Shown here: one piece after another, positions 1-64,000 of the stretch
Numbering within the stretch: the first letter of the stretch is position 1
Layout: every line of letters begins with the position of its first letter
Notes under the pieces: model-generated
What the model was told of the DNA's origin: nothing
Databases searched by the model: none
What the model saw: only the letters and a program-made list of their open reading frames with translations
Made by a program: the position numbers and the translations under genes
NCBI GenBank assembly: GCA_000002445.1
Contig: CH464491.1
Coordinates: forward strand, 3,168,001 to 3,232,000
Length of the DNA stretch: 64,000 bases
DNA from: Trypanosoma brucei
Lineage: Eukaryota
Direction of reading: 5' to 3'

Positions 1-1
1 C

Positions 2-3000
2 AAGGGAGTGATGCTTTCTATTCGCATTCCGGACCACTACCCCTCGGATCCCCCTAACATATTTATTGGCCCGCGCAAGCAGCAGACAGGAGGAATGTCC
101 ACCTTAGCTGTTTTACCGCTTGATACAAAGGAACTTCCAGCCGTGGCAAGACGATCAATACTGGATGCTGCTGTTGAAGCGATTAACGGATTCGTGGGCG
201 AGGGTTGTTTAATTGGGTTGCTTTCTTCAATTTGTGGCGCAATTTCTTCTGTTAGTGGACTGGGAGTAGTAGAACAACTTCCTACTCCCGCACCGTGTGA
301 GAGTAAGGAGGTAAAGGCTGTAATAGCCGCAAAGCGCCAGGCGTTCGCGTCTGCGCTGTCCGCTTCTGAGGATCCGTTGGCGTTACCCCCTGAGGAACCA
401 AGCTCGACGACGTGCTCACTACCAGCGAAGGTAGAGCTTGGTACTGTCGATCACAGCGATGACGAGGTCGGTCAAGTCCGACGGGAATTTCTCCGTAACA
501 ACAAACAGTTGGATGCGAAGCTCAAGGAGGAGTGGCAGGCTCTCAGAGCTAACGGTACCCTGAGAAACTCGCGGGAGCAGCTTCCCGCCTACAATGCACG
601 TGAGGAGCTTCGCCAGGCCGTGGCAAGGCACCGCGTCGTTGTTGTAAGTGGTGAAACGGGTAGCGGTAAGACCACTCAAATACCGCAATATCTGTATGAG
701 TTTATGTGTGAAGATGGGAAGGGGAGCTCTGCCAACATTGTGTGTACGCAACCACGGAGACTTGCGGCAACTTCCGTAGCACTTCGGGTTGCTGGAGAAC
801 GCGACGAAGCCGTAGGCGGTGTGGTTGGTTACACTATCCGTCTGGAAAACTGTGTGTCCAGTCGCACTCAAATTACTTATTGCACCACCGGTGTTGTGCT
901 TCGGCGAATACAGGTGGATAAATTTTTGGGTAGGGTCAGCCACATCGTTGTGGACGAGATTCATGAGCGTGGTGTGGACACCGATGTCCTCCTTATTCTC
1001 CTCCGTGACCTTCTCGAGCGCCGTGATGATTTGACTGTCGTACTCATGAGTGCGACAATGGATTCTGAGTTGTTTGCACGTTACTTTGGTGGGTCTCCTA
1101 TCATTAACATTGCTGGTCGCACATTTCCCGTCCAGGTATTCCATCTAGAAGAGATTATCCCAATGGTAAACTACAGTCTGGATGATGGTTCACCGTATGC
1201 CAAGTGGGAGGTACGAAAGGAAGAGAGGCGACGGAATACGCGGAAGCAAATGTTGGACATTGACATCAATGAGATTGAAGAGGCGCGGGAACTCACCGCA
1301 GGAGTCCATGGACCGTCAACACAACTAAGCGCATCACACAGGACGTTGGATATCCTATCCCGGATGAATCCAGACGTCATCAACTACGAACTGATTGAAT
1401 CCATTGTTGTGTACATCGATACCAAGATGGGTGTGCCAGGCGCCATTCTGATTTTTCTTCCTGGCATGGTGGAGATGACTTCGTGCATGGAGCAACTAAA
1501 GTCTAACCCGAAGCTCCTCAGTAGTTGCCTCATCTACAACCTCCATAGTTCTCTTGGGTCGGCCGAGCAACAGGGCGTATTTCAGCATCCACCCAAAGGC
1601 AAGAGAAAGGTGGTCATCGGAACCAACATCATGGAGACGTCCATCACCATTGATGATGCGGTGTTCGTCATCGATTGCGGGAAGGTGAAGGAGAACCGCT
1701 ATGACGCACGGAGAAGTTTATCACAACTGGTTACTGTGAACACATCCAAAGCTAACTGCCGTCAGCGGCAAGGGCGAGCTGGTCGAGTACGTGAGGGTTT
1801 CTGCTTTCGTTTGTTTACCAGCACCCAGTTCGAGTCACTCGACGACCATCAGCTTTGTGAGATGCATCGTGTTCCCCTCGAGAGTCTTGTTCTTCAAATA
1901 TATTCCCTTAATCTCGGTGATGAAGTAGAGTATCTTCGGAAAGCTCTGTCACCGCCAGATGAGCGGGCTGTGCGAAGCAGCGTCAAAGCCCTAACAACAC
2001 TTGGTGCACTGACTATGGACAAGCGTCTTACATCGCTTGGGCGGCACTTGGCCAACCTCCCGCTGGATGTTCGTATTGGTAAGATGGTCATACACGGTGC
2101 AATTCTTCAGTGTGTGGACCCAGTACTGACGATCGCCGCATGCCTTGCTGTGCGTACCCCATTCCTTTCGGCGATGGACTATCAAGTGGAGGTGGAGGGT
2201 GTGCGGAGAGCGCTCTCTGGGGATTACATGTCAGACCATTTATCTTCGTGGTTTGCTTATTCTAAGTGGATCGCGATGTGGCACAAGGAGGGCCCTGCTG
2301 GAGCGAGTAAGTTGTGTGCAAAGTACTATTTGTCTCTGCCAGCACTGCGGCAAATCCAAGCCACAAAGCAGCAGTATGAGCGATTTCTCTACGAGGCTGG
2401 GCTTATTGAGGAAACACCTGTTCGTATGAAGAACAACCGGTTCCTCTATGACCCAGTTGTCACTCTTGAAGACAGTGTGTACGAGTCGGGTGGACCCCGT
2501 TTCAACACCAACTCTGGTAGTGTGAAGTGCATTCTTTCGTGCATCGTCGCCGGCCTCTATCCGAATGTGGCGTGTGTGAAGACAGTGCGAGGTGGAAAGG
2601 GAGGCAACCGTACTAACATCACGACCCTGGACGGGTCGGAAGTTCTTGTTCACCCCTCCAGCGTTGCTGGAAAGGAAAAGGCGTTCGCCTCTCCACTTCT
2701 TGTTTATGTGGATAAGGTGAAAACTTCAGCCACCTTTCTGCGTGAAGTTTCAATGGTGACGCCGCTTCATGTCGTGTTCTTTGGGAGCGGCCGCCTCGAG
2801 TATCTTCCGAAATATGGGGAACTTGTCGTGGACGAGGCAACTGCTTTCAGATGTCAAAGCGAGGATGCTGTATTGTTACGGCACCTAAAGGATCAGTTGG
2901 ATTCAGCCCTTAGCCAAAAGATCAACGACCCGTCTAAGAGTTGGGAATCTACCAGCAGCGTTGTCGTTCGCGCTATTCTCAGGCTTCTGAAAGGTGACTC

Positions 3001-3277
3001 GAGCACTGTCCGTGGTTTAACAGTTGTCGACAGGCGCCAGCCACGCGCACCGCTGACTGCCCCGCTGCTGCAGGTCGAGTCAAGCGACGACGCACCAAAA
3101 AAGAAGGACGGCAGCGCCGACAAGAGGACATGTTTTGTGTGTGGTGAGGGCGGTCACGTGGTTAATACCTGCCCACATAAAGCAGCAGCAGCGAAGGGAG
3201 GACCCGTGACGCGCTGCTTCATTTGTGGGGAATGGCACCACCCGACAGATTGCGCAGTAACGACCCCCATGCGTTGA
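2..3277 (+). CDS. DEAH-box (DHX57/DHX36-like) ATP-dependent RNA helicase with RWD-like N-terminal region and two C-terminal CCHC zinc knuckles. The 5' end is truncated by the window edge (frame is open to position 2; no credible start, ORF track used GTG at 8)
   Basis: Helicase motifs are read directly in the translation: GETGSGKTTQIP (motif I), TQPRRLAA (Ia), DEIHER (II, DEAH variant), SAT (III), TNIMETSITIDD (V), QRQGRAGR (VI). N-terminal YPSDPP element is typical of RWD/UBC-like folds. C-terminal CFVCGEGGHVVNTC (CX2CX4HX4C) and CFICGEWHHPTDC knuckles. Stop at 3275-3277. Confidence 0.85.
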   Translation, partial: KGVMLSIRIPDHYPSDPPNIFIGPRKQQTGGMSTLAVLPLDTKELPAVARRSILDAAVEAINGFVGEGCLIGLLSSICGAISSVSGLGVVEQLPTPAPCESKEVKAVIAAKRQAFASALSASEDPLALPPEEPSSTTCSLPAKVELGTVDHSDDEVGQVRREFLRNNKQLDAKLKEEWQALRANGTLRNSREQLPAYNAREELRQAVARHRVVVVSGETGSGKTTQIPQYLYEFMCEDGKGSSANIVCTQPRRLAATSVALRVAGERDEAVGGVVGYTIRLENCVSSRTQITYCTTGVVLRRIQVDKFLGRVSHIVVDEIHERGVDTDVLLILLRDLLERRDDLTVVLMSATMDSELFARYFGGSPIINIAGRTFPVQVFHLEEIIPMVNYSLDDGSPYAKWEVRKEERRRNTRKQMLDIDINEIEEARELTAGVHGPSTQLSASHRTLDILSRMNPDVINYELIESIVVYIDTKMGVPGAILIFLPGMVEMTSCMEQLKSNPKLLSSCLIYNLHSSLGSAEQQGVFQHPPKGKRKVVIGTNIMETSITIDDAVFVIDCGKVKENRYDARRSLSQLVTVNTSKANCRQRQGRAGRVREGFCFRLFTSTQFESLDDHQLCEMHRVPLESLVLQIYSLNLGDEVEYLRKALSPPDERAVRSSVKALTTLGALTMDKRLTSLGRHLANLPLDVRIGKMVIHGAILQCVDPVLTIAACLAVRTPFLSAMDYQVEVEGVRRALSGDYMSDHLSSWFAYSKWIAMWHKEGPAGASKLCAKYYLSLPALRQIQATKQQYERFLYEAGLIEETPVRMKNNRFLYDPVVTLEDSVYESGGPRFNTNSGSVKCILSCIVAGLYPNVACVKTVRGGKGGNRTNITTLDGSEVLVHPSSVAGKEKAFASPLLVYVDKVKTSATFLREVSMVTPLHVVFFGSGRLEYLPKYGELVVDEATAFRCQSEDAVLLRHLKDQLDSALSQKINDPSKSWESTSSVVVRAILRLLKGDSSTVRGLTVVDRRQPRAPLTAPLLQVESSDDAPKKKDGSADKRTCFVCGEGGHVVNTCPHKAAAAKGGPVTRCFICGEWHHPTDCAVTTPMR

Positions 3278-3420
3278 GAACCCCCGGATGGTTCACTCAT
3301 ACGTGAGGTTCCCCCCTTTTTTCTACTGTTATTTCCCCATCGAGGGGGATGGGGACAGTCATACTTGCATGTGGCTGATGGATGGAGTAGTGAAAACATA
3401 ATTATCTCTACCGCCTTTTT

Positions 3421-3513
3421 CATGAATTTTTTTTTCTACTCGTTCTCATCTGCGTCTACCTTTTCTTTTTTCGGTATTATATTTCCATTTTTTTTTATTT
3501 GTTCGCCGTTTAG
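3421..3513 (+). promoter_or_regulatory. Polypyrimidine tract plus downstream AG: probable trans-splice acceptor region for the RRM gene
   Basis: About 90 nt of almost pure T/C, ending ...cgccgtttag, roughly 180 nt upstream of ATG 3698. This is the kinetoplastid SL-addition signal architecture. Confidence 0.45.
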
Positions 3514-3697
3514 GGTATAAAGCAAAGACGTCTTGGAAGAGATCGTGATTTTCCTGCCTTATTCGTACCATTACTGCACAAAGGGAGAGGAAACGGAACT
3601 CAAGTGACGGCTTTACACGATATCTCAAGTGTTCAAAAAGAAAGAAAGAGAAGAAGGTGAGCGCAGAAGCGAGCGGTCAAATTCACAGGTTAACACA

Positions 3698-4351
3698 ATG
3701 GCAGCTGTCACCCAGCAGGGGAATGACACCCGGAAGCTGCGATGCAATGTTTACGTAGCCAGCCTTCCATTAGATTTTGACGACGACCAACTCTTTGACC
3801 TTTTCTCCCCGTACGGCCGCATAAGCTCTGCGCGGATTATGCGATCGAAAGGAGCGCGACAATCCAGAGGCTACGGCTTTGTGTTATTTAGGCACGCCTC
3901 CTCCGCTGAAAAGGCGATTGACTCGTTGGTGGGTTACGTCATTGGTGGAAGCCGTATTCAAGTTCGACTGGCCCATCCGGAGGCCTCCGTTGCGTACAGC
4001 GGGCAGCGTGGATCCCGCAGTGGAAACTCAACGCCTGGTGCCCTTCCTGAAAAGACGTTACCGGCGGCCTCAGGAGTAATTACTCCACCACCACCGTCAT
4101 CTGCAATTATTTCGCACCCCAATGATTCTGGTATGATGGTTCAAACATACCCCATTACGACGATGTACCCAACTATGTACCCATCTGTCGTTCCGCAGAT
4201 AATCGCTCAACCTCAAGCACCCGTACCGGCTGCTATGCAGCAAGTTGTGTTTCTCCCGCAATACGCACAACAGTCAAACCAATCAACACCACCGACATTT
4301 TATATGATGGTACCAGACGCCATGCAGGCCGTTCCTCCTACGCTGTCGTAA
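3698..4351 (+). CDS. Single-RRM RNA-binding protein with Q/P/Y/M-rich low-complexity C-terminus. The ATG at 3698 is preferred over the ORF-track start at 3629, whose extra 23 codons translate an A/G-rich leader.
   Basis: RNP2-like NVYVASLP and RNP1 RGYGFVLF spaced as in canonical RRMs. C-terminal half is PPPSS / MYPTMYP / QPQAPVPAAMQQ low complexity. Preceded by a long polypyrimidine tract (3421-3513). Confidence 0.75.
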   Translation: MAAVTQQGNDTRKLRCNVYVASLPLDFDDDQLFDLFSPYGRISSARIMRSKGARQSRGYGFVLFRHASSAEKAIDSLVGYVIGGSRIQVRLAHPEASVAYSGQRGSRSGNSTPGALPEKTLPAASGVITPPPPSSAIISHPNDSGMMVQTYPITTMYPTMYPSVVPQIIAQPQAPVPAAMQQVVFLPQYAQQSNQSTPPTFYMMVPDAMQAVPPTLS

Positions 4352-7006
4352 AGGGAGGACTATCTGAAGTAGAAGGTCCCCTCCGTGTTATTACAATCGG
4401 GAATATCTCCACTTTCTTTCTTTCCTCTTTTTTCTTGCTTATTTTACTTCTTTTACCTTCCACCCATCTTTCCATTCACACCATTTTTTTTTTCCGCGCA
4501 TTTTTCTTTCTTCCTTCTCCTTGATTTTTTTTTTGTTGCTCTCCGTCTCTCAGGCAGAGTCTGGTGTAATCGGACCAATTTACGGTTAAAATCAGCCGAT
4601 GGGCGAGATGAAACACTTATGAACGACGTATGTTTATGTTCCTATATGAATTAATATATGCACATTTGCATTATTAAATTTCTTCTCTCCCGCACGCAGG
4701 CACGCACACACGTTGGGATGTGCATGTAGTTGTGAGGATGGTTCTTCCAAACCTTTAGGAACTGAGGGAGGGGGGAAATGATGCATTTTCTAAATATAAT
4801 TATGGGGATACATCCATACGATGTGACACGAGTGAAGAAGCAAAAGAGAGAGAGGGGGGAGGAAGGAAAAGAAAAAGAGAGAAAAGGAAACAAGAGGACA
4901 TACTCACACACATGCAAAACAACAACAACCACATTAAAAAAAAAAAGAAACGGTCATTCCGCCGTGTTTTTTTTTCTTTTCGCTTTTGTTGTGCGGCTGT
5001 TTCCAACAACTCCCTTCTGCTCCTCCTCCTCCTCCTCTAATTCCCTTTCTTTCCTTCCCCTCTTTCTTTTCCCTCTACTCCTCTTTCTTCTTGTTTTTGT
5101 TTCTATTTTGTTTCCATTTTTTTTTTCCTTTTTATGACTCATGCATATGTGTGATGAAAAAGAGGGGAAAGATATTAAATGATATATAATATATAATACT
5201 TTTGACGGAAGAGAAAAAGAAAGAACAACAACCTGTTGCACAAAGTGGCAACTTCTATTAATAAATAACAGCAAACCATTTAAGGAAGAGAGATGAAGTA
5301 AAAGCAAAGTAATAACAGTATAATAATATTGCTTTGAAACAAAGGAAGAAGGAAAGGAAGCAGAAACAACAAAGAGGGATTTGAGAATTGAGAAATACAG
5401 GTAACACTACTAGTGTTACTATTTTGTGATTACATGGCATATTTATTATATCTTTGCACATATCAGCAGCAGGCCACCTGCCTGTCTTTTTTTTTCTTTT
5501 TCTTTTTTCTTTTTTTTTGCTGCTGTCGTTGCTCTTTTTTTTTTCCCCCACTCCTCTTTTCTTTTTGTTTATATTATAATTTATTTATTTTTATACGCTC
5601 CGTTTCCTCTTTTTTATTGTCTGTTTTTTAAGAAAAAAAAATATAATGGAGTTAAATAAAGAAAGAGGAATGAAAGTGTTTGAGAAAATAAGGAACACGC
5701 GGATTTGGAGGAAATGAATGGATGAATGGAAAAAGGAGGAAAAGGAAAAAAAGGCAGGAAAAAACTGTCGCGTGAGTGTTAATTTTTTTTATTAAAAAAA
5801 AAAAGCAATCAAATAAATTAACAAAACTAAAAAAATTGTGTAATTGAGAGAAAAAGTATAAACAGATCCGTAATACCTGAAACTATCAATGGCGATAACC
5901 AAAAAACAACTTTTAAAAGGTCTCTCTTTTTCTTTTCTTCTTCTTCTTTTTTCTTTCTTTTTTTTTAAAAAAAAGGAGAGGAAAATAAGTGAAGTTAAAG
6001 GAGAGGAAAATAAGGAGAAGGAGAAGGAGGAGAGGAGGATGGGAGAAGGAGGAGGAAAAAAAAAAAAAAGAGACAGGAAGACGGGTTAAACAGTGGAAGA
6101 ATGGAAAAGGTTGTTTTTTTTTTTTTACTTTTTGCATAAATCGTGCCGATAATTAATTAATTTTTTTTTTCGTTTTAAAAAGAAAAAAAAATCAAACGCG
6201 GTGAATAAATGGGGATAGACGCAGAAAAAGTAAAAGTAAAAGATATAAATGACGTGTGTGCGTGTGTGTATGTGTGTATGAGGAAAGTAACAAGAAGTGG
6301 CAGGCAAAATTGTAAACAAATAAATAATTATAAATAAACGGAAAGAAGAAAGATAATAAAGAGGGAAGTGGAAAGCTGTCAAATGCACTCCCTTTTTTTA
6401 TTTTTATTTTTCTTTTTCCTGTTTTGTTTTACATGTATGCGTGGAATGCTTACTTCGCGCGGATAACTCTTTTTATCCTATCTCTCTCTCTTTTTTCTCC
6501 GTTTTTTTTTTACCTCCTTTTTGATATTATCATTATTATTAATACTATGATGATTGTCGTGACTATAATGATTATTATTTTTATGATTTAATAGCCAGCG
6601 GTCCTCACACTAAAATATGCGAAAAAAAAAAGCGTTAATAAGTAAGGAGGTAAATAAAAATTGAAAAAAAAGAAACAGACGAAAATCATAAAATGAAGGT
6701 AACAAAAAAAAAATGTACGAGGGAATGCCAACAACATCAGCACACACGCGCAAACAAAAAAAAACAGTTGGGGATATGTTTGTTTGTTTGTGTATGTGTT
6801 TGTGTGTGGGGGGGGAGGGAAGGGGAGAAGCAAATAGCGATCCCATTGCAAGTATATGACATCACCCATTTTCCTATAATAATAATAATTATTATTATTT
6901 GTATTTGTGTTTGTGTTTGTGCTTTTGTTCATTCCCTCGTTTTCCTACTTGCGTTTGTTCCTGTTCTTGTTCTTGCTTTTTTTTTCTTTTCTCATCTTTT
7001 CTACCT

Positions 7007-7042
7007 CCTCCTCCTCCTCCTCATTATTATTATTATTATTAC
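7007..7042. repeat. (CTC)6 immediately followed by (ATT)6 trinucleotide repeats
   Basis: Direct read: ctcctcctcctcctcctc attattattattattatt. Confidence 0.85.
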
Positions 7043-8424
7043 CGAATTCTCTCTTCATTTTGTATGCGTGTATGCGTATGTATGCATGCGCCTCTATTTT
7101 AATGTTTGTGTTGAATTCAAATGAATTCACCCATGCCGTATTTGTGCCCCACCCCTTTTTATGCCGTGTGCTTGTATGAGTTCGTATAATTTTTTTTGTT
7201 TACATCCATATAAATATAAATTATATTTATATTTATACGCTTGCATTATTCCCAAAAGAAAAAAAAATGCCGTATTTATTTATGATATTCGTTTAACAAT
7301 GTGCTTGATTGTTTCAATTTCTTTCTCTTACTTTCCTCTGTGTGTGTGTGTTTGTGTTTCTTCAACTTTCTGCTAGTGGCTTCGCTCCTTTATTTTCTTC
7401 CTTTTATTTTTCTTCTTTTTTTTTGTTTTGTTTTCACTTCCACTTTTTATTTCATTGAATGTGTCCCTTTTTTTGGCAGGTAACATATGGGAATATTTAT
7501 TGGGAAATAAGAGAAGAACAAAAAAGTGGTGTAGAAAACATTATTGAAACCAAAAGGAGAAATTTAAAGTAACGAAAAAGAAGGAACGTGGAAAGCGAGT
7601 TAAAGGTATCACTTTTTAAAAATTTTTTTTTAAAAAAAGAAGAGGGAAAATGAAACAAAATATAAAATAAATCAGGTAAACAACAACAACAACATCATCA
7701 TCAAAAAAAAAGCAACATTAAACAAAGAGGGAGATAAAGAAGGGGGAGAAAAGAGGAGGTTCAATGAAGAATTATGAGCATTTTTTCCTTTTTTTAAAAA
7801 AAAGACCTAAAATCTTCTTTAAAATTTTACTTTCATTCATTTTTTTTTACTTTTTTCTTTTCTAAATAGCAGTGTGGAAAAATCAGTGCACATATTTTTC
7901 GAATTGTTTCAAAGTGAAGACAGCAAAAAAAGAGAGAAAGGAAATATTCTAAAAAGAAGAGATAATAAGAAAAAAATGAAAAAAGGAAGGATATAGTGCC
8001 TGATGTGCTCACCGAAATCGACCAAGTAATAATAATAATAATGAAAATAATCCGAATATGAAGATGACATATTAAATATTAAATATTAAAAAAAAATATA
8101 TATATATATCTTTACAGTGACTATTCCTCTTTTCCCCCTCCCTTCTTACTACTTCGAAACAACAACAACAACAACAAAGAAAAACACTCTGTGGAAACAG
8201 GAAGAAGAAAAAAAGAAACACACGTACTGCAACACATGGAAATGTTCAGAAGAACAAATCATATAAACATATATTTATTTATTTAAAATATTGTTAGTAA
8301 CATGAGCGTAAACACACAAGCGAATGGTTAAAAGGCAATGATGATAACACAGTAGGAAATGAAGCAAATGTGTAGGCGTACCCATGCTATAAAGAGGGAA
8401 AGTAAAAGTGATGATTTTGCTCTT

Positions 8425-8470
8425 TTGTCTTTTGTCTTTTGTCTTTTTTGTTTTCTTTTTGTCTTTTTTG
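8425..8470. repeat. Imperfect (TGTCTTTT)n tandem repeat
   Basis: Direct read: ttgtcttttgtcttttgtcttttttgttttctttttgtcttttttgttttg. Confidence 0.8.
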
Positions 8471-8771
8471 TTTTGTGAGTGTGTGTGTTGTTAAACAAAT
8501 TATAAAATAAAGCAGATGCGGCGAAAAAAAAAATGGGAAGAATGAAAGAAAGGAATATATATATATATATATATATTTATGTTTATTTATGTTTATGCTC
8601 ATACATCTGAGAACGGGTGGAAAAGGGATTACAAATGGTGGCATCGAGTATTTTTCAAAGCAGGAGGCAAATTGCGGGAAGAAGAAGGGATATGAGGGGG
8701 TGGGTTTGCGGAGAAATTTGTGTGTATATATGTGCTAAAAAAGACAAAAACAAGAACAAAAAACTGCAAAT

Positions 8772-8774
<3 letters not shown>

Positions 8775-8818
<44 letters not shown>
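8775..8818. repeat. (TA)n microsatellite, about 22 units, followed by (TTTA)n at 8819-8836
   Basis: Direct read: atatatat... from 8775 to 8818, then atttatttatttat. Confidence 0.9.
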
Positions 8819-8822
<4 letters not shown>

Positions 8823-9255
8823 TTATTTATTTATATCTATGTTTCAATATTTTCGCATATTTATATGTGACCTTGATCTCTCTGAGTTTATTCTGTGTAT
8901 ACAATTAGCATATGTATATTATATGTTAGTTTGCTGGCTTAACTCGCTTCGTTTATATTTGTAACTTTCCTCTTTTGTTTGTTTGTTTGTTGCGGAAGGG
9001 AATTTGACTGGACGTGTCCGTCTTTTTGTTTTTGTTTGCAACTGTTCTTTTTTGTGTGTTTCTTATTTAATTACTTTTTGACTGTGTATTTGTGTGGATA
9101 TTTATACGCAAATATCTATATCTATATATATGTATTTATATACATATGAACTTATATGAGTATAAATATAAATTTGAATGAGAATGAATAGACACGAAAA
9201 GAGCCATTATGTTGAAGTAAGTAAGCCGAACCCAGATGAAATTATATAGGGTGAG

Positions 9256-9308
9256 AAGGGTTGGAAATAATAATAATAATAATAATAATATATATATATA
9301 TATATATA
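9256..9308. repeat. (AAT)8 followed by (TA)n, about 12 units
   Basis: Direct read: aataataataataataataata then tatatatatatatatatatataat. Confidence 0.85.
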
Positions 9309-12300
9309 ATCATGGATGTGAGCTCAGTGTTGTTGTTGTTATAATGATTATTTTCTTTTGCCCTCATGCAAATGCTGACGGACTCGAACACGTGGGGACC
9401 ACCACATCGTCTTACTTTCCCTTCCTCTTTTTTTTTTGTTTTCTCCTTCTTATATGTTTTTTTGTTTTAATTCTAATTGGCTCGTTGCGTTTTGTTTGGT
9501 TGAGCTATTTTCGACACGAACCCGCTATGGTAGTTTTTTTTTGTTACTCTGTTTCTGCCTACTTGGTTACGTTAACTTTTTTCTTTTTTCTTTTTTCTTT
9601 TTTTCCATTTGTTTCTTCGCATGGAGGTGAGTATTCATGAAAAGTGATGGAGAGTAATTTAGAGGAAGCGAAGGGGAAGAAAAGAGCGGAGGGGGAAAAA
9701 AAAAAGGATTGTTTTGGGAGAGAAAGGGGAGAAATAAAAAAAGTTGTTGCTGTTGTTATTGTTATTAAAAAAAAAAACAAAAACAAGAGAGGTTTTAATT
9801 AGAGCGAGGAAAGAGAAAGGTGAAGGAAAGAAGGAAAGGGGGGAGGGAAAAAGTTTGTATTGGCGGTGGGATTTGAGGTGCAACGGATCCGAAATCACGG
9901 AACAATTACATTTAATCTCATTTCTCTGCGGTCATGTTGAGCCGTAAGGAACCCTCGCATACGGGAACCTTCACCATTTTCTTTTTATATTTTTCTCTTT
10001 CTTTTTTTTCTTTTTTCTTTTTTTTTTAAAAAAACATGGAGATGACATTGGATAACAAAACAAATACGCCCATATTTAAATATTTACATATTTATGCAAC
10101 TGTTAATTCATTAAAAGGTGGAGGGGAGGGAATGAACAGAACCAACAATGATGGGGGAAGGGGTTTAACAATGAATAAGTGAAACAGTGGATCAAGTGAA
10201 AATTATTGTATTTATGTTTTATATTAATATAAATACAAATTTAAACGAATTTGAATAAATAACTGAATTTAAGCAATATAATAAATCTATATACGGACAT
10301 GTAGAGTTGCACTTTTTTTTTTTAATTTGAAAGGTTATGAAATTAAAAACAGTTGCGACTGCTTCAGCAAATGAGGAATGTTTCCGTTTCTAAGTGTCAA
10401 TGTCCGTGTGAGTGGCTGAGAGGACGAAAAATATGAATAATATGACAAAAATAGAAGAAGCACAATCGAAGAGACAAACAGAAAAAAAGAAGCATAACGA
10501 AGAATATATAAGCCACGTAAAATATTTAAATGAAATAAAACAAAATGAGGAAGCACTATATTGGACACACAATGAGAAACAGCGGAAGTAATGACAAAAT
10601 TCACTCTTCCCCTCCTTTTATTATTATTATTGTTATTGTTATTATCTTAGTTTCCTCCCTTTTTTTTTTAACATTTGTGACGTGGCGTTTCTTTATTTAC
10701 GTTTTTGGTGGGTTCGTTACCACCGCTCTTCTCGGTGCATGTGTATATGTATATGCTTGCTCACTTTTTTCCCTTGTTTTTTAATATTAATCATATTATT
10801 ATTATTACAATCATATCCCTTGGTTCCATCTACAACCTTTCGTGGGGCAGATATTTATGTCCCCTATATTCCTTTCTCTTTTAAAAAAAAATCTTTATTT
10901 ATTTGATCTGGTTCTTTTTTCCTCTTTATATATATATATATATATTAACGAAACTACTTTTGTTTTTTTAAATTTTTTTACTATTACGGCACAAGCGAGT
11001 GAATCCTCACCCAAAACGGCGGGGAAGGAGCATCAACTTGTGAGGTTCCTCATGAAAAATATAAATATTGCATGCGGATACCAAACTTGCCGATGCTTAC
11101 ACGCATTAAAAAAGAAGGTTTCGTTTTGTATTTTTGAAAAAAAAAACAAAGAAGGAAAAGGAAAGATACATATATATATAAATATGAATGCAAAGAGAAA
11201 ATTAATAGACAAGGAGAGGGGCGTAACTCGAGCTTCCTTCAAGTGTTTTTCCTTTTCATTTTATCAATATTATTTTATTTATCTTTTCTCGGTGTTGTTC
11301 TTCTTTTATCTTTTCTTCTATCCTTTTCACGTGACACTATTTCCTTTGGTTGAAACTAACGAATAATATACGCCTGTGCATAAGCGATGGTGAGTGACTA
11401 AATGAATAAATAAATAAATGCTCTTTTGAATAAATGGAGGGAATATTTAAGACTCAGAAACGTAAGTTACGAGGAGGAAGGAGGAAAAAGGGACGAGAGG
11501 TGTCTTTCCTTCTTTATTTTTGCCTTTTATTGTGTGCACTTTTGCTACTCCTCGTTGCCGCATTTCCGTTCTTCCGTAACGGGGGGGGGGAAAAAAAAAG
11601 GAATTGTGCGTTTGGTAAAGAAATGAAGGTATAGAAGCGGCTTCCGCTTGTCCCCGCATGTCCTCGTGCATGTTTAAAGCCGCGCTCTTCCCTCCATTCG
11701 TGCTGATGAGTATTTGTTCATAAATATGAGAGGAAATATATATATATATATATTTATAGGTATATATTTACTTGACTTCTCTTTTCCTCTTTTTTTAATT
11801 ATTGTAAACTTTTATATTTATGTACATGCACATTAAGAGCGCACCCTAATGTCGTATTGCGGTGATGATTCACCGTTGTTACCCATCATCATGGCCAAAG
11901 TAATAATTATATATATATATATTATTGCATTCTCATTATGGTGCCCTTTTTCTTCCCTTTCCCTTTCTACTTACCTTCTTTGTTATCATAATTATTAAAA
12001 CTGTACGTACTTTACCTCAATTAAGCAATAATGGTAACCGAAAGTAGAAGAAGAAAAGGAAAAAAAAGGATGCGGAAGGATAATTACGCACAACACTTTA
12101 ATTATTATTATTATTATTACATTATTATTACTATTATTATTGTTTGTTCCTTTGTGTACTTCCTTGCCACTTATACGCGTACCTTTCATTGCTTTGGCAC
12201 TGATCATATGAATTAAATTTAAGGATTTTAATTATGGTGATGATTGTTGTTATTAAAAAAAAACAATAATAACTATTATTTTATATTGTGCCTTTACTCG

Positions 12301-13764
12301 TTGCAACCATCATACCCTCGTGGATTGCATTGTTTCGTTGGCGTGGAGGTAACAAACCACATAAACGAGCCAAATGACTGCACATATAGCGGAAGGAAAT
12401 AAAACAAAGGAGAAAGTAAAGCAAATTAAAAAAAAGAGGGAGCGAGAAGGATTTAAAAGAAACATTTTTTTTTCTTAAAGATGAGTCGACTTCTACCATT
12501 CGTGTTTATCGATCCATATTTGTATATGTTTATTTATTTATTTGTATATACGAAAAGAAGATAAGGAATGGGGGAAAAGAGGCATGAAGAAGTGAGAAGA
12601 GGATGAGGAAGAGAAGGAAATAAAAGAAAAGAAAAGAAAAAAAAAGCGATAGAAAACAGAAAGAAAAAGGAAAAAGAAAAAAAAATGAAGAAAAGAGAAC
12701 AAGGTGCTGGTGTGCCGCGTACTTGAAATTCACACTGTTCCCGTTCTTTCACATCGAAGTTGGGAAACCAATAAAACAAGAGGTATAAATCATATCATAA
12801 TTATTACTGTTTGGAGATGACTTTCTTTTCTTTTCTTTTTGTTTTTCTCTTTTTTTTTTTTTTACCCCTCTCCCATTCAGCTTTTCTTTTGTGTACCTTT
12901 TCTTTACAGCACTCTGTGTTTCAACCGACCGGATAATGGAGACCAGCAAAAACAACCACAAAATGCGAGTAAAACCAGAGCAGCAAGAAAAGAAGCGAAA
13001 AAGACAGCGCCCATTTATGGGTTTATTTACTTTAAAATTAAAATATATATATATATATATATTATACTCACATATTTGTGTGGTGACGAAGGTAAGGAAA
13101 GGGGAAATTATTGCAAGTTGTTTATATGAAACTGGCAAACAAAAACTCTTTTTCTATCTTTTTTTTTTAAAAAAAAGAAAAAGAGAAGAGGGGAGAGGAG
13201 AGGAGAGGAGGATTTCAAAAAAAAAAAAGAAGCAAGTGCGTGTGCGCACGGATGGCTGGACGGACTTTAACACATGGTGCAACACGATTTGATTTTCAGT
13301 TTGCTTTTCATTTTCTTCGATCCGACAGATAACTGCTCCGTGGGAATGACTTGCTCTCTTTTTTTTTTTAATTATTATTATAATTATTATGATTTCGTTT
13401 CGTAAATGATTTCCACTTTCCCAGTCCCTGCTGCACTTCATATCCGCGCAACATTTTCTTTGTTTTGTTTTGCTTATTCTTACCCTTCTTGTTATCTTTG
13501 TTTTTTTTAAAATTATTGCTTATTTATATTAGTTTCTATAGGGAATAGTCATATAATTTAGTTGTTTGAGACTGTGAGTCACAAGGCAGCGCCGCTTGAA
13601 CTTTCCAGCATATTGAGATGAGGAACCTGCAGACCCACACATGAAAGGGGTAATATGATTCTTTTTTTAAAAAAAAATATATAAATATATTCTGCTTTTC
13701 ATCCAAGAATAATAATAATGAAAAAGAAAGGTGCAATCCTTTTTGTTTTCAAGGAAAGGTCAGT

Positions 13765-13837
13765 CAATTTTTCCTCTCTTTCTTTTTCGGTTTCTTCGTG
13801 TGCCTGTTTGTTTTTTATATTGTTGTTTTCACACCAG
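13765..13837 (+). promoter_or_regulatory. Polypyrimidine tract plus AG upstream of the EF-hand gene (probable SL acceptor region)
   Basis: ttcctctctttctttttcggtttcttcgtgtgcctgtttgttttttatattgttgttttcacaccag lies about 200 nt upstream of ATG 14045. Confidence 0.4.
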
Positions 13838-14044
13838 TTAACAAGGGCTTTGTGCTCCGCAAAGTTAGCATCATAAAGTAAGGCGATAGAATACAAAAGA
13901 AAAAAAAGCTCCATCAAGAAAAGAGCGGGAGGAAAAAAAAAGAAAAATTATACACCGAAGATATATAGAAAGGGGCCATAAGCCTCGCATATAGCAACAA
14001 ACAAGGAGGACAGACAAAAGGAAAAAAAAAGGGAGGACCAGGAT

Positions 14045-15808
14045 ATGGCGTTTCTCGTACAAGTAGCAGCGGATATATTCAATAATAAAGTGAACTTTGA
14101 GCTTAGCTTCCCGTCCAGACCCAGCATATCGGAACTGACGCGTTCGGCGGAAACTGCTTTCTCAAATGAAATTTCTCTTCGCCGACCGGACAATGTGCCA
14201 TCGCACAAATTTCATTCATCGAAGATCAAAATGTACGATGAGGAGCTCAACAAATGGGTGGATCTAATAAGGGAGGACCAGTTAACGGATTATTGTCAGC
14301 TTTATGTTTTCCAACCTCCAAATGAATGGCACAAGGAAAGCCAAAAGGAAATCCCCCCTGCAATGAAGCCACCGAGTTCCGGCCAACGACACTCCGCAGG
14401 TGGTTCCTTTTCACAGGGCTCACGTGTCACTCCTAATGGAAGCCTTTCCATGCAGGGGGCTCTCGCACCGTACAACGGGTCTCGCTCACCCGTTAGCCAC
14501 CGCAGTGAGTCGCAACAGGCTCGTCACGCTTCGTTCCACGGGAGTACCTCAAATGCGCTCGTGCCGCGTGCCCAGACAGATGTGTCGCAAGAAGAAAAAC
14601 TGCGTGTGCTATTCGCGGAACTCGATGTAAAGGGTAACCGTGTGCTCGACGTTGAGGACTTCCGACACGGTTTCACTGTGTTTAATCTCAACTTCAGCCC
14701 AGCTACGGTGGACGATCTCTTTGAAAAGGGTGACAGCAACCGGGACGGGCGGATTACCTTTTCAGAATTTGAGCGGTTCGGACGGCTCTATCCAATCATG
14801 ACGGATTGCCTCTATTTCCGTTCCAGGGCTTTTTGGGAAGAAGAACAAATCAGGCGCTCTATTCAAAATGAGCGACAGGCAGTGAGACAAGCGGAGCAAG
14901 CGGTGGAGCAGGCCCGACGAGCCCTTGAGGAGGCAGAAAATGAGACAGATGCCGCTAAGGATGCCGTCGCAACTGCGGATGCGGATCTCAAGGATCGAAC
15001 GGACCGTCTGCGGGACCTCACGAGGGACATGGACAACGCAAAGCGCGAGAAGGAGCGGGCCATCCGCGAGAAGAAGGATCGCGAGAAGGAACTCTTCGAG
15101 ATTCGTGAGCGTGAAAAGGAGCTTCGGAAAGACGCACAAGAGGTGGCTCGTGAGGCTGAGAAGCAGGACCGACGGGCGTTTTCTCTCGCTGGGGAAGCGA
15201 GTGCTGCCGATGACAAGGTTCGTGCCTTGGAGAAGGCCCTTGACGAGGCTCGTCGTGCCGCTGAGCGGGCGCACAACGCCGCAGATCAGGCTGCCAGAGA
15301 CGCTGATATCGTGAAACTCCGCATGCAAGATGCTACACGAGATGCCGAGGAGGTGGCACGGGAGGTTCCCCGGGCGGAGGACGCGGTGCGGGCCGCAGAG
15401 CACAACGTATCAGCAGCAGATCAAGGGGCTCGGGAACTGGAAGGAATGGGCCGTGTGCTTTCGCGGGAGATAGAAGAGGCTGGGCAGCGACGGGATCAGA
15501 GCGAAAAGGCAGTTGAGGAGGCGAGAGGTATGATGCATGTGAAAGAGCGTCAGTTGGAGGAAGCAAAACAGCACGTTTCGGAGAGGGAACACGCCGTAAG
15601 GCTTAAGGAAATCGAACTGGCTGATCAGCTGAAGCAGCGTGAACTCGTGTCACAGCACGAGAGGACACTTATAGAGCAGGAGCTTCGGCTACGCGAACAA
15701 AGAGACAGTTTAGAGGAGCGGGAGACGAAATTGATGTCAGAAGCCAGCAGCTTCCTGGGCAATCTCCGTACGCAGTTACACGGTGGGAGGTCCTATCCGC
15801 GAGATTAA
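14045..15808 (+). CDS. EF-hand calcium-binding plus long coiled-coil protein (587 aa) with a compact N-terminal domain
   Basis: Two EF-hand-like loops (DVKGNRVLDVEDF; DSNRDGRITFSEFERF), then about 300 aa of heptad E/R/K/A-rich coiled coil (REKERAIREKKDREKELFEIREREKELRKDAQE...). Intact ORF with coding-like composition. Confidence 0.7.
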   Translation: MAFLVQVAADIFNNKVNFELSFPSRPSISELTRSAETAFSNEISLRRPDNVPSHKFHSSKIKMYDEELNKWVDLIREDQLTDYCQLYVFQPPNEWHKESQKEIPPAMKPPSSGQRHSAGGSFSQGSRVTPNGSLSMQGALAPYNGSRSPVSHRSESQQARHASFHGSTSNALVPRAQTDVSQEEKLRVLFAELDVKGNRVLDVEDFRHGFTVFNLNFSPATVDDLFEKGDSNRDGRITFSEFERFGRLYPIMTDCLYFRSRAFWEEEQIRRSIQNERQAVRQAEQAVEQARRALEEAENETDAAKDAVATADADLKDRTDRLRDLTRDMDNAKREKERAIREKKDREKELFEIREREKELRKDAQEVAREAEKQDRRAFSLAGEASAADDKVRALEKALDEARRAAERAHNAADQAARDADIVKLRMQDATRDAEEVAREVPRAEDAVRAAEHNVSAADQGARELEGMGRVLSREIEEAGQRRDQSEKAVEEARGMMHVKERQLEEAKQHVSEREHAVRLKEIELADQLKQRELVSQHERTLIEQELRLREQRDSLEERETKLMSEASSFLGNLRTQLHGGRSYPRD

Positions 15809-16379
15809 TGCTTTATATGGGAGCAAATTTACCAGTGCGACGCACGCAACGTCACGGAGTGGTTGAATCAGTTGTGTGCAGGCGGGAAAATGAAGGGAGA
15901 TCATCGAAAGAAGTAATGAAAAGAATCAAGCGCTCCTCCTTTTTTGTTTAAAGTTTTATGTTCATTTTTTACTTATTGGAGGCGGACGTTTTTACCGTGT
16001 AAGGATGTTCAGGGCGCGGGGAGTTTCATAGAATATTTCTCTTTTGTTCATTTACCCCTTTTGCTCTGACTCATTGTGACCTTCTACCAACTTCCCCGAT
16101 TACTGCCGTAAACACGGCCATTAATTTTGTTGTTGTTATTGTTTTGTGCGTGTGTGTGTTTGTGCTAGTGAACCAAACGTTCGCAACATTTTATTTCCGT
16201 CCCTAGCAACCACCCAGCGGTGTGTTTGTGTGTGGCTGTGTGGGGTGTGACACTATTAGAGGTCTATAGAGAAATGGAGCAAAACAAGGAAAAAGGTTCG
16301 CGAGGAAGAGAGAAGGGGAAAAGAAGAGGTATTGGTCACGCAGGGTATCATTTGTTTTTCTTTGTGATCTCGTGGAATG

Positions 16380-16381
<2 letters not shown>

Positions 16382-16426
<45 letters not shown>
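16382..16426. repeat. (TA)n microsatellite, about 22 units
   Basis: Direct read at 16382-16426. Confidence 0.9.
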
Positions 16427-16431
<5 letters not shown>

Positions 16432-16748
16432 CCACACAGTTGTCTCGCTTCCTCCTTTCTGCCAAGTAGTTAATGATCTCACGCTGTGTTCATGGCGCCA
16501 TAGAAAACCATATAATCTTCATTTTTTTTTTATGTGCTCTTGTGCCATTGCCGCTTTGTGGGTAGATGGGGTGACAGAAGGGTGATGATTGCCTCGGTAG
16601 CACATGGCCCTGCGTTGTTGCGGCGGCCCTCTCAACTGTTGTGCGTGTGCTTTTACTCATATATTCGCTGCCATAATCATTAATGCACTCATTTCTTTTT
16701 GTTTCCCTGTAAGTTCCCAAGGCTCCACCTCCAGACTTAACTGCACCA

Positions 16749-17378
16749 TTGCATACGGAGAACACGACACAGGCAATGCGGCGTAGTCCTTGTGCTGATT
16801 ACTTCACATCTCTAATGGCAACCGCCGGTTTTGTTCGATGCCGCGGTTTGAGTTCTAGCGGCCAAACAAACACCACACAAACTGTACACGTTCTCCATAG
16901 CCTATACCGTCGGTTGCGGAAGGAAGGTGAGGAACGAAAGATGCTGGAGGATGCCCTCTCCGTTAACCAACTCGAGACGAACATTCGTATCGGATTACGT
17001 CTTTTGCATTGCCACACACAGCTGGTGGATTTGAACAGACAGCTGAAGGAGTTACCCTTTTGGCGGCTAGTGAGGCGAATGTCACTTGCTGTTGCACGCC
17101 GTTATTATGCCTGGCGAATTTTTTCTATCCGGCTTCGATTGCGTAGCACAACGGCGATTAGCAACGCCCTGGTGTACACGCTCTTCCTAGTGGTTTGCTT
17201 TATGCTCTACGAGATCTATTGCGTTTGCCGCATTGGGGTGACGCGAGCGGAGGATCGGTACAAATCATTAGCCGTCCCGATAGTACAGACGTTTGAAGCC
17301 CTCGAGGAGGCGGCACGGCGACGAAAAGACATCTTGTTGAAGGAAATGGAGGGGGATATAGTTCGGCAAAGGAATTAG
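16749..17378 (+). CDS. Hypothetical small protein (209 aa) with one predicted TM helix. Start is uncertain among ATGs at 16749, 16776 and 16815.
   Basis: Intact ORF on the coding strand in an otherwise gene-dense interval. Hydrophobic segment ALVYTLFLVVCFMLYEIYCVC. Basic/hydroxylated N-terminus (MATAGFVRCRGLSSS) resembles a mitochondrial presequence. No recognisable family. Confidence 0.4.
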   Translation: MHTENTTQAMRRSPCADYFTSLMATAGFVRCRGLSSSGQTNTTQTVHVLHSLYRRLRKEGEERKMLEDALSVNQLETNIRIGLRLLHCHTQLVDLNRQLKELPFWRLVRRMSLAVARRYYAWRIFSIRLRLRSTTAISNALVYTLFLVVCFMLYEIYCVCRIGVTRAEDRYKSLAVPIVQTFEALEEAARRRKDILLKEMEGDIVRQRN

Positions 17379-18244
17379 ACAAACATCAGTACGTCCAAAA
17401 GGATGAGGGAATAGGATGGCTCGTTTAACTTTTTTTTTTGTCTGTCATCTCCTGGAATTATCACCCGATGGAACGTTTGCGTGCCGTGAACGTGTTACGT
17501 GTCGTTGAAGTAAATCATGGCCGTACTGGTGGGGAGAATGAACTGGCTGCGTTGCTTTATTTTCGCCGTGTGGTATGGAGTTCAGTGAAGTTACTCTAGT
17601 TGACGGATGCTTATTTCAACTCATTATCGGATACTTTGGGGGGTATGCCTTGTAGTTGGTGAGTTCCCTGCAAAGCAGCATCGTGCTGAGGTTTTTGTTA
17701 CCGCAGGTGGCGGCCAAGTTGATTGGGGGACAATTTGCACCATCAAGGAGTTAAACGCTCACCATACAGCAGTCACCGCCTTCGCATAATTTTAAATCTA
17801 TATTTAACACATGCACATATAAGCATACATATATTTATATGTGTTTTGTGAAAGCTTTTACCAGGCGAACCACTCGGCACCCCATTTAGCGCACACAGAG
17901 ATTAGCGCTGCATGCTGCGCAATCCTTTTTTTTTAATGTGCGGTTGGAGGTTGATCAGAGGCACGTTTTCCTTCTGTATGTTTACCTGTTGGATTCTTTA
18001 AGATTGTAAAGTGATGATAAGGGAAGTAACCAATTACTTCTTGATGATCAAGCAGTTCCGGGTGCTGCGAATATTAACATGTTTTTCTTTCGTCCCTTCC
18101 CCGCCACCGGTCGACCTTGCAAATACCGCTTATCACTAATGCACGTCCCCGAGACAGCAAGCACAAATATCGGAGCACATCCGCACATTCCTTTTTTTCT
18201 TTGAGCACCTCACCTTTTCCATTTTAGTAAGTGGTGCGCGGGTT

Positions 18245-20011
18245 ATGTCCGTGGCCTCTGAGGCAAATGACGTCGTATCGTTCCTCTCCAAGGTTGGGGA
18301 GCGCTACAAGCAGCACCGCGAGTTACTCCGCCGGAAGTTTTTGGAAGACGAGCGTCGCGATTGCCCCTTCAAACCAACATTGTCCAAATATACTTCACAC
18401 AGGAAACCGAGCAAAGGCTCCGAGTGCGTTGAGGCTGTGGAGAAGCGGTTATATCAACTGCATGTGCGCCAGCAGGAGTTGGCGGAAGAGCGTCAAGCTG
18501 CGCATAACAAGAGGGAGAGTGCCGAGTTGAAGGCAGTGATGCGGCCTCCGCGTCTCACCGCACAGGCGCGTTCTCTTTCGCCACGCGATCCAGCAGAAGT
18601 ATCACGGCAATGGTTGCAGAAGCGTGAAGAGAAGTTGATCCGGTTGCGTGAGGCCATCATAAAAGGAGACCTGGACGCGATGCAGTCTAAACCAACTATC
18701 TCTTCATATGCCGAAGCAAACATCACCGCTGAACGTAGAAACGGGAAAAGTATAGAAGATTATCTATTAGCTGAGCATGAGGCGAGACGAGAGCGAATGC
18801 ATCATCATTATGAAGGGGGCACAACGGCTAGTGGTCGTTCTTCTTCCCCTCTACGGCGTGTCGATTCGCAACCCGTGTTCAGACCTCGCATATCCAATTA
18901 TGCGCGACGACTCTCACTCCCTGGTCGCGTTGTGGATCGTTTACTTTCAAAAAAGAGCAGGAAAGGGGATGCGCTGCGTGACGAAAATTGCACTTTTGCA
19001 CCTCGTGTGTCATCGACCTCGACTAGGTTGCTAAGATATTTCTACAAGAATCCCAATGTGTCAGTGTACGATCGCTTATGCGATGAAAGTTACATGAGAC
19101 CTAATGGTTGCTATGCGAAGAAGGGTTCGTCTCATGTGGAACCTGGGAGCTTTGGTGTTCCGCATATAAACGAGACGTCGCGCGCAATAGTTGAACGTAA
19201 AAGAACTGGCGACGATGCGCCACTGCGGACGTATCAGCTTCGAAGCCCTACTGAACGACTTCACGCCTGCAGGGATCCCACGGCTTCGAGTGGCCGGCAC
19301 AGACGGCACTGTCAACATATGATTAGTGAACAGCTTGAAAAGGAGATATCGCAATGTACGTTTCGACCACGTGTTGACGAGGAATCGAACCAGATGTGGC
19401 GGCGGCGGTTACAACAGTTGAAGGGGGGTGGACACCCAAGAAATGTTTCAGGACTCCGTGAGCTCCTTTGGCGTCGTTCAGAAACACGTATGAAAGAGGA
19501 GTTGCGCAGGCAACGTGAGCTGCAAGAACAGAAAGAGGTGGAGGAGTGTACCTTTCACCCCAAAGTAGGGCGGGCCCCTCGAAGGCGAGTTGAGTGCGCA
19601 CTTTCCGTTCCGGAACGCAATGAGGCATGGCAGCAGCGACGGCAGAAAAAACTCAACTGTACCCGGGAAGAGGTTGAGCGTTCTGAGACATCCGAATGCT
19701 CGTTTCATCCCTCCGTTTCTTCGCTGCATTCTGCAGCTTCGGTGCCAGCCTCTAACGTAGCCGGGTACGATTCACATCTGCGGCGTCACGCGGAGTCGCG
19801 GAGGATAATTCGGGAGATGCAGGAGTGGTGGCGGCCGAAGTCTCACATATCTCGTAACAGCGGGTCAGCTCGTCGGGTGCGTTCGCAACCCCAAAAACGG
19901 GAAAAGGAATGGTGGGACTTGCCGCAGAAATGCGAGCTCAGCAGTTTTACGCGCACGTGCTCTCCCACTTCGTGGGATGATCAACTTAGTTCGTCACAGT
20001 TGGGTTCGTGA
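18245..20011 (+). CDS. Hypothetical basic protein (588 aa) with five dispersed C-[PTS]-F-x-P-x-[VL] repeats
   Basis: Repeats read directly: DCPFKPTL, NCTFAPRV, QCTFRPRV, ECTFHPKV, ECSFHPSV. Each is preceded by an E/R-rich segment. R/S/E-rich overall. Intact ORF, + strand. Confidence 0.6.
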   Translation: MSVASEANDVVSFLSKVGERYKQHRELLRRKFLEDERRDCPFKPTLSKYTSHRKPSKGSECVEAVEKRLYQLHVRQQELAEERQAAHNKRESAELKAVMRPPRLTAQARSLSPRDPAEVSRQWLQKREEKLIRLREAIIKGDLDAMQSKPTISSYAEANITAERRNGKSIEDYLLAEHEARRERMHHHYEGGTTASGRSSSPLRRVDSQPVFRPRISNYARRLSLPGRVVDRLLSKKSRKGDALRDENCTFAPRVSSTSTRLLRYFYKNPNVSVYDRLCDESYMRPNGCYAKKGSSHVEPGSFGVPHINETSRAIVERKRTGDDAPLRTYQLRSPTERLHACRDPTASSGRHRRHCQHMISEQLEKEISQCTFRPRVDEESNQMWRRRLQQLKGGGHPRNVSGLRELLWRRSETRMKEELRRQRELQEQKEVEECTFHPKVGRAPRRRVECALSVPERNEAWQQRRQKKLNCTREEVERSETSECSFHPSVSSLHSAASVPASNVAGYDSHLRRHAESRRIIREMQEWWRPKSHISRNSGSARRVRSQPQKREKEWWDLPQKCELSSFTRTCSPTSWDDQLSSSQLGS

Positions 20012-20520
20012 TAATTACGGGATGCGCGGTCCCTGTGGTCGCGTGTTGACTGGTGTTGCGCGCTTTGTTTAGTTGCGGCAGCAATGCGGTGCGCAACCCC
20101 CCGTTTTTTTTTAGACGACAATGGATGAGGTTGAGGCGTAGCGACGGCGCTCGTGCGGCTCAGACGGTAGTTGTCTATCATAGAGTTCACCCATACATGA
20201 TTATTGTCATTGATATGGTAAAGCATATACATTGAGGATCTTCATGGCAGCAGACAGAATGATGCAAGTGGGAGCACAAATGAGAAAAAAAAACAAAAAA
20301 AATCTACTTGTTCTGTTGGTTGTTGGGATTCCTTTTTTGTTTTGTTGCTTTTACTTTGTTTCACCGTTTGATGCATTGTGGTAGTGTGTTGGATACGCTG
20401 CTTTCCACTTTATTCTTCTTTACGCGCTATCACTCGGTTCCATTACGTGATGTGGGGGCACTTTCACGAAGGTTCCGGCCACTGAACTGCTGCCCCGGCA
20501 GAGGGGGATTATTTCAGCAT

Positions 20521-20560
20521 TACTTGTTCTTCTTCCCCTTTTTGTCCCTTCGTGTAGGTC
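20521..20560 (+). promoter_or_regulatory. Polypyrimidine tract plus AG upstream of the kinesin gene
   Basis: tacttgttcttcttcccctttttgtcccttcgtgtag lies about 200 nt upstream of ATG 20761. Confidence 0.4.
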
Positions 20561-20760
20561 TTGGCGAGACCTGAAAGGACGTAGTTGAGGAGTTTCTTAC
20601 AAGGAAAGGGAAAGAGAGCAGAAATACACACATACACTACATATATATTTCTCGTTCCATTAAAGTGCATTAAAAACATATATCTGACCTTGCGAAAGGC
20701 GCGACCGCCTGTGTTACCGACCGGTGTTACAACACAAGGGTGGTAATAGTGGGAGGGGCG

Positions 20761-23511
20761 ATGGAAAATATTCGCGTGGTGGTACGTGTGCGGCCGTTTA
20801 TTCCGGGCGAAAACCCCCAGCAGTGCGTTACTGTTCATGACAGACAGATACGCGTCGGCGACGATCGGACGTTCGCGTTCGACAAGGTTTTCGATATGAG
20901 GGCTACATGCGATTTAGTGAACAGTTCAGTTGGAGACCCCTTAATTTCTGCGTTTGTTGATGGGTACACCGTTTCTACAATAGCGTACGGACAAACAGGT
21001 GCCGGGAAAACACACACCATGTCACGTCTATCCAGGTACGTTGTGGAACGTGTACATAAAATACTTACGAATGGCGCCGCCGAGCATTCAGGCTTAGCTT
21101 CACCAGGTGCGAGGTCAAACTCGCTGGCGGATGCTGAAGCTGCTGCAACTCAGCCCGAGTTTCGGTTTTCGGCTGTGGAGGTATACAACGATCAGATTAG
21201 CGACCTTGCCGTTTCTGCATCGTCATCATCAGCCCCTCGCCAGGTTCGAACGTTATCACTGCGGGAGGATAATCGCTGTGGTGTGTTTATTAAGGGTCTC
21301 ACTGAGACGGCCGTTGATTCTGCGGAAGGGTTGCTTACCCTTATAGAGAGATGCATATCCTCTCGTCGCACTGCAATGACGCAAGCAAACGAGACAAGCT
21401 CTCGTTCCCATTGTCTACTGACTGTGGCGCTCGTTTACCGGGGCAAAGTCGGACGGTTTGCCCTCGTTGATCTTGCGGGGAGCGAGCGGATGAAAAAGGC
21501 ACACGGCGCAACGCCGAGTGCTGCAGGTGAAGGACATTCGGGAGCAGCTGCGTCGCGGGTTAGAGAGGGCATCAGTATCAACAGTGGTCTCTTGGCCCTG
21601 GGGAATGTTATATCGGCTTTGTGTGCACGCAAGTCACATGTACCGTACCGAGCGTCGAAGTTAACGCGCCTCCTTCAACCAATGCTTAGCGGCAACTCAA
21701 AAACGACAATGATAGCTTGTGTTTCACCAGTGGCTGCGTCATTCGAGGAAACCCTCAACACGTTAAAGTACGCGAACCGTGTGAAGTCTCTCCGCACGAC
21801 GCCATTGCAAATGGCTGCTGTTTCCTCCATGGAGGACGCGCAGCGTGCCATAGAAATGCTGCATCAGCAACTTCTGGAAGCGAAGCAAGTGGGTTGTGGG
21901 CAGTTTTCCGGCATGCCATCATTTCCAACTGGCGATGTAAATGCAAAGTTGGAGGAGCTGGAGGAGAAACTAAGGGTGGAACAGAAGCTTACGCAGCGCC
22001 TAAAGGACGATCTTTTCAATGCGGAGTACACCGCGATGGTTGAGGTTGAGAAGCGGAAGAGTCTCGAAAAGCGGATTGCACTTCTTGAGTTAGTGGAGAA
22101 GGAACGATGTGTGGGTCGTGCGTCAACGAGCACTGCGGAGGTTAGTGCCGTTGGTAGTACTGTGTCGTGCCCTAGAAGGTCAGCAGAGTCTAGTGACCCT
22201 TCCGACGAGGGCGGGGATATAGAAAACAACAGGAAACTTCTAGAGAGACTAGAAGCAGAGCGGGATGAACTCGAAGCACTTAAGAAGCAAAAGGAGACAG
22301 ACTCTAAGCGGCTTGCAGAACTCGATATGGGAGGACAACATTCCATAGGGTGTGACTTTGACGGTAGCTTCTCGCAGGAGAATCTTTTGAGAGACATTGC
22401 CCTGAAGGAGCGGCATATTCAGGAACTTAAGCAGCGAAACGAAGAGGCCGTGTGGGCACTGGAAGACTCAAAGCGCAACCAGGAAGAGGTTCTTTCCGTG
22501 AAGCGTCGTCTTGAAGAAGACCTAGCGAATGCGGTCACGAAATTGGAATCAACTGAAATGGAGCAACAACGGAAGCAGGCGGAGCGGAATAGGTTGTTTG
22601 CACTGCATGAGGAGCGGCTACGCAAGGCCGAAGAAATGGCTGAAACCTACAGGCGTCGTGTGGAGGAGGCGACATTGCAGCTCAATCAGCGTCAATGTAA
22701 CGAGGAACTGATTCAACAGCTCCAGGCACAGATTCCGGAGATGCGTGAAGAGTTGAATCGCCACGTCGTTGCTGTACGCGAGGGACAGCAGCGCGAGCAG
22801 AAGATGGCTGCCTCATATGTACAAAAGGTCAAGAAAATGAAACGACAGATGCGTGAGACGGAGGCTCAGGTCTCTCGACTTCAGGTGGAGCTACAGAAGA
22901 AGGAACGTGAAATTGCTCGGGTTAAATCCAATATTGCTGATAGGTTCGACCGCTGCCTATCTAAAGCCCACGTCGAGCGGAAGCAACTGTTGCGAAACCT
23001 TCAATGCGATTCTTCCGGCCGATCTTCCAGCGTACAGAGGGAAATTGACTTAGAGCTGAGGGCGCTCGCAACGATTGAAACAGATCTTGATGATCTCATG
23101 TTGGAACGTTGTGAAATGAAAGCGCGGCTCGATGAGGTTTGCGGAAGCCCCAACGTGGTGAATAGTTGCGCGGTGGCAGCGAAAGGGTTTGAGTGTCAAT
23201 CCCGTCGCGCCGGCTCGCCAAACAGTTGTAGTGGTGCGCAGGCTGAGGCTTCTACTGACTACAGCGAGGCGCTGGGTGATGGAAATGCTGTTGTGAAGGA
23301 ACAGGCGACGAATCCACTGGTTTTCCAAACGTTGAGGCGACTGGAGGAGGTGGAGGACAGCATCGACAGCCTTCAAGAGGCACGTAAATACCACTTACAG
23401 CGGGTCCGGCGTCTACAAAATAGCTCGGCTTCGGCGCAGGGTTCTGTTACGTCCAGAGCTTGTGAATTGCTGCAGCGCAGCATTAGTGATTCTTTTAGAC
23501 AAACTTCATGA
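20761..23511 (+). CDS. Kinesin-like protein: N-terminal motor domain plus about 550 aa coiled-coil tail. ATG 20761 is preferred over 20740.
   Basis: IRVVVRVRPF (N-terminal beta strand), GQTGAGKTHTM (P-loop), SSRSH (switch I), DLAGSE (switch II), VPYRASKLTRLLQ (kinesin signature). Tail is E/K/R/L/Q heptad-rich. Confidence 0.85.
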   Translation: MENIRVVVRVRPFIPGENPQQCVTVHDRQIRVGDDRTFAFDKVFDMRATCDLVNSSVGDPLISAFVDGYTVSTIAYGQTGAGKTHTMSRLSRYVVERVHKILTNGAAEHSGLASPGARSNSLADAEAAATQPEFRFSAVEVYNDQISDLAVSASSSSAPRQVRTLSLREDNRCGVFIKGLTETAVDSAEGLLTLIERCISSRRTAMTQANETSSRSHCLLTVALVYRGKVGRFALVDLAGSERMKKAHGATPSAAGEGHSGAAASRVREGISINSGLLALGNVISALCARKSHVPYRASKLTRLLQPMLSGNSKTTMIACVSPVAASFEETLNTLKYANRVKSLRTTPLQMAAVSSMEDAQRAIEMLHQQLLEAKQVGCGQFSGMPSFPTGDVNAKLEELEEKLRVEQKLTQRLKDDLFNAEYTAMVEVEKRKSLEKRIALLELVEKERCVGRASTSTAEVSAVGSTVSCPRRSAESSDPSDEGGDIENNRKLLERLEAERDELEALKKQKETDSKRLAELDMGGQHSIGCDFDGSFSQENLLRDIALKERHIQELKQRNEEAVWALEDSKRNQEEVLSVKRRLEEDLANAVTKLESTEMEQQRKQAERNRLFALHEERLRKAEEMAETYRRRVEEATLQLNQRQCNEELIQQLQAQIPEMREELNRHVVAVREGQQREQKMAASYVQKVKKMKRQMRETEAQVSRLQVELQKKEREIARVKSNIADRFDRCLSKAHVERKQLLRNLQCDSSGRSSSVQREIDLELRALATIETDLDDLMLERCEMKARLDEVCGSPNVVNSCAVAAKGFECQSRRAGSPNSCSGAQAEASTDYSEALGDGNAVVKEQATNPLVFQTLRRLEEVEDSIDSLQEARKYHLQRVRRLQNSSASAQGSVTSRACELLQRSISDSFRQTS

Positions 23512-25759
23512 GTAATGAAGGTTTTGTTCAGTTATATATTATTGGCTTGGTTCCAAACTTTCTTTCTCTTTTTATATCCTCTCGTTTTTTGTTTGTTGTC
23601 TTCAAAAGGTGCTTTGCTCCTTCCGTCAGGTCGGAACGGTGGTGTGGAGGACGGTGAATTTTCGGTAACAGGGGTGCGAATTTTTTTCTTTTTTTTGGGA
23701 GGGGACGTTTACATATATGATATGAAAGTTATTATCATCATTTCTTTCATCGAATTTCTTTTCCCTGTTTTAATTATTATTTCCCATTGTCTTTTTCTTT
23801 TTTTTCTTTTTGCCCTTCTCTACGGTTGCTCTCTAGCAACATGTGGGGTTTTTTTTCATTGTCTCTTTTTTTATTCGTGTATTCTTCGTCCTCTTCCTTC
23901 TAACCTTCCCTTTTCACTATTCACCTTCAACCTTGTACATTTCTTCCTCGTGCTTTCTTTTTCCACACCACTGCCATCTGCGGTAACGATATCGTTGCCA
24001 TCGTAAATAACGACGGCAAAAAAGAAGAAAAAAAAGAACTGAAGCGAGGAAGGGGAATGTACATACACATATTCCCCTTTACATTCTGTTGATCAGTACT
24101 TTTCTATATCTTTATTGTTGTTGCTGTTGACCCCCTTTTTGCCGTTCGTGTTTCAACTTTTTCGCATATATGAATCAAAAGAACTTGTATATGTATATAT
24201 ATTTATTTATATATTTGTATATAGATTTACACCTATATTTTCTTGAAGAGAAACCGTCTGGTAATTTACCTCCCCTTATTTGAATAATCACTGTTTCTCT
24301 TGAATAAATTTTCGCTTCATAACCCCTCGTTGGTTGAACTATACTTATTTTTTCCCCCCTTTTAGACGTTCTGTTGTTGTTGTTGTTTTTCTTCACTTTC
24401 TTTTTTTTATGTGGGGTGGGAGAGGAGAGATAAAAAGAGGGTGCAAGGGGGGAATGCACCATTATTATCACTATTATTGTTATCATTGTTCTTTACTATC
24501 CTCATGCATCATCATCATTTGCGATGTGTCATCTCGCAAGCTGCGTGGTTAAGGAATGACAGAGAAAAGAGTGAAGGAAATAATAAAATAAAAAATTAAT
24601 TATACCGACAATAAAGGAAGAAAAGGCTTCATTCCTTTTTTTTCCTTTGTGTGGTTCGCTCTCTCTCTTTCTCTCTTCTCCTCTTTTTGATTTTTCCTTT
24701 TACGTTCTTCGTACGGGCGTGTGATAGAGACGAAAAAGTAAATGGGTGAGAAAAAACAAATAAATAAAACACAAATAACAATAATAATAATAATATTAAT
24801 ACAATACACAGTAATACTAATATTGGTAGTTGCAGAGGGTACACCGAGAGAGAGAGAGAGAAGAAAAAAAAAGAAGAGACACAGACAAACAGGATAAAAT
24901 GAATGAAGTAATTTGTGAAGAGGAGGTAATAGCAACAGCGACTGTAAGAACAACAACAATTATATTTACAGTTATCATACAGTGGAACAGGGCCTTCATT
25001 AGTAGCACGTTCTCTTCTCTGTCGACTCGCTGCTTGTTTGTTCCGTTTCCCTCTCTTTATACCTTTATCATCGTCACTGTTAGCGAGAGTCAAGGGAAAG
25101 GAAAAGGAAAGAAAGAACAAAAAAGAGCATGCGGTTAAGAGGAAACAGAAAGTCATCGGGGCCAAAACTGTTGGAGTGAAAAACGAAGACAATGGAAGAT
25201 ACAAGGCAGAAACGTTGTCATGCATTTGAACTACTACCATTCGCCTTTTTTGTTGGCTCTGGCTGTTTTTTAAGATTTGTTTTTTTTTCATTTTTCATCA
25301 TCTTTTTCAGTATGACATTCCAGCTTAATTGTATTACGCTCGGTAATGCGCATTATGCGGCAAGCTAACAACAATAATAACAAAAGAAAAAAGTGGGGGG
25401 GGGGGGCGGAGCGTGAAGCATATTTGCTCGGGAGTGTCATCGGGCCTCCGACAAACCCAATGTTCCTACCTTTCATTTTTCTCCAGTGATTTGTGAGTCT
25501 CGTTGGAAGTACTTCCATATGAGTGTGCGTGGATGGGAACTCACCTCTTCTCTTTTGTTCCTCATCTTACTTCTTCCTTTCTTCCTTCCTTTTCTCCCAT
25601 TATATGAACCCCTTCCACGGCTAATGCCCTCCGTTGAGGAGAGTGACGGGGCGGTGGGTGAGTTGGGAGCTTTCTTCAGAGTTTAGTACTACTGTACAGT
25701 CGCGCGGTAACATATCCCTTTCTTTCCTCCCTGTTTTAGGCTTATTGTTTGCCTCGCCG

Positions 25760-25862
25760 TCTTCTTTCTGTTAACCCACCGTCGTGATTGTTTCTATCCC
25801 TTTTTCCTTTTTTCTTCTTCTTTTCTCCCAGGTTTCCTTTCCTTTCCTTTTTCTCACTCGTA
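25760..25862 (+). promoter_or_regulatory. Long polypyrimidine tract plus AG upstream of the CHFR-like gene. The ORF-track N-terminal extension 25784-25939 is its translation artefact.
   Basis: ccctttttccttttttcttcttcttttctcccaggtttcctttcctttcctttttctcactcgtag. In-frame translation gives a poly-F/L/S peptide with no domain. Confidence 0.45.
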
Positions 25863-25939
25863 GCTCTGGTGGCGAAGCAACGGAGAGGGAGAGGTACTAT
25901 TTGTGTGTGTGTTTTAGAGGAGAGGAGAAAAGAGGGAAG

Positions 25940-27613
25940 ATGTCAGGTTGCGACGGGACGGAGGGCCGCTTTGGTCGAATTTCCTCGTGGGAGCCGAGCA
26001 CGCCACCCGATGTTGTCACCGACTCCGTTGAGGACGCCTTCGAAGAGGTCGCACCTTCGGTGAATGGACCACTCATCGCACGCCTTATTCCGATACGCGA
26101 CGGCTCCACTGCTTCACTGCGGGTACCAATGCCAATACTTGAGATATACAGAGATTCAGGCACTATCACAATGGGCCGCTCAAGGGAACTGCCTGTTGAG
26201 TGCCGCGTAGATGTGGCACGTGTATCAACTCAGCACTGTGAGTTGCGTGTTAATGCTGTCACTCGGCAGGTGACTGTGCGAGACATATCGTTAAATGGAA
26301 CATTCGTAAATGGGAAGCGGTTAGAGAAAGGTGTTGACGTGGAGCTGCAGTCTGGCGACCAAATTTCCTTCGTGAAATCCCTTCCCACTGGTACCACTGC
26401 AACGTCAACTCCGGCACAGACCTCGTCATCTGAGTCTGCAAATGTGAGCAGTGGTGGTGGAAACGGTGCAGAATACGTGTTTCAGAGGGTGTCCAGCACA
26501 CAAAGTGTTTCGCAAATGGTAGAGGAGCTTACGTGCTCCGTGTGCAAACATCTCTACCATCGGCCCTGCAGTGCATTGCCTTGCATGCATGTGTTTTGTG
26601 CTTCGTGTTTGAGCAAGTGGTTAGCGTGCGGTAACGTCACGTGTATGGAGTGCCGTGCGGAGCTGTCAGAGGTTCGCCCAACGCATAAGCTACAGAACTG
26701 TGTAGAGCAACTCTTGAAACTCAACCCGGGGCTCTGTCGTAGCGCCGAGGAACTGGCGGAGTGTGGGTTCAACGACGATATTCCCCCCGAGGGAAGAAAG
26801 TTACTGAAGCGGACACGCAGGGTTCGGGATGATGACGGTGATGACTACTCCGATACGGGGAGTGATCTCGATGATGATGATGATGATTTCGGTAGTGAAT
26901 TCAATACAAGCAGTGGGGGTGATGGCGTTAATGCAACTCATGTTCCTCAACTGTACCAAGGCCAAACGCATGGTCATGCGCCAGCAACTGGGTCTTGCAA
27001 GCACTGTGAAGCTCCTTCTGCGGTGGACGGTTTCCGTTGCCCTGCGAGGGGGATGCACCAGTCTTGTGCACGGTGTCGTCGGCTATTCCCCATGCGTCCA
27101 CTCTGCACTCGGCCGCAACGGTGCCATCTCTGCAGCACCCCGTATTGTAATTTGTACTACAAGGATGAGGGTGGTTGTCCAGTTGGCGCTGACGGGGGCC
27201 TTACCATCGTTTCGCAGTACCGTGCGCCGCAAGCCCTTCCACCAAACCTGTTTGGTGGCAACAAGGTGGAACAAAACATTGTTTCAAGTTATTTGATGGT
27301 CAAACACGTGGTGGTTGAGGATGTTTGGGGAGAATGCCTCCAGAAGTTGAGTGGTCGTGAATGGGTGCCTGATATTACTTGTGTAAATGGGCCTGTGACA
27401 GCAGATTCTGCTCTGTGTGAAGGCTGCATGGACATCCTCTTTGCCGCATTGTTGTTTCATTACCGTCGCTGCATACCTCGTGCTGAGTTACCATATTCTG
27501 TGACGGACAGACCGAACTGTTGGTACGGCCTGAACTGCCGCACACAGTTTCACAACATGCAGCACGCAAACAAATATAACCACGCGTGCTACCAAGAAAA
27601 GCGGAAAGAGTAG
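25940..27613 (+). CDS. CHFR-like E3 ubiquitin ligase: FHA domain, RING finger, Cys-rich region, and a C-terminal PBZ (PAR-binding) zinc finger
   Basis: FHA signature: TMGRS...C..VDV..VSTQHCEL......VTVRDISLNGTFVNGKRL. RING: CSVCKHLYHRPCSALPCMHVFCASCLSKWLACGNVTCMEC. PBZ-like: RPNCWYGLNCRTQFHNMQHANKYNH, which fits CxYGxxCx(5-6)Hx(4-5)YxH. D-rich acidic linker (DDDGDDYSD...DDDDDD). Confidence 0.75.
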   Translation: MSGCDGTEGRFGRISSWEPSTPPDVVTDSVEDAFEEVAPSVNGPLIARLIPIRDGSTASLRVPMPILEIYRDSGTITMGRSRELPVECRVDVARVSTQHCELRVNAVTRQVTVRDISLNGTFVNGKRLEKGVDVELQSGDQISFVKSLPTGTTATSTPAQTSSSESANVSSGGGNGAEYVFQRVSSTQSVSQMVEELTCSVCKHLYHRPCSALPCMHVFCASCLSKWLACGNVTCMECRAELSEVRPTHKLQNCVEQLLKLNPGLCRSAEELAECGFNDDIPPEGRKLLKRTRRVRDDDGDDYSDTGSDLDDDDDDFGSEFNTSSGGDGVNATHVPQLYQGQTHGHAPATGSCKHCEAPSAVDGFRCPARGMHQSCARCRRLFPMRPLCTRPQRCHLCSTPYCNLYYKDEGGCPVGADGGLTIVSQYRAPQALPPNLFGGNKVEQNIVSSYLMVKHVVVEDVWGECLQKLSGREWVPDITCVNGPVTADSALCEGCMDILFAALLFHYRRCIPRAELPYSVTDRPNCWYGLNCRTQFHNMQHANKYNHACYQEKRKE

Positions 27614-29536
27614 ACTCTATGGGGAGTGTTGGTCTCGCTGAATGAATGTAAAGGCGTCCTTACGAGCATTTCGAGCGATTGTATTGTGTTTTGTGCCGTG
27701 GCATGTGTGCGGTGTTTGTGTCGTTGCGATGTTGGACTCGTACTGCACCTCCTAGTTGGCTTTCTTGCTTTTGCTTCCTTAACTCGACCGTGAGATGATG
27801 GAAGTAAGGGGTAGAGGAAGGGCATAAAAGAAGGCTATCTGTGCGTAGAAAATATTTTCTGTGTTAAGTTTCAGTATCGAACACTTGTGTAACGTACCAA
27901 CTGATTACAACCACATGGGTACGTACGTTGCGACTGTGCGGGACGCGTAGAAATAAGGGTGAGATTGGATTCTAACATGAAGTCCCCTCCCCTCTCCACT
28001 ACAATTCTCTGTTCCCGTCTTCACCGCTTACTTCTACTTGTCACCACATCTCTTTTATGTGCCCGGTGTTGCGAGAGGAACAGTAGTGAGAGTCCAAGGA
28101 CCAGTTTGTTACGCGTCACAGCACAGATAGGGAAGGGCATAAACCTAAAAGCTGCTGCGTCTGACGGCGACGAGCAGGCGAAACAATGAGCAGTCATTTC
28201 TCCGGTAGGGAGGAGGCGGTGCATCGTTCCAGTTTGTCATATCTTCTTTCACCTAACCGACCGCGTTCTGCTGGGGAGCAGAGATTTATTCGACATGCAG
28301 TGTTTCGTGCCACAGCATTCATTGGGTTTATTTTCTACTTCATTTATTGCAACCCAGAGTACAGTTATACGTATTCGTACCTCCAGAAGGAGTACGGTCT
28401 CGGCCTTGGTGAACCGTGGCTTCCAAAGTTATTGAAGCTACAAAAGAGACCACCAGTGGAGTGAATGACCTGAATTTTGTCGTCTGCTGCGCTACGAAAG
28501 GGTGAGGAGAGTTCTGTGGAGATCAAAAACCGGAGGTGATCATCTTATTTATTGGGGACGTGCGGGAGACAGGTAAGTGGACGGACGATTTATTTCGGTC
28601 CTTAGTTAAGGTATGCCATTACTTCTTCAGTAGCCGTGCTCATTGCGGCACTTCCATCCTGACGTCACAAAGGTTCACGTCATGTGCTTTGTGGCTTCCG
28701 CGCTCCGCGTTAATGGCAGCCTGGAAGCATGTTGAAAGGAGAGCATAAACGACGAATGCCATACCGTTAACGAATTTAAAATCTTTATACAGAGGCGACA
28801 ACCCACTTGTCCATCTCTTTTCATAAGGAAAAATTTGATCGTGCCCGCATGCTGTATCTACGTAGCTGTTTTTTTTATATTTTTTCTTTGTTGCTCATTG
28901 CCAAGGCGTGCAGCGGCGAGTTCAGGGATCTCAATGGCAACTGTAAAACCGTTAAAGCGGTTAACGGCGTTCATCGGGCCGGAAATTGTCTCTTCTTTTC
29001 ACCAGCTGGCGGATTTACGGCTTATATTACATGATCTGTAGTCAAGAGTTTTTGTTTACCTTTCGTATACGGAGCCGTATTACCGGATGAGTGAAATCAT
29101 CCCATCGCGCAGCTGTCGTGGCGCCTCATAACTGCCGTCAAGTGGCTCGGTGGTTGCCACGCTATCAATTCTTTACATACGTCAAATGGTTGGTGTAACT
29201 GGTGACGGCGCTGGTGCAATTGTTCATATCGTTTACGGTACCGTAGGTGATAATGTGTTTGATTGTTTCATCTTATTTTCCAGCTTGTTTTTAGTCTGAA
29301 TTCCTCTAAATCGCACCATCCTCACCCCTTTTTCCTTCTTGAATGTCCCACAACATTCCCTTGATCATACGTGAGAAGTGTAGGCTAGGACGAATTTGAC
29401 AACACCTCAATAAACAAAAATAATAGCTAGCCGCTGTAGGCTGCGAGAGAAAAATATATACATATATATATATTTCCCTTCTCCGTAACAATAAAAGCCG
29501 AAAGGCTGGACAGAGAGTTGAAGCGGTGAGCGGAAG

Positions 29537-30412
29537 ATGTTCAGTGAACCTGTGTATCTGACGATAGGTGATGAGTATGAAAAGCGCGCAGTAAAGCCCT
29601 CGAAGAGCAGAGGCCGCAACTTTATTGTGCCCGTCAAGCGCTCACCACACATCACCGACGCAGTGTTCCAAAAATCATTTATTTCCCTTGCTGTCGGTGA
29701 TGAGTACTTGCCACCTCCACCCGGTGGTACGTTCCGCCAACCGGCTGAGAAAAAGCCAGGGGAGCCACAACCCCTCCCGTTTAAGCCGCCAAGCCGCCCA
29801 CACAAATCATGCGGCAGTGGCTCGTATTACGGCACCTTCAACGAGAAGAACCCACCAAAGCACGAGCCGGAAACGACGATCGCTGAAGTAAAGAAATCCG
29901 GAGCCAACGCTCCTGCTGGTACAGTCCGTAAACCCAACCTCTACACAAACCCGGGTAAGAAAGGGACCTACGGGTACACTGGCCTAACCCTTGGAAGGGC
30001 TGGTGAGGTGCAGTACATATCAGATCCAGTCGGTTGCTGCAGTGGGCAACGTACTCACAGCCCACGCACACAAGCACCGTTCAGTGCGGCAGTGAAGTGT
30101 GGTGGTTGTTTTGATGAGGGGCCACATGGTTTTAGCACGGTGTACGGCATGAACAAACCGTTGCCTATGAGGAAGGTACCTCCGCAGCGTGTATTGCCCC
30201 CAATGAAGCCATGGAGACCCGCCGGCGCACTTGTGAGGGAAATCACCCGCCACCCGGAGTATCAAGAGGACCCCTACGATCTAAAGGAAAAGCGACTTCG
30301 CGAAGAGCGGTTGAAGGAACAGAGTCATAAGCCGTGGTTCCCCTGCGGCACCGATGCGTATCGCCACATTTACACTTATCCTGTGCCGTATAACCCTCCC
30401 CCAGTGGTGTAG
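29537..30412 (+). CDS. Hypothetical proline-rich protein (291 aa) with duplicated [LT]-[IA]-[GV]-GDEY motif
   Basis: YLTIGDEYEKRAVKPSK and ISLAVGDEYLPPPPGG near the N-terminus. Many short P/K/G-rich segments and repeated Y-x-xP elements, reminiscent of small microtubule/axoneme-associated proteins. No firm family call. Confidence 0.5.
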   Translation: MFSEPVYLTIGDEYEKRAVKPSKSRGRNFIVPVKRSPHITDAVFQKSFISLAVGDEYLPPPPGGTFRQPAEKKPGEPQPLPFKPPSRPHKSCGSGSYYGTFNEKNPPKHEPETTIAEVKKSGANAPAGTVRKPNLYTNPGKKGTYGYTGLTLGRAGEVQYISDPVGCCSGQRTHSPRTQAPFSAAVKCGGCFDEGPHGFSTVYGMNKPLPMRKVPPQRVLPPMKPWRPAGALVREITRHPEYQEDPYDLKEKRLREERLKEQSHKPWFPCGTDAYRHIYTYPVPYNPPPVV

Positions 30413-31184
30413 TGTCTAGAGGGGTTATGTAACGGTTGGGGTGTGGTGATGACGTAAGCGGTTGGATGAGCACAAACTTCTGATGTGTTTAAACTCTGCA
30501 CACCATTCTCAGCGTTTGTTACGGGAGGAAGGGGGCGCCTCGATGCCGCTTACGTGGGTGGGTTTGTGGGAGGTTATGACTATGCAATGTTGGATTAAAT
30601 ATGTATATTTTTCTATTTCAAGGGGTTTAGATTGCTGATTCAATAGTTAGAAGGCGAGCATGTATCGCGTTTGTTGGGTATACCGTTCCTCCTCCCCATC
30701 TCAACACATACTGTCTCCGTTAGATGAAGTGAGGTAACATCGGCCCTGTGGTGCGAGGGGGAACATGATTAGGTTTACTGGTTCGACTCTGTGCATATGT
30801 GTCCACTGCAGGGTCCGGTCTGTACTGTTCATACAAATATATGTAAGACCTCATTCACTTTTTTTCGGTTAGTTAATTACTCCTTTCTTCCATCTGATTT
30901 TTTTCCTGTTTGTTTCCCCGAAATTTCTCGATATCTGACTTTTATGTATTTGAGCGCCTGCGTATGTATGTGGTTGCAATGGAAAGGGTTCGGGCTGTGC
31001 TTTCTTCCGCTCTTTCCTCCCGTGTTTTCCTGATTTAACCGCAAAACTGTCGATTTGCCTCATAGGCCGCAAAAGGGAAGTGTGACCGGCCGGAGGAAAG
31101 TGCGGAAGAAAGGAAAGAAAGGCTTAAAGTGATTACTGAAAATGCGGGGAAGCGGAAGAAGGATAATAGTAATAGACGCGTATG

Positions 31185-31236
31185 AAAGTATGTGAGTGAG
31201 TATGTGAGTGTGTGTGTGTGTGTGCTTGTGGGGGGA
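31185..31236. repeat. (GT)n / (GTGAGT)n-type microsatellite
   Basis: Direct read: gtatgtgagtgagtatgtgagtgtgtgtgtgtgtgtgcttgtg. A second (GT)n lies at 31548-31576. Confidence 0.8.
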
Positions 31237-32017
31237 CGGTTTGCGGCTCTTATGTGAGGACTGGTGCACATCTTTCACTCTACCCTCTTTCACATGCAAC
31301 TGCGTGGGAAACCCCTTGAAGTAAAAAAGAGAAGGAACATTTTCATATGGAATATGAAGGTTTGAAAACTCTGCGAATGGTGGAACCAATAATACGCCGG
31401 GATACACAACCAGCGTGTTAAGGAATGAGAGAATACAAACCGAAAGATTGGGGTAAAACTCAGAGGAAGTACGTGGGTAAACTGGTTGAGATGCGCGAGT
31501 GAGCTAAGCAACAAACAGAAAGAAGTCACATGGAAAATTATCCCGCTGTGTGTATGTGTGTATGTGTGTGTGTTTATTCCTCCCTTATATGTGCCGTGCC
31601 CACAATATCACTGATGTACATAACCAAGGGATCTCACTATCTCAAGGGTTTGAAAAGAAAAAAAGACAAAAAAATATGGATGAAGAAGCAGAAAAGAACG
31701 AGCTTACTTGTAAAAGCATCTCCCCCCCTTTTTTGTTAAACCATTAAAAAAAAACCTCCGTTAGTACTATGTCAACTGTTGACAAGGTTAACGTCGCCGT
31801 CTATGGAGGTGACAATAACGGATACGATGAACCGCCGAAATATCTGAAGAAAAGGAGGGAAAAGGAAAGGGGATTGAGGCGCTCGGGAGAGTAATGAAAG
31901 GAGTTTATTTCTTTGTTCCGTATTGTTTCAGCGATGAAACTCCTCACAATATCCGGCCCGCCAATGTTGCTGTTGCCCTTCGTGATTTGCCCCTGTATGA
32001 GGAGGAGGGAAAGGGGG

Positions 32018-32080
32018 TTGCTGTTTCTTTATTATTTTTTTTTTGCTGTTGTTGTTTTCTTTTTCATTATTGTTTAACAA
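32018..32080 (+). promoter_or_regulatory. Polypyrimidine tract upstream of the Vtc4 gene
   Basis: ctgtttctttattattttttttttgctgttgttgttttctttttcattattgtttaacaaag, about 70 nt upstream of ATG 32149. Confidence 0.4.
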
Positions 32081-32148
32081 AGAAGTACGATAAGAGGAAC
32101 ATTAAGTGTTGAGAGGCAAGGAGAAGCAAACAAACAGAGTTATAACGT

Positions 32149-34530
32149 ATGCCCTTCAGCAAAGCATGGCGGAGTGCCGTTTATCCTGATTTTAGGGAGC
32201 AGGGCGCGTATATTAACTACAAGGCAACGAAAGATACTTTGCATCGCATGAAGGAAGATATCGCGAACCCTGCAACGCCAGATGAATTGTACAATTCGCT
32301 GCTCATGCAAAAGGCAACTGTGTATAAGTGGTGTGAAAACAAGGTGAAGGAATTGCAAATGATGGCAGAAGCCCTCATGAAGGCATCGGATTACCTCTCA
32401 GAAGAAGAGACACCTACTAATATGAGTATGGTATTCAGTATGGTGGGGAGTAGTGAAGCGAAGTATCTTCCACCCAGTGATGCGAGGCGCGTGGCAGATG
32501 CAATCACGTATGAACTACTGCGTTTTGTTGAATGCCGTAATCTGAACACAGACACAATTGAGCACATTATTGCGCGTATGTATCGCTACGCCGTGCTCGG
32601 ACCCACCGGCGATCGGTGGAAGAATATTAACAAGGAATATGACTATCATGCGCTCTCCATTGACGAGATATTTTTTATGCTCTCAAAGGTGTACGAGCAC
32701 GTAAATGAGGTAGAGAGCATGCGGCGTGACGGTCGGTCAAGCATACCTTGTGGTACCGTTGGTTCTCAGGTGTTTGATCGTCGCTCTGTGAAGTACTGGG
32801 TTCACATGCAGGACCTACCATTTGTCATTGCCCGGATTATTCCGCATCTTCCTCTCAGTACCTTTCAAGACACCTACGCTATGAGTAAGGAGCGTGGTGT
32901 CCCGTTTACTTTGGGCTCCCCAATTAGCAGCGTGTATTATGACAATGACAAGTTCCTTCTTTATCATCGCCGTCTTGAACGACTTGACGGCGCTACACTC
33001 ATACGCATGCGATGGTACGGCCGTCCTCTCGATAGTGATTGGAACAAGTTGGAGTCAAAGGACAGCGTTTTCATGGAGATAAAAGTGCACCACGAGGCAT
33101 GGAGTGGGGAGCGCAGCAACAAACGACGTTTTGCCTTAAAGGAGAAGGACGTGGATGCATATATTCGCGGTGATTTAAGCTTAAAGCCAGCACTAGAGAA
33201 GCTGCGCTCGAAGAACGCATCCGAGGCAGAACAAGAGAAGTTTATGTCGCTTGCTACGGAGATCCTCACGAAGATACACGCTTATGACCTCAAACCAGTG
33301 CTGCGGACGCAGTGCCAGCGTGCAGCCTTTCAGTGTGGACTCGACCAGTCTATTCGCATTAGTATTGACACGGATCTGAGGGTCGTCGCAGAGGATTTCG
33401 GTCTGAGTCACCATTGGCGTTACAATGGTGCGGATGCCCCTCTTTCACACTTCCCCTATGCTGTTGTGGAAGTGAAGCTTCAATGTGCAGAAAACGAGCG
33501 TATCGCCCCGTGGATTGAAGAACTGATGAACTGTCGCTACATGGAGAGTGTGCCCAAGTTTAGCAAGTACGCACACGGCATTGCTACGCTTTATGGTCAC
33601 ACGCCATTTATCAAGATGGTTCCCTACTGGATGCCCCAGCTTGATATTGACATTCGCGCTTCCACAAAACCTGAATACAACCAGTGGGATCCTACCATTG
33701 GAATCGCATCTGGTTGCTGGGAGCGCACTACAGATCGGGTTATATTTGGAACAGGTCACGCCCAAACCCAGACAGTTGGTGCTTCGGAGGCACGGTTCCT
33801 TCCGCGTACCGATTGTTTGCGCACATATCAAAGGGTGCTGAAAGCCATCAAGCGTGGTGCGCATATGAACAGCGTCGCACCAACGATGTCACCCACTGAT
33901 AGGCCGCCTTCAGACGAAAAGAAACTGACAGAGCAGCAAGAGCTTGCACCTGTTGTGCAATATGATACAGACAGGCGGCACAAGGCCTATACGGCATTCC
34001 ACCTGTATCCTTACTGTGAAGACGGTGTAGAGTCGCTATGCTTTACGTCGACAGGTGGAAAACACGTTGCGGCGGAAGTGTTTTCTGGGCTTATTCCGTG
34101 GCAGACAGGTAAGCGCATCCGTGTTCCCCAAAAATATGATCCAAAAACCTTATTAACATCTGAGCGCTTCATGGTAAAGTGGGCCGAACAGGCGACGCGC
34201 GTAGGAGTTGTTGGTCTTGCTGTCATCCGTTTCGGAAATAGTATGAGTCTGCCGAATGACATGGTTGCGGTGCACTCATTCTGGCGTGCAAACTTTCACA
34301 TCGTGTTGGGTTCTTTGATGGTTGTGGTCGCGGAGTGCGTTTTGGTGTACGCGTACGTTACATTTAAGAGTCGATCACGTCGAGTCTACGCGCGAAGGAA
34401 GATCCGTTACGACGATCGGCGTGGCCCTGTAGCGTTAACATTTGTGATATTAGCCGTTATTCTTATAACTGTTATGATGCACGTTATGGTCCGGTACGGG
34501 CCTATGCTCACCGGAAGCGACACCTTCTGA
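32149..34530 (+). CDS. VTC4: Vacuolar transporter chaperone 4 (Vtc4)-type polyphosphate polymerase: N-terminal SPX domain, central VTC catalytic tunnel domain, and C-terminal three-TM DUF202-like region
   Basis: SPX-like N-terminus (MPFSKAWRSAVYPDFREQGAYINYKATKDTLHRMKE). VTC core with conserved basic tunnel residues (RIxxxxYDNDxxxLYxxRL...LIRMRWYG...FMEIKVH...KRRFALKEKDV...YIRGDL). C-terminal hydrophobic helices (HIVLGSLMVVVAECVLVYAYV; VALTFVILAVILITVMMHVMV). Established family: acidocalcisome/vacuolar polyP synthase. Confidence 0.85.
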   Translation: MPFSKAWRSAVYPDFREQGAYINYKATKDTLHRMKEDIANPATPDELYNSLLMQKATVYKWCENKVKELQMMAEALMKASDYLSEEETPTNMSMVFSMVGSSEAKYLPPSDARRVADAITYELLRFVECRNLNTDTIEHIIARMYRYAVLGPTGDRWKNINKEYDYHALSIDEIFFMLSKVYEHVNEVESMRRDGRSSIPCGTVGSQVFDRRSVKYWVHMQDLPFVIARIIPHLPLSTFQDTYAMSKERGVPFTLGSPISSVYYDNDKFLLYHRRLERLDGATLIRMRWYGRPLDSDWNKLESKDSVFMEIKVHHEAWSGERSNKRRFALKEKDVDAYIRGDLSLKPALEKLRSKNASEAEQEKFMSLATEILTKIHAYDLKPVLRTQCQRAAFQCGLDQSIRISIDTDLRVVAEDFGLSHHWRYNGADAPLSHFPYAVVEVKLQCAENERIAPWIEELMNCRYMESVPKFSKYAHGIATLYGHTPFIKMVPYWMPQLDIDIRASTKPEYNQWDPTIGIASGCWERTTDRVIFGTGHAQTQTVGASEARFLPRTDCLRTYQRVLKAIKRGAHMNSVAPTMSPTDRPPSDEKKLTEQQELAPVVQYDTDRRHKAYTAFHLYPYCEDGVESLCFTSTGGKHVAAEVFSGLIPWQTGKRIRVPQKYDPKTLLTSERFMVKWAEQATRVGVVGLAVIRFGNSMSLPNDMVAVHSFWRANFHIVLGSLMVVVAECVLVYAYVTFKSRSRRVYARRKIRYDDRRGPVALTFVILAVILITVMMHVMVRYGPMLTGSDTF

Positions 34531-35360
34531 GACTGAGGGAGGGGCAGGAAATATGTTGGCTTTCACGGAAAAGAACGTGTACATGTTGGTTGATTGTCAG
34601 TAATGTGCTGATGTTCTGCTATGTTTAACGTCCAGTCATATCGCTTCATCGTTCTGTTTAAAATTTCTCCACATTTCTTCACTAGAGGGAAGAGTGAACG
34701 GAACTGGGGTATTCGTTGACACTACTACTTTGGTTGTCGGTAGCCGCAATACCACCGTTTGCTTGTGCATGTACACCTAGGGTGTGGTGGAGGGGTGCTT
34801 TTGGGGAGATTGCAAATCTTCTGCTGACGGTTTTCTCCAAAATAAAAAAAATGATACACGGGCTGTTCTGATCACGTGAAGGGAAAGGAATGAGGAAAGG
34901 GGATGCATGCTTAGTCAACCCCACCCATTGCGTTTCATTGCAAGGGGGGTGTCTATCCTCTTGAACTACTTTTCGTTGCCGCGTTCAACCAGGTGTGATG
35001 CAATTCACTACTTACTTTACACGTGCCAACTTTAGGATACTGTGCCCTTCTAACGTGTTTTTTTTGTATCTTCTCCCTTTCCTTTATTACTCAATGGACA
35101 TCGATAACAGTAGAATTACGTACTAATATATAGGAGGGAGGAAGAGGTGCCAACATCGTAGGGTGACCATAGTTTATTTTTCTCAACGGTTCTCTCTTTG
35201 CCAAGTATACGATCCCGGAGGGAAAGGGAGGGAAGGGGATTGCGAACAATTGAATATACGTAGAGACAGATTGTATCAGCGTGTTATCTCAAACTCCATC
35301 AGTATACGGAGGACTGAAAGAGTGTACTAAGTTTGTTAACAACACTCAGTTAAGACTACG

Positions 35361-36851
35361 ATGATTCGTTTCAGTTGGGTTCGCTTGTGTTCGAGCGCTA
35401 TGGCAGCGGCAGCCGCGTCACCGGACGTTCAGGCGATAACGAGGGCTCAGGCCATGCAGCTCGATGACCTTTCCCCACGGAAGATCGCTTCGATATTAGA
35501 TTCTTACATTGTAGGACAGGCAGAAGGGAAGCGAGCGGTGGCCATTTCACTTCGGAACCGCTGGCGCCGCCGTCAGATTGAGGACGAGGGATTGCGCCGT
35601 GATATTCTTCCGAAAAATATCCTGCTCGTTGGTCCTACCGGGGTTGGGAAGACAGAAATATCGCGTCGAATGGCGAAACTCACTGAGGCACCGTTTGTTA
35701 AAGTTGAGGCAACAAAGTACACCGAGGTTGGTTTTAAGGGGAAAGATGTGGAGAGCATCATTGAAGACTTATACAGTAACGCCAAAACAAAGGCTAAGCG
35801 CCGACTGGAAATCGAACGCGAGAAGGAGGCCCACGAACTGGCACTTGAGATAGTTTTCAATGGTTGGCATTCTTGTCGTTCAGCATCAGGCTCATTTGGT
35901 TCCTCAACCCGCAACAGTGGCAGCGGCGATAGCAGCGCAGAGGAAGATAAGAATTCGTCGTCAAGGGATAATGTTACGTTTGAGGAGTTTAAGGAGAAGT
36001 ACAAGACTCAGTTTAAAGATGACATGGTTGTGATAGACGTCACACAACAACCAAAAGGGAATACAAAGCCAAATGCCAGTATTAACAGCGTCGAGATGTT
36101 GTCAGTTGGGATCCTCCTTGGCTTAGGCTCTGAATCACGTGGGGTGAAGACGCGTGTGACGAAGCGTGTGGAGGAGGCGTTGCCGCTCGCGACGCAAGAG
36201 GCGCTAAGTCGTCTTGTGGACGAAACTCAAATCAGTGCACTTGCCCGCACACTGGCTGAACAGGATGGTGTGGTGTTCATTGATGAAATTGACAAGGTTG
36301 TGACGGAGCCGGCGAGCGCCAACGCTGACGTGAGCTCCACGGGAGTACAGCAGGATCTACTTCCGCTTATCGAAGGGTCTAATGTCACCTTAAAGGACGG
36401 ATCGCAGATAAGCACGGACAACATTCTTTTTATTTGTTCTGGTGCCTTTCACACTGTGAAAACCTCTGATATGATAGCGGAGTTGCAGGGCCGGCTGCCG
36501 GTCCGCGTGGAGATGCACGCGCTGAAGGAGGAGGATATCCGACGCATTCTCTGTGAACCTAAGTTTAACCTCTTACTTCAGCAAAAAGCGCTGATGAAGA
36601 CAGAAAACATAGATCTTGAGTTCACACCTGACGCTGTCGACGAGTTGGCACGGGTCACCACAAAGGTGAATGCGAACGCTCAAAACATTGGGGCGAGGCG
36701 ACTTCATACTGTTGTGGAGCGAGTAATGGATGAGTACAGTTTCAATTGCCAAGATTACGAAGGCAAAAAGGTCGTCATCGACGCTGAAGTTGTGCGGAAG
36801 GCTACAGGGTCACTGATGAATAACATTGACTTAGCAAAGTACATTCTCTGA
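35361..36851 (+). CDS. HslU2: HslU (ClpY-type) AAA+ ATPase subunit of the HslVU protease, with N-terminal mitochondrial-type presequence
   Basis: SPRKIASILDSYIVGQAEGKRAVAISLRNRWRR (HslU N-terminus). Walker A LLVGPTGVGKTEISRRMAKL. Walker B VVFIDEIDKV. I-domain insertion. C-terminal sensor region RRLHTVVERVMDEYSF. Paralog symbol rests on recollection that the kinetoplastid HslU2 sits next to VTC4 and needs confirmation. Confidence 0.85.
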   Translation: MIRFSWVRLCSSAMAAAAASPDVQAITRAQAMQLDDLSPRKIASILDSYIVGQAEGKRAVAISLRNRWRRRQIEDEGLRRDILPKNILLVGPTGVGKTEISRRMAKLTEAPFVKVEATKYTEVGFKGKDVESIIEDLYSNAKTKAKRRLEIEREKEAHELALEIVFNGWHSCRSASGSFGSSTRNSGSGDSSAEEDKNSSSRDNVTFEEFKEKYKTQFKDDMVVIDVTQQPKGNTKPNASINSVEMLSVGILLGLGSESRGVKTRVTKRVEEALPLATQEALSRLVDETQISALARTLAEQDGVVFIDEIDKVVTEPASANADVSSTGVQQDLLPLIEGSNVTLKDGSQISTDNILFICSGAFHTVKTSDMIAELQGRLPVRVEMHALKEEDIRRILCEPKFNLLLQQKALMKTENIDLEFTPDAVDELARVTTKVNANAQNIGARRLHTVVERVMDEYSFNCQDYEGKKVVIDAEVVRKATGSLMNNIDLAKYIL

Positions 36852-37325
36852 GCAAACAAAACTAACATGGGTTGCGTCTATTTTACCCGCTAACTGTGCA
36901 TCAGGCTAAACAAACGGTCCGGTGCGTCGCTCTATTGGCTGCTGTCGCGTCTAGTTGTCGTTGCATTTCCCCCCTGATTGCCGAGACACCTCACCTATAT
37001 TTTTATTTATCTAGTGTTCACTTTCGTGTGCAAATATGGGGATGCACCCTGCGAACATGCCGAATACTGCATTTGTTTTTCGCAGCGCCGAATCTGTTTT
37101 CTGTGTGTTGGAGCCCCTCCTTAATAAAACTTCTTTGCTCTTTCTTGTGTGACTCTTAAATGGCATGGAAACGTAATTTTTATTATTAGTGGTATCATCT
37201 TCCTTCAACTTCCTGTTGTTTGAACCCTTTCTTTCGTACCCGGATTTGTTCAAGTAAGCAACAGCGGCAGTGACAGAATTCAGTCGGTAAGTTTCTGCTG
37301 AAAAAGTTGTTTTGTCATTGTAGTA

Positions 37326-39722
37326 TTGCTCTACTGGCGTTGGGTGGTAATGTTGTCATCTTCGTCGCCGGTTTTGGTTTCTGAGCAGACATGCGATAAG
37401 GTCGACTATGGCATGGAACTAATGCCTGGTAAGAGATTAAATACTCCTGTGGAAACACCAGTGATTATTTGTCCACTGTACAACCTTGGAAACACATGCT
37501 ATTTTAATGCCGGTGTTCAGTTGCTTGTAAACTGCCCTCAATTTGTGTACTGCCTCCGTGACTCGCTGTTTCGCCACCCGGAGCATCACCGCTACGCTGA
37601 ACGCGTAAGCCGTTCGTGCGGTAAGGCAGCACTGGAGTTATTTGAGGCCTTTACTCAATTGGTCAATGATATGGAGTTCACTCAACTTGAACCTGACTGC
37701 GCAATCTCGCCACTGAGGGCGTTGGAATGCCTTTCCGCTGTTCATCCGTTGTTTGAGGGCCGCGAACAGCAGGACTGTCCTGAAATGGTGAACGCGGTGA
37801 TTGCTAACGTGGCGGAGGTGGGGCGGCAAGAAATCGAATTGGACAACTTGCTGAAGTCCTTTGAAGGGGATTATCTGTGCTTGGAAAAGGCAATGGGGTG
37901 TCGGCGAGGTGACACATCGTTTGTGCCCATGCGGTGCACGAGGCAACGGATGGAGTTCGATGAGATAAGTTTGCAGTCTGGTTCTTTATATGGAAGTGAC
38001 CAAATGAATCGAAATGGGGCAGCATCTGCCAACCATGAACAGAATGAAAATGGTTCTGAGAACAACCATTTTACAACCTCTGCTCAAACGCACAACGCAC
38101 CCCAGTTTCCAGTGTTTCCGGGAAGTTGGTGGAACTTCAATACAATGAGAATCAACCAATTTGTAAACCGTGAGAATAGGTTGCTTCAGCTTCAGGAAGA
38201 CTCCAAGAATGGAAAGCTTCCCCAAAGCACGTTTCGACCACCCAAAATATTTTACAACAGTGTGACTGATGGTTTTACCGGTCAAATACTCTCCGAAATA
38301 CGGTGCCACACTTGCCAAAGAAGCTCTCGTATTGTGGAGAGTTTTTCTTCGCTGACAATTGGAATCCCATCCCCCCGGCAGAGGCTCCAATATGCTAAAA
38401 AGCATCCGGAGGTTCAGCGCGTCAAACAGGATGGGACACCTCAGAACCTCGCACGGTCGCTTTATTGGCGTAGTGTTTTCTCGTGGTTCTATGCTGCGAC
38501 ACGGTGGATTGTTGGTCTGTTTACGGGCTTTTCGAGACGAGGAAATTGCCCTGTGACGTTGCAGGAGTGCCTCGACATCCATTTTGAGCCGGTGGAACTG
38601 AAGGGTAGCAACATGTATCATTGCAGCACATGCAATGCCAAACGGGAGGCAACTAAGCAGGAGACTCTCCTCACAATGCCCGAGTACCTACTGTTACATA
38701 TGAAACGCTTCGAACAGGGGAAGTGTTTCAATACCAAGAAAACAGATGAAGTCATCTTCCCCATGTCGTGGGATGTAGGCGCTGCTCAAAGTACAGACGT
38801 GCTGCGGTTGCGTAACTATTTGGACTCGAATGTTTTAGCGTTTAATTACCCACTCTCAACATTCCACGGAACGACTAGTGCAGGTGATAGCACACCTATG
38901 GAAAACTCAACGTCTGTCACAACCCCCCTAACAGCTACTAACGACCACCAGAAGTTTGCCGCAGCCAGTTCGTCTCCTTTGCAAAGTATGCAAACAAGGG
39001 AAAACCCGGATATTGAGGCCCCAATCGATACCTACACCTTAGAAGCCGTCGTTAACCATCACGGAACTATTGCTCGTGGCCACTACACAACCTTCGCGCG
39101 TAAGAAGACTGCGTCGAAAGACGTGTGGGTTTACCTGAACGATGAAGAGTTGAGCACCACTACTGCTGACTCCGTGGCGAATTCGGAGGAGTACCTACTT
39201 CTATATAAGAAGCAATCTCTCTTCCCTCGCTCCGAGGCGTTCGAGAAACTTCGCACGAAGGCACGAGAGCTGTTGGCGAAACCACTGTCATCGCGTATGG
39301 GCTTGGATGCCGCTGGCGTAGACAAGAGTAGCAGGAATCCGAATAGCAACACCAACCTTTCCATATCTGGGGGCGGAGACGGTTGTCATGATGTGGTTTA
39401 CATTTCCCGACCGTGGCTGCAGCGTATGACTTTTATGGAGGAGCCGGGTCCTATCCTCAACCGCCTTTCCTATCGCGCCGCCACGCAAGAAACAGGGGAG
39501 TCCTCGTCGGCACATGGTACGCAAAGTTCACCAAAACAAAATCTGGGGGAGCCAACTTCTGCAAAGGGGCCACCTTACGAGAAAAGCCTCCCCGTCGAGT
39601 GGTTCTATGTATCCCTTCTGCAACAGGAATATGACGCATTTTACGACATGTATGGTGGAAACCAGGCGGTGACTCAGAGTGAATACAATTTAATGATGAG
39701 TGAACAAGACGCACTCGTATGA
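37326..39722 (+). CDS. Ubiquitin carboxyl-terminal hydrolase (USP, peptidase C19 family). An alternative start is at 37350.
   Basis: Cys box GNTCYFNAGVQLL. His box HHGTIARGHYTTFARKK...VWVYLNDEEL. Zinc-ribbon cysteines CHTCQ...CSTCN within the catalytic core. Long C-terminal extension. Confidence 0.8.
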   Translation: MLYWRWVVMLSSSSPVLVSEQTCDKVDYGMELMPGKRLNTPVETPVIICPLYNLGNTCYFNAGVQLLVNCPQFVYCLRDSLFRHPEHHRYAERVSRSCGKAALELFEAFTQLVNDMEFTQLEPDCAISPLRALECLSAVHPLFEGREQQDCPEMVNAVIANVAEVGRQEIELDNLLKSFEGDYLCLEKAMGCRRGDTSFVPMRCTRQRMEFDEISLQSGSLYGSDQMNRNGAASANHEQNENGSENNHFTTSAQTHNAPQFPVFPGSWWNFNTMRINQFVNRENRLLQLQEDSKNGKLPQSTFRPPKIFYNSVTDGFTGQILSEIRCHTCQRSSRIVESFSSLTIGIPSPRQRLQYAKKHPEVQRVKQDGTPQNLARSLYWRSVFSWFYAATRWIVGLFTGFSRRGNCPVTLQECLDIHFEPVELKGSNMYHCSTCNAKREATKQETLLTMPEYLLLHMKRFEQGKCFNTKKTDEVIFPMSWDVGAAQSTDVLRLRNYLDSNVLAFNYPLSTFHGTTSAGDSTPMENSTSVTTPLTATNDHQKFAAASSSPLQSMQTRENPDIEAPIDTYTLEAVVNHHGTIARGHYTTFARKKTASKDVWVYLNDEELSTTTADSVANSEEYLLLYKKQSLFPRSEAFEKLRTKARELLAKPLSSRMGLDAAGVDKSSRNPNSNTNLSISGGGDGCHDVVYISRPWLQRMTFMEEPGPILNRLSYRAATQETGESSSAHGTQSSPKQNLGEPTSAKGPPYEKSLPVEWFYVSLLQQEYDAFYDMYGGNQAVTQSEYNLMMSEQDALV

Positions 39723-40970
39723 CTCAATCTTGGGTGTGATGGAGGCCTCAAAGAGAATGGACAACGGGTTCGTTACTGAACCCACCGAGGATATTATTGC
39801 CACTATTTATATGGAAGTGAGGAGTGTGCAGGCACAATCGGTACGTAGGAAACTGAACCCGATGGCATCTGTATATGGATGGAGAGGAACTAGGAGAAAG
39901 CGAAAAGAGCTAGTGGGGTTTCCTCTCCTCTAGAATAAGAGTTGGGTGGTGATGACTACTTACCTCCCTGATTGTTGTCTTCATTTGTTCCACCCGGTCT
40001 CACCACGTTGCCAGCGCGGCGACCCCACCTCGTCCCGCCTCCCTCTCCTTCTCTTTTCATAGGATCGTTACTCACGGTAGCGGAGGCGAAGTGTACACGA
40101 CTTGCTCCGCGCGTTTATATCCTTCTTTTTTTCTCTGTATTTGTATAACTGTCTGAACAATGGGAAGGAGAGGAGGGTGTCACTATCTGTTTGCTGGTGT
40201 AGGGGTGAGGAGAGCTGGCGAACTGCAGATGATGGTGGGCGAGCGGTAACCGATACGGGGGGGGGGGCACTGTTTAAGTGCCACTGCGTGATATTGCTCA
40301 GCGAAAAAAAAGTATAGAGATCAAAAAGGGGCTAAGATATAATCATGTGGAGGGGGGCTGGAGAGAAGCAGCAAAGGGAGGGAGTAGAATATAAGAAAAT
40401 GGAACCGTGCTTTTGCAAAGAGGCAATTAGTATCTGTTCGTGGTCATATCAATCCAGCCGACGTCAGACGGTAACGATTGTTGCTCATTTCCTTCACTCT
40501 TTGTCTAATCAATTCACATGCGAGTGGGCAAAATGCACCGGACGCAGGTTTATCAGTGGTTACACTTCGTCACTGACTCTACCGCCTCGGCATTCAATCA
40601 CTTCATTTTTCTCAATGGCATGGTCCGGTGCGTCCGAATTGTGGAAAAGGGGAAAACGATCCAGTGGCTGTGCAGAGGATGTTATTGCAAGGCAAGTGTT
40701 TCCTTCTTACCAAGAAAAGGATTAAAATAAGACAAGGAGCCCTTAACGGGCGCTGTGGTGGATACTTGGTTCTTGTTGTTGTTTTGCGTTTCTTTTTACC
40801 TGTATGGTGTTGCTTCACATCAATTTATTTTGCTTTTCTTCACATTTTTTTTTCCTTCCTATTGTTATCAATAAGACTGGGGAACGGTGAGTTGTTTTGA
40901 GGAGGGGGTAGGTCACTGACAGAGACACTCTAACCACGGTTCTGTTACTGGAGAGCGCAGGTGGGGGATC

Positions 40971-43481
40971 ATGAACAGGCATGCATTTGTGGAAATGACG
41001 CCATTGCGGCCCGAACCCACGGACGGGAGTCCAACTCGCGGGTCGCAGCCGGCGGCAGTCGGGCAGCCACAATTCTTTTCGAGGCGTGATGATATGTCGT
41101 ATATTTGGGGAACGGGGATAGCAGTGGAGGTATTTCGAGCAGAGTTTCAGCGTTTCCTTGAAACTTTTGAAATGCCACAGGATGTAGGCGCTGCTCCGGG
41201 TGCTGATGCCGGGGCGCACCGCGGTGGAACCAGGAATTTTTTTCTTCAGGAGCTCCTCCGCCTTAGATTGCAGAGGCGGAGTTTGTTTGAAATGGATCTT
41301 CAGCTATTTTGCCGTGCAGCCCCACGACTTTACCAACAGCTCATAGCACATCCCGTTGAGTGTCTCCAAATGATGGAGAGCGTTGCTGAGGAGGTTAGCG
41401 GGCGCCTCGTGGCCGCTGCAGGAACGCATCCCTCAATGCCCGGTGAAGATGAGTTTATACTTCGCATCGCCCCCAGGAACCATCCCGAAATTACGACTCT
41501 CCGTGGTTTGTCCACGCGGCAACTGGAGCAGCTAGTGTCCCTTCAGGGCATGGTGGTGCGTGTATCGAAGATTATTCCAGAAATACGCGTGGCACTCTTC
41601 CAGTGCTGGAGCTGTAATCACACTCGGCATAGTGTGGTGGATCGCGGTCGAATCTTCGAACCCACGCGCTGCGACAGTTGCGGCAAACAATATTCCTATA
41701 GAATCAATCATAACCTCTCAGTATTTGAAGATAAACAGTTAGTACGGCTTCAGGAGGCGCCTGAGCACCTCGCGGATGGTGATACACCGGTCACAATGTC
41801 CGTTGTAGTGTACGGTGATTTCGTTGACTCCATTGTTCCTGGTGACCGTGTTGTGGTGACGGGTATATATCGTGCATGGCCCGTTCGTCTCAACTCGAAC
41901 ACACGAATTATCCGGAGCATCTTTTCTACACACGTCGACGCCGTGCACATTGAACACCGCAGAGCTGGGCGGAATGCCTGGGCTGACCAGCAGAGACAAT
42001 CGGCGGGAGAGGACGAAGGGTTGCCTGAAGATCCTGCAGTGGTGGCACGGCACAACATGTTTCGGCATATTGCGGCTCGGCCAGATATTTATGATGTCAT
42101 ATTGAATAGCTTTGCCCGCACAATCTGGGGCAACGAAGATGTGAAGCGTGGCATCCTCCTGCAACTATTCGGTGGGACACGCAAAGAGCTCAAATGCGGT
42201 AGCTTCCGTTCTGAGATAAACATTATTCTGTGCGGAGACCCGGGCGTTGCGAAGTCCCAGTTGCTAACCCAGGTACATGAAATTGCTCCACGCGGAGTAT
42301 ACACCTCGGGCAAGGGTAGCAGTAGCGCCGGTCTCACTGCCTTCGTAGTTCAGAATAATGAGACGGGGGAGTTGGTGCTTGAGCCTGGTGCTCTTGTGTT
42401 GTCCGACCGCGGTCTGTGTTGTATTGATGAATTTGACAAGATGAACGAGGCTACGCGCTCCGTGTTGCACGAGGTGATGGAGCAGCAGACACTTTCGATA
42501 GCGAAAGCAGGGATTATTGCCCAACTAAACGCCCGCACATCTGTCCTAGCCGCAGCCAATCCTAAGGAGTCGCAGTGGAACGTGAACTTGAACGTAGTGG
42601 AGAATCTCCAAATCGAACCGACATTGCTCTCTCGCTTTGACCTTATTTTCCTTCTAATGGACCGGCACGATCCAGCGGAAGACCGGCGGTTGGCCTCACA
42701 TGTTCTGTCTCTCTTTATGGAGACCGACGAAAGTCGTGCATCAGGGAATGCCGCTGTGCCCACAGATGATGATGACGATGACGTGGATAACGCCAACGGT
42801 GGAGGTACGTCTGCGTCGAGGGGTCACTTAGCCACCAGTCGTGCCCCCATTTTACTTCAGCATGATGGTGAAGTGTACTTGGAGGGAACGGAGGAAAAAC
42901 CGTACATGCCTGCCCGCGTCCTTTCGCAGTACATCGCGTTCGCCCGTGAGAACATCCACCCAAGGCTGACTGGGGCATCGCACAAACAACTTGCCGCTTC
43001 ATATGTCGAAATGCGGCGTGCTCGTGGGAGTACCCGCACTGTTTCAGCAACCCTTCGCCAGCTCGAGTCCATGATTCGCCTTGCAGAAGCCCGCAGTAAA
43101 ATGCGGCTTGGCGACACGGTTAGCGTGGAGGACGTGCGTGAGGCTAAGTGGCTTATAAGTGCCGCCCTCAAGGAGGCGGCAACAGACCCAAGAACTGGGC
43201 GCATCAACCTTGACGTATTTAACGCACCAGATCCTACGCGACAGACGGTGGAAGGGAGTATGCTCCGCTTGGAGAAACTCATTGAGCAGCGGTACATCTC
43301 AGCAGGGCACACCACAGCAACCGTAAGCGAGTTGCGGCTCGCGTTGAATGAGTCCTTTGGTTCATCAATGCGTCCATTATCAATTGTTCAGTTCATGGAA
43401 CTGCTTGCCCTGATGGTCGGTGGTGATCACGTGAAATCCTTCACTGCCTCAACTGTAAGTTTCGCCGGTAGGCTTTCGTGA
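40971..43481 (+). CDS. MCM4: Minichromosome maintenance (MCM) replicative helicase subunit, MCM4-like
   Basis: N-terminal SYIWGTGIAVEVFRAEFQRFLETF matches the MCM4-specific IWGT(D/N)V...F..FL..F element. Zn finger CWSCNH...CDSCG. Walker A ILCGDPGVAKSQLL. Walker B/MCM box CCIDEFDKM. Arginine finger SRFDLIFLL. Confidence 0.8.
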   Translation: MNRHAFVEMTPLRPEPTDGSPTRGSQPAAVGQPQFFSRRDDMSYIWGTGIAVEVFRAEFQRFLETFEMPQDVGAAPGADAGAHRGGTRNFFLQELLRLRLQRRSLFEMDLQLFCRAAPRLYQQLIAHPVECLQMMESVAEEVSGRLVAAAGTHPSMPGEDEFILRIAPRNHPEITTLRGLSTRQLEQLVSLQGMVVRVSKIIPEIRVALFQCWSCNHTRHSVVDRGRIFEPTRCDSCGKQYSYRINHNLSVFEDKQLVRLQEAPEHLADGDTPVTMSVVVYGDFVDSIVPGDRVVVTGIYRAWPVRLNSNTRIIRSIFSTHVDAVHIEHRRAGRNAWADQQRQSAGEDEGLPEDPAVVARHNMFRHIAARPDIYDVILNSFARTIWGNEDVKRGILLQLFGGTRKELKCGSFRSEINIILCGDPGVAKSQLLTQVHEIAPRGVYTSGKGSSSAGLTAFVVQNNETGELVLEPGALVLSDRGLCCIDEFDKMNEATRSVLHEVMEQQTLSIAKAGIIAQLNARTSVLAAANPKESQWNVNLNVVENLQIEPTLLSRFDLIFLLMDRHDPAEDRRLASHVLSLFMETDESRASGNAAVPTDDDDDDVDNANGGGTSASRGHLATSRAPILLQHDGEVYLEGTEEKPYMPARVLSQYIAFARENIHPRLTGASHKQLAASYVEMRRARGSTRTVSATLRQLESMIRLAEARSKMRLGDTVSVEDVREAKWLISAALKEAATDPRTGRINLDVFNAPDPTRQTVEGSMLRLEKLIEQRYISAGHTTATVSELRLALNESFGSSMRPLSIVQFMELLALMVGGDHVKSFTASTVSFAGRLS

Positions 43482-43681
43482 TGGTTTGCCACCACTGCTT
43501 CCTTGTGTTTTCAGCTTTCACTCAATTGTTGTTGTTGACGGTTACCATAGACTGGTTCAGATTTCTAATAGAGTGTTTGCTTTCGTTGCCATCTTGGTTT
43601 TTTTGTACTAAATACATCATTTTTGTATTTACATACATATTTCCTTAACTGTTATTCGTACGTATAATTGTTCTCTGCTAT

Positions 43682-45583
43682 GTGGCAAGAGTATATAGGG
43701 GTAAGAGCAGAAATTTACCGATGCAGGAAGCACAGCAGACACAAAGCAAATCACTCTTCGAGGTTTTGGGTTTGAATTCATCAGAGCGAGATGAAAATCA
43801 TCTACTTGCCCGACGCGTAGTGGTGGTGGGGGATGCGCTCAGTGGCAAGCGAACGTTAGTGTCACGGCTTTTCGCTGCTGCAGTGCAGCAGTTTCCATCC
43901 TCATGCGTCTTACTGCTCTCACCAATCGCAGACGGCAGTGAGAACTTCTCACCGTATTCTCAGACAACAACAGACTTAAACGAGGGAACTCGTGGGAACC
44001 GTGATAGCTCATGCGGGATCTCTGTGAAGCCGAGTGGCATCGTTTCTCCATCGTGTCCTCCTTATGATGCGGCGGCTTCCTCACGATCCAAGGCTGAAAT
44101 TGATGGCAAGCGTGCCCCTCACTTCCCGCATGGTGTCGGCATTGCCCATAGTTTTATATTTCAGCGCCTACCGGCAGGCAGAGCTTCCCTTGTGGGATCC
44201 ATGGATGATTGTTCGAGCAATACCTCCGGGAACAGTGGTGGCCCTTCGATGTTTAGCGCTACCGGAAGTGCGGCACACAGCATATTAACGGAATACTTTT
44301 GTTGTGATGCACCTGGTGCTTTAGCCACAGCGCTTCCAACGGTCCTAACACTTGAGACCAGTGTTGTGCTTGTAGTCGTAGACGGAAGTTCGCCGTGGAC
44401 GCTACATGAACAAATACGACGGTGGTATGGGCATCTCAAAGGGCACGTGGCGCAACTGCTACGCGGTGAGCTTCCCAAGCAGGATGAAGTCAAACGTGTT
44501 AGAATGACAGAGCAGCAGAAGAACTTTTGGGCTACCCAAGAACAGGTGCTGGGCTTGCTGCGTAACGCATGGTGTGAGCGCGAGGGAGGAGTTGCGAAAG
44601 AGCTCGTGCCCCCGTCGAGTGTAGTCGGTGACGTTTGTCCGCTGCGGACCCTTATTGTTTGTAGCAAGACAGATGAGCTGGAAAAACTTTCACGGGAATT
44701 AGAAAAGAGCGTTCGTGTTAGCGGCGAAGCGGTGGGCGGTGATACGAGCCTTGACGCCGATACGCCGCTGCGCCGCACGGAAAATCAGACGTCATCACCA
44801 CAGACACAGGCACCTTGGGTTACTGAAAGCTTGCGTTCGGCGCTTTGCACAGGGGGTCTGACGTTGCTGCAGTTAGTTGGGCAACTCCTTCGGAAGGAAG
44901 CCATCGAACGGCGAAGTGGACTTGTGGGCACCGGAAGCAGCGTGAACACAACAACAACCGCGACATCGTCTTCTTCGGTTGAGCAACCGCAGCACTGCTG
45001 TAAACAAGAATTTCTACTACCGACATCGAAGGCCATTACAACTAAAGGCAGGGTTGAAGCCACAACTGGATTAAATGCAGATGGCAGTCCTTTGGCCGCA
45101 ACACTGGCTGGTAGCTACAGCACATTCGTCCATCCCTTCTACAAAAGCCTATGGTCTTTTCTCTTCCAAGTTCTCTACGAATTTCAAACGCTGCATAATC
45201 GAATCGGAAGTACCAGCGCACTTGATGCCCAGTCCAGGCGTGCATCGCAATTTACTGACTCCGATTGTAGTGACCGTGCAGTACGGAAACCATTAGTGTT
45301 GGCAGGGGACATTGACTGGCACATTTCCGCCCTCTTTCACCCATACACGTTTCTTCCACATGGTGTTGACCACGTTTCACTCCTCAACCCGTTGGTAGCT
45401 TCTACTGAAGCTATAAACCTTCAAAACATATTCGGTGAGCTGGGCGAAGAGGGCGTAGGGTGTTGTGGTGATATTACTGAGCGCAGAAGCTGTGATGAGT
45501 CAGTGCCACTGCGCGGTGATTACATGCGGAAGATTGAGACTCTTCTCGCAGCCAATACAGTCAGCACGGAGAGAACAGCTTAA
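43682..45583 (+). CDS. P-loop protein resembling dynein light intermediate chain (possibly IFT dynein-2 LIC), with S/T-rich insertions
   Basis: RRVVVVGDALSGKRTLVSRLF parallels the DLIC P-loop (FxxGxxxxGKTT). VLVVVDGSSPWTLHEQIRRW parallels the DLIC VLVLDLSKP..W switch-II-like block. LIVCSKTDELEKLSRELEK parallels the DLIC IIGSKYD block. The call is from motif memory and is not decisive. Confidence 0.45.
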   Translation: MARVYRGKSRNLPMQEAQQTQSKSLFEVLGLNSSERDENHLLARRVVVVGDALSGKRTLVSRLFAAAVQQFPSSCVLLLSPIADGSENFSPYSQTTTDLNEGTRGNRDSSCGISVKPSGIVSPSCPPYDAAASSRSKAEIDGKRAPHFPHGVGIAHSFIFQRLPAGRASLVGSMDDCSSNTSGNSGGPSMFSATGSAAHSILTEYFCCDAPGALATALPTVLTLETSVVLVVVDGSSPWTLHEQIRRWYGHLKGHVAQLLRGELPKQDEVKRVRMTEQQKNFWATQEQVLGLLRNAWCEREGGVAKELVPPSSVVGDVCPLRTLIVCSKTDELEKLSRELEKSVRVSGEAVGGDTSLDADTPLRRTENQTSSPQTQAPWVTESLRSALCTGGLTLLQLVGQLLRKEAIERRSGLVGTGSSVNTTTTATSSSSVEQPQHCCKQEFLLPTSKAITTKGRVEATTGLNADGSPLAATLAGSYSTFVHPFYKSLWSFLFQVLYEFQTLHNRIGSTSALDAQSRRASQFTDSDCSDRAVRKPLVLAGDIDWHISALFHPYTFLPHGVDHVSLLNPLVASTEAINLQNIFGELGEEGVGCCGDITERRSCDESVPLRGDYMRKIETLLAANTVSTERTA

Positions 45584-46148
45584 GATTTTCCCTCTAGAAA
45601 CAATGCTCTAGGTAAGCGAAGCGCATCTTCAAATAACTCCACAAAAAAACAAAAAATCGAAAGGGTGGTGTCGTTCTCTACATGATGTTGTTGTCAATAC
45701 ACTTATAACTTGTTTTCATTGTATATATATATATATATGTACATATATTGTTTTTCTTTTCGTGGCGTACAGGCGGGAGAAGAGGCCTTGGAGAATGTTT
45801 CCTATGACAGTGTTTACTCTTTGCACATTAAAAACGGCCTACTAACGCCTCCCTTTTTTAATTATTTGTTCTTCATAAAGGCAAATATCCTCTGGTTGTG
45901 TGACACTGAATTGGCGCACATAGCCCCCGAAACTAGAAAGGTTAACAGGGGTGGCGCCGTACGTCGTCGCTTCATTTCCCCCTGCAGCACCGGTTGCTGT
46001 GGGTTCTGAGGCTTTTTTTTTTTTTTGAGCCCAGCTGCTGAGGGGAAAGTCGGGCTGGCCGAACCCCGACAGAGACCAAATACGAAAAGGGTGGCTGTGC
46101 ACCAACAAGTGGAGTAAGTCTAAAGAAGTGCGTAGATCGTTATTGTAG

Positions 46149-47624
46149 ATGGGGTGTTTATCTTTTGGAAGCATTAGCGAGGTGGTGGGGTGGAGCTTCT
46201 TCGATATTCAACTCGCTAACGCATTGATTGGGATTGGCACAAGCGTAGCAGTACCCATTGTCACGATGGTTGGGCGGGAAATTGGTTATGAGCAGGGGAA
46301 AATAGCAAGTTATGTTTCACTCATTAACGCTTTCCACGTGATTGCTGATATTCCCTCGAGTTTGGTGGCGGATTGCGTCGACCTGCGGCGCCTCATGTCG
46401 TTTTCCGTATTTGCCCAGGCGGCTGGTTGTATGCCGGTTGTTCTGCTTGGGTGCACTAGTACGTCACTGGCCGCATTTTGCGTAATTAATGGCTTTTCGA
46501 CAGGTGCTTTCTTCCTTGCACGACACATTTATGTTGCAAGGAGGTTAAATCCTGATCACTGTGGAATGGTCATGGCATTTCTTTCTGGTCTTTTGCGGCT
46601 GGCGCACATGCTAGGGCCCATATTTTTAGGTGTAATTGCCTCACTGTGGGGTGATACTCGGTACTTTTTTTTCGTCCCAATGGGGGCGTCCCTACTGGCG
46701 TGGTGTTGCATCCAGTTTTCTCCCTACTGTTTACGTGTCGGTAGGAACGCGCCCCAAGGCCGCGCAGACGCTACCACTGCAACCCAGCTGGAAGAGGCAA
46801 AAAAACTCGACGAAGGTTCTGTTGGGGGAGAAACAGTTCCGATCCTTCCAGGGGATTCGTTGATCAAGGGGCCAGTTCTGGAAGAGGGGCTCACAAGGCG
46901 TGTCGTGTCGTATGGTGCTGTCAATACTTTGAACACCGACAACGCGCATAGTAACGTTGAGAGTGTGGTTTCAGAGGTTGGAATCGCCTGCTCTCATGAG
47001 TGTTGCAGTCTACAAATTGAAGGCAGTAAGGGTGGCACCGCTCCCGCTACATACTGTTCTGTCATTATGGATCAGTGGAATGTCATATGGCGGCTGGGCA
47101 TTTACGTCATTCTGTTCGTGGCACTACGCGCGAATCGAAAGCTGTTACTAACGTTTGCTGCCATGAGAATGGGCTTCACTGACGTTCAGCTGTCTTTTTT
47201 GCTCTCGCTGAGTTTTTCCTTTGATGCCTTCCTCTTCCCTTTGGGCGGTATTCTTCTTGACAACTGCAGTCGCCGTTTCGCGCGCCTGCCTGCCGTTCTG
47301 GGTCTTGGCATTGCTTTCTTACTTCTGCCATTACAACACTCCGGTCAGTGGCTCTACGTTATGGCGGCAGTGTTTGGTGTAGTGGATGCATTGGGTTGTG
47401 GACTCATCATGACACTTGTGGCAGATTACAGGCATCAGTATTTCGGTGGATTGTTCTTTGGTATCATGCGGACGGTGCAGGACATGGGTCATGTGATAAG
47501 CTCGGCAGCCGTGTCTCTCATGATTCACCGTTTCGACTTTGCAATTTGCAGCAATTTTTGGGGCGTGTTGGGCATTTTTGCGGCGGTTTGGGGCTGGTAC
47601 GGAGTCCCAAATCCCACTCGCTGA
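46149..47624 (+). CDS. Major facilitator superfamily-like transporter (about 12 TM, 6+6 with central hydrophilic loop)
   Basis: Six hydrophobic helices in the first 200 aa, a roughly 120 aa polar loop (aa 200-320), then six more helices. MFS-like G-rich helix packing motifs. No substrate assignment possible. Confidence 0.6.
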   Translation: MGCLSFGSISEVVGWSFFDIQLANALIGIGTSVAVPIVTMVGREIGYEQGKIASYVSLINAFHVIADIPSSLVADCVDLRRLMSFSVFAQAAGCMPVVLLGCTSTSLAAFCVINGFSTGAFFLARHIYVARRLNPDHCGMVMAFLSGLLRLAHMLGPIFLGVIASLWGDTRYFFFVPMGASLLAWCCIQFSPYCLRVGRNAPQGRADATTATQLEEAKKLDEGSVGGETVPILPGDSLIKGPVLEEGLTRRVVSYGAVNTLNTDNAHSNVESVVSEVGIACSHECCSLQIEGSKGGTAPATYCSVIMDQWNVIWRLGIYVILFVALRANRKLLLTFAAMRMGFTDVQLSFLLSLSFSFDAFLFPLGGILLDNCSRRFARLPAVLGLGIAFLLLPLQHSGQWLYVMAAVFGVVDALGCGLIMTLVADYRHQYFGGLFFGIMRTVQDMGHVISSAAVSLMIHRFDFAICSNFWGVLGIFAAVWGWYGVPNPTR

Positions 47625-49143
47625 AGAAGGGGGTGCGTGTGGAGGAGGGCGGCACACCACACGCGCAAAAAAAAAAATGCGTTTAATCGGTACTAGTAGA
47701 GAAACACCTGCATGAAAGTGCCTGATGATGTCAAGAGTCCTTAACTCTAGGGAGCGAAGGTAAGATGCGCAATTATCGAATTCAAAAGCATTTCGTGCTC
47801 AGGGTTGTAATGCCAAGCGTGGTAACCATGTTCACGTGTGTGCGCGTGTGTTGGAAGCGGGAGACGGAGGAAAAGCAGGGGAGGGGGGTCGACTGTTTTT
47901 GTAATTGTTTTTTTCCCTTTTTTTTTTCCTTCGTGGGAAAGAGGCTGCACCACACGGCAGTGTCAACAACCACTAACTGACAACTTCTTGTGTAACACAA
48001 ACAGTTAACGAATAATGAAAATAAATGTGGAGCGGGAAGGGTCAGGCACATTACATTTCTGTGTAGATCAGGCACTGTGTGGGAGCACAAGCGGCAGTGT
48101 ATTAGTTGTAAAGTCAATACATATAGCACACATGCACACCCGTGGCATTGTCATCTTTCTTCACCGCGGTTTATATTTTCGCTTGTGTTTCCCCACCTTT
48201 CTCTTCCTTCTTCTTCCTTTTTCTTTTCTCCGATATGTGTATAATGGAGAGGAGTGACAAAAATAGAAGCGGCAGTGCTGGAAAGGTAGCGGATGGAGTA
48301 ACAGAGTCGTTGGAGGCGCACGACACCCTCCGTTTCCCTGGTGCCAGTTCCGTTGACTTCCGTCTTTTTTCACTCGCTTACAGGGTTTTTTTTAAACACC
48401 TTTGTTCACGCACGTTTAGTGATGTTTGTGCTAATTGTTCACCTTTCCGCCATTAGGCACGTTTCTGCTGTTTTGACTGTGTATGTGAGTCTGTAGCGCA
48501 GTGTGGAGGGCGATGAAGCTTGTGACCTTCCTTGTTGGTTTTCTTTGTTGTACTTTTTTTATTTTTTCCAAAGAGTAGGAAAAAGGTGTGTAATTCTGGT
48601 AATGATCAAAACGATAATATCTATTCCCTCCTCAACGACATCGGCATTAGCGGAGAGTGCTAATTGTGTTCCTTTGCTCAAGCGCTTCAGGTGGGCGGAA
48701 TAAAGCAAAAGCAAAACGAAAGGAAAGCGAAATGTTCTGTAGTTGTATCCAGCAGTCCCAGATAATCGAGATCTGATAAGTGCAAACATACATTTGAATT
48801 TAAAGGCAGCAGAAACACTCTTTACGAATCGCGGCTGCTACAAGTGATCGGCTGTTCGAGCATATGGAGTCGTGATGCGGCCTCTGACATTTGTTACGAT
48901 TGACATATAAAGATGTTCTTGTATTTGTTAACCCTCACCAACTTTTGGTTACGGTAATTACAGAGGCGTTTTGCGCTCGATGCTAACCACCTCCGCTGCT
49001 GGTATCTCCATTTTTATCATTTTCCCCTTGTGGTACGTTTTTGTTGCGCCGTAAGTTTGCATATTGGGATCTCTGACCCCATCAAATATACCTCAAAGAA
49101 AAAAAAAGGAGAACAAGCGTTGAAAAGGCGCACCTGGAAAGTC

Positions 49144-50754
49144 ATGAATGCCAAATCTTCTTGTCTCGTGGGAACAACCAACAGAAGTAACTTTGAATTT
49201 GTCTGCCCTGAAGAGAATGTGGATGTCACGCAACTGGGGAATCCTACGAACGGAACTTTAGCTCCGGCGAACAATGGCAACGTAAGTTCGGAAGCGGAAG
49301 CGAATGTAGGTATGATTGAAAATGATTTACCTACGTCTTGGGTGGTGCTTAGTCGTTCATGTCGAATTGCTGATGGGTCTCCGCATACACCCCAAGAGGG
49401 GAGCAGACCTGATCACCAGGAAGACGAAAAGGGGGAATCCACACAGCAGGAGATGGAGCAGCATGCGGAAATACAAGAGTGCTCCATGCGCAGCTCATTA
49501 GAGCATCGCACAACCACTCTGACCTCGTCCTGGTTCGGGACGTGTAACAGCAGTCTCCACGCGGATATCGAGAGGTCGGAGGTGGGACCCACCACGCCGT
49601 TCAACCCATCATGGCACTCTACCTGCACAGAAAATAATACAGTGGAAGCCAGCGACAATAGTCAGCCCGCTGATGCCACTTTGTCTTCAATTGAAGACCT
49701 GCGTCGCTCAAACGACATCTTACGTGCGCTGTTAGCTCAGTCAGACAAGGTCGTTGCTCAAAGTTTGCTCGGAAAGGAAGCCGCTGCACGGGAGTTGGGG
49801 GATATGCGGAGCACCCTGTCGGCGCTGTTGGCCAATACGGAAAGCCGCAGTAATATCTTCCGTGGACCTCGTAGTCGTCGGCTCCATCAGCCTGCGGTAC
49901 CGGAACAGTCAGAACCACCCAATGAAAATCAACCGTTTCATTTGTTTGGTTGGCTTCAACAGTTCCTCTTCGGGGACTCTGAAAGGGAGTCACAAGACTC
50001 AGGCTCATCGCAACGTGAACAGGAGGATCACACGCACACTGACGAGCATTTCGATATATTAGATTCCCCGCTACCACTCAGAGGGGGGTTCAGCTGGAGG
50101 AGCCATTTCGATACCGCCAGAAGGTGTGCCCAACGTGGTAGGAATCAAGAGGCGTTTGCGTCACTTCTTCTTGGTATCACATCAGAGGACTTCTGCGAAT
50201 GGAACCTTCTCCTAGAGGAGAATGAAAAGTGTAATTTCCTCTCTGGTCCTCATCGCCTGCGTTGGGATTGTATTATTGCGGACAAGCTTTGCGAGTTTCT
50301 CTGGAGTGATAAGGTTGTGGAAGTCAACGGTACGCTGCCACATGAAGAACCTGTTACCCCAAACCCTGAAAGGCCTAATCCGGTTGCCATTGCAGATTTT
50401 GTTTTGGGTACGATTGCACGCCATTTTGGAAATGGCAGAACGGATGGGCAAATGAGCCAAGAGATGCCAAGTGCAGGAGCGGATGGTGGCAGTGATTCCG
50501 AAGACCGAACGCGCAACTCTCTCGGGACTCAGCAGCCATCGCCACCATCGCCCGGCCCCCCATTTAGGACGCTGGAAAACATTCTGTCCATCGCTACATC
50601 CATTTTCCCTTCTGATGTTTCGCTGCTCTATGCGCAGGCCTCCTTGTGTGCAGTGTTGGGGCGACAGGAAGATTCTATTCGGTTGTTAAACGAGGTTATC
50701 GTCCGTGAGCCAGGGTGTTTGCTGCGCTACGGAGGTTGTGGGGTAAAGCAGTGA
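49144..50754 (+). CDS. Hypothetical acidic S/E-rich protein. ATG 49144 is preferred; the ORF-track start 49030 adds a leader-like extension.
   Basis: Intact ORF with coding-like composition. No recognisable domain. Confidence 0.45.
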   Translation: MNAKSSCLVGTTNRSNFEFVCPEENVDVTQLGNPTNGTLAPANNGNVSSEAEANVGMIENDLPTSWVVLSRSCRIADGSPHTPQEGSRPDHQEDEKGESTQQEMEQHAEIQECSMRSSLEHRTTTLTSSWFGTCNSSLHADIERSEVGPTTPFNPSWHSTCTENNTVEASDNSQPADATLSSIEDLRRSNDILRALLAQSDKVVAQSLLGKEAAARELGDMRSTLSALLANTESRSNIFRGPRSRRLHQPAVPEQSEPPNENQPFHLFGWLQQFLFGDSERESQDSGSSQREQEDHTHTDEHFDILDSPLPLRGGFSWRSHFDTARRCAQRGRNQEAFASLLLGITSEDFCEWNLLLEENEKCNFLSGPHRLRWDCIIADKLCEFLWSDKVVEVNGTLPHEEPVTPNPERPNPVAIADFVLGTIARHFGNGRTDGQMSQEMPSAGADGGSDSEDRTRNSLGTQQPSPPSPGPPFRTLENILSIATSIFPSDVSLLYAQASLCAVLGRQEDSIRLLNEVIVREPGCLLRYGGCGVKQ

Positions 50755-51484
50755 AAAAAATATATGACGCTTTCGCCTATTTTGTTCATGGGCCGCGGTG
50801 ACACACCCACCTTTCCCTCTCTTTTGCTTCTTTATCGCTTCATTCTCGTCTTCCGCTGACAGTTTGCTTGTGGTGAAGATCCGGTAGTATCTTCAGAAAT
50901 GAGGAACACAAAACGGATGTATATTTTTTAAGAGTTAGTTTTATCACAGCAGAGCACTTGAGCGCACTGCCATGAGAGTGCATGGTAAGTAAATGGAGTA
51001 GTCTTTCAGTTGGTAGGTTAGGATTTTTTTACATTCTTTTTTGTTTTACTGTAACCCCTTTCTCATCCACCTGAGTGTTACTTTGTAGTGTTGTCAGTAG
51101 TATCATTATCATTATTTTCCGAGTATTACTTTCACGTGTTAGCGATTAACGCTAGATAAGCACGATTCCTCAGGTCCTGCAGCTACCATTGGGTGAGATG
51201 ACGTCAAAGGTCGAGAAATAAAAGAGGAAGGAAAGCCAATTCTCCCTCTTTTTCTGATTCCGAAGCTGGTGCTAACAACTCTTATGTTTTTGGCCGCTTA
51301 GCAGCGTACCGAACTATTTAGTATCTCGGCTTATGTCCCCTCCATCTGCGTGCCTTTGCTCGTGCTTTGTTTAGAACATTGTTACTATTCGTTGCTCCTG
51401 ACCAATCCCCTCTTTTTTGCTACTTCCTCCCTTTTCAAAACCTTCTTTGTTGCATGTCGGTTGGTTAAAAGGTACCACCACAGA

Positions 51485-52996
51485 ATGATTGAACTCCTCC
51501 TTGAGGTTGCTCTCAGCATTATTATCTGCGTAGTGGCCGCGTACTTCTTCTTTCTTAGCAGCCCCGTCGAGGAGTACGGCGTCGGTGAAGGGAGCAGATC
51601 ATACGAGCATGGTAGCAATATCAGTAACAGCAGAGGTGGCTACAGCAAATCTTCTGACAACCGGCATCTGTCTCCATATAGTCGCCGGAATGCATCATCA
51701 CTTGAACGCAGCAAGAAGTGTGAACCAGCCATGTGGTGTAATGTGGTGGGTCGCCTAGTTTCCCTTCTTGTTTTGGGCGGCGGCTCAGTGGATGGCAACG
51801 TATGGGTGGATCGCATTGCGTACTTCATTGGAAAGGGCGTCAAAAGTGTTGACGAGGCGTTCGATGAGGGGCGTAAAACTCGGGGTGCGCATGGAATTAC
51901 CACGCAGACACTGCGGGTGAAAGCAGATATGCTGCGATTGTTGCGAATGGAACTAAGCAGCGGCGGGACGTTGAGCACCGCGGGTGGTGCGCATCACCAA
52001 CAACAACAATCGCACAGCACCTCCCCGCAGGTTGGTGGTATGTTCCATACGAGGACAAGCAGTGAGCACGCCCGTGGGGTGGGTATTTTTGGTGAACCAC
52101 CAGAAGGTGGGGCCGCCGGCGGCACCGTCGCAACTGGAGTGGGATGCAACAACGGCCCCGCGCCTGCAAACTCTCCGCTCGTTGGTGTGGTGCTACCGCG
52201 GGTTGGTCCTGGTGGAATTACATCGGTCGAGGTGCCGCTCAGTGCTGTAACCCAAGAGCTGGGTTTTGACGACTGTGGCACCCACGTAGCGGAGTCTGGA
52301 AGGCCGAGCATGCTCCGATGTTTCGCTGTCCCTATTACATACGAAGATCATCGCTTTCTTTTACACGTTGTGTGTAACCTGCCTCTACTCGCTGCACTCC
52401 CACAGTCACTGAGCATTCCATCAGATGTCCTGACGCTGCGGTGTGGTCTCTCTGTAAAGCGAGTCGTATTTCACGGTGTACTCTACGCCGCTTTCTGTGG
52501 TAATAGCATCGAATTGAGTTTTTCGAGCGAACCTCAGTTCACTGCTTTGTTTGATGTTGCCCCTCCAAGGCGCCAGGATCATCACGATCGCTACTATCAG
52601 CAGCAAAATCAGCCGCACTCACACTTATTACCAACCGAATGCAACAGCGCGCGTGGTCCAGCGGCAAGCGTCAGCAACGCATCTTCCCTTCCGCTGCCTC
52701 CGTCCACACTTGCTGCTCATAACTCTTCCCAGCGCTACGGTAGTAATGTGAACCAAGGTGTTTCTAACGAGGGTCACCGGACAAGAGAGAAATTGCAAGA
52801 AATCGTCGACGCTGCCGTAAGGAGGGCAATTCAGTCCATCACGTACCCCTGTGTTTTACGGGGTCACTTGAATAAAGGGACGATGTCAAAGGCGCAGAGT
52901 GTCGGTGGGGGTGAGACTGAGCAGTTGTTTGGGGTGCCTAACACTGGCTTATTGACGTGGACACTGGAGAGGGCATCTCTGCCTCTCTGTTGCTAA
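51485..52996 (+). CDS. Hypothetical protein with N-terminal signal-anchor/TM segment. ATG 51485 is preferred over 51350.
   Basis: MIELLLEVALSIIICVVAAYFFFLS hydrophobic start. Q/S/G-rich middle section. No family assignable. Confidence 0.45.
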   Translation: MIELLLEVALSIIICVVAAYFFFLSSPVEEYGVGEGSRSYEHGSNISNSRGGYSKSSDNRHLSPYSRRNASSLERSKKCEPAMWCNVVGRLVSLLVLGGGSVDGNVWVDRIAYFIGKGVKSVDEAFDEGRKTRGAHGITTQTLRVKADMLRLLRMELSSGGTLSTAGGAHHQQQQSHSTSPQVGGMFHTRTSSEHARGVGIFGEPPEGGAAGGTVATGVGCNNGPAPANSPLVGVVLPRVGPGGITSVEVPLSAVTQELGFDDCGTHVAESGRPSMLRCFAVPITYEDHRFLLHVVCNLPLLAALPQSLSIPSDVLTLRCGLSVKRVVFHGVLYAAFCGNSIELSFSSEPQFTALFDVAPPRRQDHHDRYYQQQNQPHSHLLPTECNSARGPAASVSNASSLPLPPSTLAAHNSSQRYGSNVNQGVSNEGHRTREKLQEIVDAAVRRAIQSITYPCVLRGHLNKGTMSKAQSVGGGETEQLFGVPNTGLLTWTLERASLPLCC

Positions 52997-53447
52997 TGGA
53001 GTGCGTGATGTTTGCACAAAAAAAGAAAAAAAACTTCTCGGTTCAAGCCAGTTTCGATCCAACAAAAAGGAAAAAAAAAGAAAGATCCCAATGAGGTTTA
53101 TTGTGAGGAACGCATTGCGCCCTCTATTTAGCGAAATTTGCTTGTGCCATCAAGTACCGTCCTGACGGCTGTGGTGCATCAAGAGCAACTGTGATTGTCC
53201 CTGCATCCCCATATTCGCTGTGTACACGATCTTACCAACGTCGGTGTGTATTCTGTGTGTGCCTTTGCCCACCGGCGCGTGAACGTGCGTGTGCTGACGT
53301 TACTGCTGTAGTTCCCCTTTGTATCCTCCAGGGAGTCAAACCTTTTTGTTTTTCTACCTTCTTCTATTTCTTTCTGCTGTGCTCCTTTTGTGTTGTAAAT
53401 CTTGTACTTTACCCTTGACTAGTCCCCATCGGTATCGCTGCGCGAAC

Positions 53448-54029
53448 ATGACATTTGTGTTCGAGGCTAGAAGGCTGCCTTTTGGCACGTTTCCAGTAGC
53501 CCAAATTCTCTCTGAGTGCAATGGAAACCCGAATCACAGCGATGGCTGTCCAAGTTTCAACGACGAAGCGCTAGAAGGTCTTCCTGCGTGGAAGCGACGA
53601 CTTATCCCTCCAGTTATCGATGTGGTGAGGAAGCATTACGGGAAAGACGGTGGAAATGATGAGGCATCTTCCCTGTCATGTTGGTCGGCGGTGTTGAGCA
53701 TTGTAGATGAGCTGCAGGAGTTGGAGGCGGCTTACGCACGAATGATCGAATACCGTGAGCGGCAGCGGAGGGGGGAAAAAACAGCTGAAGAGTGTATGCT
53801 CGAGGAGTTGCTGCGTGAACGCATTGGAGATGATTTCATGCGTGGAAGGCATACCAGGGGCGGGAGTAAAGGAGGTGACGGGTGTGAGTCTTCATCAGGT
53901 AGCGATGAAGATGTCTATGAGGACGCAGATATTGCTATGTGCTTCAACACCGACGGCACTGTTGTGGGTATTGGCTCTGCCGGGCTGTTTGGGGGCCACG
54001 GCTACCACCTTCATCCTTCAGGTCAATAA
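53448..54029 (+). CDS. Hypothetical small acidic protein (about 193 aa). ATG 53448 is preferred over 53319, whose extension translates a pyrimidine tract.
   Basis: Intact ORF on the + strand. Region upstream of 53448 in frame is a poly-F/L/Y translation of tttttctaccttcttctatttctttctgctg. Confidence 0.35.
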   Translation: MTFVFEARRLPFGTFPVAQILSECNGNPNHSDGCPSFNDEALEGLPAWKRRLIPPVIDVVRKHYGKDGGNDEASSLSCWSAVLSIVDELQELEAAYARMIEYRERQRRGEKTAEECMLEELLRERIGDDFMRGRHTRGGSKGGDGCESSSGSDEDVYEDADIAMCFNTDGTVVGIGSAGLFGGHGYHLHPSGQ

Positions 54030-54703
54030 CCAGAAATTCCTTCACAAAACCCCATTGGTGCAGAGAAGGGTAAAAGGAGTGGGAAAGAGGAGGAAAGGAA
54101 GACGGTGAGGAGGGCTAACGACCTGGTTAATCCTTTTGTCTTACAACCCTCAATTTCCACAAGTGCACCAATAACCTATTTGGTTTGCCTACATCTTCTT
54201 CTCTCCGCTGCTGTTCTTATGAACCACGCAACTTGTCACTACATTTTTCAACTGTCCCTCATTGTTAGTGAAGAACGCAAGGAGCTTGACGAGTGTACAT
54301 ATACACTTTTGGAGGTATATATATATATATATATACACAATTATTTGTGTCTGTGTGAATATAGTCGCGTTAGTTCGTCAAGCGAAGATTTGGTGAGAAT
54401 CCTTGCTAGCGCTTCTTGAACTCTGCTCGTCGCACGTGGGTTGGAGGACGATACTGCCCGACAGACGAAACGGCAACGAGGGCAGTGAACAAATATATAC
54501 ATATAGTGGCAGCGGTTACTGCACAGAAAGAAACGAAATTAATAGGTAAGAGAAGAAGCGTTATTAAGAGGGAAACTAAAGTGAGAAACGAAACTTGTAC
54601 TCTGAAAATATAGTAAGGCACCACTTGAGGGAAGGAGGTGGAAGACCTGCAGCGGTTAGCATATTTTGATTCTTAATTTCACTGTCACGAGACGATTTGT
54701 TCC

Positions 54704-57013
54704 ATGGGTATGGCAACACGTTCGCCTTCGCCACGGACAGTTCACTCCGGACAGCGGCAGGAGGAAGGGAATTGGGTGGCGTCTGTTCCCGGGGAGAGAA
54801 CTCAACTAGGGACATCGGATCACGTGAAGCTCCACCCAATTGATCGCTGCTCTCCCGATATCCCCATATCGCCGCCTCACACCTCAGCCGCTGATGTGAA
54901 TGATGTACCTTTAGCGGAGGTTGTTCACGGTGGGGGCTTCGGTGAAACTAATATTGCCGCCGATATTGGAGGTTGTGCTCGCTTAGTTGAGCCTGCAACT
55001 TTTTGTGTGGCCTGCGAAGACCGCCAAAGTACCACCCTTTTGTTAGCTCACAACCAGAACGCTTTGGACCACCAAAAGCAACAGCAACCCGTGGATGGTG
55101 AGGGACAGTGCCCACTCACCGCGCACGATGGGCCACCACGAGGCAGGTTGCGATTTGGTTTGCGTTCGTTGAGGGTTGTAACCGAAGAAAGTGGCACGAC
55201 GGCGAGGCGGTTCTTAAGACTTAGAAGACCACAAGTAGGTGCCGAGGAGCGGGCTGAACAGTCCATAGGTCCAGGAGACAGACATTTCGCTCCAGAAGAG
55301 GGAGAACATCCCCTTCAAGAAAAAACAAATTCACAATTCGACACCCAGCCCCTTCCCCCTATGCACACCAGCGTAACTACAGACGGATCATCCCGCACCA
55401 ACGAAAAGGTGGAGCATCCCGGTGGTACTGTGCAACACCAGCACACGACAAGGATGGCGGAGGCAGTAAATGCAAGCTTCAATGGCCCCACTCCGTCGCT
55501 TTCGGTGTGTAAATTGGGAAAGTCTTTGGGATCTGGTGTACTGCTCTCACCAACACCTACGACCCCAATATTGAAGAGAAATAATGGTGCGGCCAGCCGA
55601 AAGCGTCACAGCAAGGTGAATGTATTTCTGCCGCATAGTCCCGTTCCCATCGACTTCAGTTCGGTTACCACACATGTGGAGTCAAAGTACGAAGTTGGGA
55701 AAAAGATAAGTGAGGGCACGTACGGTGAAGTATACATTGGTCGTTGCCGAACTACGGGTGAGTATGTTGCGTTGAAGCGACTTAAAGTTTTAGAGGGGCT
55801 GGAGGGGTTTCCCATCACGTCTCTGCGAGAAGTGATCGCCCTTCAGCACATTAACAACGAGCGCCAAAACATTGCAGTACGTAACGGAAACGCAAGCGGC
55901 AGCAACCGTGCCAAAATGGACGCCATAGATGAAGTAGTTAGACTCCGTGACGTTTTACTGTCGAGCACCCACAACGATATATATCTTGTGTTCCCTTACG
56001 CGTCTTGCAGTTTGGCTGGGCTAATGCACCGCCGATTTCCATTCAGTGAGAAAGAGATTGCGTATATTTTCCGGAAAGTTATTACTGCTGTGAAAAAGTT
56101 ACATGAAATGGGTATCATCCACCGTGATGTCAAGGCTGACAATGTGCTCATTAATAGGGATGGCAGCGTCCAGCTTGGGGACTTCGGTTTGTGCGCCTTT
56201 GAGGGATGCGGCACGCGTGCCTTAACTCCCAGTCTTATTAACCTTAACTATCGCCCGCCTGAGATGTTACTCGGTGCCGTCGCATATAACGCAAAGGTTG
56301 ATATATGGTCTATTGGCTGCTTTCTAAGCCAAATGTTTCTGCGTGTGCCGCCATTTGCCTGCGTTCGGCCGAAAGCAGAATTCGACGGAGCGGGCGCTGG
56401 CAACGCAAAGGTGGACCCGCATCCCAAAGAGCCGCAGCAAAAACAGAAGTTAAAACAGCAGGGGTATAGGGTGCAAGCGGAAACAGAACTGGCGCAACTA
56501 TCTCTTATAACAGAGGTGTTGGGCCCGCTTGGCGGTGACCTTGATGAAGCTTTCCCACCGGCGCAGTGTCGAAACGTGTCGCTATTACGTGAGGTACGCG
56601 CATCTCTAACTAGCTGTAACTCACAATCAGCGTTAAGGGCGTCTATGGCTTCTCTTTTTGAACCAAGCCATCTTTACTCTCAGTACAGGGGCTTCCGCTC
56701 GTGGTTCATCGCCACTGCTGAGCGCCGCCGTCGTTCCCCAACTTATCCAGCGCCGTCGCCGGAGTGTCTCGACGTGCTCACTGCAATATTTCAGCTGGAT
56801 CCGCGGAAACGGCCGACGGCGGCCCAATTGCTGGAAATGCCTTTCTTTGACCTTAGCCGCGCGGTGTCGTCTCCCGCCCGACGGTCGTATGCTGCTTATA
56901 CTTACGCTGAAGTTGAGGTAGAGAAGGCGGAGCTGTTAATAAGAGAAGAAATGGCTGAGAAATTACAGAGGTACGAGGGCAGTCACCTTTTGCCTTATCC
57001 AAGCGCTGCGTAA
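54704..57013 (+). CDS. CRK12: Cyclin-dependent (cdc2-related) protein kinase of PITSLRE/CDK11-12 type, with about 330 aa N-terminal extension and kinase inserts. Consistent with the CRK12 class.
   Basis: GxGxxG ISEGTYGEVY, VAIK-like VALKRL, cyclin-binding helix GFPITSLREV, HRDVKADNVLI, DFGLC, WSIGC. Symbol assigned from the PITSLRE helix, architecture and synteny recollection; unconfirmed. Confidence 0.75.
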   Translation: MGMATRSPSPRTVHSGQRQEEGNWVASVPGERTQLGTSDHVKLHPIDRCSPDIPISPPHTSAADVNDVPLAEVVHGGGFGETNIAADIGGCARLVEPATFCVACEDRQSTTLLLAHNQNALDHQKQQQPVDGEGQCPLTAHDGPPRGRLRFGLRSLRVVTEESGTTARRFLRLRRPQVGAEERAEQSIGPGDRHFAPEEGEHPLQEKTNSQFDTQPLPPMHTSVTTDGSSRTNEKVEHPGGTVQHQHTTRMAEAVNASFNGPTPSLSVCKLGKSLGSGVLLSPTPTTPILKRNNGAASRKRHSKVNVFLPHSPVPIDFSSVTTHVESKYEVGKKISEGTYGEVYIGRCRTTGEYVALKRLKVLEGLEGFPITSLREVIALQHINNERQNIAVRNGNASGSNRAKMDAIDEVVRLRDVLLSSTHNDIYLVFPYASCSLAGLMHRRFPFSEKEIAYIFRKVITAVKKLHEMGIIHRDVKADNVLINRDGSVQLGDFGLCAFEGCGTRALTPSLINLNYRPPEMLLGAVAYNAKVDIWSIGCFLSQMFLRVPPFACVRPKAEFDGAGAGNAKVDPHPKEPQQKQKLKQQGYRVQAETELAQLSLITEVLGPLGGDLDEAFPPAQCRNVSLLREVRASLTSCNSQSALRASMASLFEPSHLYSQYRGFRSWFIATAERRRRSPTYPAPSPECLDVLTAIFQLDPRKRPTAAQLLEMPFFDLSRAVSSPARRSYAAYTYAEVEVEKAELLIREEMAEKLQRYEGSHLLPYPSAA

Positions 57014-58595
57014 AAATAGGTTGTGGGTGATGGAAGAGGTTGTGATGCAGGAAACATGAATAAAAGGAGGACTCAGGAATGTGTCAGTGAGGAAGATTTT
57101 AAGAGTTGTAGTGGAAGGGAGGGGGTCACTGCAGCTCAGTGAAATGGAGGTGAACCGTTGAGGAGTTGTGGGTCGTTATGGTGCTCCTCCTGGTGGGACC
57201 ACCAGACTCTAGAGTTGGCGAAAGCGGGATATTGCGATCGCCCAGGGAGGATTGACGGATCTACATGTTTTAAAAATGTGCATGGCTGGTCTATACCTAA
57301 GTGGGAGGTGACGAGGTGTGTGTATGTGTATGTGTGGTCATCACGCCGCAGAACTCAGTCATAACCGCAATACGTAAAGTGGGATAAAATGGGGTAAATC
57401 ACCGCAAATGTGATTGTTTCTTCTGTACTCTTTCCCCTCATATCCTATGTCGATACTTCCCCCCCCCCCCAAGTAGTCTGTACTTCCGTTGAATATGATG
57501 TACCGATGGATACAAGCTCACACATCCCCCTCATCACTCAACCCCTTTTTTTCTCTCCACGTTTTTTTTCATCTTCCTTTGGCCGCCGTCTCCGGGCGGT
57601 CCTGCCCCTTGAGGACGGCGTATTTTGTTCTCTTATTGTGCTGCACTGAGCCATTCTGTGTTCTGGGATTGGTGCCGAAATGAAGGAAAGAGTAAAAGAA
57701 AATATCCATCTTTTCTCCACAGTAACAGTCAAATGTGTTCCCCTCATCATCTCCTTCCCGATCTCTTGTCGTCATCTTCCTTGAATTTCGTCATTTATGA
57801 TCCCTCCACATGCACTCTCCCTTTCTTTTCTATGTGTGAGTGTGTACGAGGAGGGGAAAGAGGGGGAAAGAAAAGGAAAGAAGACGCCTGAGCCTTATCT
57901 TGTATGCTATGTGCCTCAGTATTTGCACTTTGGCGCGGAAACTTGGAAGCGCGCGAAATTCTCTTCATGTGCAGCTGGATTAATTTTTGTTTTCTCCAGC
58001 GCTCCGAGTTTTCTCCTTTTACTCTATTTTTTTTTATTGTTCGCCTGCATTCCCCCCCTTCCATTACGTGTTTTCCAGGCTCTTGCCTCATACCTTTCTT
58101 TTTCCGTTTGCTAAACTTCTTGAGTCTAAACGTCGCCACCCAGCATTGTACTGTTTATACCGTTTCCTCCTTTTTGCTTCTCCCTTTTTTTAAAATCTTC
58201 TTTCAGAACGTGTGTGTACATCCAAAGAGATTCGGTAGAGGATAAAAGCCAAAAAGGGTGGCGGCAAATAAAGTGTCGTGAACGTTGCCTTCCTTTATTC
58301 TCCACTTGGAATCTGATCGTTGTTCGGATTTATACGCACACGGACGGAGGCACAAACAGGGTTGCTTTCCGGATAATTTGAAGGAACTTTCAGGGTGTGG
58401 TGGAAGAGGCTGCAGTTGCGGAAAGGAAAGGAAAAAAAGAAGAGGTGGGGAAGGAAGAAATAGTAAAGCATATCAAGGGGAATTAAATAAGTTCATAAAT
58501 AATTCGGCGAGTAGACCAAAGGCTAAACTTGTCTAACAAGGGAACGGAGGTGTCGCACGTGCCAGTTGCATTGTTGGGGACTAGGAATAGGGCAC

Positions 58596-58630
58596 ACCTC
58601 TTTGCTCTTTTCCCCCTCCCCCTTTTGTCT
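58596..58630 (+). promoter_or_regulatory. Polypyrimidine tract immediately upstream of ATG 58634. The ORF-track extension from 58529 translates it.
   Basis: cacctctttgctcttttccccctcccccttttgtct. Confidence 0.4.
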
Positions 58631-58633
58631 AAA

Positions 58634-61213
58634 ATGATGCGGTTCACTAGGGATGGAGCCGTGGGCAACATGCAATCAGACAAAAGTCGGAGGGTTCTCT
58701 CGTGCATTCTTTTTCTCTGCTTTCTCGGCTTGGGTGCTCTCATTGCATTTGCGACGATACCGTTTTCCGTACTTGACGGTCGAAGTGACAAGAAGCAGAG
58801 CGATTTGGTGCGCATAGCTGTGGATGAAACCAATTGGTGGTCTGAAAATATGCGCCTTCGAGTCATCGAGTCTGCGGCTGCAGCGCGAGCTATTGAGGGA
58901 TTTGTTATTGGTGAAATTGATAATATGCCCCCTTGGAAGGGTGGGTTAGAGCAGCGTGCACTTGGATGGTCGTTTGAGCGGTTTCCTTACGTGGCAGCGG
59001 CGATGTTTCGTAATGTACGGAACAACACAGGCACGGTTGTCATGCTTGCCCCTGGTGGTGTCGTCTCTCAAACGTTTCCAAACACCGAGTCCGTTTTAGA
59101 GTATGATTTTTTCGAATCTGGAAATGGAATCGGGGTCGCAGCTGCGGAGAGGATGGCGGAAAGAGGAGGTTTTGAATTGTTCGGTCCCGTCCTCCGTCGT
59201 GTTCCCGTCCCTAACGCAAGTTGGCAGTTATTGATTTGCAGCGCTATACACAACGCAACGAGCGGTGACCCAGTATCCGTCGCCAACTTTTGGGGATTTA
59301 CCGTTGTTGTGAAGGATTTGATGGGGTTGCTGGATGTCGGGGCGTTTGAAGAACGAATGAAGGAGCTTGAGATGAATTACCTTGTCTATATAACTGATGA
59401 CGCAAACAACACCATCCCTGTCACCACCTCACTGCGTAATAACTTAACAACTGCCGAGATTGAGAAATTTACCGGAGGTTGCTACAATCGACCAGTGCTA
59501 CCGCAGGTCGGGCATTTGTTTATGTGTGTGCGCAGTGCCGCGATGATTGAAAAGCACTCGAGGTCGACGGTGGTACTACTTGTGGTGGGTTGTGTGTTCA
59601 TCTCCCTCATTGCATTTGTGTGTGGTGTAATGGTGGTGCTGCCGTGCTTGCGCGAGTTCGACAGTCGTATGAATGCCCCTAAAACTGTGCCGTTTGTGAT
59701 GACTATTGTTGGCCCTTGCAATGCTGAGCGTTTGTTTGAGTTAGCCCCATCGGCTGCGTTTCCTGTATTGGAGAAGTATGCAAAGTTGCAGAAAGCAGTT
59801 ATCACAAACAATCACGGTTATGTTGGCTTGCAAGTACACCCTTACACCGCAACATTCGTCACTCGCGATGTGGACACAGCCATAGAAACTTGTTTTCAAC
59901 TGCTAAAAGGGGTACAGAAGAAGCATTTGGATGAACCACTCAAGAAATGGTTGGGTGCCGACGGCGAACTGTCCATCGCCGCCGCTATACATTGGTGTGC
60001 AGATGCGTATATACGCGTAGAGACAGTGAACGGCAGCATTCGATACGAGGGAAATGATGTTAAGTATTGCGAGCGCATGTGGATGTTTGTCCCACCGAAT
60101 AAGGTGACGATAAGTCAGCATGCCAAGGACAATATCCGCAGTCCTTCGACAGAGGTGTGCACCACTCAAATTGGCTCTGTTTTCTTTCGTGGTGTGAAGG
60201 AGAAACAAGCACTCTTTAATGTGACGCGTGTCAATGGGGATGAGTTGCAAACCTTCAAGGACTCAACAGTGCCTCCGTCGAGGATATTTGGCAGCGCAGA
60301 GATTGAGCAAGCAGAATATGAGGAAACACCAAATGCAGGGTTCATACCCGTTAGCATTCAAACGAATACACGAGGTACCGGTGGCTGTGAGATGCCACCC
60401 AGTTCTCCTAACCTTCATAAGAAAAAATTTAAGGATCGAGCATCACATTACTGCTGCTCCCGTGATCAGGGGGAGCATGGGACCCATCGAAATCCCCTCG
60501 CTTTCCCTGGTGGTGGTGATGAGGTTCTGCCGCGTACTGTGGCGTTCGCATCCGACCCCGACAATGGCAGGGTTGGCGCCGAAGACGTTGAAATTGGATT
60601 GAAGTTCATCTACCCTCGGGATCACCACGTAAATCCGCACATACCGACTGGGAGTCGTTTCCGTCTGGCAAATGATGACGTCACTCATGGTTATGCTGCG
60701 GCCAGTAGTGACAAAAACGTGTCAAAGGCAACGAGCTCTGGGAATAGCCCAGTTACTGATTTTCACACGATGGATGAGTTGGCGTGTGTCAGCGTGACCA
60801 GTAAGGGGGACTTCATTACTGAAGCGCTCATGCGTCCGTGGATACCGAATGCACTGAACACGCACTTTCGTGTGTTGTTTGAGCAATATTCCCTTTTCCT
60901 CGATTTTAGTTATGAGTCGGTTCGTACCGTTATTTTTTATTTCTACATAGCATATAAAGAACTTTTAAAGCCCCTTGCGGGGCCGGAGCGAACGAATTTG
61001 TTTAATCGCTTTGTTATCGCATTTGGCGTGCCACCGCAGAGCGTCTTGGAGGCTCTTGCCGTTCGTTGTGCGTTGCGCCACATTCAGCAGCTGGAAGGCA
61101 TACGTACAATGTTATGGCACTCGGAGCAAGAGCGCCTACAGCCGTCTCAATGCGCAAATGCAGAGGACACAAAACGAGAGGGGGTTTCACATGTAGTGGA
61201 GGGGCGAATATAA
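58634..61213 (+). CDS. Receptor-topology membrane protein (signal-anchor/TM, about 300 aa ectodomain, second TM) with cytoplasmic degenerate class-III nucleotidyl cyclase homology domain (candidate pseudo-cyclase) plus long C-terminal tail
   Basis: TM1 VLSCILFLCFLGLGALIAFATIPFSVL. TM2 VVLLVVGCVFISLIAFVCGVMVVLPCL. Cytoplasmic block VPFVMTIVGPCNAERLFE...FPVLEKYAKLQKAVITNNHGYVGLQVHPYTATFVTRD...AIETCFQLLKGV...LSIAAAIHWCADAYIRVETVNGSIRYEGNDVKYCERMWMFVPPNKVTISQHA is co-linear with the trypanosome adenylate cyclase catalytic core (VTLIFTDIESST...VKTVGDSFMIAS...LRVRVGIHTG...YYG...N.AAR...G.V..S). The two metal-binding Asp positions are replaced (G-P-C and H-P-Y), so the domain is degenerate. The alignment was done by eye and is uncertain. 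Confidence 0.5.
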   Translation: MMRFTRDGAVGNMQSDKSRRVLSCILFLCFLGLGALIAFATIPFSVLDGRSDKKQSDLVRIAVDETNWWSENMRLRVIESAAAARAIEGFVIGEIDNMPPWKGGLEQRALGWSFERFPYVAAAMFRNVRNNTGTVVMLAPGGVVSQTFPNTESVLEYDFFESGNGIGVAAAERMAERGGFELFGPVLRRVPVPNASWQLLICSAIHNATSGDPVSVANFWGFTVVVKDLMGLLDVGAFEERMKELEMNYLVYITDDANNTIPVTTSLRNNLTTAEIEKFTGGCYNRPVLPQVGHLFMCVRSAAMIEKHSRSTVVLLVVGCVFISLIAFVCGVMVVLPCLREFDSRMNAPKTVPFVMTIVGPCNAERLFELAPSAAFPVLEKYAKLQKAVITNNHGYVGLQVHPYTATFVTRDVDTAIETCFQLLKGVQKKHLDEPLKKWLGADGELSIAAAIHWCADAYIRVETVNGSIRYEGNDVKYCERMWMFVPPNKVTISQHAKDNIRSPSTEVCTTQIGSVFFRGVKEKQALFNVTRVNGDELQTFKDSTVPPSRIFGSAEIEQAEYEETPNAGFIPVSIQTNTRGTGGCEMPPSSPNLHKKKFKDRASHYCCSRDQGEHGTHRNPLAFPGGGDEVLPRTVAFASDPDNGRVGAEDVEIGLKFIYPRDHHVNPHIPTGSRFRLANDDVTHGYAAASSDKNVSKATSSGNSPVTDFHTMDELACVSVTSKGDFITEALMRPWIPNALNTHFRVLFEQYSLFLDFSYESVRTVIFYFYIAYKELLKPLAGPERTNLFNRFVIAFGVPPQSVLEALAVRCALRHIQQLEGIRTMLWHSEQERLQPSQCANAEDTKREGVSHVVEGRI

Positions 61214-61715
61214 GGTGGCAGATGCGCACGCAATGAGCGTCTTTGTCTCTCTTGGGTTTGTCTTTGTTTGAAACATTGTAATCTTCTTATCTGTTGTTCC
61301 CCGGGCCCTTCTGAGAGGGGTGTTTATGTGAATCGGTATGATTTCTTTTAGTCTGCGGTTACTTCACCGCGTCCACCATTATATATTTTGTTATTATTTT
61401 TTTTTAAACGCAGGTCGCGTACAGCTCCTTCTATTTCCTTCACTCTTCACCAATAAGTCGTTGTGCCATATTTTCTGTGATTGAAAACTTTCAGAAAAAC
61501 ACTTCGGAAGTGAAAGTTCCGCAGTATAGTATTGTTGAAGTGGGATCTGCCGTCCCCTTCCCCCCTTTTTTCGTTTCCTTCTTCTGCCGGTTTCTTTTGA
61601 TCGTCCCATCACTTTCCCTTCGTCTTCTCTGGTTTTATTTTTATATTTTTATGAGGAGGAGGGGTGGAAATTTCGTTACCTCCCATCCTTTAAGGTGCAA
61701 GGGAGGGAAGGCCGA

Positions 61716-62162
61716 ATGGTGCGTTGTCAGTCGTCTCACCCGAAGGCGATCCTCGTTCAGTTGCATGTTGTTGCACCATCACTGCAGTATGATTACCAAA
61801 AGGGGCCGCCACCACCAGAGGAGGCGTGTGAATTAGATGTGGAGTTGTTGTGCAATGATATTAGTAACAAAATGCGGTTACTTGGCGGAATGGCCATTGG
61901 ACTGCCCAAAGAAGGTTTGGTGGTTGAAGGTTCGCATCGTGAAGAAAGTGGCAACGGTGGGTTGTACAACATTGTGGTGAGGCTTCAACACGCCTCAAAC
62001 CTGTCCGTAAGTGCGTTACGAGCGGCATGTGCTGCGGTAATGGAAGGTGCGGTGACTATTGCGGGGGACGATCGAGGAAAGCAAAGGCTTGCGCACAAGC
62101 AGCCCGCGCTAAAGGTGGTCCCCGTGGCTGTGCGTGTCGTCAAATTGGACAAGTTGCAATAA
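61716..62162 (+). CDS. Hypothetical small protein (about 148 aa)
   Basis: Intact + strand ORF with balanced composition (not low complexity) between two confirmed genes. No family recognised. Confidence 0.3.
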   Translation: MVRCQSSHPKAILVQLHVVAPSLQYDYQKGPPPPEEACELDVELLCNDISNKMRLLGGMAIGLPKEGLVVEGSHREESGNGGLYNIVVRLQHASNLSVSALRAACAAVMEGAVTIAGDDRGKQRLAHKQPALKVVPVAVRVVKLDKLQ

Positions 62163-62400
62163 TGAAGAAGAGGAGCTTTCTACTAGGCTCCTTTTTCACA
62201 ACGAAACTGCTGCTCAACGGTGGTGGATGATGGGTGCATTACAATACTATCCAAAGCTTTTTGTTCACTGTGGTATGCTACTCCGTCCCTTTTTCTTCTT
62301 TGCCGTATTCTTCCTACTAGGACCTGAGACCTTTCTTGATTCAGCATATAGTACTAGTAATAGTTTTGTTTTGTTTTTTTTAGGGAGGTAGTAAGTCATT

Positions 62401-63288
62401 TTGTGCTCTTTACGAGAGGAGTGTGAAGTGTCGTGGACTGTTGTTGTGGAGATGCTACGAAATTACGACACACCCAGTCAGTTGCCCCTCTCGTGCTCAC
62501 CACAATCATTGGCCACTCCCATATCTATTGGTGTGTCCTCCTCTTTTAGCAGCGTTCAAGCACTTGTGAGTGTGGAAGGAGGAGGTTCTGATGAAGGGAC
62601 GTACAGACCCCAGCAGCAGGCATCACAAGTAATTCAACCCCCTTCCCCGCGGTCTCCCATTGTAACTGTGCTGAATTGGCCAAGAGATGGATCTTTGGGA
62701 GCTAGTGGTGCACAAGTTGGCGATGGACTTGCTGCGCCGGTAAATCTCCCCACACCCTCGTTACTGTTGGATCATATGAGGAGTTCTGGGTACCCAGTTA
62801 TTGCTGTTGTCAGTCCTTCGGCATCTCGTCGCGACTGTACACGGGATGGTGGAAACATTGACAGCCGTAGTATAGCCTTTTCTTTTGATCAGTTTCTTCT
62901 AGAAGGTCAACTACCATCCCCCACCCCCTCCCAATTCAGCACACGCTCAACACCTATTCGCGGTGTTGCGGCGAAAGAAGTGGGATGTTTGCTTCTGGAA
63001 GCAGGTCATCCCACAGATTGTGTCATTTGTATGTGCACGTACGGCGATGATCCAACTCCTAGTGAGAACCCTCATCAAAAGGTTGAAGCTACGGATGTTA
63101 GTGGGGAAAATGTTAACAACACAACCACACAGTCGTCACCGACGGCGAAAGAGACCAACAAAGAAGTTGTGCCACCCATCAGTAGTGTGAAGTTAAGCTG
63201 TAGTCATGAGTTCCACCGCGACTGCCTGCAACGGTGGCTTTTAAACAACAATTTGTGTCCAATTTGCAGGCGAGAAGTTGACTCCTAA
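62401..63288 (+). CDS. RING-H2 finger protein (C3H2C3) with S/P-rich N-terminal region. An alternative start is at 62452.
   Basis: C-terminal CVICMCTYGDDP...SCSHEFHRDCLQRWLLNNNLCPICRREV is the classic RING-H2 arrangement. Confidence 0.65.
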   Translation: MCSLREECEVSWTVVVEMLRNYDTPSQLPLSCSPQSLATPISIGVSSSFSSVQALVSVEGGGSDEGTYRPQQQASQVIQPPSPRSPIVTVLNWPRDGSLGASGAQVGDGLAAPVNLPTPSLLLDHMRSSGYPVIAVVSPSASRRDCTRDGGNIDSRSIAFSFDQFLLEGQLPSPTPSQFSTRSTPIRGVAAKEVGCLLLEAGHPTDCVICMCTYGDDPTPSENPHQKVEATDVSGENVNNTTTQSSPTAKETNKEVVPPISSVKLSCSHEFHRDCLQRWLLNNNLCPICRREVDS

Positions 63289-63526
63289 TGGAAGGAAAGT
63301 GGGAGGTGCGTTGTGGGATGCAAGAAAACCATATCAGGGACTTTCTCCCCCTCCCCTCTTTTTTTCTTACTTGTTTGCTTTTCTCTCATACACTGATGTT
63401 TCCGATTGGCTCTATCTTGATATTTTTGATGCGCCAACATGGACGATACAATGCTGGTCTCCCCACCTACTTTTGCTCTCCAGATGTACCTTTCTGTGTT
63501 TACGCTACAAGGGTGTGGAATAAGGG

Positions 63527-63527
63527 G

Positions 63528-63597
<70 letters not shown>
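63527..63597. repeat. (TA)n microsatellite, about 35 units with one interruption
   Basis: Direct read: tatatacatatatatata... through 63597. Confidence 0.9.
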
Positions 63598-63600
<3 letters not shown>

Positions 63601-64000
63601 TAATCTTCCCCCTTCACTCACTCTTTCCTTCTTTGTTTTGTCACCACGGTATATTGCATCGGTGTCCTACAAAACGCCCCCGTTCACTCATTTTTTGTCG
63701 TACCTGATCGCACGTGCGCATGCTTCAGGTGACATATGACCGGTGGCAGAAGGTTTCGTGTGGAATGTATTCTTCTGTAGTGCTCCACAGAGCACTTTTC
63801 CCCCCTTCTCTCTCCAATTTCTTTGGTAAGATGCACTTTCCTTCCCACCTCTTTTAATTTTCTCGGCCCTTGCTAATTACCTACAGGCTACGTCTATTAT
63901 TACTCTTCTGCGGGTCTGTGCAATAAAAAAAAAGAGAGGGAGGGAAGTGGTCGTGGTCGTCGAGGCGTTGTTTCATTAGAAAGTGACAAAGCTAAGGGAC

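What the first reader, a model, noticed from the sequence alone, without database searches (positions are those of the whole stretch)
4352..14044. About 9.7 kb gene-free, low-complexity desert inside a same-strand polycistronic unit
Spacers between the other 20 genes in this window are roughly 0.2-2.5 kb. This interval is 4-5x longer, has no credible ORF on either strand, and is saturated with microsatellites, homopolymers and A/T-rich runs. It sits immediately 3' of a single-RRM RNA-binding protein gene. In African trypanosomes, regulatory RNA-binding proteins are known to carry exceptionally long, instability-conferring 3' UTRs (for example the multi-kb RBP10 3' UTR). One hypothesis is therefore a very long regulatory 3' UTR. 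Alternatives are an unannotated long ncRNA or snoRNA cluster, an internal transcription initiation/termination zone (H2A.Z, H3.V or base J marked), or an assembly-collapsed repeat. Any of these would be worth knowing.
Basis: partly seen in the sequence, partly recalled or inferred. Interest (0 to 1): 0.6.

Follow-up and report, generated by a model that had tools for sequence, protein, structure and literature searches.

The report
Long non-coding spacer after trypanosome RBP9
The 9.7 kb "desert" is the real, non-coding stretch between the Trypanosoma brucei RBP9 and BILBO1 genes. It is transcribed and is most likely a very long, variably processed 3' regulatory region of the bloodstream-specific RBP9 mRNA. 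That is a known kind of feature in this parasite, here enlarged by the loss of a neighbouring gene.

Summary
Window 4352-14044 (9,693 nt, 32% GC) is 4-5 times longer than any other spacer in the window, 3-5 times richer in low-complexity sequence, and has no credible ORF, tRNA, Rfam RNA or long repeat.

The upstream gene is T. brucei RBP9 (Tb927.11.12120) and the downstream gene is BILBO1. The reference annotation places two non-conserved "hypothetical" ORFs inside the interval (Tb927.11.12130 and 12140). They look spurious: junk translations, non-coding composition, and one is frameshifted in T. b. equiperdum.

An independent assembly has the same interval (9,602 nt), so it is not an assembly artefact.

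A disproportionately long spacer after this RRM gene is conserved. It is 8.2 kb in T. vivax, 11 kb plus at least 10 kb in Leishmania, and 2 kb in a compact kinetoplastid. There is no sequence conservation. Leishmaniinae and T. theileri, T. melophagium and T. rangeli carry a third RRM gene in the middle; T. brucei and T. vivax lack it, and T. congolense appears to.

Published read counts show the interval is transcribed, higher in bloodstream forms, and partly decays like RBP9 mRNA. More than half of the signal behaves like precursor, and internal spliced-leader sites exist.

Best reading: a long, heterogeneously processed RBP9 3' region. This is a new member of a known kind, of modest interest.

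The parts
8..3277 (+). C-terminal part of the DEAH/RHA helicase (Tb927.11.12110; old ID Tb11.01.3930). Context gene upstream of RBP9.
   Evidence: Pfam DEAD, Helicase_C, HA2 and OB_NTP_bind. The full 1,299 aa gene is present in T. b. equiperdum L001. The RWD-DEAH helicase Tb11.01.3930 is described in PMC4987287.
3698..4351 (+). RBP9 coding sequence (Tb927.11.12120), 217 aa, single RRM.
   Evidence: RRM_1 E 2.7e-18. One amino-acid difference from the T. b. equiperdum protein. The CDS length of 654 nt equals the published RBP9 CDS length. The SwaI/BstEII pair used in the RBP5 3' UTR lies after the other, 130 aa RRM gene upstream of the helicase. Old ID Tb11.01.3940 = RBP9.
4352..14044 (+). The RBP9-BILBO1 non-coding interval: 9,693 nt, 32% GC, rich in low-complexity sequence.
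   Evidence: length, composition; no Rfam family, no tRNA; only low-complexity repeats; collinear with the 9,602 nt T. b. equiperdum copy.
4352..13700 (+). Predicted maximal RBP9 3' UTR (about 9.3 kb) if no internal processing site is used. The distal poly(A) zone is inferred at about 13,620-13,700, roughly 100-150 nt upstream of the BILBO1 polypyrimidine tract.
   Evidence: Inference from the rule that trypanosome poly(A) sites are set by the downstream trans-splicing signal (PMC9380746 abstract; PMC6597758), together with the sequence. Not measured.
5921..5966 (+). 46 nt polypyrimidine tract with an AG 9 nt downstream, followed by an 85 nt polypurine run. Candidate internal trans-splice/polyadenylation signal. 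The tract and the polypurine run can fold back as a low-complexity hairpin.
   Evidence: The sub-threshold miRNA-like Rfam hits here are low-complexity hairpins.
8420..8469 (+). 50 nt (TTTTGTC)n polypyrimidine tract with an AG 10 nt downstream. Candidate internal processing signal.
8555..8576 (+). (AT)11 repeat. This and the other five (AT) repeats of 9 units or more listed below make six in the interval.
   Evidence: (AU) repeats of 9 units or more affected expression in the RBP10 3' UTR (PMC8982893).
8775..8818 (+). (AT)22 repeat, the longest in the interval.
   Evidence: Length-polymorphic relative to T. b. equiperdum (44 nt indel at 8784).
9288..9308 (+). (AT)10 repeat preceded by (AAT)8.
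9990..10027 (+). 38 nt U-rich polypyrimidine tract with an AG 14 nt downstream. A candidate for the 'upstream' spliced-leader site reported for Tb927.11.12130.
   Evidence: PMC4453557 reports SL tags at upstream sites that encompass short ORFs before Tb927.11.12130. Assigning them to this particular tract is inference.
10857..11366 (+). Annotated ORF Tb927.11.12130 ('hypothetical protein', 510 nt). Judged non-coding.
   Evidence: Located by exact length and order. GC3 0.31, codon LLR -0.50. No Pfam hit. Frameshifted with stops in T. b. equiperdum.
10927..10945 (+). (TA)9 repeat inside the spurious ORF.
11736..11753 (+). (AT)9 repeat.
12821..12874 (+). 54 nt polypyrimidine tract with an AG 6 nt downstream, about 60 nt upstream of the Tb927.11.12140 ATG. 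Strong candidate internal trans-splice acceptor.
   Evidence: Its use is not measured.
12936..13292 (+). Annotated ORF Tb927.11.12140 ('hypothetical protein', 357 nt). Judged non-coding.
   Evidence: GC3 0.39, LLR -0.34. Residues about 6-35 differ through a compensated frameshift in T. b. equiperdum.
13043..13062 (+). (AT)10 repeat.
13768..13837 (+). Polypyrimidine-rich stretch ending in CACCAG. Predicted BILBO1 trans-splice acceptor, giving a 5' UTR of about 207 nt.
   Evidence: Read from the sequence. Inference, not mapped.
14045..15808 (+). BILBO1 (Tb927.11.12150), 587 aa.
   Evidence: Pfam BILBO1_N plus EF-hand. Orthologues. Tb927.11.12150 occurs in a flagellar-pocket-collar paper (PMC5683654); equating that ID with BILBO1 rests on my own knowledge.

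Best explanation
The interval is the non-coding region between RBP9 (Tb927.11.12120) and BILBO1 (Tb927.11.12150) on T. brucei chromosome 11. It lies inside a same-strand RNA polymerase II polycistron.

It is transcribed with its neighbours. It most likely serves as an extended, heterogeneously processed 3' regulatory region of the RBP9 mRNA.

Proposed mechanism:
- When internal polypyrimidine-AG signals are ignored, cleavage and polyadenylation are dictated by the BILBO1 splice acceptor (about 13,837). This gives an RBP9 mRNA with a 3' UTR of about 9.3 kb.
- When internal signals are used, the products are RBP9 mRNAs with shorter 3' UTRs plus spliced-leader-capped, polyadenylated non-coding RNAs. 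These are what the reference annotation calls Tb927.11.12130 and 12140.
- The long AU-rich, repeat-rich sequence offers many low-specificity protein-binding sites. That could keep the mRNA rare and allow bloodstream-specific stability and translation.

Origin: a long spacer after this RRM gene family is ancestral. T. brucei and T. vivax lack, and T. congolense appears to lack, the third RRM paralogue that lies mid-interval in Leishmaniinae, T. theileri, T. melophagium and T. rangeli. Loss in the salivarian lineage would have merged two long spacers into one.

Shown: gene identities, non-coding nature, transcription, conserved long spacer, absence of the paralogue.
Inferred: physical continuity with the RBP9 mRNA, the processing sites, and any regulatory role.
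For: **Identity and context**
-.

**Non-coding**
-.

**Not an artefact**
- T. b. equiperdum has a collinear 9,602 nt copy with 1.75% substitutions and 67 small indels, the largest 68 nt.

**Conserved long spacer relative to local norms**

| Lineage | Spacer(s) after the RRM gene(s) | Other local spacers |
|---|---|---|
| T. vivax | 8,244 nt | 0.3-1.3 kb |
| T. rangeli | 2,961 + 4,045 nt | 0.2-1.0 kb |
| T. theileri | 2,422 + 2,685 nt | 0.24-0.65 kb |
| L. orientalis | 11,212 nt, then at least 10 kb | 0.7-1.9 kb (from; also L. martiniquensis) |
| L. martiniquensis | 23.4 kb holding one gene | 0.7-2.2 kb |
| unnamed compact kinetoplastid | 1,994 nt | 0.1-0.3 kb |

**Transcription and co-behaviour with RBP9** (published counts, my ratios)
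- Mugo & Clayton 2017, Table S5. In RPM, RBP9 / 12130 / 12140 are 50-58 / 16-18 / 12-15 in bloodstream forms and 8-11 / 6-9 / 5-7 in procyclics. Per-nt density over the interval is therefore about 0.40-0.47 of the CDS in bloodstream forms and about 1.0-1.2 in procyclics, and it is about 2.3 times higher in bloodstream forms.
- Fadda 2014, bloodstream ribo-minus series. Reads left at 120 min relative to time 0 are 16% for RBP9, 17% for 12130 and 11% for 12140, against 1.1% for BILBO1 and 1.7% for the helicase.
- RBP9 mRNA half-life is 50 min, at 1.6 copies per bloodstream cell. Ribosomes per mRNA are 16.9 in bloodstream forms and 1.1 in procyclics.

**Internal processing exists and is protein-controlled**
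- SL tags upstream of Tb927.11.12130 rise on RRM1 depletion.
- DRBD18 suppresses internal polypyrimidine tracts in long 3' UTRs.
- The interval has 31 sense-strand polypyrimidine tracts of 18 nt or more.

**Precedent**
- RBP10 has a 7.3 kb 3' UTR, DRBD12 an 8.4 kb mRNA, and RNA-binding-protein mRNAs often have multi-kb UTRs.
- Six (AU) repeats of 9 units or more lie in the interval.

**Suggestive selection signal**
- The RBP10 destruction motif UAUUUUUU is absent from the sense strand of all 9.7 kb. None of 11 AUUUUUU sites is preceded by U, against 7 of 15 in the other spacers. The dinucleotide-shuffle expectation is 4.1.
Against: - No long-read, northern, SL-site or poly(A)-site data could be read here, so continuity of CDS and interval in one RNA is not shown. 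No published RBP9 3' UTR length was found.
- In bloodstream forms the interval has only 20-47% of the CDS read density.
- With actinomycin D alone for 5 min, the interval ORFs fall to about 0.2-0.45 of the untreated level after library-size correction. RBP9, BILBO1 and the helicase stay at 0.76 or higher. Most of the steady-state signal may therefore be precursor or rapidly removed by-product. That is plausible for an mRNA present at 1.6 copies per cell.
- Internal A-tracts (74 overlapping A8 matches) could capture precursor in the poly(A)+ libraries.
- Polypyrimidine tracts are as frequent on the antisense strand (37) as on the sense strand (31), so composition gives no strand-specific signature.
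- No sequence conservation outside the T. brucei clade. Within the clade the interval evolves 4-10 times faster than the flanking CDS, so any constraint is on length or composition, not on sequence.
- The UAUUUUUU depletion is a single post hoc test with p about 0.01-0.02.
Confidence: 0.5

Rival explanations
1. The RBP9 mRNA has an ordinary or moderately long 3' UTR (up to about 2-3 kb). The rest of the interval is excised intergenic RNA. It is transcribed as precursor, cut at internal polypyrimidine-AG signals, and gives short-lived by-products and/or independent SL-capped, polyadenylated long non-coding RNAs. Any function these have is separate from RBP9.
For: - About 55-75% of the interval signal is lost within 5 min of actinomycin D when splicing is active.
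- Density is only 0.2-0.47 of the CDS in bloodstream forms.
- SL tags lie upstream of Tb927.11.12130.
- There are many strong internal polypyrimidine-AG signals.
- T. brucei has about 1,428 mostly intergenic, low-GC, SL- and poly(A)-bearing lncRNAs (PMC9200285).
Against: - The stable fraction over the interval ORFs decays like RBP9 and unlike the neighbouring genes (11-17% against 1-2% left at 120 min).
- The interval signal is about 2.3 times higher in bloodstream forms. It rises when RBP10 is expressed in procyclics, as RBP9 does.
- In procyclics the density equals that of the CDS.
- UAUUUUUU is absent across all 9.7 kb.
Confidence: 0.3
2. The interval is a head-to-tail boundary between two same-strand polycistrons. 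It would hold a Pol II termination zone (H3.V, H4.V, base J) and/or an internal initiation zone (H2A.Z, H4K10ac).
For: Such internal sites exist in T. brucei and can be several kb wide (established knowledge). The interval has some GT-rich tracts at 6254-6280, 6898-6929 and 7339-7359. Nothing here tests chromatin.
Against: - There is no tRNA or other Pol III gene, which often mark such sites.
- There is no strand switch, and cumulative GC skew rises smoothly.
- RNA is detected across the interval at 6.5-9 kb from RBP9 with RBP9-like behaviour.
- The long spacer tracks the RRM genes. In T. theileri, T. rangeli and Leishmania, both RRM paralogues have their own long downstream spacer. That fits a gene-linked UTR-type feature better than one conserved boundary.
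Confidence: 0.1
3. The interval is largely neutral debris. It would be the decayed remains of the lost third RRM gene and its flanks, enlarged by microsatellite slippage, tolerated rather than used.
For: - The third RRM gene is absent only from salivarian trypanosomes among the lineages examined.
- The interval diverges 4-10 times faster than the flanking CDS, with 67 indels mostly at repeats.
- There is no sequence conservation with T. vivax.
Against: - No relic of the gene is detectable (tblastn, and a profile HMM on six frames with best E 2.9).
- Long spacers flank these genes even where the gene is intact, and in a compact genome. So length is not explained by gene decay alone.
- T. vivax keeps 8.2 kb after long divergence.
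Confidence: 0.08
4. The interval is an assembly artefact (a collapsed or mis-joined repeat) or a hidden structured-RNA (snoRNA) cluster.
For: Only the abundance of simple repeats.
Against: - An independent T. b. equiperdum chromosome assembly is collinear over the whole interval, 9,602 against 9,693 nt.
- There is no tandem array with a long period and no long dispersed repeat.
- No Rfam family reaches its gathering score. At E up to 1 there are only low-complexity hairpins, far below threshold.
Confidence: 0.02

Closest known systems
RBP10 (Tb927.8.2780) 3' UTR of T. brucei
   Same: It lies downstream of a single-RRM, bloodstream-specific regulator. It is multi-kb, AU-rich and low-complexity, with (AU)n, poly(A) and polypyrimidine tracts. 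Its internal polypyrimidine tracts can cause truncated isoforms.
   Different: For RBP10 the 7.3 kb UTR is shown by experiment, and at least six regulatory fragments are mapped. For RBP9 nothing comparable was found. The interval is longer (up to about 9.3 kb). Published counts suggest that only a minority of RBP9 transcripts could carry all of it.
Other long-3'-UTR mRNAs for regulators: DRBD12 (8.4 kb mRNA) and ZC3H20/21/22 (3' UTRs over 4 kb)
   Same: They belong to the same class. Clayton 2019 notes that mRNAs for RNA-binding proteins and kinases often have 3' UTRs several kb long. DRBD18 and RRM1 influence their processing.
   Different: Those procyclic-specific mRNAs carry several RBP10 motifs. 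The RBP9 interval has none, which fits the opposite stage specificity.
Intergenic SL-capped, polyadenylated lncRNAs of T. brucei (for example grumpy, upstream of RBP7)
   Same: They are low-GC intergenic transcripts next to an RNA-binding-protein gene, made by the normal trans-splicing and polyadenylation signals. SL tags are reported inside this interval.
   Different: grumpy is a defined RNA of about 0.4 kb with a demonstrated phenotype and an embedded snoRNA. No discrete RNA or snoRNA is defined here.
The RBP9-orthologue / third-RRM-gene / BILBO1 arrangement in Leishmania, T. rangeli and T. theileri
   Same: Synteny is identical from PEX11 to BILBO1. The RRM genes have disproportionately long downstream spacers.
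   Different: Those species keep a third RRM gene of about 280-308 aa ('RBP5-like') in the middle. T. brucei and T. vivax lack it without a trace. T. congolense probably lacks it too, but that rests only on adjacent gene IDs.

Membership tests
Very long regulatory 3' UTR of a trypanosome RNA-binding-protein mRNA (RBP10 type) | Lies directly 3' of the regulator's CDS on the same strand, with no intervening real gene before the next trans-splice acceptor | tested here: met
   RBP9 stop at 4351, BILBO1 ATG at 14045, all on the + strand. The two annotated ORFs are judged non-coding.
Very long regulatory 3' UTR of a trypanosome RNA-binding-protein mRNA (RBP10 type) | One mature, SL-capped and polyadenylated RNA that contains both the CDS and the whole region | not testable with these tools
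   Only published per-ORF read counts were available. These show co-variation and RBP9-like decay of a stable fraction, but also lower density and a large short-lived fraction.
Very long regulatory 3' UTR of a trypanosome RNA-binding-protein mRNA (RBP10 type) | AU-rich, low-complexity composition with (AU)n, poly(A) and poly(U/C) tracts | tested here: met
   32% GC, six (AT) repeats of 9 units or more, 74 A8 and 75 U8 overlapping matches, 31 sense-strand polypyrimidine tracts.
Very long regulatory 3' UTR of a trypanosome RNA-binding-protein mRNA (RBP10 type) | Fragments confer stage-specific expression on a reporter | not testable with these tools
   This needs experiments. No such study of RBP9 was found in the searched library.
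Independent intergenic lncRNA (SL plus poly(A)) | Own trans-splice acceptor and poly(A) site, longer than 200 nt, low coding potential | tested here: inconclusive
   Low coding potential is met. Candidate polypyrimidine-AG signals are present. The literature reports SL tags upstream of Tb927.11.12130. Transcript ends could not be seen.
snoRNA or other structured ncRNA cluster | Match to a known RNA family, or tandemly repeated units carrying C/D or H/ACA features | tested here: not met
   No Rfam hit at gathering score. At E up to 1 there are only low-complexity hairpins, at 21-34 bits against cut-offs of 63-150. No long-period tandem repeats.
Polycistron boundary (internal Pol II start or stop zone) | Histone-variant or base-J marks; often a tRNA gene or a strand switch | not testable with these tools
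   Chromatin data are unavailable. The sequence-level correlates are absent: no tRNA and no strand switch.
Assembly-collapsed repeat | Length or structure not reproduced in an independent assembly; long identical repeat units | tested here: not met
   The T. b. equiperdum chromosome CM010682.1 is collinear (9,602 nt) and the largest indel is 68 nt.
Pseudogene relic of the third RRM paralogue | Detectable residual similarity to the RRM-X protein family in any frame | tested here: not met
   tblastn at E < 0.1 finds only RBP9 in the window. A profile HMM against the six frames of the T. brucei, T. b. equiperdum and T. vivax spacers gives a best E of 2.9.

The most novel reading that the evidence does not exclude
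The interval could be a single 3' UTR of about 9.3 kb, which would be the longest so far described in T. brucei. It would have been created when the salivarian ancestor lost an intervening RRM paralogue, so that RBP9 'captured' the regulatory downstream region of its lost neighbour. Choice between internal and distal processing sites, under RRM1- or DRBD18-type control, would then switch RBP9 between a translated bloodstream isoform and a silent one.
Probability: 0.2. Interest if true: 0.5.

Novelty: new member of a known kind. Interest (0 to 1): 0.33.

Why it matters
RBP9 is one of the most strongly bloodstream-enriched regulators in T. brucei. Its control is mainly translational: 16.9 ribosomes per mRNA in bloodstream forms against 1.1 in procyclics, and a 159-240-fold difference in ribosome footprints. 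Yet no cis-element study of it was found.

If the interval is its 3' regulatory region, it offers a second, even longer test case beside RBP10 for two questions. Why do trypanosome regulators carry multi-kb UTRs? How does suppression of internal splice signals set the isoform?

The comparative result turns 'is the length functional?' into a testable question. From a compact kinetoplastid to Leishmania, an RRM gene at this locus is followed by a downstream spacer several-fold longer than local norms (two of the three RRM paralogues where three exist), with no sequence conservation. T. brucei and T. vivax lack the third paralogue.

On the practical side, Tb927.11.12130 and Tb927.11.12140 should probably not be treated as protein-coding genes in genome-wide analyses.

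Tried and rejected
- **First identification as RBP5.** T. cruzi and T. theileri orthologues carry that name. This was rejected. The SwaI/BstEII pair described for the Tb927.11.12100 3' UTR is absent after this gene. It is present after the 130 aa RRM gene upstream of the helicase. Old and new gene IDs and CDS lengths then fix this gene as RBP9.
- **Published RBP9 3' UTR or mRNA length.** Not found in main texts. Several supplements are not held. The Fadda 'mRNA length' sheet is truncated before the RBP9 row.
- **Sequence conservation of the interval.** I compared it with T. vivax, T. theileri, T. cruzi and Leishmania by blastn (word size 7) and tblastx. Only low-complexity matches came back.
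- **T. congolense locus.** It could not be fetched. Only the adjacent gene IDs 12740 and 12750 are known.
- **T. cruzi locus.** It has runs of N inside the spacer, so it was not used.
- **RBP10 as a relocated copy of the lost paralogue.** Rejected, because RBP10 has its own orthologues in Leishmania and relatives.
- **Salivarian copy of the lost paralogue elsewhere.** A profile search of 1.84 billion representatives was swamped by multi-RRM proteins. The single-domain hits are unnamed environmental or Logan sequences. So a copy elsewhere in salivarian genomes is not excluded.
- **Strand asymmetry of polypyrimidine tracts.** None was found.
- **Known motifs.** The PUF9 motif UUGUAC is absent (0 against 2.1 expected), and AUUUA, UGUA and AAUAAA are not enriched. 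UAUUUAU is 9-fold over-represented (28 against 3.1) but was not followed up. UAUAUAUA and the A8/U8 excess reflect the repeats.

Full report
**1. What is at the coordinates**

All large ORFs in the window are on the + strand. The ORF at 3698-4351 encodes a 217 aa single-RRM protein (RRM_1, E 2.7e-18). The ORF at 14045-15808 encodes a 587 aa protein with BILBO1_N and EF-hand domains.

The stretch between them is 9,693 nt at 32.3% GC. The other spacers in the window are 200-2,436 nt at 34.5-47.5% GC.

The interval is 3-5 times richer in low-complexity sequence than the other spacers pooled:
- homopolymers of 8 nt or more: 6.0% vs 1.7%
- perfect microsatellites: 6.4% vs 1.3%
- polypyrimidine or polypurine runs of 15 nt or more: 14.5% vs 5.3%

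It is far above shuffled expectation on all three. TRF finds about 100 short arrays and none with a long period. The repeat finder returns only low-complexity families. There is no tRNA and no Rfam family at gathering score. At E up to 1 the only hits are polypyrimidine/polypurine hairpins that resemble plant miRNA precursors, far below threshold.

'Saturated' is somewhat overstated.

**2. Which genes these are**

The closest protein is from T. brucei equiperdum, with one amino-acid difference, so the window is from the T. brucei clade. Orthologues in other species are named 'RBP5', but that name is misleading here.

The T. b. equiperdum locus has this gene order: a 130 aa RRM gene, a 1,299 aa RWD-DEAH helicase, this 217 aa RRM gene, 9.6 kb with no called gene, then BILBO1.

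The SwaI/BstEII pair that Kramer and colleagues used within the first about 300 nt of the Tb927.11.12100 (RBP5) 3' UTR (PMC4705827) is absent after our gene. It is present, 243 nt apart, just after the 130 aa gene.

With the old IDs the order is:

| Gene | ID |
|---|---|
| RBP5 | Tb11.01.3915 |
| helicase | Tb11.01.3930 |
| RBP9 | Tb11.01.3940 |

The published CDS length is 654 nt. Our gene is therefore RBP9, Tb927.11.12120. BILBO1 is Tb927.11.12150 (the ID appears; the name assignment is my own knowledge).

What the literature says about RBP9:
- It has a single RRM.
- Its mRNA is 7-10 times more abundant in bloodstream than in procyclic forms (PMC8312216, PMC5413900).
- It is present at 1.6 copies per bloodstream cell, with a 50 min half-life.
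- It carries 16.9 ribosomes per mRNA in bloodstream forms against 1.1 in procyclics (Fadda 2014 comparison sheet).
- The bloodstream/procyclic ratio of ribosome footprints is 159-240 (Clayton 2019 Table S1).

**3. The interval is annotated, but not credibly coding**

Published tables based on TREU927 list two ORFs between RBP9 and BILBO1: Tb927.11.12130 ('hypothetical protein', 510 nt) and Tb927.11.12140 ('hypothetical protein', 357 nt). ATG ORFs of exactly these lengths, in that order, lie at 10857-11366 and 12936-13292.

The evidence against their being genes:
- The translations are strings such as YIYIYI, FFFYLFFY and KKRKR.
- GC3 is 0.31 and 0.39, against 0.48-0.57 for real genes.
- The codon log-likelihood is negative.
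- There is no Pfam match.
- In T. b. equiperdum, 12130 is frameshifted into stops. 12140 differs over about 30 residues through a compensated frameshift.

**4. Not an artefact**

The T. b. equiperdum chromosome is collinear across the whole interval (9,602 nt). It shows 1.75% substitutions and 67 indel events, mostly at repeats, the largest 68 nt. In the flanking CDS the substitution rate is 0.15-0.5%.

**5. Comparative anatomy**

Synteny PEX11 / unnamed gene / PIG-L / HhH-GPD / small RRM (RBP5) / DEAH helicase / RBP9 orthologue / ... / BILBO1 holds in T. vivax, T. theileri, T. cruzi, T. rangeli and Leishmania.

| Species | RBP9-orthologue stop to BILBO1 ATG |
|---|---|
| T. brucei (window) | 9,693 nt |
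| T. b. equiperdum | 9,602 nt |
| T. vivax | 8,244 nt |
| T. rangeli | 7,846 nt |
| T. theileri | 6,019 nt |
| L. martiniquensis | 23,434 nt |

The T. cruzi contig has runs of N in the spacer and was set aside.

In T. theileri the interval contains a 303 aa gene that proved to be a third RRM paralogue. Its family (about 280-308 aa, named 'RBP5-like') is present in T. melophagium, T. rangeli, T. conorhini, many Leishmania species, Porcisia, Novymonas and Lotmaria.

Its position, where it could be read:
- T. rangeli: 2,961 nt after the RBP9 orthologue and 4,045 nt before BILBO1.
- L. orientalis: 11,212 nt after the RBP9 orthologue, followed by at least 10 kb without a called gene.

The paralogue is absent from the T. 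brucei, T. b. equiperdum and T. vivax intervals. tblastn finds nothing, and a profile HMM on six frames gives a best E of 2.9. In T. congolense the RBP9 and BILBO1 orthologues have adjacent gene IDs. By parsimony, salivarian trypanosomes lost this gene. Their single spacer then corresponds to spacer + gene + spacer elsewhere.

The gene is not RBP10 relocated, because RBP10 has its own orthologues in Leishmania (PMC5568443). A copy elsewhere in salivarian genomes could not be excluded.

A distant, compact kinetoplastid from a Logan assembly has a single RRM gene after the helicase, followed by a 1,994 nt spacer before BILBO1. Its other spacers are 100-330 nt.

In every lineage examined, then, the RRM gene or genes between the helicase and BILBO1 carry a downstream spacer several-fold longer than local norms (the RBP5-to-helicase spacer is 0.6-1.8 kb). 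Yet the sequence itself is not alignable beyond the T. brucei clade.

**6. Is it transcribed, and with what?**

No read-level data are available here. Two published tables give counts for the two spurious ORFs, and these serve as probes at +6.5 kb and +8.6 kb from the RBP9 stop.

*Mugo & Clayton 2017, Table S5, RPM:*

| Sample | RBP9 | 12130 | 12140 |
|---|---|---|---|
| Bloodstream | 50-58 | 16-18 | 12-15 |
| Procyclic | 8-11 | 6-9 | 5-7 |
| Procyclic expressing RBP10 | 19-35 | 6-11 | 7-9 |

Per nucleotide, the interval is at about 0.40-0.47 of the RBP9 CDS in bloodstream forms and about 1.0-1.2 in procyclics.

*Fadda et al. 2014, bloodstream ribo-minus series, raw counts:*

| Time point | RBP9 | 12130 | 12140 | BILBO1 | helicase |
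|---|---|---|---|---|---|
| 0 min | 1089 | 197 | 119 | 4629 | 6713 |
| 120 min after sinefungin + actinomycin D | 177 | 33 | 13 | 51 | 117 |
| % left | 16 | 17 | 11 | 1.1 | 1.7 |

The interval probes thus decay like the unusually stable RBP9 mRNA and unlike either neighbour.

With actinomycin D alone for 5 min the picture is different:
- 12130 falls from 217 to 70 and 39.
- 12140 falls from 127 to 45 and 43.
- RBP9 goes from 801 to 475 and 752.
- BILBO1 goes from 3666 to 2810 and 2864.

After correcting for library size, 55-75% of the interval signal is lost when splicing is active. That is how precursor or excised by-product behaves.

In procyclic poly(A)+ libraries, RBP9 gives 175 and 277 reads and 12130 gives 96 and 138. 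Internal A-tracts could contribute to that capture.

Finally, Naguleswaran et al. (PMC4453557) report that spliced-leader tags at sites upstream of Tb927.11.12130 increase on RRM1 depletion. Trans-splice acceptors inside the interval are therefore used.

Taken together:
- The interval is transcribed.
- Part of its RNA is stable, with RBP9-like kinetics and stage bias.
- Part is short-lived.
- Internal processing occurs.

**7. Sequence signals**

The sense strand has 31 polypyrimidine tracts of 18 nt or more. Several are long and followed closely by AG: 5921-5966, 8420-8469, 9990-10027 and 12821-12874. The antisense strand has as many (37), so composition alone shows no strand bias.

The polypyrimidine-rich stretch 13768-13837, ending in CACCAG, is the likely BILBO1 acceptor. 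In trypanosomes the poly(A) site of the upstream mRNA is set by the downstream splice signal. An RBP9 mRNA that ignores the internal signals would therefore end near 13.6-13.7 kb, giving a 3' UTR of about 9.3 kb (inference).

Six (AU) repeats of 9 units or more lie in the interval. Such repeats mattered in the RBP10 3' UTR (PMC8982893).

The verified RBP10 destruction motif UAUUUUUU is absent from the sense strand of the entire interval. There are 11 AUUUUUU sites and none is preceded by U. In the other spacers, which total 17.6 kb, 7 of 15 are. The dinucleotide-shuffle expectation is 4.1 ± 2.0. My hand calculation gives Fisher p of about 0.01. This fits an RNA that must survive in RBP10-expressing bloodstream forms. 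It is a single post hoc test.

**8. Interpretation**

The best-supported reading (confidence about 0.5) is a long, heterogeneously processed 3' regulatory region of RBP9. It would work in the way documented for RBP10, DRBD12 and ZC3H20-22. A distal isoform would be set by the BILBO1 acceptor. Shorter isoforms and SL-capped non-coding RNAs would arise when internal signals are used. Nuclear proteins such as RRM1 or DRBD18 would influence the choice.

The rivals:
- Main rival (about 0.3): RBP9 has a much shorter UTR, and the remainder is excised RNA or independent lncRNAs.
- Internal polycistron boundary (about 0.1): cannot be tested without chromatin data. It is not favoured, because the long spacers track the RRM genes across species.
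- Pure debris from the lost gene (about 0.08).
- Artefact or snoRNA cluster (about 0.02). The artefact and snoRNA readings were tested and not met; for debris only the gene-relic test was run, and it was negative.

**9. Novelty and value**

Multi-kb 3' UTRs on trypanosome regulator mRNAs are established knowledge. The region is annotated and visible to anyone browsing the genome. This is therefore a new member of a known kind.

What seems not to be in the searched literature:
- any analysis of the RBP9 downstream region;
- the point that Tb927.11.12130 and 12140 are almost certainly not genes;
- the comparative result that a long downstream spacer is an ancient, length-conserved but sequence-free property of this RRM gene family;
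- the finding that T. brucei and T. vivax lack the middle paralogue found in Leishmaniinae and in T. theileri, T. melophagium and T. rangeli.

Interest is modest (0.33). It would rise if long reads show a single 9 kb UTR with regulated isoform choice.

Noticed in passing
window 16776-17378 (+): A conserved gene of about 190-200 aa lies just downstream of BILBO1. tblastn to the genes in the same position in T. theileri, T. rangeli and L. martiniquensis gives E 1e-41 to 1e-70, and GC3 is coding-like at 0.56. The apparent 2.4 kb spacer 15809-18244 is therefore two spacers of about 0.9 kb.
   Followed up: yes
L004 13092-14003; L010 10001-10840; L009 10001-10900: A third RRM paralogue ('RBP5-like', 279-303 aa at these three loci, 279-308 aa across the family) lies between the RBP9 orthologue and BILBO1 in T. 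theileri, T. rangeli and Leishmania. T. melophagium, Porcisia and Novymonas also encode it. It shares an N-terminal MTL(N/S)(F/L) start and a C-terminal YMV-type motif with related unnamed kinetoplastid proteins. It is missing from the T. brucei and T. vivax intervals.
   Followed up: partly
window 4352-14044, sense strand: The RBP10 recognition motif UAUUUUUU is completely absent, although the interval has 75 overlapping U8 matches and 11 AUUUUUU sites. The other spacers of the window (17.6 kb) contain 7 copies.
   Followed up: partly
window 20740-24006 (+): The kinesin ORF (923 aa) ends in TGA at 23509-23511. One codon later, in the same frame, a 163 aa ATG ORF follows (23515-24006). It has no Pfam hit and non-coding composition (LLR -0.13). 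It is probably a chance ORF in the 3' UTR rather than a readthrough extension.
   Followed up: partly
L011 (Logan SRR29674549 contig 322), 7041-10000: An unnamed kinetoplastid with a very compact genome (spacers 100-330 nt) keeps the PEX11-to-BILBO1 synteny. It has only one RRM gene after the helicase, no small RRM gene before it, and a 2 kb spacer before BILBO1.
   Followed up: partly
L005 (T. cruzi MKQG01002538.1) 4657-5470, 11411-13549, 16249-20741: The fetched T. cruzi locus has runs of N, one of them inside the RBP9-BILBO1 spacer. Its 3.6 kb spacer, and the presence or absence of the third RRM gene, cannot be judged.
   Followed up: no
window 16382-16426 and 63538-63597: Other long (AT)n repeats, of 22 and 30 units, lie in ordinary-length spacers elsewhere in the window. 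Long AU repeats are therefore not unique to the RBP9 interval.
   Followed up: no
window 5945-6007, 10005-10067, 13147-13209, 5607-5669: A recurring arrangement: a U-rich tract runs directly into an A-run and then a purine-rich stretch (repeat family D8). It can fold into long low-complexity hairpins. Its significance is unknown.
   Followed up: no

What the first reader, a model, noticed from the sequence alone, without database searches (positions are those of the whole stretch)
18245..20011. Basic protein with five spaced E-C-[TS]-F-x-P-x-V repeats
DCPFKPTL, NCTFAPRV, QCTFRPRV, ECTFHPKV and ECSFHPSV recur at roughly 60-120 aa intervals. Each follows a charged E/R-rich stretch in an otherwise low-complexity R/S/E-rich protein. 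A short invariant Cys-x-Phe-x-Pro core repeated five times suggests a repeated ligand or metal-contacting module. It could also be a cytoskeleton-binding short linear motif. I could not place it in a named family from memory.
Basis: seen in the sequence. Interest (0 to 1): 0.5.

Follow-up and report, generated by a model that had tools for sequence, protein, structure and literature searches.

The report
Unnamed Cys-x-Phe-x-Pro repeat protein, probably microtubule-binding
This Trypanosoma brucei gene (Tb927.11.12170, "hypothetical protein") encodes a basic, non-globular protein with nine evenly spaced copies of a short Cys-Thr-Phe-x-Pro-x-Ile motif; the motif turns out to define a large, unnamed protein family found across protists and algae, and the only studied carrier is a Toxoplasma protein seen by cryo-EM wrapped around tubulin fibres.

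Summary
The ORF at 18245-20011 (+) encodes 588 aa with a pI of 10.0.

Ortholog alignments show nine Pro-centred units, at P44, 102, 150, 214, 253, 306, 375, 439 and 489. Five of them keep the Cys.

The window is T. brucei chromosome 11 and the gene is Tb927.11.12170, which is uncharacterised. A profile search found 2,331 related cluster representatives, in kinetoplastids, green algae, a metamonad and an oomycete. Of the 146 new hits among the top 150, 133 carry at least two [EG]-C-[TS]-F-x-P-x-[IV] motifs. The spacing is sharp, with a median of 53 aa and harmonics at two, three and four times that. Pfam has no family for it and I found no paper describing the motif.

AlphaFold2 gives "long charged helix, extended motif, short helix" beads with no tertiary packing. 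No second Cys or His is conserved near the motif, so a metal site is unlikely.

The only hit among solved structures is Toxoplasma CIP3 (PDB 9Y9Z, E = 2.6e-10). CIP3 is an extended conoid-fibre protein that wraps tubulin protofilaments.

My best reading is a multivalent staple for the tubulin lattice. This is inferred, not shown. I rate it a new variant of a known kind, of moderate interest.

The parts
18245..20011 (+). Complete ORF of 588 aa plus stop. This is Tb927.11.12170, 'hypothetical protein, conserved': basic (pI 10.0), non-globular, with nine repeat units.
   Evidence: ORF listed. It is 99% identical to the T. b. gambiense DAL972 hypothetical protein. The gene ID follows from gene order 12150 (BILBO1), 12160, 12170, 12180 (kinesin), 12190 (FHA). 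pI.
18266..18361 (+). Conserved N-terminal helix (aa 8-39, DVVSFLSKVGERYKQHRELLRRKFLEDERRD) that leads into unit 1.
   Evidence: V10, V11, F13, L14, G18, Y21, E26, L27, L28 and R29 are nearly invariant in A1. The G..Y.EH.ELLR pattern persists in the 40-sequence alignment. AlphaFold2 predicts helix 10-39 with pLDDT around 88-93.
18362..18385 (+). Unit 1, CPFKPTLS (aa 40-47, Pro44). Keeps the Cys.
   Evidence: P44 is kept in 36/40 sequences. The predicted helix ends at residue 39.
18536..18559 (+). Unit 2, VMRPPRLT (aa 98-105, Pro102). Degenerate in Trypanosoma; other taxa have [C]TF-[KR]-P-x-[IV]-[TS] at this position.
   Evidence: Alignment A7, columns about 365-375. T105 is nearly invariant in A1.
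18680..18703 (+). Unit 3, MQSKPTIS (aa 146-153, Pro150). Lacks the Cys.
   Evidence: P150 is kept in 36/40 and I152 in 26/40 sequences. There is a weak unit-HMM hit at 149-157.
18872..18895 (+). Unit 4, PVFRPRIS (aa 210-217, Pro214). Lacks the Cys and is followed by NYARRLSLPGRVVDRLL (the 'V-x-[DE]-R-L' element).
   Evidence: F212, P214 and I216 are invariant in A1. P214 is kept in 39/40, I216 in 34/40, and L233 is invariant. Toxoplasma CIP3 has the similar FKPYILEYSRKL.
18989..19012 (+). Unit 5, CTFAPRVS (aa 249-256, Pro253). Keeps the Cys.
   Evidence: P253 is kept in 38/40 and F251 in 28/40 sequences.
19148..19171 (+). Unit 6, SFGVPHIN (aa 302-309, Pro306). Lacks the Cys and is followed by ETSRAIVERKR.
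   Evidence: P306, I308 and S312 are invariant in A1. P306 is kept in 38/40 and I308 in 31/40 sequences.
19355..19378 (+). Unit 7, CTFRPRVD (aa 371-378, Pro375). Keeps the Cys.
   Evidence: F373 is kept in 35/40 and P375 in 38/40 sequences. The predicted helix 349-370 ends right before the Cys.
19547..19570 (+). Unit 8, CTFHPKVG (aa 435-442, Pro439). This is the best-conserved unit.
   Evidence: C435 is kept in 39/40, F437 in 40/40 and P439 in 40/40 sequences. Helix 401-434 ends before the Cys. The general unit HMM scores it 28.7 bits.
19697..19720 (+). Unit 9, CSFHPSVS (aa 485-492, Pro489). It is followed by the conserved G-[YF]-[ED]-x-H/F-x-x-R-x-x-x-[SA]-R helix.
   Evidence: C485 is kept in 38/40, F487 in 40/40 and P489 in 39/40 sequences; G507, R514 and R519 are nearly invariant. 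Helix 455-484 ends before the Cys.

Best explanation
The ORF is a real, expressed-type protein-coding gene of Trypanosoma brucei (Tb927.11.12170). Its product belongs to an old, widespread and so far unnamed eukaryotic family.

The family is built from a unit of about 53 residues. Each unit is a 22-34-residue E/R/K-rich alpha-helix that ends in ...E-x-x-E-[LM]-x-E. The helix is followed directly by an extended anchor, C-[TS]-F-x-P-x-[IVLT]-[NST]-x-x-S-x-x-[LIM]. After that there is often a V-x-[DE]-R-L-[YLH] element that starts the next helix.

The T. brucei protein strings nine such units together, five of them with the Cys, and has no globular domain.

My proposed mechanism is that the protein lies extended on a tubulin polymer. 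The short Cys-Phe-Pro anchors would plug into equivalent pockets that recur on the lattice. The charged helices would act as spacers, and the strong net positive charge would add electrostatic affinity for the acidic microtubule surface. The protein would then be a multivalent staple, or ruler, that stabilises or cross-links protofilaments.

What is shown: the gene, the nine conserved units, the family and its period, the absence of a fold or a metal site, and the presence of the same units in a protein whose cryo-EM structure is wrapped around tubulin protofilaments.

What is inferred: that the motif itself is the tubulin-contacting element, that the T. brucei protein is on microtubules, and which microtubules those are. 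It is evidently not one of the modelled axonemal doublet inner proteins.
For: The motif is real and non-random. The nine units are conserved across 40 very divergent collinear homologs.

The family is large. There are 2,331 representatives at E<=1e-3 and 469 at E<=1e-10. Of the 146 new hits among the top 150, 144 carry the motif and 133 carry at least two copies. The taxa that could be named are Trypanosoma, Angomonas, Papus, Bryopsis, Tetraselmis, Haematococcus, Dysnectes and Lagenidium.

The unit period is sharp. Sixty per cent of 494 spacings fall between 45 and 69 aa, with a median of 53, and there are harmonics near 105, 155 and 212.

The family is basic, with a median pI of 9.4; the T. 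brucei protein has pI 10.0.

Two AlphaFold2 runs agree. They gave pLDDT 58.6 and 67.1 and pTM 0.21 and 0.24. Confident long helices stop at the residue before Cys40, 371, 435 and 485, the motif is extended and low-confidence, and there is no tertiary packing. This is the pattern expected of a segment that folds upon binding.

The only hit in the PDB is Toxoplasma CIP3 (9Y9Z). The trypanosome unit profile scores it at E = 5.4e-5 and the general unit profile at E = 2.6e-10. The matching units are FKPYILEYSRKL, CTFHPAVNPYP and, 53 aa further on, ECTFQPNIH. The authors of that structure describe CIP3 as an extended 'molecular glue' that wraps protofilaments 2-5 of the conoid fibre, bridges the seam and penetrates the tubulin wall (PMC12819142; PMC12905489).
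Against: There is no direct evidence that Tb927.11.12170 localises to microtubules. Its ID appears in no paper main text and in none of the three cytoskeleton-paper supplements I could search.

I could not inspect the 9Y9Z coordinates. It is therefore unknown whether the CTFxP residues of CIP3 are modelled, or whether they touch tubulin rather than SAS6L, PRP, CF1 or inner proteins.

CIP3 is only a repeat-level relative. The full-length family profile does not hit it, and the two-unit C-terminal profile hits it only at E = 4e-4.

Neither the protein nor its orthologs are among the chains of any solved structure, including the trypanosomatid doublet-microtubule models.

The genome-wide RNAi cell-cycle screen shows no marked phenotype. 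The <2C ratio is 0.43 and the >4C ratio is 0.46, and the gene carries no cell-cycle flags.

The match between the 53-aa period and the 8-nm tubulin dimer (or the roughly 5-nm protofilament spacing) is arithmetic on a predicted helix, not a measurement.
Confidence: 0.5

Rival explanations
1. The units are docking sites for a periodic cytoskeletal partner other than tubulin. One candidate would be SAS6L-type linear arrays or another filament-forming protein. The protein would then act as an adaptor or ruler for that partner.
For: In the conoid fibre, CIP3 also contacts SAS6L arrays, PRP, the CF1 coiled coil and luminal inner proteins (PMC12819142). Multivalent, regularly spaced short motifs between helices are typical of proteins that recruit many copies of one partner.
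Against: No partner can be named from the sequence. The family is strongly basic, which fits the acidic surface of tubulin. CIP3 is described mainly as wrapping and penetrating the tubulin wall.
Confidence: 0.2
2. The units form an intramolecular structural repeat, a helical-hairpin or solenoid-type fold. Cys, Phe and Pro would build each turn, and the protein would be a folded rod rather than a set of linear motifs.
For: The period is regular at about 53 aa and the units are helix-rich. The invariant hydrophobic residues could in principle pack.
Against: Two AlphaFold2 runs, one with a 40-sequence alignment, predict no helix-helix packing. pTM was 0.21 and 0.24, and the motifs are extended with pLDDT below 50-65. 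Foldseek against the PDB finds nothing at E<=10. Units are lost or degenerate in a lineage-specific way without disturbing their neighbours.
Confidence: 0.1
3. The invariant Cys is a lipidation (S-acylation) site repeated along the protein. It would tether a basic helical protein to the inner face of a membrane, for example between the subpellicular microtubules and the plasma membrane.
For: A single invariant cytosolic Cys per unit with no metal-ligand partners is unusual. Lipidation is one of the few reasons for such conservation. Trypanosome cortical proteins are often acylated (general knowledge).
Against: Phe and Pro are as invariant as Cys, which points to a shape-specific recognition motif. 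Four of the nine T. brucei units have lost the Cys but keep P-x-I. The Cys is preceded by acidic residues. CIP3 sits on and inside conoid fibres, not on a membrane.
Confidence: 0.07
4. Each motif is part of a metal- or small-ligand-binding module.
For: The Cys is invariant. T. brucei happens to have His at the x position in two units (CTFHP, CSFHP).
Against: There is only one conserved potential ligand per unit of about 53 aa. Over 524 units, no other position between -15 and +20 has Cys or His in more than 8% of units. The x position is K, Q, R, A or T in most of the family. No compact module is predicted. Pfam finds no zinc-finger or other metal-site family.
Confidence: 0.03
5. The motif recurrence is a chance or low-complexity artefact in a spurious ORF.
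For: The composition is R/S/E-rich.
Against: None of 100,000 shuffles gave more than two copies. Orthologs exist throughout Trypanosoma and far beyond, with the motifs in register.
Confidence: 0.01

Closest known systems
Toxoplasma gondii CIP3 (CPH1-interacting protein 3, TGME49_225020; PDB 9Y9Z chain 63)
   Same: CIP3 carries the same units: FKPYILEYSRKL at about 484, CTFHPAVNPYP at 569 and ECTFQPNIH at 622. The last two are 53 aa apart, each preceded by a charged helix. It is also an extended, non-globular, coiled-coil and disordered protein of the tubulin cytoskeleton.
   Different: CIP3 is not an ortholog. It is 1,010 aa long with about four recognisable units. The full-length family profile does not detect it. 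The authors score it as restricted to a few coccidians (supplement table). It belongs to the conoid, an organelle that trypanosomes lack. The CIP3 passages I retrieved from its papers do not mention the motif.
TPX2 / FAM161 (UPF0564) type microtubule-associated proteins
   Same: These are basic, largely unstructured or helical proteins that bind the lattice through short, repeated aromatic-Pro motifs. From memory, these are F-[KR]-A-x-P and T-x-P-x-x-F-x-[FL]. Distant members of the present family end with a similar W..-T-x-P-x-x-F-x-L-G element, for example LTVPKEFNLG and ITTPQPFKLG.
   Different: Pfam's TPX2 and UPF0564 models do not hit the T. brucei protein or 59 family members, even at E<=1. 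The core motif differs: C-T-F-x-P has an F-to-P spacing of 2 and an invariant Cys. The T-x-P-x-x-F element is absent from the Trypanosoma proteins, which have WWRPK at that place. The resemblance is recalled from memory and is a lead, not a test.
Repeat-type filamentous microtubule inner or associated proteins (MAP6/SAXO Mn modules, apicomplexan SPM1, tau-type repeats)
   Same: The design principle is the same: many copies of a short conserved motif at a fixed spacing in a basic protein without a globular fold, thought to read out the tubulin lattice period.
   Different: There is no sequence relationship. No Pfam hits were found. The motif and the 53-aa period differ. Lattice binding has not been demonstrated for this family.
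Tandem zinc-finger or metal-binding repeat proteins
   Same: A Cys recurs at regular intervals.
   Different: Each unit lacks the three or four ligands such modules require, and no compact fold is predicted.

Membership tests
ECTFxP-repeat family (unnamed; defined here) | At least two copies of [EGDQ]-C-[TS]-F-x-P-x-[IVLT] | tested here: met
   The T. brucei protein has five copies. Of the 146 new hits among the top 150, 133 have at least two.
ECTFxP-repeat family (unnamed; defined here) | The motif directly follows an E/R/K-rich helix (E at -1, -4, -7; L/M at -3) | tested here: met
   Column frequencies over 473 units. AlphaFold2 helices end at residues 39, 370, 434 and 484.
ECTFxP-repeat family (unnamed; defined here) | Unit period of about 53 aa | tested here: met
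   The family median is 53. The T. brucei spacings are 58, 48, 64, 39, 53, 69, 64 and 50.
ECTFxP-repeat family (unnamed; defined here) | Collinear architecture: N-terminal G..Y.EH.ELLR helix, nine units, then a terminal pair of invariant CTFxP units followed by G-[FY]-E...R-Q..A-R | tested here: met
   The 40-sequence alignment A7 and per-column counts.
Tubulin-lattice-binding MAP/MIP (functional class) | Physical association with microtubules (localisation, co-sedimentation or structure) | not testable with these tools
   Only indirect evidence: the repeat-level relative CIP3 is tubulin-bound in cryo-EM. No data exist for Tb927.11.12170.
Axonemal doublet-microtubule inner proteins of trypanosomatids (modelled set) | The sequence or an ortholog is present among chains of solved doublet-microtubule structures | tested here: not met
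   phmmer and two family-profile searches of all PDB chain sequences give no hit.
TPX2 family (Pfam TPX2 / TPX2_importin) | Match to the Pfam family model | tested here: not met
   No Pfam hit at E<=10 for the protein. None in 10 members at E<=0.01 or in 59 members at E<=1.
FAM161 / UPF0564 | Match to the Pfam family model | tested here: not met
   Same searches.
Zinc-finger-like or metal-binding repeat | At least three conserved Cys/His ligands within one module | tested here: not met
   One invariant Cys. Every other position between -15 and +20 has Cys or His in at most 8.4% of 524 units.
Toxoplasma CIP3 orthogroup | End-to-end collinear similarity | tested here: not met
   The full-length profile A7 does not hit CIP3. 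Only unit-level matches are found.

The most novel reading that the evidence does not exclude
The C-[TS]-F-x-P-x-I unit with its spacer helix of about 53 residues is an ancient tubulin-lattice anchor, possibly dating to the last eukaryotic common ancestor. It would define a previously unrecognised superfamily of filamentous microtubule staples or rulers. Each anchor would insert its Cys/Phe/Pro into the same pocket of successive tubulin subunits or protofilaments. Tb927.11.12170 would span about nine lattice repeats on a specific trypanosome microtubule set, and Toxoplasma CIP3 would be a derived member adapted to the conoid fibre.
Probability: 0.35. Interest if true: 0.75.

Novelty: new variant of a known kind. 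Interest (0 to 1): 0.55.

Why it matters
If the reading holds, a short motif that is easy to recognise would label thousands of currently "hypothetical" proteins in protists and algae as lattice-binding cytoskeletal proteins. It would also supply a missing Pfam-type family.

It would connect a structurally resolved Toxoplasma invasion-machinery component (CIP3) to a much wider family.

It would offer a simple handle for dissecting how stable microtubule arrays are built in parasites, such as the trypanosome subpellicular corset, the microtubule quartet and the basal bodies. The handle is mutating C, F and P in each unit.

The sharp 53-aa period makes the ruler idea directly testable by cryo-EM.

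If the reading is wrong, the finding is still a well-defined, conserved repeat family of unknown function.

Tried and rejected
**Protein and structure searches**
- A Pfam scan of the protein at E<=10 found nothing.
- A sequence search of the PDB with the whole protein gave only a chance RtcB hit at E = 0.43.
- PDB searches with the full-length ortholog profiles A1 and A7 found nothing. Only repeat-unit profiles reach CIP3.
- The search for homologous proteins was unproductive with repeat-unit alignments. A 42-aa unit alignment gave 40 candidates and no hits. A 200-aa alignment of concatenated units gave only three unnamed metagenomic hits. The word index evidently cannot retrieve this family from short motifs. 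As a result I could not obtain source names for most members. The taxonomic picture rests on the six of 30 cluster look-ups that name an organism, plus the Trypanosoma names.
- A Pfam scan of 59 family members for co-occurring domains found none that recur. One Peptidase_C1 hit in a 1,752-aa Lagenidium model is probably a fused gene model.
- Foldseek of the AlphaFold2 model against the PDB gave no matches, as expected for a model with pTM 0.24.

**Literature searches**
- Motif strings (CTFxP, CxFxP, ECTFKP, TFxPxI and others) returned nothing relevant.
- Gene IDs returned nothing in paper main texts.
- A prefix search turned up Tb927.11.1220, a microtubule-quartet protein. That is a different gene, so I discarded it.
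- The supplements of the TrypTag paper and of three cytoskeleton papers either do not contain the ID or are not held.
- The RIT-seq table gave the ID and showed no cell-cycle phenotype.

**Checks on the gene and window**
- I looked for a frameshifted remnant of the C-terminal tail that other trypanosomes keep. tblastn finds none downstream of the stop codon.
- I considered whether the AT-rich 10 kb upstream is a centromeric array. It contains no long tandem repeats.
- Rfam and tRNA scans of the window were empty.
Full report
**1. The observation**

The window carries an ORF at 18245-20011 on the + strand, encoding 588 aa. Translation shows the five quoted strings exactly: DCPFKPTL (Cys40), NCTFAPRV (Cys249), QCTFRPRV (Cys371), ECTFHPKV (Cys435) and ECSFHPSV (Cys485).

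I shuffled the protein's own composition 100,000 times. No shuffle had more than two C-x-F-x-P; 98.6% had none. Across all six frames of the 64-kb window, C[TSP]FxP occurs 11 times, and five of those are in this ORF.

The stated spacing of 60-120 aa is only approximate: the true gaps between the five copies are 209, 122, 64 and 50 aa.

**2. Where it comes from**

The best database match is a T. brucei gambiense hypothetical protein at 99% identity.

The upstream ORF (14045-15808, 587 aa) has a BILBO1 N-terminal domain plus EF-hands. The downstream ORFs are a kinesin, an FHA-RING protein, a CFAP96-like protein and a VTC-domain protein. The literature gives BILBO1 as Tb927.11.12150 and VTC4 as Tb927.11.12220. 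A genome-wide RNAi table lists, in order, 12160 hypothetical, 12170 hypothetical, 12180 kinesin and 12190 FHA.

The gene is therefore Tb927.11.12170, "hypothetical protein, conserved". No paper in the searchable library mentions it in its main text. In the RNAi cell-cycle screen its values are unremarkable, with a <2C ratio of 0.43, a >4C ratio of 0.46 and no cell-cycle flags.

**3. There are nine units, not five**

Orthologs from T. congolense, T. cruzi, T. rangeli, T. conorhini, T. theileri, T. melophagium and T. grayi, plus three more distant kinetoplastid-like sequences, align end to end. The F and P of the motifs are invariant.

The same alignment reveals further invariant P-x-I positions that have lost the Cys: VMRPPRLT (Pro102), MQSKPTIS (Pro150), PVFRPRIS (Pro214) and SFGVPHIN (Pro306). 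A unit HMM picks several of these up weakly.

I then built a 40-sequence alignment of very divergent collinear homologs, with 17% mean column identity. The unit Pro is kept in 36-40 sequences at eight of the nine units. The two C-terminal units are C-[TS]-F-x-P in 38-40 of 40. In other taxa the degenerate Trypanosoma units are canonical; unit 2, for example, is HCTFKPTIT in Angomonas.

The unit spacings in T. brucei are 58, 48, 64, 39, 53, 69, 64 and 50 aa.

**4. A large, unnamed family**

A profile of the ortholog alignment was searched against 1.84 billion cluster representatives. It found 2,331 proteins at E<=1e-3 and 469 at E<=1e-10.

Of the 146 new sequences among the top 150, 144 contain C-[TS]-F-x-P. 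133 contain two or more copies, up to ten.

The consensus over 473 units is E..R..E..E[LM].E-C-T-F-x-P-x-I-N-x-x-S. It is often followed, about 20-30 residues later, by V-x-[DE]-R-L-[YLH], which starts the next helix.

HMM-defined unit spacings peak at 50-54 aa. The median is 53, and 60% of 494 spacings fall between 45 and 69. Harmonics appear near 105, 155 and 212, which is what occasional loss of a unit would produce. The family is basic, with a median pI of 9.4.

Members that carry a source name come from these organisms:
- Angomonas deanei
- Papus ankaliazontas
- Bryopsis sp. (green alga)
- Tetraselmis sp. (green alga)
- Haematococcus lacustris (green alga)
- Dysnectes brevis (metamonad)
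- Lagenidium giganteum (oomycete)

All are labelled hypothetical or uncharacterised.

Pfam-A has no model for the family. There was no hit for the T. brucei protein at E<=10, none for ten members and no recurrent family in 59 members at E<=1. Full-text searches for the motif strings found nothing relevant.

**5. Structure**

I ran AlphaFold2 with the 11-sequence alignment and again with the 40-sequence alignment. Both gave the same picture (pLDDT 58.6 and 67.1; pTM 0.21 and 0.24).

The model has confident long helices at 10-39, 65-98, 116-146, 170-195, 349-370, 401-434, 455-484 and 508-529. These stop exactly at the residue before Cys40, 371, 435 and 485. The motif itself is extended with low confidence and is followed by a short helix. 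There is no tertiary packing.

Foldseek against the PDB returns nothing. The repeats are thus equivalent "helix plus anchor" beads rather than a folded domain. This is how segments that fold on a partner usually look in AlphaFold2.

**6. Not a metal site**

Over 524 units, no position from -15 to +20 other than the motif Cys has Cys or His in more than 8.4% of units. That maximum is at the variable x between F and P, where T. brucei happens to have His twice.

**7. The one structural precedent**

A unit profile from the trypanosome sequences, searched against all PDB chain sequences, hits a single protein: CIP3 of Toxoplasma gondii (TGME49_225020, PDB 9Y9Z), at E = 5.4e-5. A more general unit profile built from 107 units of diverse members raises this to E = 2.6e-10, and it remains the only hit at E<=10.

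CIP3 has four recognisable elements:
- FAPTLCEKSREII at about 236
- FKPYILEYSRKL at 484, which resembles T. brucei unit 4, FRPRISNYARRL
- CTFHPAVNPYP at 569
- ECTFQPNIH at 622, which is 53 aa after the previous one

The cryo-EM paper describes CIP3 as an extended "molecular glue". It wraps protofilaments 2-5 of the tubulin-based conoid fibre, bridges the seam, penetrates the tubulin wall and touches inner proteins, SAS6L arrays and CF1. Loss of CIP3 is mild alone but synthetically lethal with CF1 (PMC12819142; review PMC12905489; original naming PMC5740107).

The CIP3 passages I retrieved from these three papers do not mention the motif. The authors score CIP3 as confined to a few coccidians.

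CIP3 is not an ortholog of the T. brucei protein. The full-length profile misses it, and a profile of the terminal two units reaches only E = 4e-4.

**8. Interpretation**

The features are: a basic charge, a non-globular architecture, a rigidly periodic helix-anchor unit, strong purifying selection on three anchor residues over very long evolutionary distances, and a tubulin-wrapped relative. The most economical mechanism for these is multivalent binding to a periodic polymer, most likely the tubulin lattice.

A fully helical 53 residues would span about 8 nm, the length of the tubulin dimer. The helices of about 30 residues span about 4.5 nm, close to the spacing between protofilaments. Both figures come from arithmetic on predictions and cannot tell longitudinal binding from lateral binding.

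I could not read the 9Y9Z coordinates. The key step, that the anchor itself contacts tubulin, is therefore inferred.

Which microtubules the T. brucei protein might decorate is unknown. Neither it nor its orthologs occur among the chains of solved structures, which include trypanosomatid doublet-microtubule models (PMC7617938 listed). It is thus not one of the modelled axonemal inner proteins.

The rivals I considered are listed separately with their tests:
- a non-tubulin periodic partner
- an intramolecular solenoid
- repeated S-acylation
- a metal site
- chance

**9. Comparison with known families**

In function, the closest kind is the repeat-type filamentous MAP or MIP: TPX2/FAM161, MAP6/SAXO, SPM1 and tau.

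Distant members of the present family end with W..T-x-P-x-x-F-x-L-G, for example LTVPKEFNLG. From memory, this resembles the T-x-P-x-x-F-x-F element of TPX2/FAM161. It is only a lead. Pfam's models for those families do not match, and the Trypanosoma proteins lack that element.

The core motif, with an invariant Cys and an F-x-P spacing, is distinct. I therefore file the finding as a new variant of a known kind, not as a member of any named family.

**10. Verdict**

The family is apparently undescribed. The function is plausible but unproven.

Interest is moderate (0.55). It would rise if the anchor-tubulin contact is confirmed in 9Y9Z or by experiment.

Noticed in passing
window 4000-14000: About 10 kb with low G+C (31-37%, against about 50% elsewhere) and few ORFs. 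It lies between a DEAH-box helicase gene (8-3277) and BILBO1 (14045-15808). It contains only short T-rich or AT microsatellites, no long tandem array, no tRNA and no Rfam hit. This is unusually long for an intergenic or UTR stretch inside a single same-strand gene cluster.
   Followed up: partly
window 19960-20740: The T. brucei protein lacks the conserved C-terminal tail of about 80 aa (TQFVV...; KPSPVDFIINHHRAI) that T. cruzi, T. rangeli, T. theileri, T. grayi and more distant kinetoplastids keep. The T. congolense sequence, which is a partial record, also lacks it. tblastn finds no frameshifted remnant downstream of the stop codon, so this looks like a lineage-specific truncation.
   Followed up: partly
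window 1-64000: All 17 ORFs of at least 250 aa are on the + strand, so this is one polycistronic unit. The neighbours identified by Pfam are a DEAH helicase (8-3277), BILBO1 (14045-15808), a kinesin (20740-23511), an FHA-RING-PBZ CHFR-like protein (25784-27613), a CFAP96-like protein (29537-30412) and a VTC4-type polyphosphate synthase (32149-34530).
   Followed up: partly
window 16749-17378: A small ORF of 209 aa with a TTG start as listed and no Pfam hit. By position it corresponds to Tb927.11.12160, 'hypothetical protein, conserved'. I did not examine it further.
   Followed up: no
alignment A7, columns about 1150-1230 (proteins P0010-P0013, P0028-P0125): Distant family members carry a conserved C-terminal W..(I/L/V)T-x-P-x-x-F-x-L-G element after the last ECTFxP unit. 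It is reminiscent, from memory, of the TPX2/FAM161 T-x-P-x-x-F motif. Trypanosoma species have WWRPK at that place instead.
   Followed up: partly
protein P0089 (Lagenidium giganteum, 1752 aa): One family member is fused to a papain-type Peptidase_C1 domain (E = 7.6e-84). This is probably a merged gene model rather than a real domain combination.
   Followed up: no

Follow-up and report, generated by a model that had tools for sequence, protein, structure and literature searches.

The open reading frame and its surroundings

The window analyzed here is a stretch of 64,000 nucleotides from chromosome 11 of Trypanosoma brucei. Positions 25940-27613 of its forward strand hold one intact open reading frame, which translates from the ATG into 557 amino acids followed by a stop codon. 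The frame and the elements discussed below are the following, with poly(ADP-ribose) abbreviated as PAR, CHFR standing for "checkpoint with FHA and RING finger domains", and amino acid positions counted from this ATG.

25791..25863, + strand: polypyrimidine tract with AG dinucleotides (25830-31 and 25862-63), upstream of the ATG, read from the sequence
25940..27613, + strand: complete coding sequence of the CHFR ortholog, with an unbroken translation
26165..26371, + strand, aa 76-144: FHA domain, a phosphothreonine-peptide reader (PF00498, E=2.8e-14, 53.7 bits)
26534..26653, + strand, aa 199-238: C3HC4 RING finger, the predicted E2-recruiting catalytic module (PF00097, E=3.9e-7, 30.3 bits)
26810..26974, + strand, aa 291-345: basic patch, then an acidic, D-rich, disordered linker (from sequence and pLDDT <50)
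26996..27475, + strand, aa 353-512: zf-CRD, the CHFR-type multi-zinc Cys-rich domain (PF17979, E=5.2e-39, 134.5 bits)
27509..27586, + strand, aa 524-549: PBZ, a CCHH zinc finger of the PAR-binding type (PF10283, E=2.3e-5, 24.7 bits)
27587..27610, + strand, aa 550-557: conserved C-terminal tail CYQEKRKE (ortholog alignment)

A mechanical delimitation of the frame starts it at an upstream GTG (25784). The ATG at 25940 is the first one 3' of the long polypyrimidine tract, and the N-termini of the orthologs align to it. Judging from the general structure of trypanosome genes, the tract is probably a trans-splice acceptor region. The gene lies between BILBO1 (Tb927.11.12150) and TbVtc4 (Tb927.11.12220), within a unidirectional cluster whose coding strand it shares. 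We considered the gene neighborhood as functional evidence and dropped it, because the neighbors are unrelated housekeeping genes of one polycistron and yield no functional clue. A scan of the whole window against Rfam gave no match.

The 557-residue sequence matches, with 100% identity and 100% coverage, a T. equiperdum / T. brucei-group protein (P0001) listed in UniRef as "E3 ubiquitin-protein ligase CHFR", and the identical sequence is present in NCBI/UniRef with the four Pfam domains precomputed. The assignment to CHFR is therefore not a new recognition; it is a correct ortholog call already made by automated annotation and, as a sequence finding, poses no challenge to current understanding. 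A literature search for CHFR together with Trypanosoma or Leishmania found no experimental paper on any trypanosomatid CHFR. One may still ask whether the frame is non-functional, having arisen by chance, by decay into a pseudogene, or as an annotation artefact. We found no support for this, the sole weak point being the possible start at the upstream GTG. The frame is intact and sits on the coding strand of its cluster, the fold is predicted at high confidence, and orthologs are present in at least 29 kinetoplastids, where domain residues are kept and linkers vary, the pattern expected with purifying selection. Along with the identity to a database entry, these observations effectively refute a non-functional frame, whose probability we regard as negligible.

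Domain architecture and its conservation

We compared the protein with Pfam using hmmscan and the curated cut-offs (FHA 20.7, zf-C3HC4 21, zf-CRD 26.3, and PBZ 22.7 bits). All four domains score above them, in agreement with a preliminary description of the locus that had proposed the combination of FHA, RING, Cys-rich region, and C-terminal PBZ. Conservation was assessed in 29 kinetoplastid orthologs, which are 39-59% identical overall, and in a MAFFT alignment of 11 taxa from Discoba, Metamonada, and Holozoa. The latter is collinear over its full length, with 49 invariant positions spread across the four domains. The order is FHA, RING, acidic linker, CHFR-type multi-zinc Cys-rich domain (CRD), and PBZ, and all metal ligands and signature residues are conserved. 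The 557-residue protein is thus almost certainly a member of the CHFR family.

The FHA domain is preceded by a kinetoplastid-specific motif, D-x-F-[DE]-L-A-A-P, found in the 29-ortholog alignment. Its canonical ligand-binding residues (G79, R80, S96, H99, N119, and G120) are invariant in the 29 kinetoplastids and in the 11 taxa, and it is modeled with pLDDT >90, with the FHA domains of Rad53, RNF8, and MDC1 as Foldseek matches. The eight RING ligands (C199, C202, C215, H217, C220, C223, C235, and C238) are invariant in both sets. W227 is also invariant and R239, which follows the last Cys, is nearly so; the RING too has pLDDT >90. These ligands, W227, and R239 are sequence features of an active RING; E3 activity is predicted. 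The CRD gives the strongest domain match in the protein and covers the whole profile (positions 1-158 of 158); 12 of its Cys/His residues are invariant in the 29 kinetoplastids and across the 11 taxa, and its pLDDT is >90. Together with the PBZ it forms the best-conserved part of the protein, and this conservation extends to the last residue across orthologs. In the tail, C550, Q552, K554, R555, K556, and E557 are invariant in 29/29 kinetoplastid orthologs, and C550 in 11/11 of the taxa compared.

The same C-terminal part provides the closest link to structures in the PDB. The last 215 residues align to crystal-structure chains of human CHFR, which are the best PDB sequence matches in phmmer (2xp0 and 2xoc, E=3e-22 and 7e-22, respectively). 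A Foldseek search with the AlphaFold (AF2) model gave 2xoy and 2xoc as best PDB matches (E=4e-12, TM 0.63-0.65, target-normalised), and these top structural matches are the human CHFR CRD-PBZ with bound mono-ADP-ribose and Ap2A.

An N-terminal FHA followed by a RING is also the arrangement of yeast Dma1/Dma2 and human RNF8, where it serves phospho-dependent targeting of a ubiquitin ligase. One could propose that the trypanosome protein functions like this class, relying chiefly on its FHA domain for phosphorylation-dependent targeting during cytokinesis, spindle positioning, or DNA-break signaling, with any link to PAR being secondary. The invariant phosphothreonine-binding residues, the intact RING, and the RNF8 FHA domain among the Foldseek matches would fit such a function. 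However, Dma1/Dma2 and RNF8 have, to our knowledge, neither a CHFR-type Cys-rich domain nor a PBZ, whereas in the trypanosome protein the CRD is the domain matched most strongly (E=5e-39) and both modules are kept to the last residue. Hence, we class it as a genuine CHFR rather than as a protein of the Dma/RNF8 type, which consists of FHA and RING only. A mainly Dma/RNF8-like function differs from CHFR in emphasis and not in identity, and is compatible with CHFR membership, but we consider it quite improbable.

The linker had been described as an additional lineage-specific feature, and here the wider comparison points the other way. Its D-rich stretch, RTRRVRDDDGDDYSDTGSDLDDDDDDFGSE, spans aa 291-320, the pLDDT is <50 over aa 299-345, and both sequence and length vary between orthologs. 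Yet the median of the maximal D/E content in a 30-residue segment is 0.47 among CHFR-family representatives, the same value as in T. brucei; a content of at least 0.5 is reached by 61 of 123 representatives. An acidic stretch of low complexity is thus common in the family, and in several members with a name (Capsaspora, Diplonema, Paratrimastix, and dog CHFR among them) it directly follows the RING, as in T. brucei. The acidic linker is family-wide, not lineage-specific.

The distribution of the architecture as a whole leads to a similar revision. Word-indexed homolog searches, with the single protein or with the 29-sequence alignment, had kinetoplastids and a few bacterial FHA proteins among the matches listed. 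An exhaustive HMMER scan of representative clusters with the kinetoplastid profile gave about 300 clusters at E<1e-30, with named CHFRs as the top matches. Named members with the same architecture and a C-terminal PBZ come from euglenids, diplonemids, Heterolobosea, Preaxostyla, Anaeramoeba, oxymonads, and ciliates, and further ones from chytrid fungi, choanoflagellates, Filasterea, a sponge, amphioxus, and a mammal. The combination is therefore not a hallmark of metazoan CHFR, as had been suggested, since it spans euglenids, diplonemids, Heterolobosea, metamonads, ciliates, chytrids, choanoflagellates, and animals. Given this breadth, its "retention" in trypanosomes is the expected ancestral state, and the full FHA-RING-CRD-PBZ protein was probably present in the last eukaryotic common ancestor.

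The PBZ finger and its probable reading of poly(ADP-ribose)

The peptide on which the PBZ call was originally based, RPNCWYGLNCRTQFHNMQHANKYNH, corresponds to aa 524-548 and follows the pattern R524-x2-C527-W-Y529-G530-x2-C533-R-T-Q-x5-H542-x3-Y546-x-H548. The profile search recovers the domain 2 bits above its cut-off (24.7 vs 22.7 bits), and 24 of the 29 kinetoplastid orthologs match the profile at E<=0.01, while five miss. The four ligands C527, C533, H542, and H548 are invariant in all 29, as are R524, W528, G530, R534, and Q536, which upholds the claim that the PBZ is intact. In orthologs that are only 39-59% identical, such conservation is far beyond chance. C527, G530, C533, Q536, H542, and H548 are invariant in the 11 taxa as well.

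The published consensus is [K/R]xxCx[F/Y]GxxCxbbxxxxHxxx[F/Y]xH (Ahel 2008, as quoted in PMC4030884 and PMC5322727). The trypanosome finger agrees with it at R524, C527, Y529, G530, C533, H542, Y546, and H548 and deviates at two points. The basic pair "bb" is replaced by R-T-Q, the same as in human CHFR, and the spacing from Cys to His is 8 instead of 7 residues. We rejected the longer loop as a trypanosome-specific insertion, since C-x8-H occurs in 130 of the 137 CHFR-family representatives; it is the family norm, and the 7-residue loop of vertebrates is the exception. The ADP-ribose complexes solved for human CHFR contain a PBZ with which the finger aligns both by sequence and by Foldseek. 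Among the ordered parts of the AF2 model, which lacks zinc, the finger has the lowest confidence (pLDDT 65-72).

It is likely that the PBZ binds PAR. The ligand exists in the organism, because T. brucei has a PARG and a single PARP that is activated by DNA and modifies itself (PMC5473844, PMC4806436). Alternatively, the protein could be a CHFR homolog whose C-terminal CCHH finger no longer reads PAR and serves as a structural zinc site of the CRD, or binds another adenine nucleotide or nucleic acid, with targeting achieved by FHA and CRD protein contacts only. The borderline profile score and the five orthologs missed by the profile are consistent with this view, as are the lower model confidence in the finger and a Cys-His loop with one residue more than that of the human complex of known structure. 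In addition, the aromatic residue that the consensus places before the last His is a Leu in 56 of the 137 family representatives, so that perhaps not every member of the CHFR family reads PAR. However, T. brucei retains this aromatic residue (Y546) along with the other consensus positions R524, Y529, G530, R534, and Q536, and the invariance of non-ligand surface residues across kinetoplastids this divergent is hard to square with a purely structural role. Moreover, published surveys indicate that the distribution of PBZ tracks that of PARP (PMC4245714), and T. brucei has both PARP and PARG. Loss of PAR reading hence seems unlikely, and we retain a PAR-binding PBZ as the preferred reading.

Proposed function and comparison with known systems

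The best explanation of these observations is that the gene encodes the CHFR ortholog of the T. brucei group, probably a PAR-recruited RING E3 ligase acting downstream of the single TbPARP. We infer PAR-dependent recruitment and a checkpoint role from homology, and the steps of the mechanism are modeled on the characterized human CHFR and on the known trypanosome PAR system. Upon DNA damage or oxidative stress, the DNA-activated TbPARP would make PAR, and the C-terminal CRD+PBZ module would bind adjacent ADP-ribose units and bring the ligase to PARylated proteins. There, the RING would recruit a charged E2 and the PARylated proteins would be ubiquitinated, the likeliest target being automodified TbPARP itself, by analogy with human CHFR and PARP1. 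The FHA domain would add a phosphothreonine-dependent contact with a partner or a substrate.

A role in the response to DNA damage or in cell-cycle delay can be advanced only tentatively. Cell-cycle control in trypanosomes is very different from that in humans, so the known substrates of human CHFR need not apply. Kinetochores are unconventional in these organisms, and we know of no canonical spindle-assembly checkpoint in them. In a more speculative scenario, which we think has a small chance of being correct, a PAR-dependent "antephase-like" delay would be built around CHFR: PAR made by TbPARP would recruit CHFR, which would ubiquitinate TbPARP or mitotic kinases, e.g., TbPLK or TbAUK1, so that, following genotoxic or microtubule stress, cells would pause ahead of mitosis or cytokinesis. 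Such a delay would represent an ancestral eukaryotic checkpoint module older than the spindle checkpoint machinery. In this scenario, the N-terminal DxF[DE]LAAP motif of kinetoplastids and the KRKE tail, which is invariant, could connect CHFR to lineage-specific partners. The PAR-recruited ligase proposed above would, if it operates as outlined, be the first identified PAR reader in trypanosomatids and link the single TbPARP/TbPARG system to ubiquitin signaling. A 2023 review of ADP-ribosylation in trypanosomatid parasites mentions no reader, which makes T. brucei CHFR a reasonable and testable entry point.

Among known systems, RNF146/Iduna, a WWE-RING E3, couples a PAR reader to a RING ligase and thereby carries out PAR-dependent ubiquitination (PMC5322727). 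The logic is the same as that proposed here, but its reader is the unrelated WWE domain, which binds iso-ADP-ribose, and it has neither FHA nor CRD and is non-homologous outside the RING. APLF and other PBZ proteins of the DNA-damage response, e.g., the PBZ proteins of Dictyostelium, share the CCHH PBZ consensus, a finger that recognizes adjacent ADP-ribose units of PAR (PMC4030884). The PBZ fingers of APLF are tandem and stand-alone, and their second Cys is followed by a K/R-K/R pair, whereas in the trypanosome protein the only PBZ is joined to the CRD and shows the CHFR-type variant R-T-Q.

Human and vertebrate CHFR (PDB 2xoc, 2xoy, 2xoz, and 2xp0 for the CRD-PBZ) differ from the trypanosome protein in the following respects. 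The latter is shorter than dog CHFR isoform X6 (P0116; 557 vs 654 aa) and has no counterpart of the long insert that separates FHA from RING. Relative to vertebrate CHFR, the Cys-to-His loop of its PBZ has 8 residues instead of 7, its tail reads CYQEKRKE instead of CEQTRF(KN), and the D-x-F-[DE]-L-A-A-P motif before the FHA domain is specific to kinetoplastids. In both, FHA, C3HC4 RING, acidic/Ser-rich linker, multi-zinc Cys-rich domain, and C-terminal PBZ follow each other in the same order, and the zinc ligands and the FHA and RING signature residues all align. Identity over the CRD-PBZ is about 29-30% in the structural alignment, and the PBZ core, C-x-[YW]-G-x-N-C-R-T-Q...H-A-x-K-[FY]-N-H, differs little between them.

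The CHFR gene and its surroundings

The CHFR orthologue lies in a run of genes for which we list the elements that define it:

14045-15808: BILBO1 (Pfam BILBO1_N and EF-hands), T. brucei Tb927.11.12150
25791-25863, + strand: polypyrimidine tract with AG dinucleotides, upstream of ATG 25940
25940-27613, + strand: CHFR orthologue CDS, one unbroken frame of 557 codons plus stop
32149-34530: VTC-domain protein (Pfam), T. brucei Tb927.11.12220
16749-17378, 18245-20011, 49030-50754, 51350-52996, 53319-54029 and 58529-61213, + strand: six ORFs (209-894 aa) with no Pfam match at the thresholds used

The mechanical ORF begins at GTG 25784, upstream of ATG 25940. Read from the window sequence, this ATG is the first one downstream of the 70-base polypyrimidine tract, and it matches the N-termini of the orthologues in an alignment of 29 kinetoplastids. 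Such a tract with AG dinucleotides is the usual layout of a trypanosome trans-splice acceptor, and we infer that it plays this part for the CHFR gene. That the frame is non-functional is next to impossible. A database protein of Trypanosoma equiperdum (T. brucei group) is 100% identical to the query over its full length; it is called "FHA domain containing protein, putative" at NCBI and "E3 ubiquitin-protein ligase CHFR" in UniRef, and the four Pfam domains are already annotated on this public sequence, auto-named CHFR. The identical sequence is public as CHFR, and our literature search turned up no experimental work on CHFR in any trypanosomatid; the finding therefore amounts to a correct existing annotation, and the orthologue is uncharacterised.

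All domain-bearing ORFs of at least 200 aa in the window are on the + strand, and the CHFR region is a kinetoplastid polycistronic unit. Given the identities of the flanking BILBO1 and VTC-domain genes, the CHFR gene is on chromosome 11, between Tb927.11.12150 and Tb927.11.12220; its identifier is probably Tb927.11.12190 or Tb927.11.12200. The same polycistron includes a UCH-family deubiquitinase (798-aa ORF, 37326-39722) and a small Rbx1/APC11-like protein of the RING-H2 type (62401-63288); sharing a trypanosome polycistron is no evidence of a functional link for either. The six ORFs lacking Pfam matches are presumably kinetoplastid-specific proteins. An AT-rich, gene-poor stretch of about 9.6 kb (4400-14000; GC 0.31-0.37 vs about 0.50 elsewhere), flanked by an RRM-protein gene (3629-4351) and BILBO1, holds no ORF of at least 200 aa, just short T-rich and microsatellite repeats. 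An Rfam scan of the whole window gave no match. The stretch may represent a 3' UTR or an intergenic region of unusual length.

Domain architecture and the PBZ finger

The preliminary description proposed an FHA, RING, Cys-rich and C-terminal PBZ protein, and Pfam recovered all four domains above their curated cut-offs:

aa 76-144: FHA (E=2.8e-14, 53.7 bits, cut-off 20.7)
aa 199-238: C3HC4 RING (E=3.9e-7, 30.3 bits, cut-off 21)
aa 353-512: zf-CRD PF17979 (E=5.2e-39, 134.5 bits, cut-off 26.3), the whole profile being covered
aa 524-549: PBZ PF10283 (E=2.3e-5, 24.7 bits, cut-off 22.7)

The PBZ peptide and the D-rich stretch were also found where that description placed them. The nearest solved structures by sequence are those of the human CHFR C-terminal domain, 2xp0 (E=3e-22) and 2xoc (E=7e-22), over aa 343-555. 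An AlphaFold2 model built from the 29-sequence alignment has a mean pLDDT of 77.9, with FHA, RING and CRD above 90, PBZ at 65-72, and disorder at aa 1-39, in the 151-172 loop and in the 299-345 linker. Its top Foldseek PDB matches were human CHFR CRD-PBZ with mono-ADP-ribose (2xoc) or Ap2A (2xoy) (E=4e-12 to 7e-12, TM 0.63-0.65 on target, 29-30% identity), followed by FHA domains of Rad53, RNF8, MDC1 and others. The proposed CHFR identity is thus borne out by the four domains and by the best solved-structure relative, and membership in the family is nearly certain.

The alignment (n=29; 39-59% identity to the query) comprises Trypanosoma, Leishmania, Leptomonas, Phytomonas, Angomonas, Novymonas, and environmental and assembly-derived sequences. 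Invariant across it are the FHA ligand-binding residues (G79, R80, S96, H99, N119, G120, T121), 8/8 RING ligands, RING W227 and twelve CRD Cys/His; R239, after the last RING Cys, is nearly invariant. The PBZ is kept in orthologues, as had been supposed: its ligands (C527, C533, H542, H548) and non-ligand signature residues (R524, W528, G530, R534, Q536) are invariant, and 24/29 match the profile at E<=0.01. Precomputed annotation shows the PBZ in fewer orthologues because the 26-position profile scores near its threshold.

Compared with the consensus [K/R]xxCx[F/Y]GxxCxbbxxxxHxxx[F/Y]xH (PMC4030884; PMC5322727), the trypanosome finger agrees at R524, C527, Y529, G530, C533, H542, Y546 and H548. 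It deviates by R-T-Q in place of the basic pair and by a spacing of 8 residues instead of 7 from the second Cys to the first His. This 8-residue spacing occurs in 130 of the 137 sequences with a recognisable finger among the best 147 family representatives of an exhaustive scan; the exception is the vertebrate 7-residue loop, not the trypanosome one. A structural finger that does not bind PAR would fit three observations: the profile score is borderline, the loop is one residue longer, and other lineages have Leu where the consensus has an aromatic residue. Against it, the non-ligand surface residues are invariant and Y546 is retained, making this reading unlikely. PAR binding by the query is predicted, and we consider it probable.

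Leu replaces the aromatic residue two positions before the last PBZ His (...RLNH) in 56/137 family representatives (among P0034-P0180), for instance in Diplonema, chytrids, Didymoeca and Blepharisma. Animals have Y or F there, and so do kinetoplastids apart from a single exception, P0017. In the lineages that carry the substitution, PAR binding may have changed or been lost.

Outside the domains, the C-terminal tail CYQEKRKE (aa 550-557, window 27587-27610) is kinetoplastid-wide, its KRKE end being present in 29/29 orthologues. KRKE or KGKE is also terminal in several deeper relatives, and holozoan CHFRs terminate in ...CEQTRF. One possibility is that the tail acts as a nuclear localisation signal; another is that it makes an additional contact with phosphate beside the PBZ. 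Directly ahead of the first FHA strand, the motif D-x-F-[DE]-[LE]-[AV]-A-P (aa 32-39, window 26033-26056; short helix predicted at aa 31-37) has an invariant F34 and a nearly invariant D32 in the 29 kinetoplastids. It was not found in the non-kinetoplastid CHFRs of an 11-taxon alignment and may be a lineage-specific docking motif.

Distribution of the architecture and of the acidic linker

Word-indexed searches returned kinetoplastids only among the matches listed. When HMMER was run exhaustively over 1.84 billion representatives with the kinetoplastid profile, 300 clusters scored at E<1e-30 and 1554 at E<1e-10. Names were looked up for 30 of the best matches, and 18 were named. Named CHFR-family matches come from a euglenid (Ploeotia vitrea), a diplonemid (Diplonema japonicum), Heterolobosea (Pharyngomonas kirbyi), Preaxostyla (Paratrimastix pyriformis), an oxymonad (Blattamonas nauphoetae), Anaeramoebae (two paralogues of Anaeramoeba flamelloides), ciliates (Blepharisma stoltei, Tetrahymena malaccensis), chytrid fungi (Polychytrium aggregatum, P0057; Chytriomyces sp., P0111), choanoflagellates (Didymoeca costata, Salpingoeca rosetta), Filasterea (Capsaspora owczarzaki), a sponge (Oopsacas minuta), a cephalochordate (Branchiostoma) and a mammal (Canis). 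The other two named matches are an EukProt transcript ORF (P0055) and a JGI sequence labelled 'E3 ubiquitin-protein ligase CHFR' (P0083). A collinear alignment of 11 taxa, including T. brucei and L. donovani, has 49 invariant positions over FHA, RING, CRD and PBZ. From this collinearity and the spread of named members, the full FHA-RING-CRD-PBZ protein is pan-eukaryotic and most simply read as ancestral to eukaryotes. The architecture is therefore not the metazoan hallmark it had been taken for, and the presence of CHFR in trypanosomes is expected.

The chytrid homologues P0057 and P0111 carry a C-terminal PBZ-like finger, CWYG..CRT..HN..HA.[KR]LNH. According to a 2014 survey, no PBZ motif could be found in Fungi (PMC4245714).

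Nor is the acidic linker lineage-specific, as first thought. The maximum D/E fraction per 30 aa is 0.47 in T. brucei, with a median of 0.47 and values of at least 0.5 in 61/123 family representatives. A comparable acidic stretch directly follows the RING in Capsaspora, Diplonema, Paratrimastix and dog CHFR, as it does in T. brucei. It is a CHFR family trait.

A predicted PAR-dependent role and comparison with known ligases

Human CHFR binds PAR via its PBZ and needs this binding for checkpoint function; it also binds autoPARylated PARP-1 and ubiquitinates PARP-1 (PMC4030884; PMC5322727). In T. brucei the one PARP is activated by DNA and modifies itself, and a PARG is present too (PMC5473844; PMC4806436). 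A survey of PAR systems that treats a PBZ as indicating PAR metabolism covers T. brucei, with an ambiguous table entry for this species (PMC4245714). Neither the PBZ nor any PAR reader appears in a 2023 review of ADP-ribosylation in Trypanosomatidae or in the TbPARP structure paper. The query has an intact FHA, an intact RING with E2-binding surface features (W227 and R239), and a CRD-PBZ homologous to the module crystallised with ADP-ribose. PAR made by TbPARP would draw the trypanosome CHFR to chromatin that is damaged or to TbPARP that has modified itself; the ligase would ubiquitinate PARylated targets, and the FHA domain would supply an additional phospho-dependent contact. Such a PAR-ubiquitin-checkpoint link in trypanosomes is a plausible prediction; a role in damage response or cell-cycle delay is put forward more tentatively. 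A mainly FHA-driven, Dma1/RNF8-like role would draw on the same intact FHA, in a protein that also retains the CRD-PBZ module, and seems even less likely than a purely structural finger. The trypanosome CHFR is of modest value as an experimental entry point.

A Dma1/Dma2/RNF8-type identity was rejected because the query carries CRD and PBZ. The nearest known protein is vertebrate CHFR, and the differences are minor. The trypanosome protein lacks the long FHA-RING insert, its PBZ loop has 8 residues rather than 7, and it adds the CYQEKRKE tail and the DxF[DE]LAAP-type motif ahead of the FHA; at the basic-pair position of the PBZ, human CHFR likewise has R-T-Q.

What the first reader, a model, noticed from the sequence alone, without database searches (positions are those of the whole stretch)
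58634..61213. Receptor-like two-TM protein with a catalytically degenerate nucleotidyl cyclase homology domain (candidate pseudo-cyclase)
The topology (N-terminal signal anchor, about 300 aa ectodomain, TM, cytoplasmic domain) resembles trypanosome receptor-type adenylate cyclases. The cytoplasmic block is co-linear, segment by segment, with the class-III cyclase core. However, the positions of the two metal-coordinating aspartates read G-P-C and H-P-Y instead of F-T-D-I-E and G-D-S, and the ectodomain is much shorter than in the ESAG4/GRESAG4 family. A dead cyclase fold attached to a receptor architecture would suggest a regulatory or scaffolding partner of active cyclases, or a cyclic-nucleotide-independent sensor. 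It is followed by a roughly 350 aa tail of unknown function. This is the most system-like oddity in the window.
Basis: inference. Interest (0 to 1): 0.65.

Follow-up and report, generated by a model that had tools for sequence, protein, structure and literature searches.

The report
CHASE receptor with dead cyclase domain
This Trypanosoma brucei gene encodes a membrane receptor with an outside sensor domain of the plant cytokinin-receptor type (CHASE) and an inside adenylate cyclase domain that has lost every residue needed to make cAMP, so it probably signals without making a cyclic nucleotide.

Summary
Window 58634-61213 (+) encodes an 859-aa protein identical to T. brucei TREU927 XP_829294.1 / Q382U9. 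NCBI calls it "hypothetical protein, conserved" and UniProt calls it "CHASE domain-containing protein".

- **Layout:** TM1 (21-45), a roughly 266-aa glycosylation-rich ectodomain, TM2 (312-338), a cyclase-homology domain (346-533), a disordered linker (552-723) and a conserved four-helix C-terminal domain (724-836).
- **Sequence evidence for the cyclase domain:** Pfam finds nothing in the protein itself. A profile built only from degenerate family members hits the T. brucei GRESAG4.3 and 4.1 catalytic domains (E 2e-5 and 3e-5).
- **Catalytic residues:** Both metal aspartates are replaced (G360, P403), as are the substrate Lys and Asp (L399, R470) and the transition-state Asn (K477). Only the Arg (R481) remains.
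- **Family pattern:** 45 of 48 members lack at least one of the five catalytic residues. Three relatives (two Euglena longa, one metagenomic) keep the full set, so the ancestor was probably an active CHASE-cyclase.

I class it as a new variant of a known kind. The mechanism is inferred, not shown.

The parts
58634..61213 (+). Complete gene, 859 codons plus stop. It is T. brucei XP_829294.1 / Q382U9. The gene ID Tb927.11.12320 is inferred from gene order.
   Evidence: ORF. Exact identity to P0071. Gene-order inference from BILBO1, VTC4, HslU and CRK12.
58694..58768 (+). TM1 (residues 21-45), an N-terminal signal anchor. The short N-terminus (1-20) carries K17, R19 and R20 and is cytoplasmic by the positive-inside rule.
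   Evidence: Hydropathy. The model shows one continuous helix 12-94.
58769..59566 (+). Ectodomain (residues 46-311) with a CHASE-type fold: a long stalk helix followed by two PAS-like alpha/beta modules. It has 5 N-glycosylation sequons.
59567..59647 (+). TM2 (residues 312-338). It is followed by the conserved juxtamembrane motif A348-P349-K350 and by P353.
   Evidence: The same 'APKEP' motif precedes beta-1 in GRESAG4 (alignment).
59669..60232 (+). Class III cyclase homology domain (residues 346-533), catalytically degenerate.
59711..59719 (+). G360-P361-C362, in place of the first metal-binding Asp motif (D-I-E of F-T-D-I-E-S-S-T).
   Evidence: Alignments. Gly in 38 of 48 family members and Asp in only 4.
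59828..59845 (+). L399 in place of the substrate-binding Lys, and H402-P403-Y404 in place of G-D-S (the second metal-binding Asp).
   Evidence: Pro in 29 of 48 members at the Asp2 position.
59990..59998 (+). H453-W454-C455 on strand beta-4 at the base of the dimerisation arm. This is the most conserved motif of the family (H 46/48, W 38/48, C 45/48).
60041..60076 (+). R470 (in place of the adenine-specifying Asp), K477 (in place of the transition-state Asn) and R481 (transition-state Arg retained).
60287..60802 (+). Disordered Ser/Gly/Pro-rich linker (residues 552-723). It is poorly conserved, 17% identical to T. congolense.
   Evidence: pLDDT below 50. Identity by domain. Composition.
60803..61141 (+). 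Conserved C-terminal four-helix domain (residues 724-836) with the motif PLAGPERTNLFNRFVIAFGVP...LEALAVRCALR. It is specific to this family and is the best-conserved part of the protein (80% identical to T. congolense).
   Evidence: No Pfam or PDB sequence match. A weak counterpart exists in the active CHASE-cyclases.

Best explanation
The gene encodes a type of sensor receptor conserved across trypanosomatids. Its parts, from outside to inside, are as follows.
- An extracellular or lumenal CHASE ligand-binding domain held between two transmembrane helices.
- About 15 residues after TM2, a class III cyclase-homology domain (CHD) of the trypanosome GRESAG4 type.
- A disordered linker.
- A conserved four-helix C-terminal domain.

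**Shown.** The CHD keeps the cyclase fold but has lost both metal-binding aspartates, both substrate-specifying residues and the transition-state asparagine. By every known rule for class III cyclases it therefore cannot make cAMP or cGMP. It is a pseudo-cyclase.

**Shown.** The family descends from a CHASE-cyclase lineage that still has members with the full catalytic set, in Euglena longa and in one metagenomic sequence.

**Inferred mechanism.** As in active class III cyclases, the CHD probably forms a dimer whose geometry is set by the ligand state of the CHASE domains through TM2. In this protein the output would not be catalysis. It would be a change in a binding surface, either on the CHD dimer itself or on the tethered C-terminal helical domain, which recruits or releases a cytoplasmic partner. 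Pairing with active receptor cyclases is a possible variant. Residue logic predicts that such a heterodimer would be inactive, which would make the protein an inhibitor.
For: **Identity and layout.**

**CHD homology.**
- A profile built only from degenerate members finds GRESAG4.3 and 4.1 as the two best PDB chains, at E 2.1e-5 and 3.3e-5 across the full domain.
- The full-family profile gives E 1.1e-22.
- Three relatives found by the family profile carry Pfam Guanylate_cyc at E 2e-25 to 2e-22. Two of them also carry CHASE, in the same order.
- The AlphaFold2 model built from 48 sequences has pLDDT above 90 over most of residues 20-535 and 725-835.
- Foldseek gives 176 PDB matches at E<=1e-3. 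All 50 listed are class III cyclases.

**Loss of catalysis.** MAFFT and HMMER alignments agree on D->G360, K->L399, D->P403, D->R470 and N->K477, with R481 kept.

**Not decay.**
[quoted passage not shown] The ectodomain is 39% and the linker 17%.
- The replacement residues are themselves conserved, Gly in 38/48 and Pro in 29/48.
- The family is present in Trypanosoma, Leptomonas, Angomonas and Phytomonas.

**CHASE.**

**C-terminal domain.** It accompanies nearly every degenerate member.
Against: - No experimental data on activity, ligand, localisation or partners were available.
- Dimerisation, transmembrane coupling and the output role of the C-terminal domain are inferences from how class III cyclases work in general.
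- The window protein itself has no Pfam match to CHASE or Guanylate_cyc even at E<=10. Both assignments therefore rest on family profiles and a predicted structure.
- The retained Arg481 and the new basic residues R470 and K477 could mean the pocket still binds a phosphate-bearing ligand. That would be a different mechanism.
Confidence: 0.8

Rival explanations
1. Regulatory partner of active receptor adenylate cyclases. The dead CHD heterodimerises with the catalytic domains of ESAG4/GRESAG4-type cyclases and so controls cAMP output. This would resemble the pseudo-symmetric C1/C2 or sGC alpha/beta dimers, or act as a dominant-negative subunit.
For: The closest solved structures to the CHD are the T. 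brucei GRESAG4 catalytic domains. From established knowledge, class III cyclases act as dimers with active sites at the interface. The beta-4/beta-5 arm motif H-W-C-x-D-A is the most conserved part of the CHD, which is compatible with a conserved interface.
Against: Identity to GRESAG4 is only about 15%, so a shared interface is not evident. A heterodimer could not form a competent site. The pseudo-CHD lacks the Asp pair on one face and Lys, Asp and Asn on the other, so only inhibition is possible. The family has its own sensor domain and its own conserved C-terminal domain, which suggests an autonomous receptor. No interaction data were available.
Confidence: 0.2
2. Non-catalytic ligand-binding CHD. 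The remodelled pocket binds a nucleotide or another phosphate-bearing small molecule as an allosteric signal. The precedents are the forskolin site of mammalian cyclases and the class III cyclase-like ATP-binding protein of P. aeruginosa.
Against: The phosphate-binding loop after beta-1 is rewritten (I-E-S-S-T becomes P-C-N-A-E), with Pro at the first position in 25 of 48 members. Both metal ligands are gone. Positions 470 and 477 vary across the family (R/L/Q/V and L/V/S), so there is no conserved basic pocket.
Confidence: 0.15
3. Ordinary divergent but still active adenylate cyclase.
For: The fold is fully preserved with high model confidence. The transition-state Arg is kept.
Against: Five of the six canonical catalytic or substrate residues are replaced, including both metal-binding Asp by Gly and Pro, which cannot ligate metal. 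The same family contains three members with the complete canonical set, so the alignment registers correctly.
Confidence: 0.03

Closest known systems
Trypanosome receptor-type adenylate cyclases (ESAG4/GRESAG4; catalytic domains PDB 1fx2, 1fx4)
   Same: The cytoplasmic domain has the same class III cyclase fold, and these are the best sequence and structure matches in the PDB. Shared features are the juxtamembrane 'APK(E)P' motif before beta-1, the L-W...P..M helix motif and the short distance from the TM helix to the CHD.
   Different: The catalytic residues are lost. The ectodomain is a 266-aa CHASE domain between two TM helices, whereas these cyclases have a large ectodomain and a single TM (from general knowledge). 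The gene is found once in this window and sits in a core polycistronic unit, unlike that large multigene family. It has its own conserved C-terminal helical domain.
CHASE-domain adenylate cyclases (the 'C' of CHASE), here represented by Euglena longa EP00668_P016793 and P036964 and a metagenomic relative
   Same: Same order of parts: TM, CHASE, TM, CHD, then a C-terminal helical motif. They are detectably homologous over the whole length (family profile residues 27-531, E 5e-13).
   Different: Those proteins keep F-T-D-I-E-S-S-T, K-T-x-G-D and D-Y-x-G-N-D-V-N...A-R and pass Pfam Guanylate_cyc. The T. brucei protein and 44 other family members examined lack at least one of these residues.
RDK1 (Tb927.11.14070), T. 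brucei repressor-of-differentiation kinase
   Same: According to PMC8519429 (HHpred), RDK1 has a bacterial-type extracellular sensor domain, a TM, then a region with a cyclase catalytic-domain fold. That makes it a second kinetoplastid receptor with a cryptic cyclase-like domain missed by Pfam.
   Different: RDK1 ends in a protein kinase domain, whereas this protein ends in a helical domain with no known fold family. RDK1 was not retrieved by the family profile (no Pkinase hit among the 58 of 70 hits that were Pfam-scanned). Direct homology was not tested.
Plant and bacterial CHASE cytokinin receptors (AHK4, PDB 3t4j; Xanthomonas PcrK, PDB 6k62)
   Different: Their output is a histidine kinase. 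The ligand of the trypanosome protein is unknown, and conservation of the cytokinin-pocket residues was not examined.
Non-catalytic cyclase-homology domains (mammalian AC C1/C2 pseudo-site, sGC alpha subunit, P. aeruginosa class III AC-like ATP-binding protein 6yii)
   Different: In those cases either a partner domain restores one active site or the domain is soluble. Here the degenerate CHD sits in a stand-alone CHASE receptor and no catalytic partner is known.

Membership tests
Class III nucleotidyl cyclase homology domain (Pfam PF00211 Guanylate_cyc), fold and homology | Significant sequence-profile similarity to the family | tested here: inconclusive
   Pfam gives no match for the window protein, whole or in pieces, at E<=10. 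A profile of 30 degenerate relatives does hit GRESAG4.3 and 4.1 at E 2.1e-5 and 3.3e-5 over the full domain. Three relatives pass PF00211 at 80-90 bits against a cut-off of 21.9. Homology is therefore shown transitively, not by the curated model itself.
Class III nucleotidyl cyclase homology domain (Pfam PF00211 Guanylate_cyc), fold and homology | Beta-alpha-alpha-beta-beta-alpha-beta cyclase fold | tested here: met
Catalytically active class III adenylate/guanylate cyclase | Two metal-binding aspartates (beta-1 F-x-D-I, and the beta-2/3 G-D) | tested here: not met
   G360 and P403 occupy these positions.
Catalytically active class III adenylate/guanylate cyclase | Substrate-specifying Lys and Asp (or Glu/Cys in guanylate cyclases) | tested here: not met
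   L399 and R470 occupy these positions.
Catalytically active class III adenylate/guanylate cyclase | Transition-state-stabilising Asn and Arg | tested here: not met
   Asn is replaced by K477, while Arg is retained as R481.
Catalytically active class III adenylate/guanylate cyclase | Measured cAMP or cGMP synthesis | not testable with these tools
   This needs an enzyme assay.
CHASE domain (Pfam PF03924 / PROSITE CHASE) | Match to the curated CHASE profile | tested here: inconclusive
   The window protein has no Pfam match. Orthologues give sub-threshold matches in the equivalent region: T. cruzi E 0.012, Angomonas E 0.0026, T. melophagium E 0.07. Distant family members pass the cut-off, at 35.9-37.7 bits against 25. 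UniProt names Q382U9 'CHASE domain-containing protein'.
CHASE domain (Pfam PF03924 / PROSITE CHASE) | Extracytoplasmic location between two TM helices, with a stalk helix followed by two PAS-like modules | tested here: met
ESAG4/GRESAG4 receptor adenylate cyclase family | Large N-terminal ectodomain, single TM helix and an active CHD | tested here: not met
   This protein has a 266-aa CHASE ectodomain, two TM helices and a dead CHD. The description of the family's architecture comes from general knowledge and PMC7719234.

The most novel reading that the evidence does not exclude
Trypanosomatids keep a single, deeply conserved CHASE receptor that has been converted from a cAMP-producing enzyme into a pseudoenzyme. 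It would sense an extracellular small molecule (CHASE ligands elsewhere include cytokinins, which are adenine derivatives, and peptides). It would signal through a new output, the conserved C-terminal helical domain, independently of cyclic nucleotides. That would be a previously unrecognised receptor pathway in parasites that have very few known surface receptors.
Probability: 0.3. Interest if true: 0.75.

Novelty: new variant of a known kind. Interest (0 to 1): 0.55.

Why it matters
**Why a new receptor would matter.** Trypanosomes lack G-protein-coupled receptors and histidine kinases (PMC8519429, PMC6324907). They also have very few transmembrane protein kinases. How they sense hosts and vectors is an open question that has been centred on the receptor adenylate cyclases, whose ligands are unknown. 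This gene adds a separate receptor class, conserved across trypanosomatids, with a recognisable ligand-binding domain type. It is present once in this window.

**Why the dead cyclase domain matters.** The domain is under clear constraint, so it may be an example of a signalling enzyme turned into a pseudoenzyme transducer. Active relatives still exist in Euglena, which gives a natural before-and-after pair for comparison.

**What the annotation is missing.** The large phylogenetic survey of trypanosomatid cyclases considered only two classes (PMC7719234). Current annotation ('hypothetical protein, conserved' or 'CHASE domain-containing protein') does not record the cyclase-homology domain.

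**Practical note.** The protein should not be counted as a cAMP source.

Tried and rejected
- **Pfam on the window protein.** The whole protein, three excised segments and the T. congolense orthologue all gave no match at E<=10.
- **PDB sequence search with the single protein.** Nothing found.
- **First homologue search with the single protein.** It returned only the protein itself and T. congolense, because of the word-index cap.
- **First AlphaFold run.** It used 3 sequences and was useless, pLDDT 28.
- **C-terminal domain identity.**
  - There was no Pfam match in the window protein's excised C-terminal segment or in ten members that matched mainly through the C-terminal domain.
  - There was no significant PDB sequence match (RNF25 at E 0.63 is noise).
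  - The fold family therefore remains unassigned.
- **C-terminal-only hits.** Most of them (P0028, P0030, P0038, P0058, P0062) are fragments that begin inside the CHD, not a separate protein family.
- **Iterated HMM for the C-terminal domain.** It gave E 9e-18 for the active cyclase P0054. That value is circular, because near-identical cluster mates had entered the profile. Only the first-round values count (E 6e-4 and 1e-3 in an 89-sequence set), together with P0067 at E 9e-4.
- **AlphaFold-database fold search.** The library was not available.
- **Literature.** No paper in the library mentions Q382U9, XP_829294, EAN80182, TCIL3000_11_12950 or Tb927.11.12320. None links a CHASE domain with trypanosomatid genes.
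- **Paralogues.** There is no second copy in the window (tblastn).
Full report
**What is there**

Window 58634-61213 (+) is an intact ORF of 859 codons. Its product is identical, residue for residue, to T. brucei brucei TREU927 XP_829294.1 / EAN80182.1 / UniProt Q382U9. The same sequence is also recorded for T. equiperdum.

NCBI calls it 'hypothetical protein, conserved'. UniProt's automatic name is 'CHASE domain-containing protein'. No source names a cyclase domain.

All large ORFs of the window lie on the + strand, as expected for a kinetoplastid polycistronic unit. Recognisable neighbours are:
- BILBO1 (14045-15808)
- a VTC-domain protein (32149-34530)
- an HslU-like AAA ATPase (35361-36851)
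- an MCM (40971-43481)
- a 769-aa protein kinase directly upstream (54704-57013)
- a RING-finger protein downstream (62401-63288)

The literature gives CRK12 the ID Tb927.11.12310. I assume the upstream kinase is CRK12, and I recall from memory that BILBO1, VTC4 and HslU2 are Tb927.11.12150, 12220 and 12230. Counting genes from those anchors, I infer that the target is Tb927.11.12320. This is an inference from gene order, not a look-up. No paper in the searchable library mentions that ID.

**Anatomy**

Hydropathy gives two transmembrane spans, residues 21-45 and 312-338. The 266 residues between them carry 5 N-x-S/T sequons, 1.9 per 100 aa against 0.6 per 100 aa in the cytoplasmic part. Basic residues flank the cytoplasmic ends of both spans. 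The N-terminus and everything after residue 338 are therefore cytoplasmic, and residues 46-311 are extracellular or lumenal.

Alignment with the T. congolense orthologue (47% identity overall) and with more distant orthologues shows very uneven conservation:

| Region | Identity to T. congolense |
|---|---|
| Ectodomain | 39% |
| Cytoplasmic domain 346-533 | 69% |
| Linker | 17% |
| C-terminal domain 724-836 | 80% |

The same ranking holds for T. vivax, T. melophagium, T. cruzi, Leptomonas, Angomonas and Phytomonas.

**Is the cytoplasmic block a cyclase domain?**

Curated models do not see it. Pfam returns nothing for the protein, for three excised segments, or for the T. congolense orthologue at E<=10. 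A single-sequence search of PDB sequences is also empty.

An exhaustive profile search of 1.84 billion representative proteins found 70 relatives. I aligned 48 of them and scanned them against Pfam. Six match CHASE and four match Guanylate_cyc.
- The metagenomic protein P0054 has CHASE at 120-207 and Guanylate_cyc at 325-500 (89.7 bits).
- Euglena longa P0055 has CHASE plus Guanylate_cyc (79.9 bits).
- Euglena longa P0067 has Guanylate_cyc (86.3 bits).
- The family profile aligns with P0054 across residues 27-531, which covers both domains.

As a stricter test I built a profile from 30 family members that all lack the catalytic residues and searched all PDB sequences. The two best chains of the whole PDB are the T. 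brucei GRESAG4.3 and GRESAG4.1 catalytic domains, at E 2.1e-5 and 3.3e-5. The GRESAG4.3 alignment spans the whole domain (profile 7-190 to chain 3-216). With the full family profile these rise to E 1.1e-22 and 6.9e-22.

**Structure**

With only three sequences AlphaFold2 failed (pLDDT 28). With the 48-sequence alignment the model has pLDDT above 90 over most of residues 20-535 and 725-835, and below 50 for 552-723.
- Foldseek against the PDB gives 176 matches at E<=1e-3. All 50 listed are class III cyclases, led by 1fx4.
- The model's ectodomain is a long stalk helix continuous with TM1, followed by two alpha/beta modules. That is the CHASE / double-PAS layout.
- Pfam CHASE is the only family that recurs, below threshold, in the trypanosomatid orthologues. 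It passes the cut-off in distant members.

**Catalytic residues**

A MAFFT alignment of the 48 CHDs and the independent HMMER alignment to GRESAG4 give the same register. Against the active relatives (L-I-F-T-D-I-E-S-S-T, Y-E-V-K-T-V-G-D-S-F, G-Y-D-Y-Y-G-N-D-V-N-Y-S-A-R), the T. brucei protein reads as follows.

| Canonical role | T. brucei residue |
|---|---|
| First metal Asp | G360 (then P361, C362) |
| Substrate Lys | L399 |
| G-D-S with the second metal Asp | H402-P403-Y404 |
| Adenine-specifying Asp | R470 |
| Transition-state Asn | K477 |
| Transition-state Arg | R481 (retained) |

Across the 48 sequences, only the three proteins that pass Pfam with high scores have the complete D/K/D/N/R set. 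The other 45 lack at least one of these residues, and most lack both Asp.

The replacements are themselves conserved: Gly in 38/48 at the first Asp and Pro in 29/48 at the second. The most conserved motif of the domain is H453-W454-C455, at the base of the beta-4/beta-5 arm.

Loss of both metal ligands is incompatible with two-metal catalysis in every characterised class III cyclase (established knowledge). A heterodimer with an active cyclase could not rescue a site, because the complementary face (Lys, Asp, Asn) is also lost.

**C-terminal region**

Residues 552-723 are a disordered, poorly conserved Ser/Gly/Pro-rich linker. Residues 724-836 form a four-helix domain that is the best-conserved part of the protein.

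An HMM of that domain finds it at the C-terminus of nearly all degenerate family members. Most hits that seemed to have only this domain are truncated gene models that start inside the CHD.

It has no Pfam or PDB sequence match.

A weak but aligned counterpart (P-L-x-x-x-x-R-x-x-I/L...F/W-G-V/L...L-E-H-L-A/S-V/L-R) is present in the active CHASE-cyclases. The first-round E-values are 6e-4 and 1e-3 for cluster mates of P0054, in a set of 89 sequences. P0067 gives E 9e-4 with the iterated model. The much stronger iterated value for P0054 is circular and I disregard it.

The domain therefore probably predates the loss of catalysis.

**Interpretation**

What is shown:
- The protein is a two-TM CHASE receptor fused to a class III cyclase-homology domain of the trypanosome type.
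- That domain has lost the catalytic machinery while remaining under strong constraint.
- The family is conserved across trypanosomatids (Trypanosoma, Leptomonas, Angomonas, Phytomonas).
- Relatives with the full catalytic set exist in Euglena longa.

What is inferred: ligand binding to CHASE is transmitted through TM2 and the 15-residue 'APK' juxtamembrane segment to a CHD dimer. The dimer's rearrangement, instead of assembling active sites, changes a protein-binding surface or the availability of the tethered C-terminal domain.

Rival readings remain open but are less supported. These are an inhibitory partner of receptor cyclases, and a nucleotide or phosphate-ligand pocket built around R481. 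An active divergent cyclase is very unlikely.

**Comparison with what is known**

In T. brucei, RDK1 has been reported by HHpred to combine a bacterial-type sensor, a TM helix and a cyclase-like region with a protein kinase domain (PMC8519429). That is the closest described analogue, but it was not retrieved by this family's profile.

The broad survey of trypanosomatid cyclases recognises only receptor cyclases and oxygen-sensing cyclases (PMC7719234).

I found no paper that mentions this protein or links CHASE to trypanosomatid genes. The library is incomplete and TriTrypDB and TrypTag could not be consulted.

**Verdict**

The ectodomain is now identified as CHASE, the tail is resolved into a linker plus a conserved domain, and the evolutionary origin is placed in an active euglenozoan CHASE-cyclase lineage.

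It is a new variant of a known kind. It is of moderate interest generally and of real interest for trypanosome signalling. Function and mechanism remain untested.

Noticed in passing
window 4350-14040: About 9.7 kb lies between a DEAH-box helicase gene (8-3277) and BILBO1 (14045-15808). Its GC content is 0.31-0.37, against about 0.48-0.52 elsewhere. It has no ORF of 200 aa or more and only short T/A-rich microrepeats. This is unusually long and AT-rich for an intergenic region inside a polycistronic unit. Its nature is unknown.
   Followed up: partly
window 54704-57013 (+): The gene directly upstream encodes a 769-aa protein kinase with the kinase domain at residues 329-715. By gene order and the IDs used in the papers, it is CRK12 (Tb927.11.12310), a validated drug target. 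In a polycistronic unit there is no reason to think the adjacency is functional.
   Followed up: partly
window 62401-63288 (+): The gene directly downstream encodes a 295-aa protein with a C-terminal RING-H2 finger. I infer it to be Tb927.11.12330. An ORF with that ID is listed as 7.5-fold up after CTR9 RNAi in PMC3332058.
   Followed up: no
P0054 residues 566-644; P0067 residues 560-605 (relatives, not in the window): The active CHASE-cyclases from Euglena longa and a metagenome carry a weak version of the family's C-terminal helical-domain motif. The domain therefore seems older than the loss of catalysis.
   Followed up: partly
Angomonas deanei proteins CAD2220513 (P0090/P0011 cluster) and CAD2220515 (P0017): This species has two family members with accession numbers two apart on the same 590-kb contig, which suggests a local duplication. 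The T. brucei window holds only one copy.
   Followed up: no
P0007 (1880 aa), P0022, P0027: Some database entries contain the C-terminal domain twice, and P0007 contains it at 599-709 and 1697-1806. These are probably fused or duplicated gene models from assemblies, not real tandem-domain proteins.
   Followed up: no
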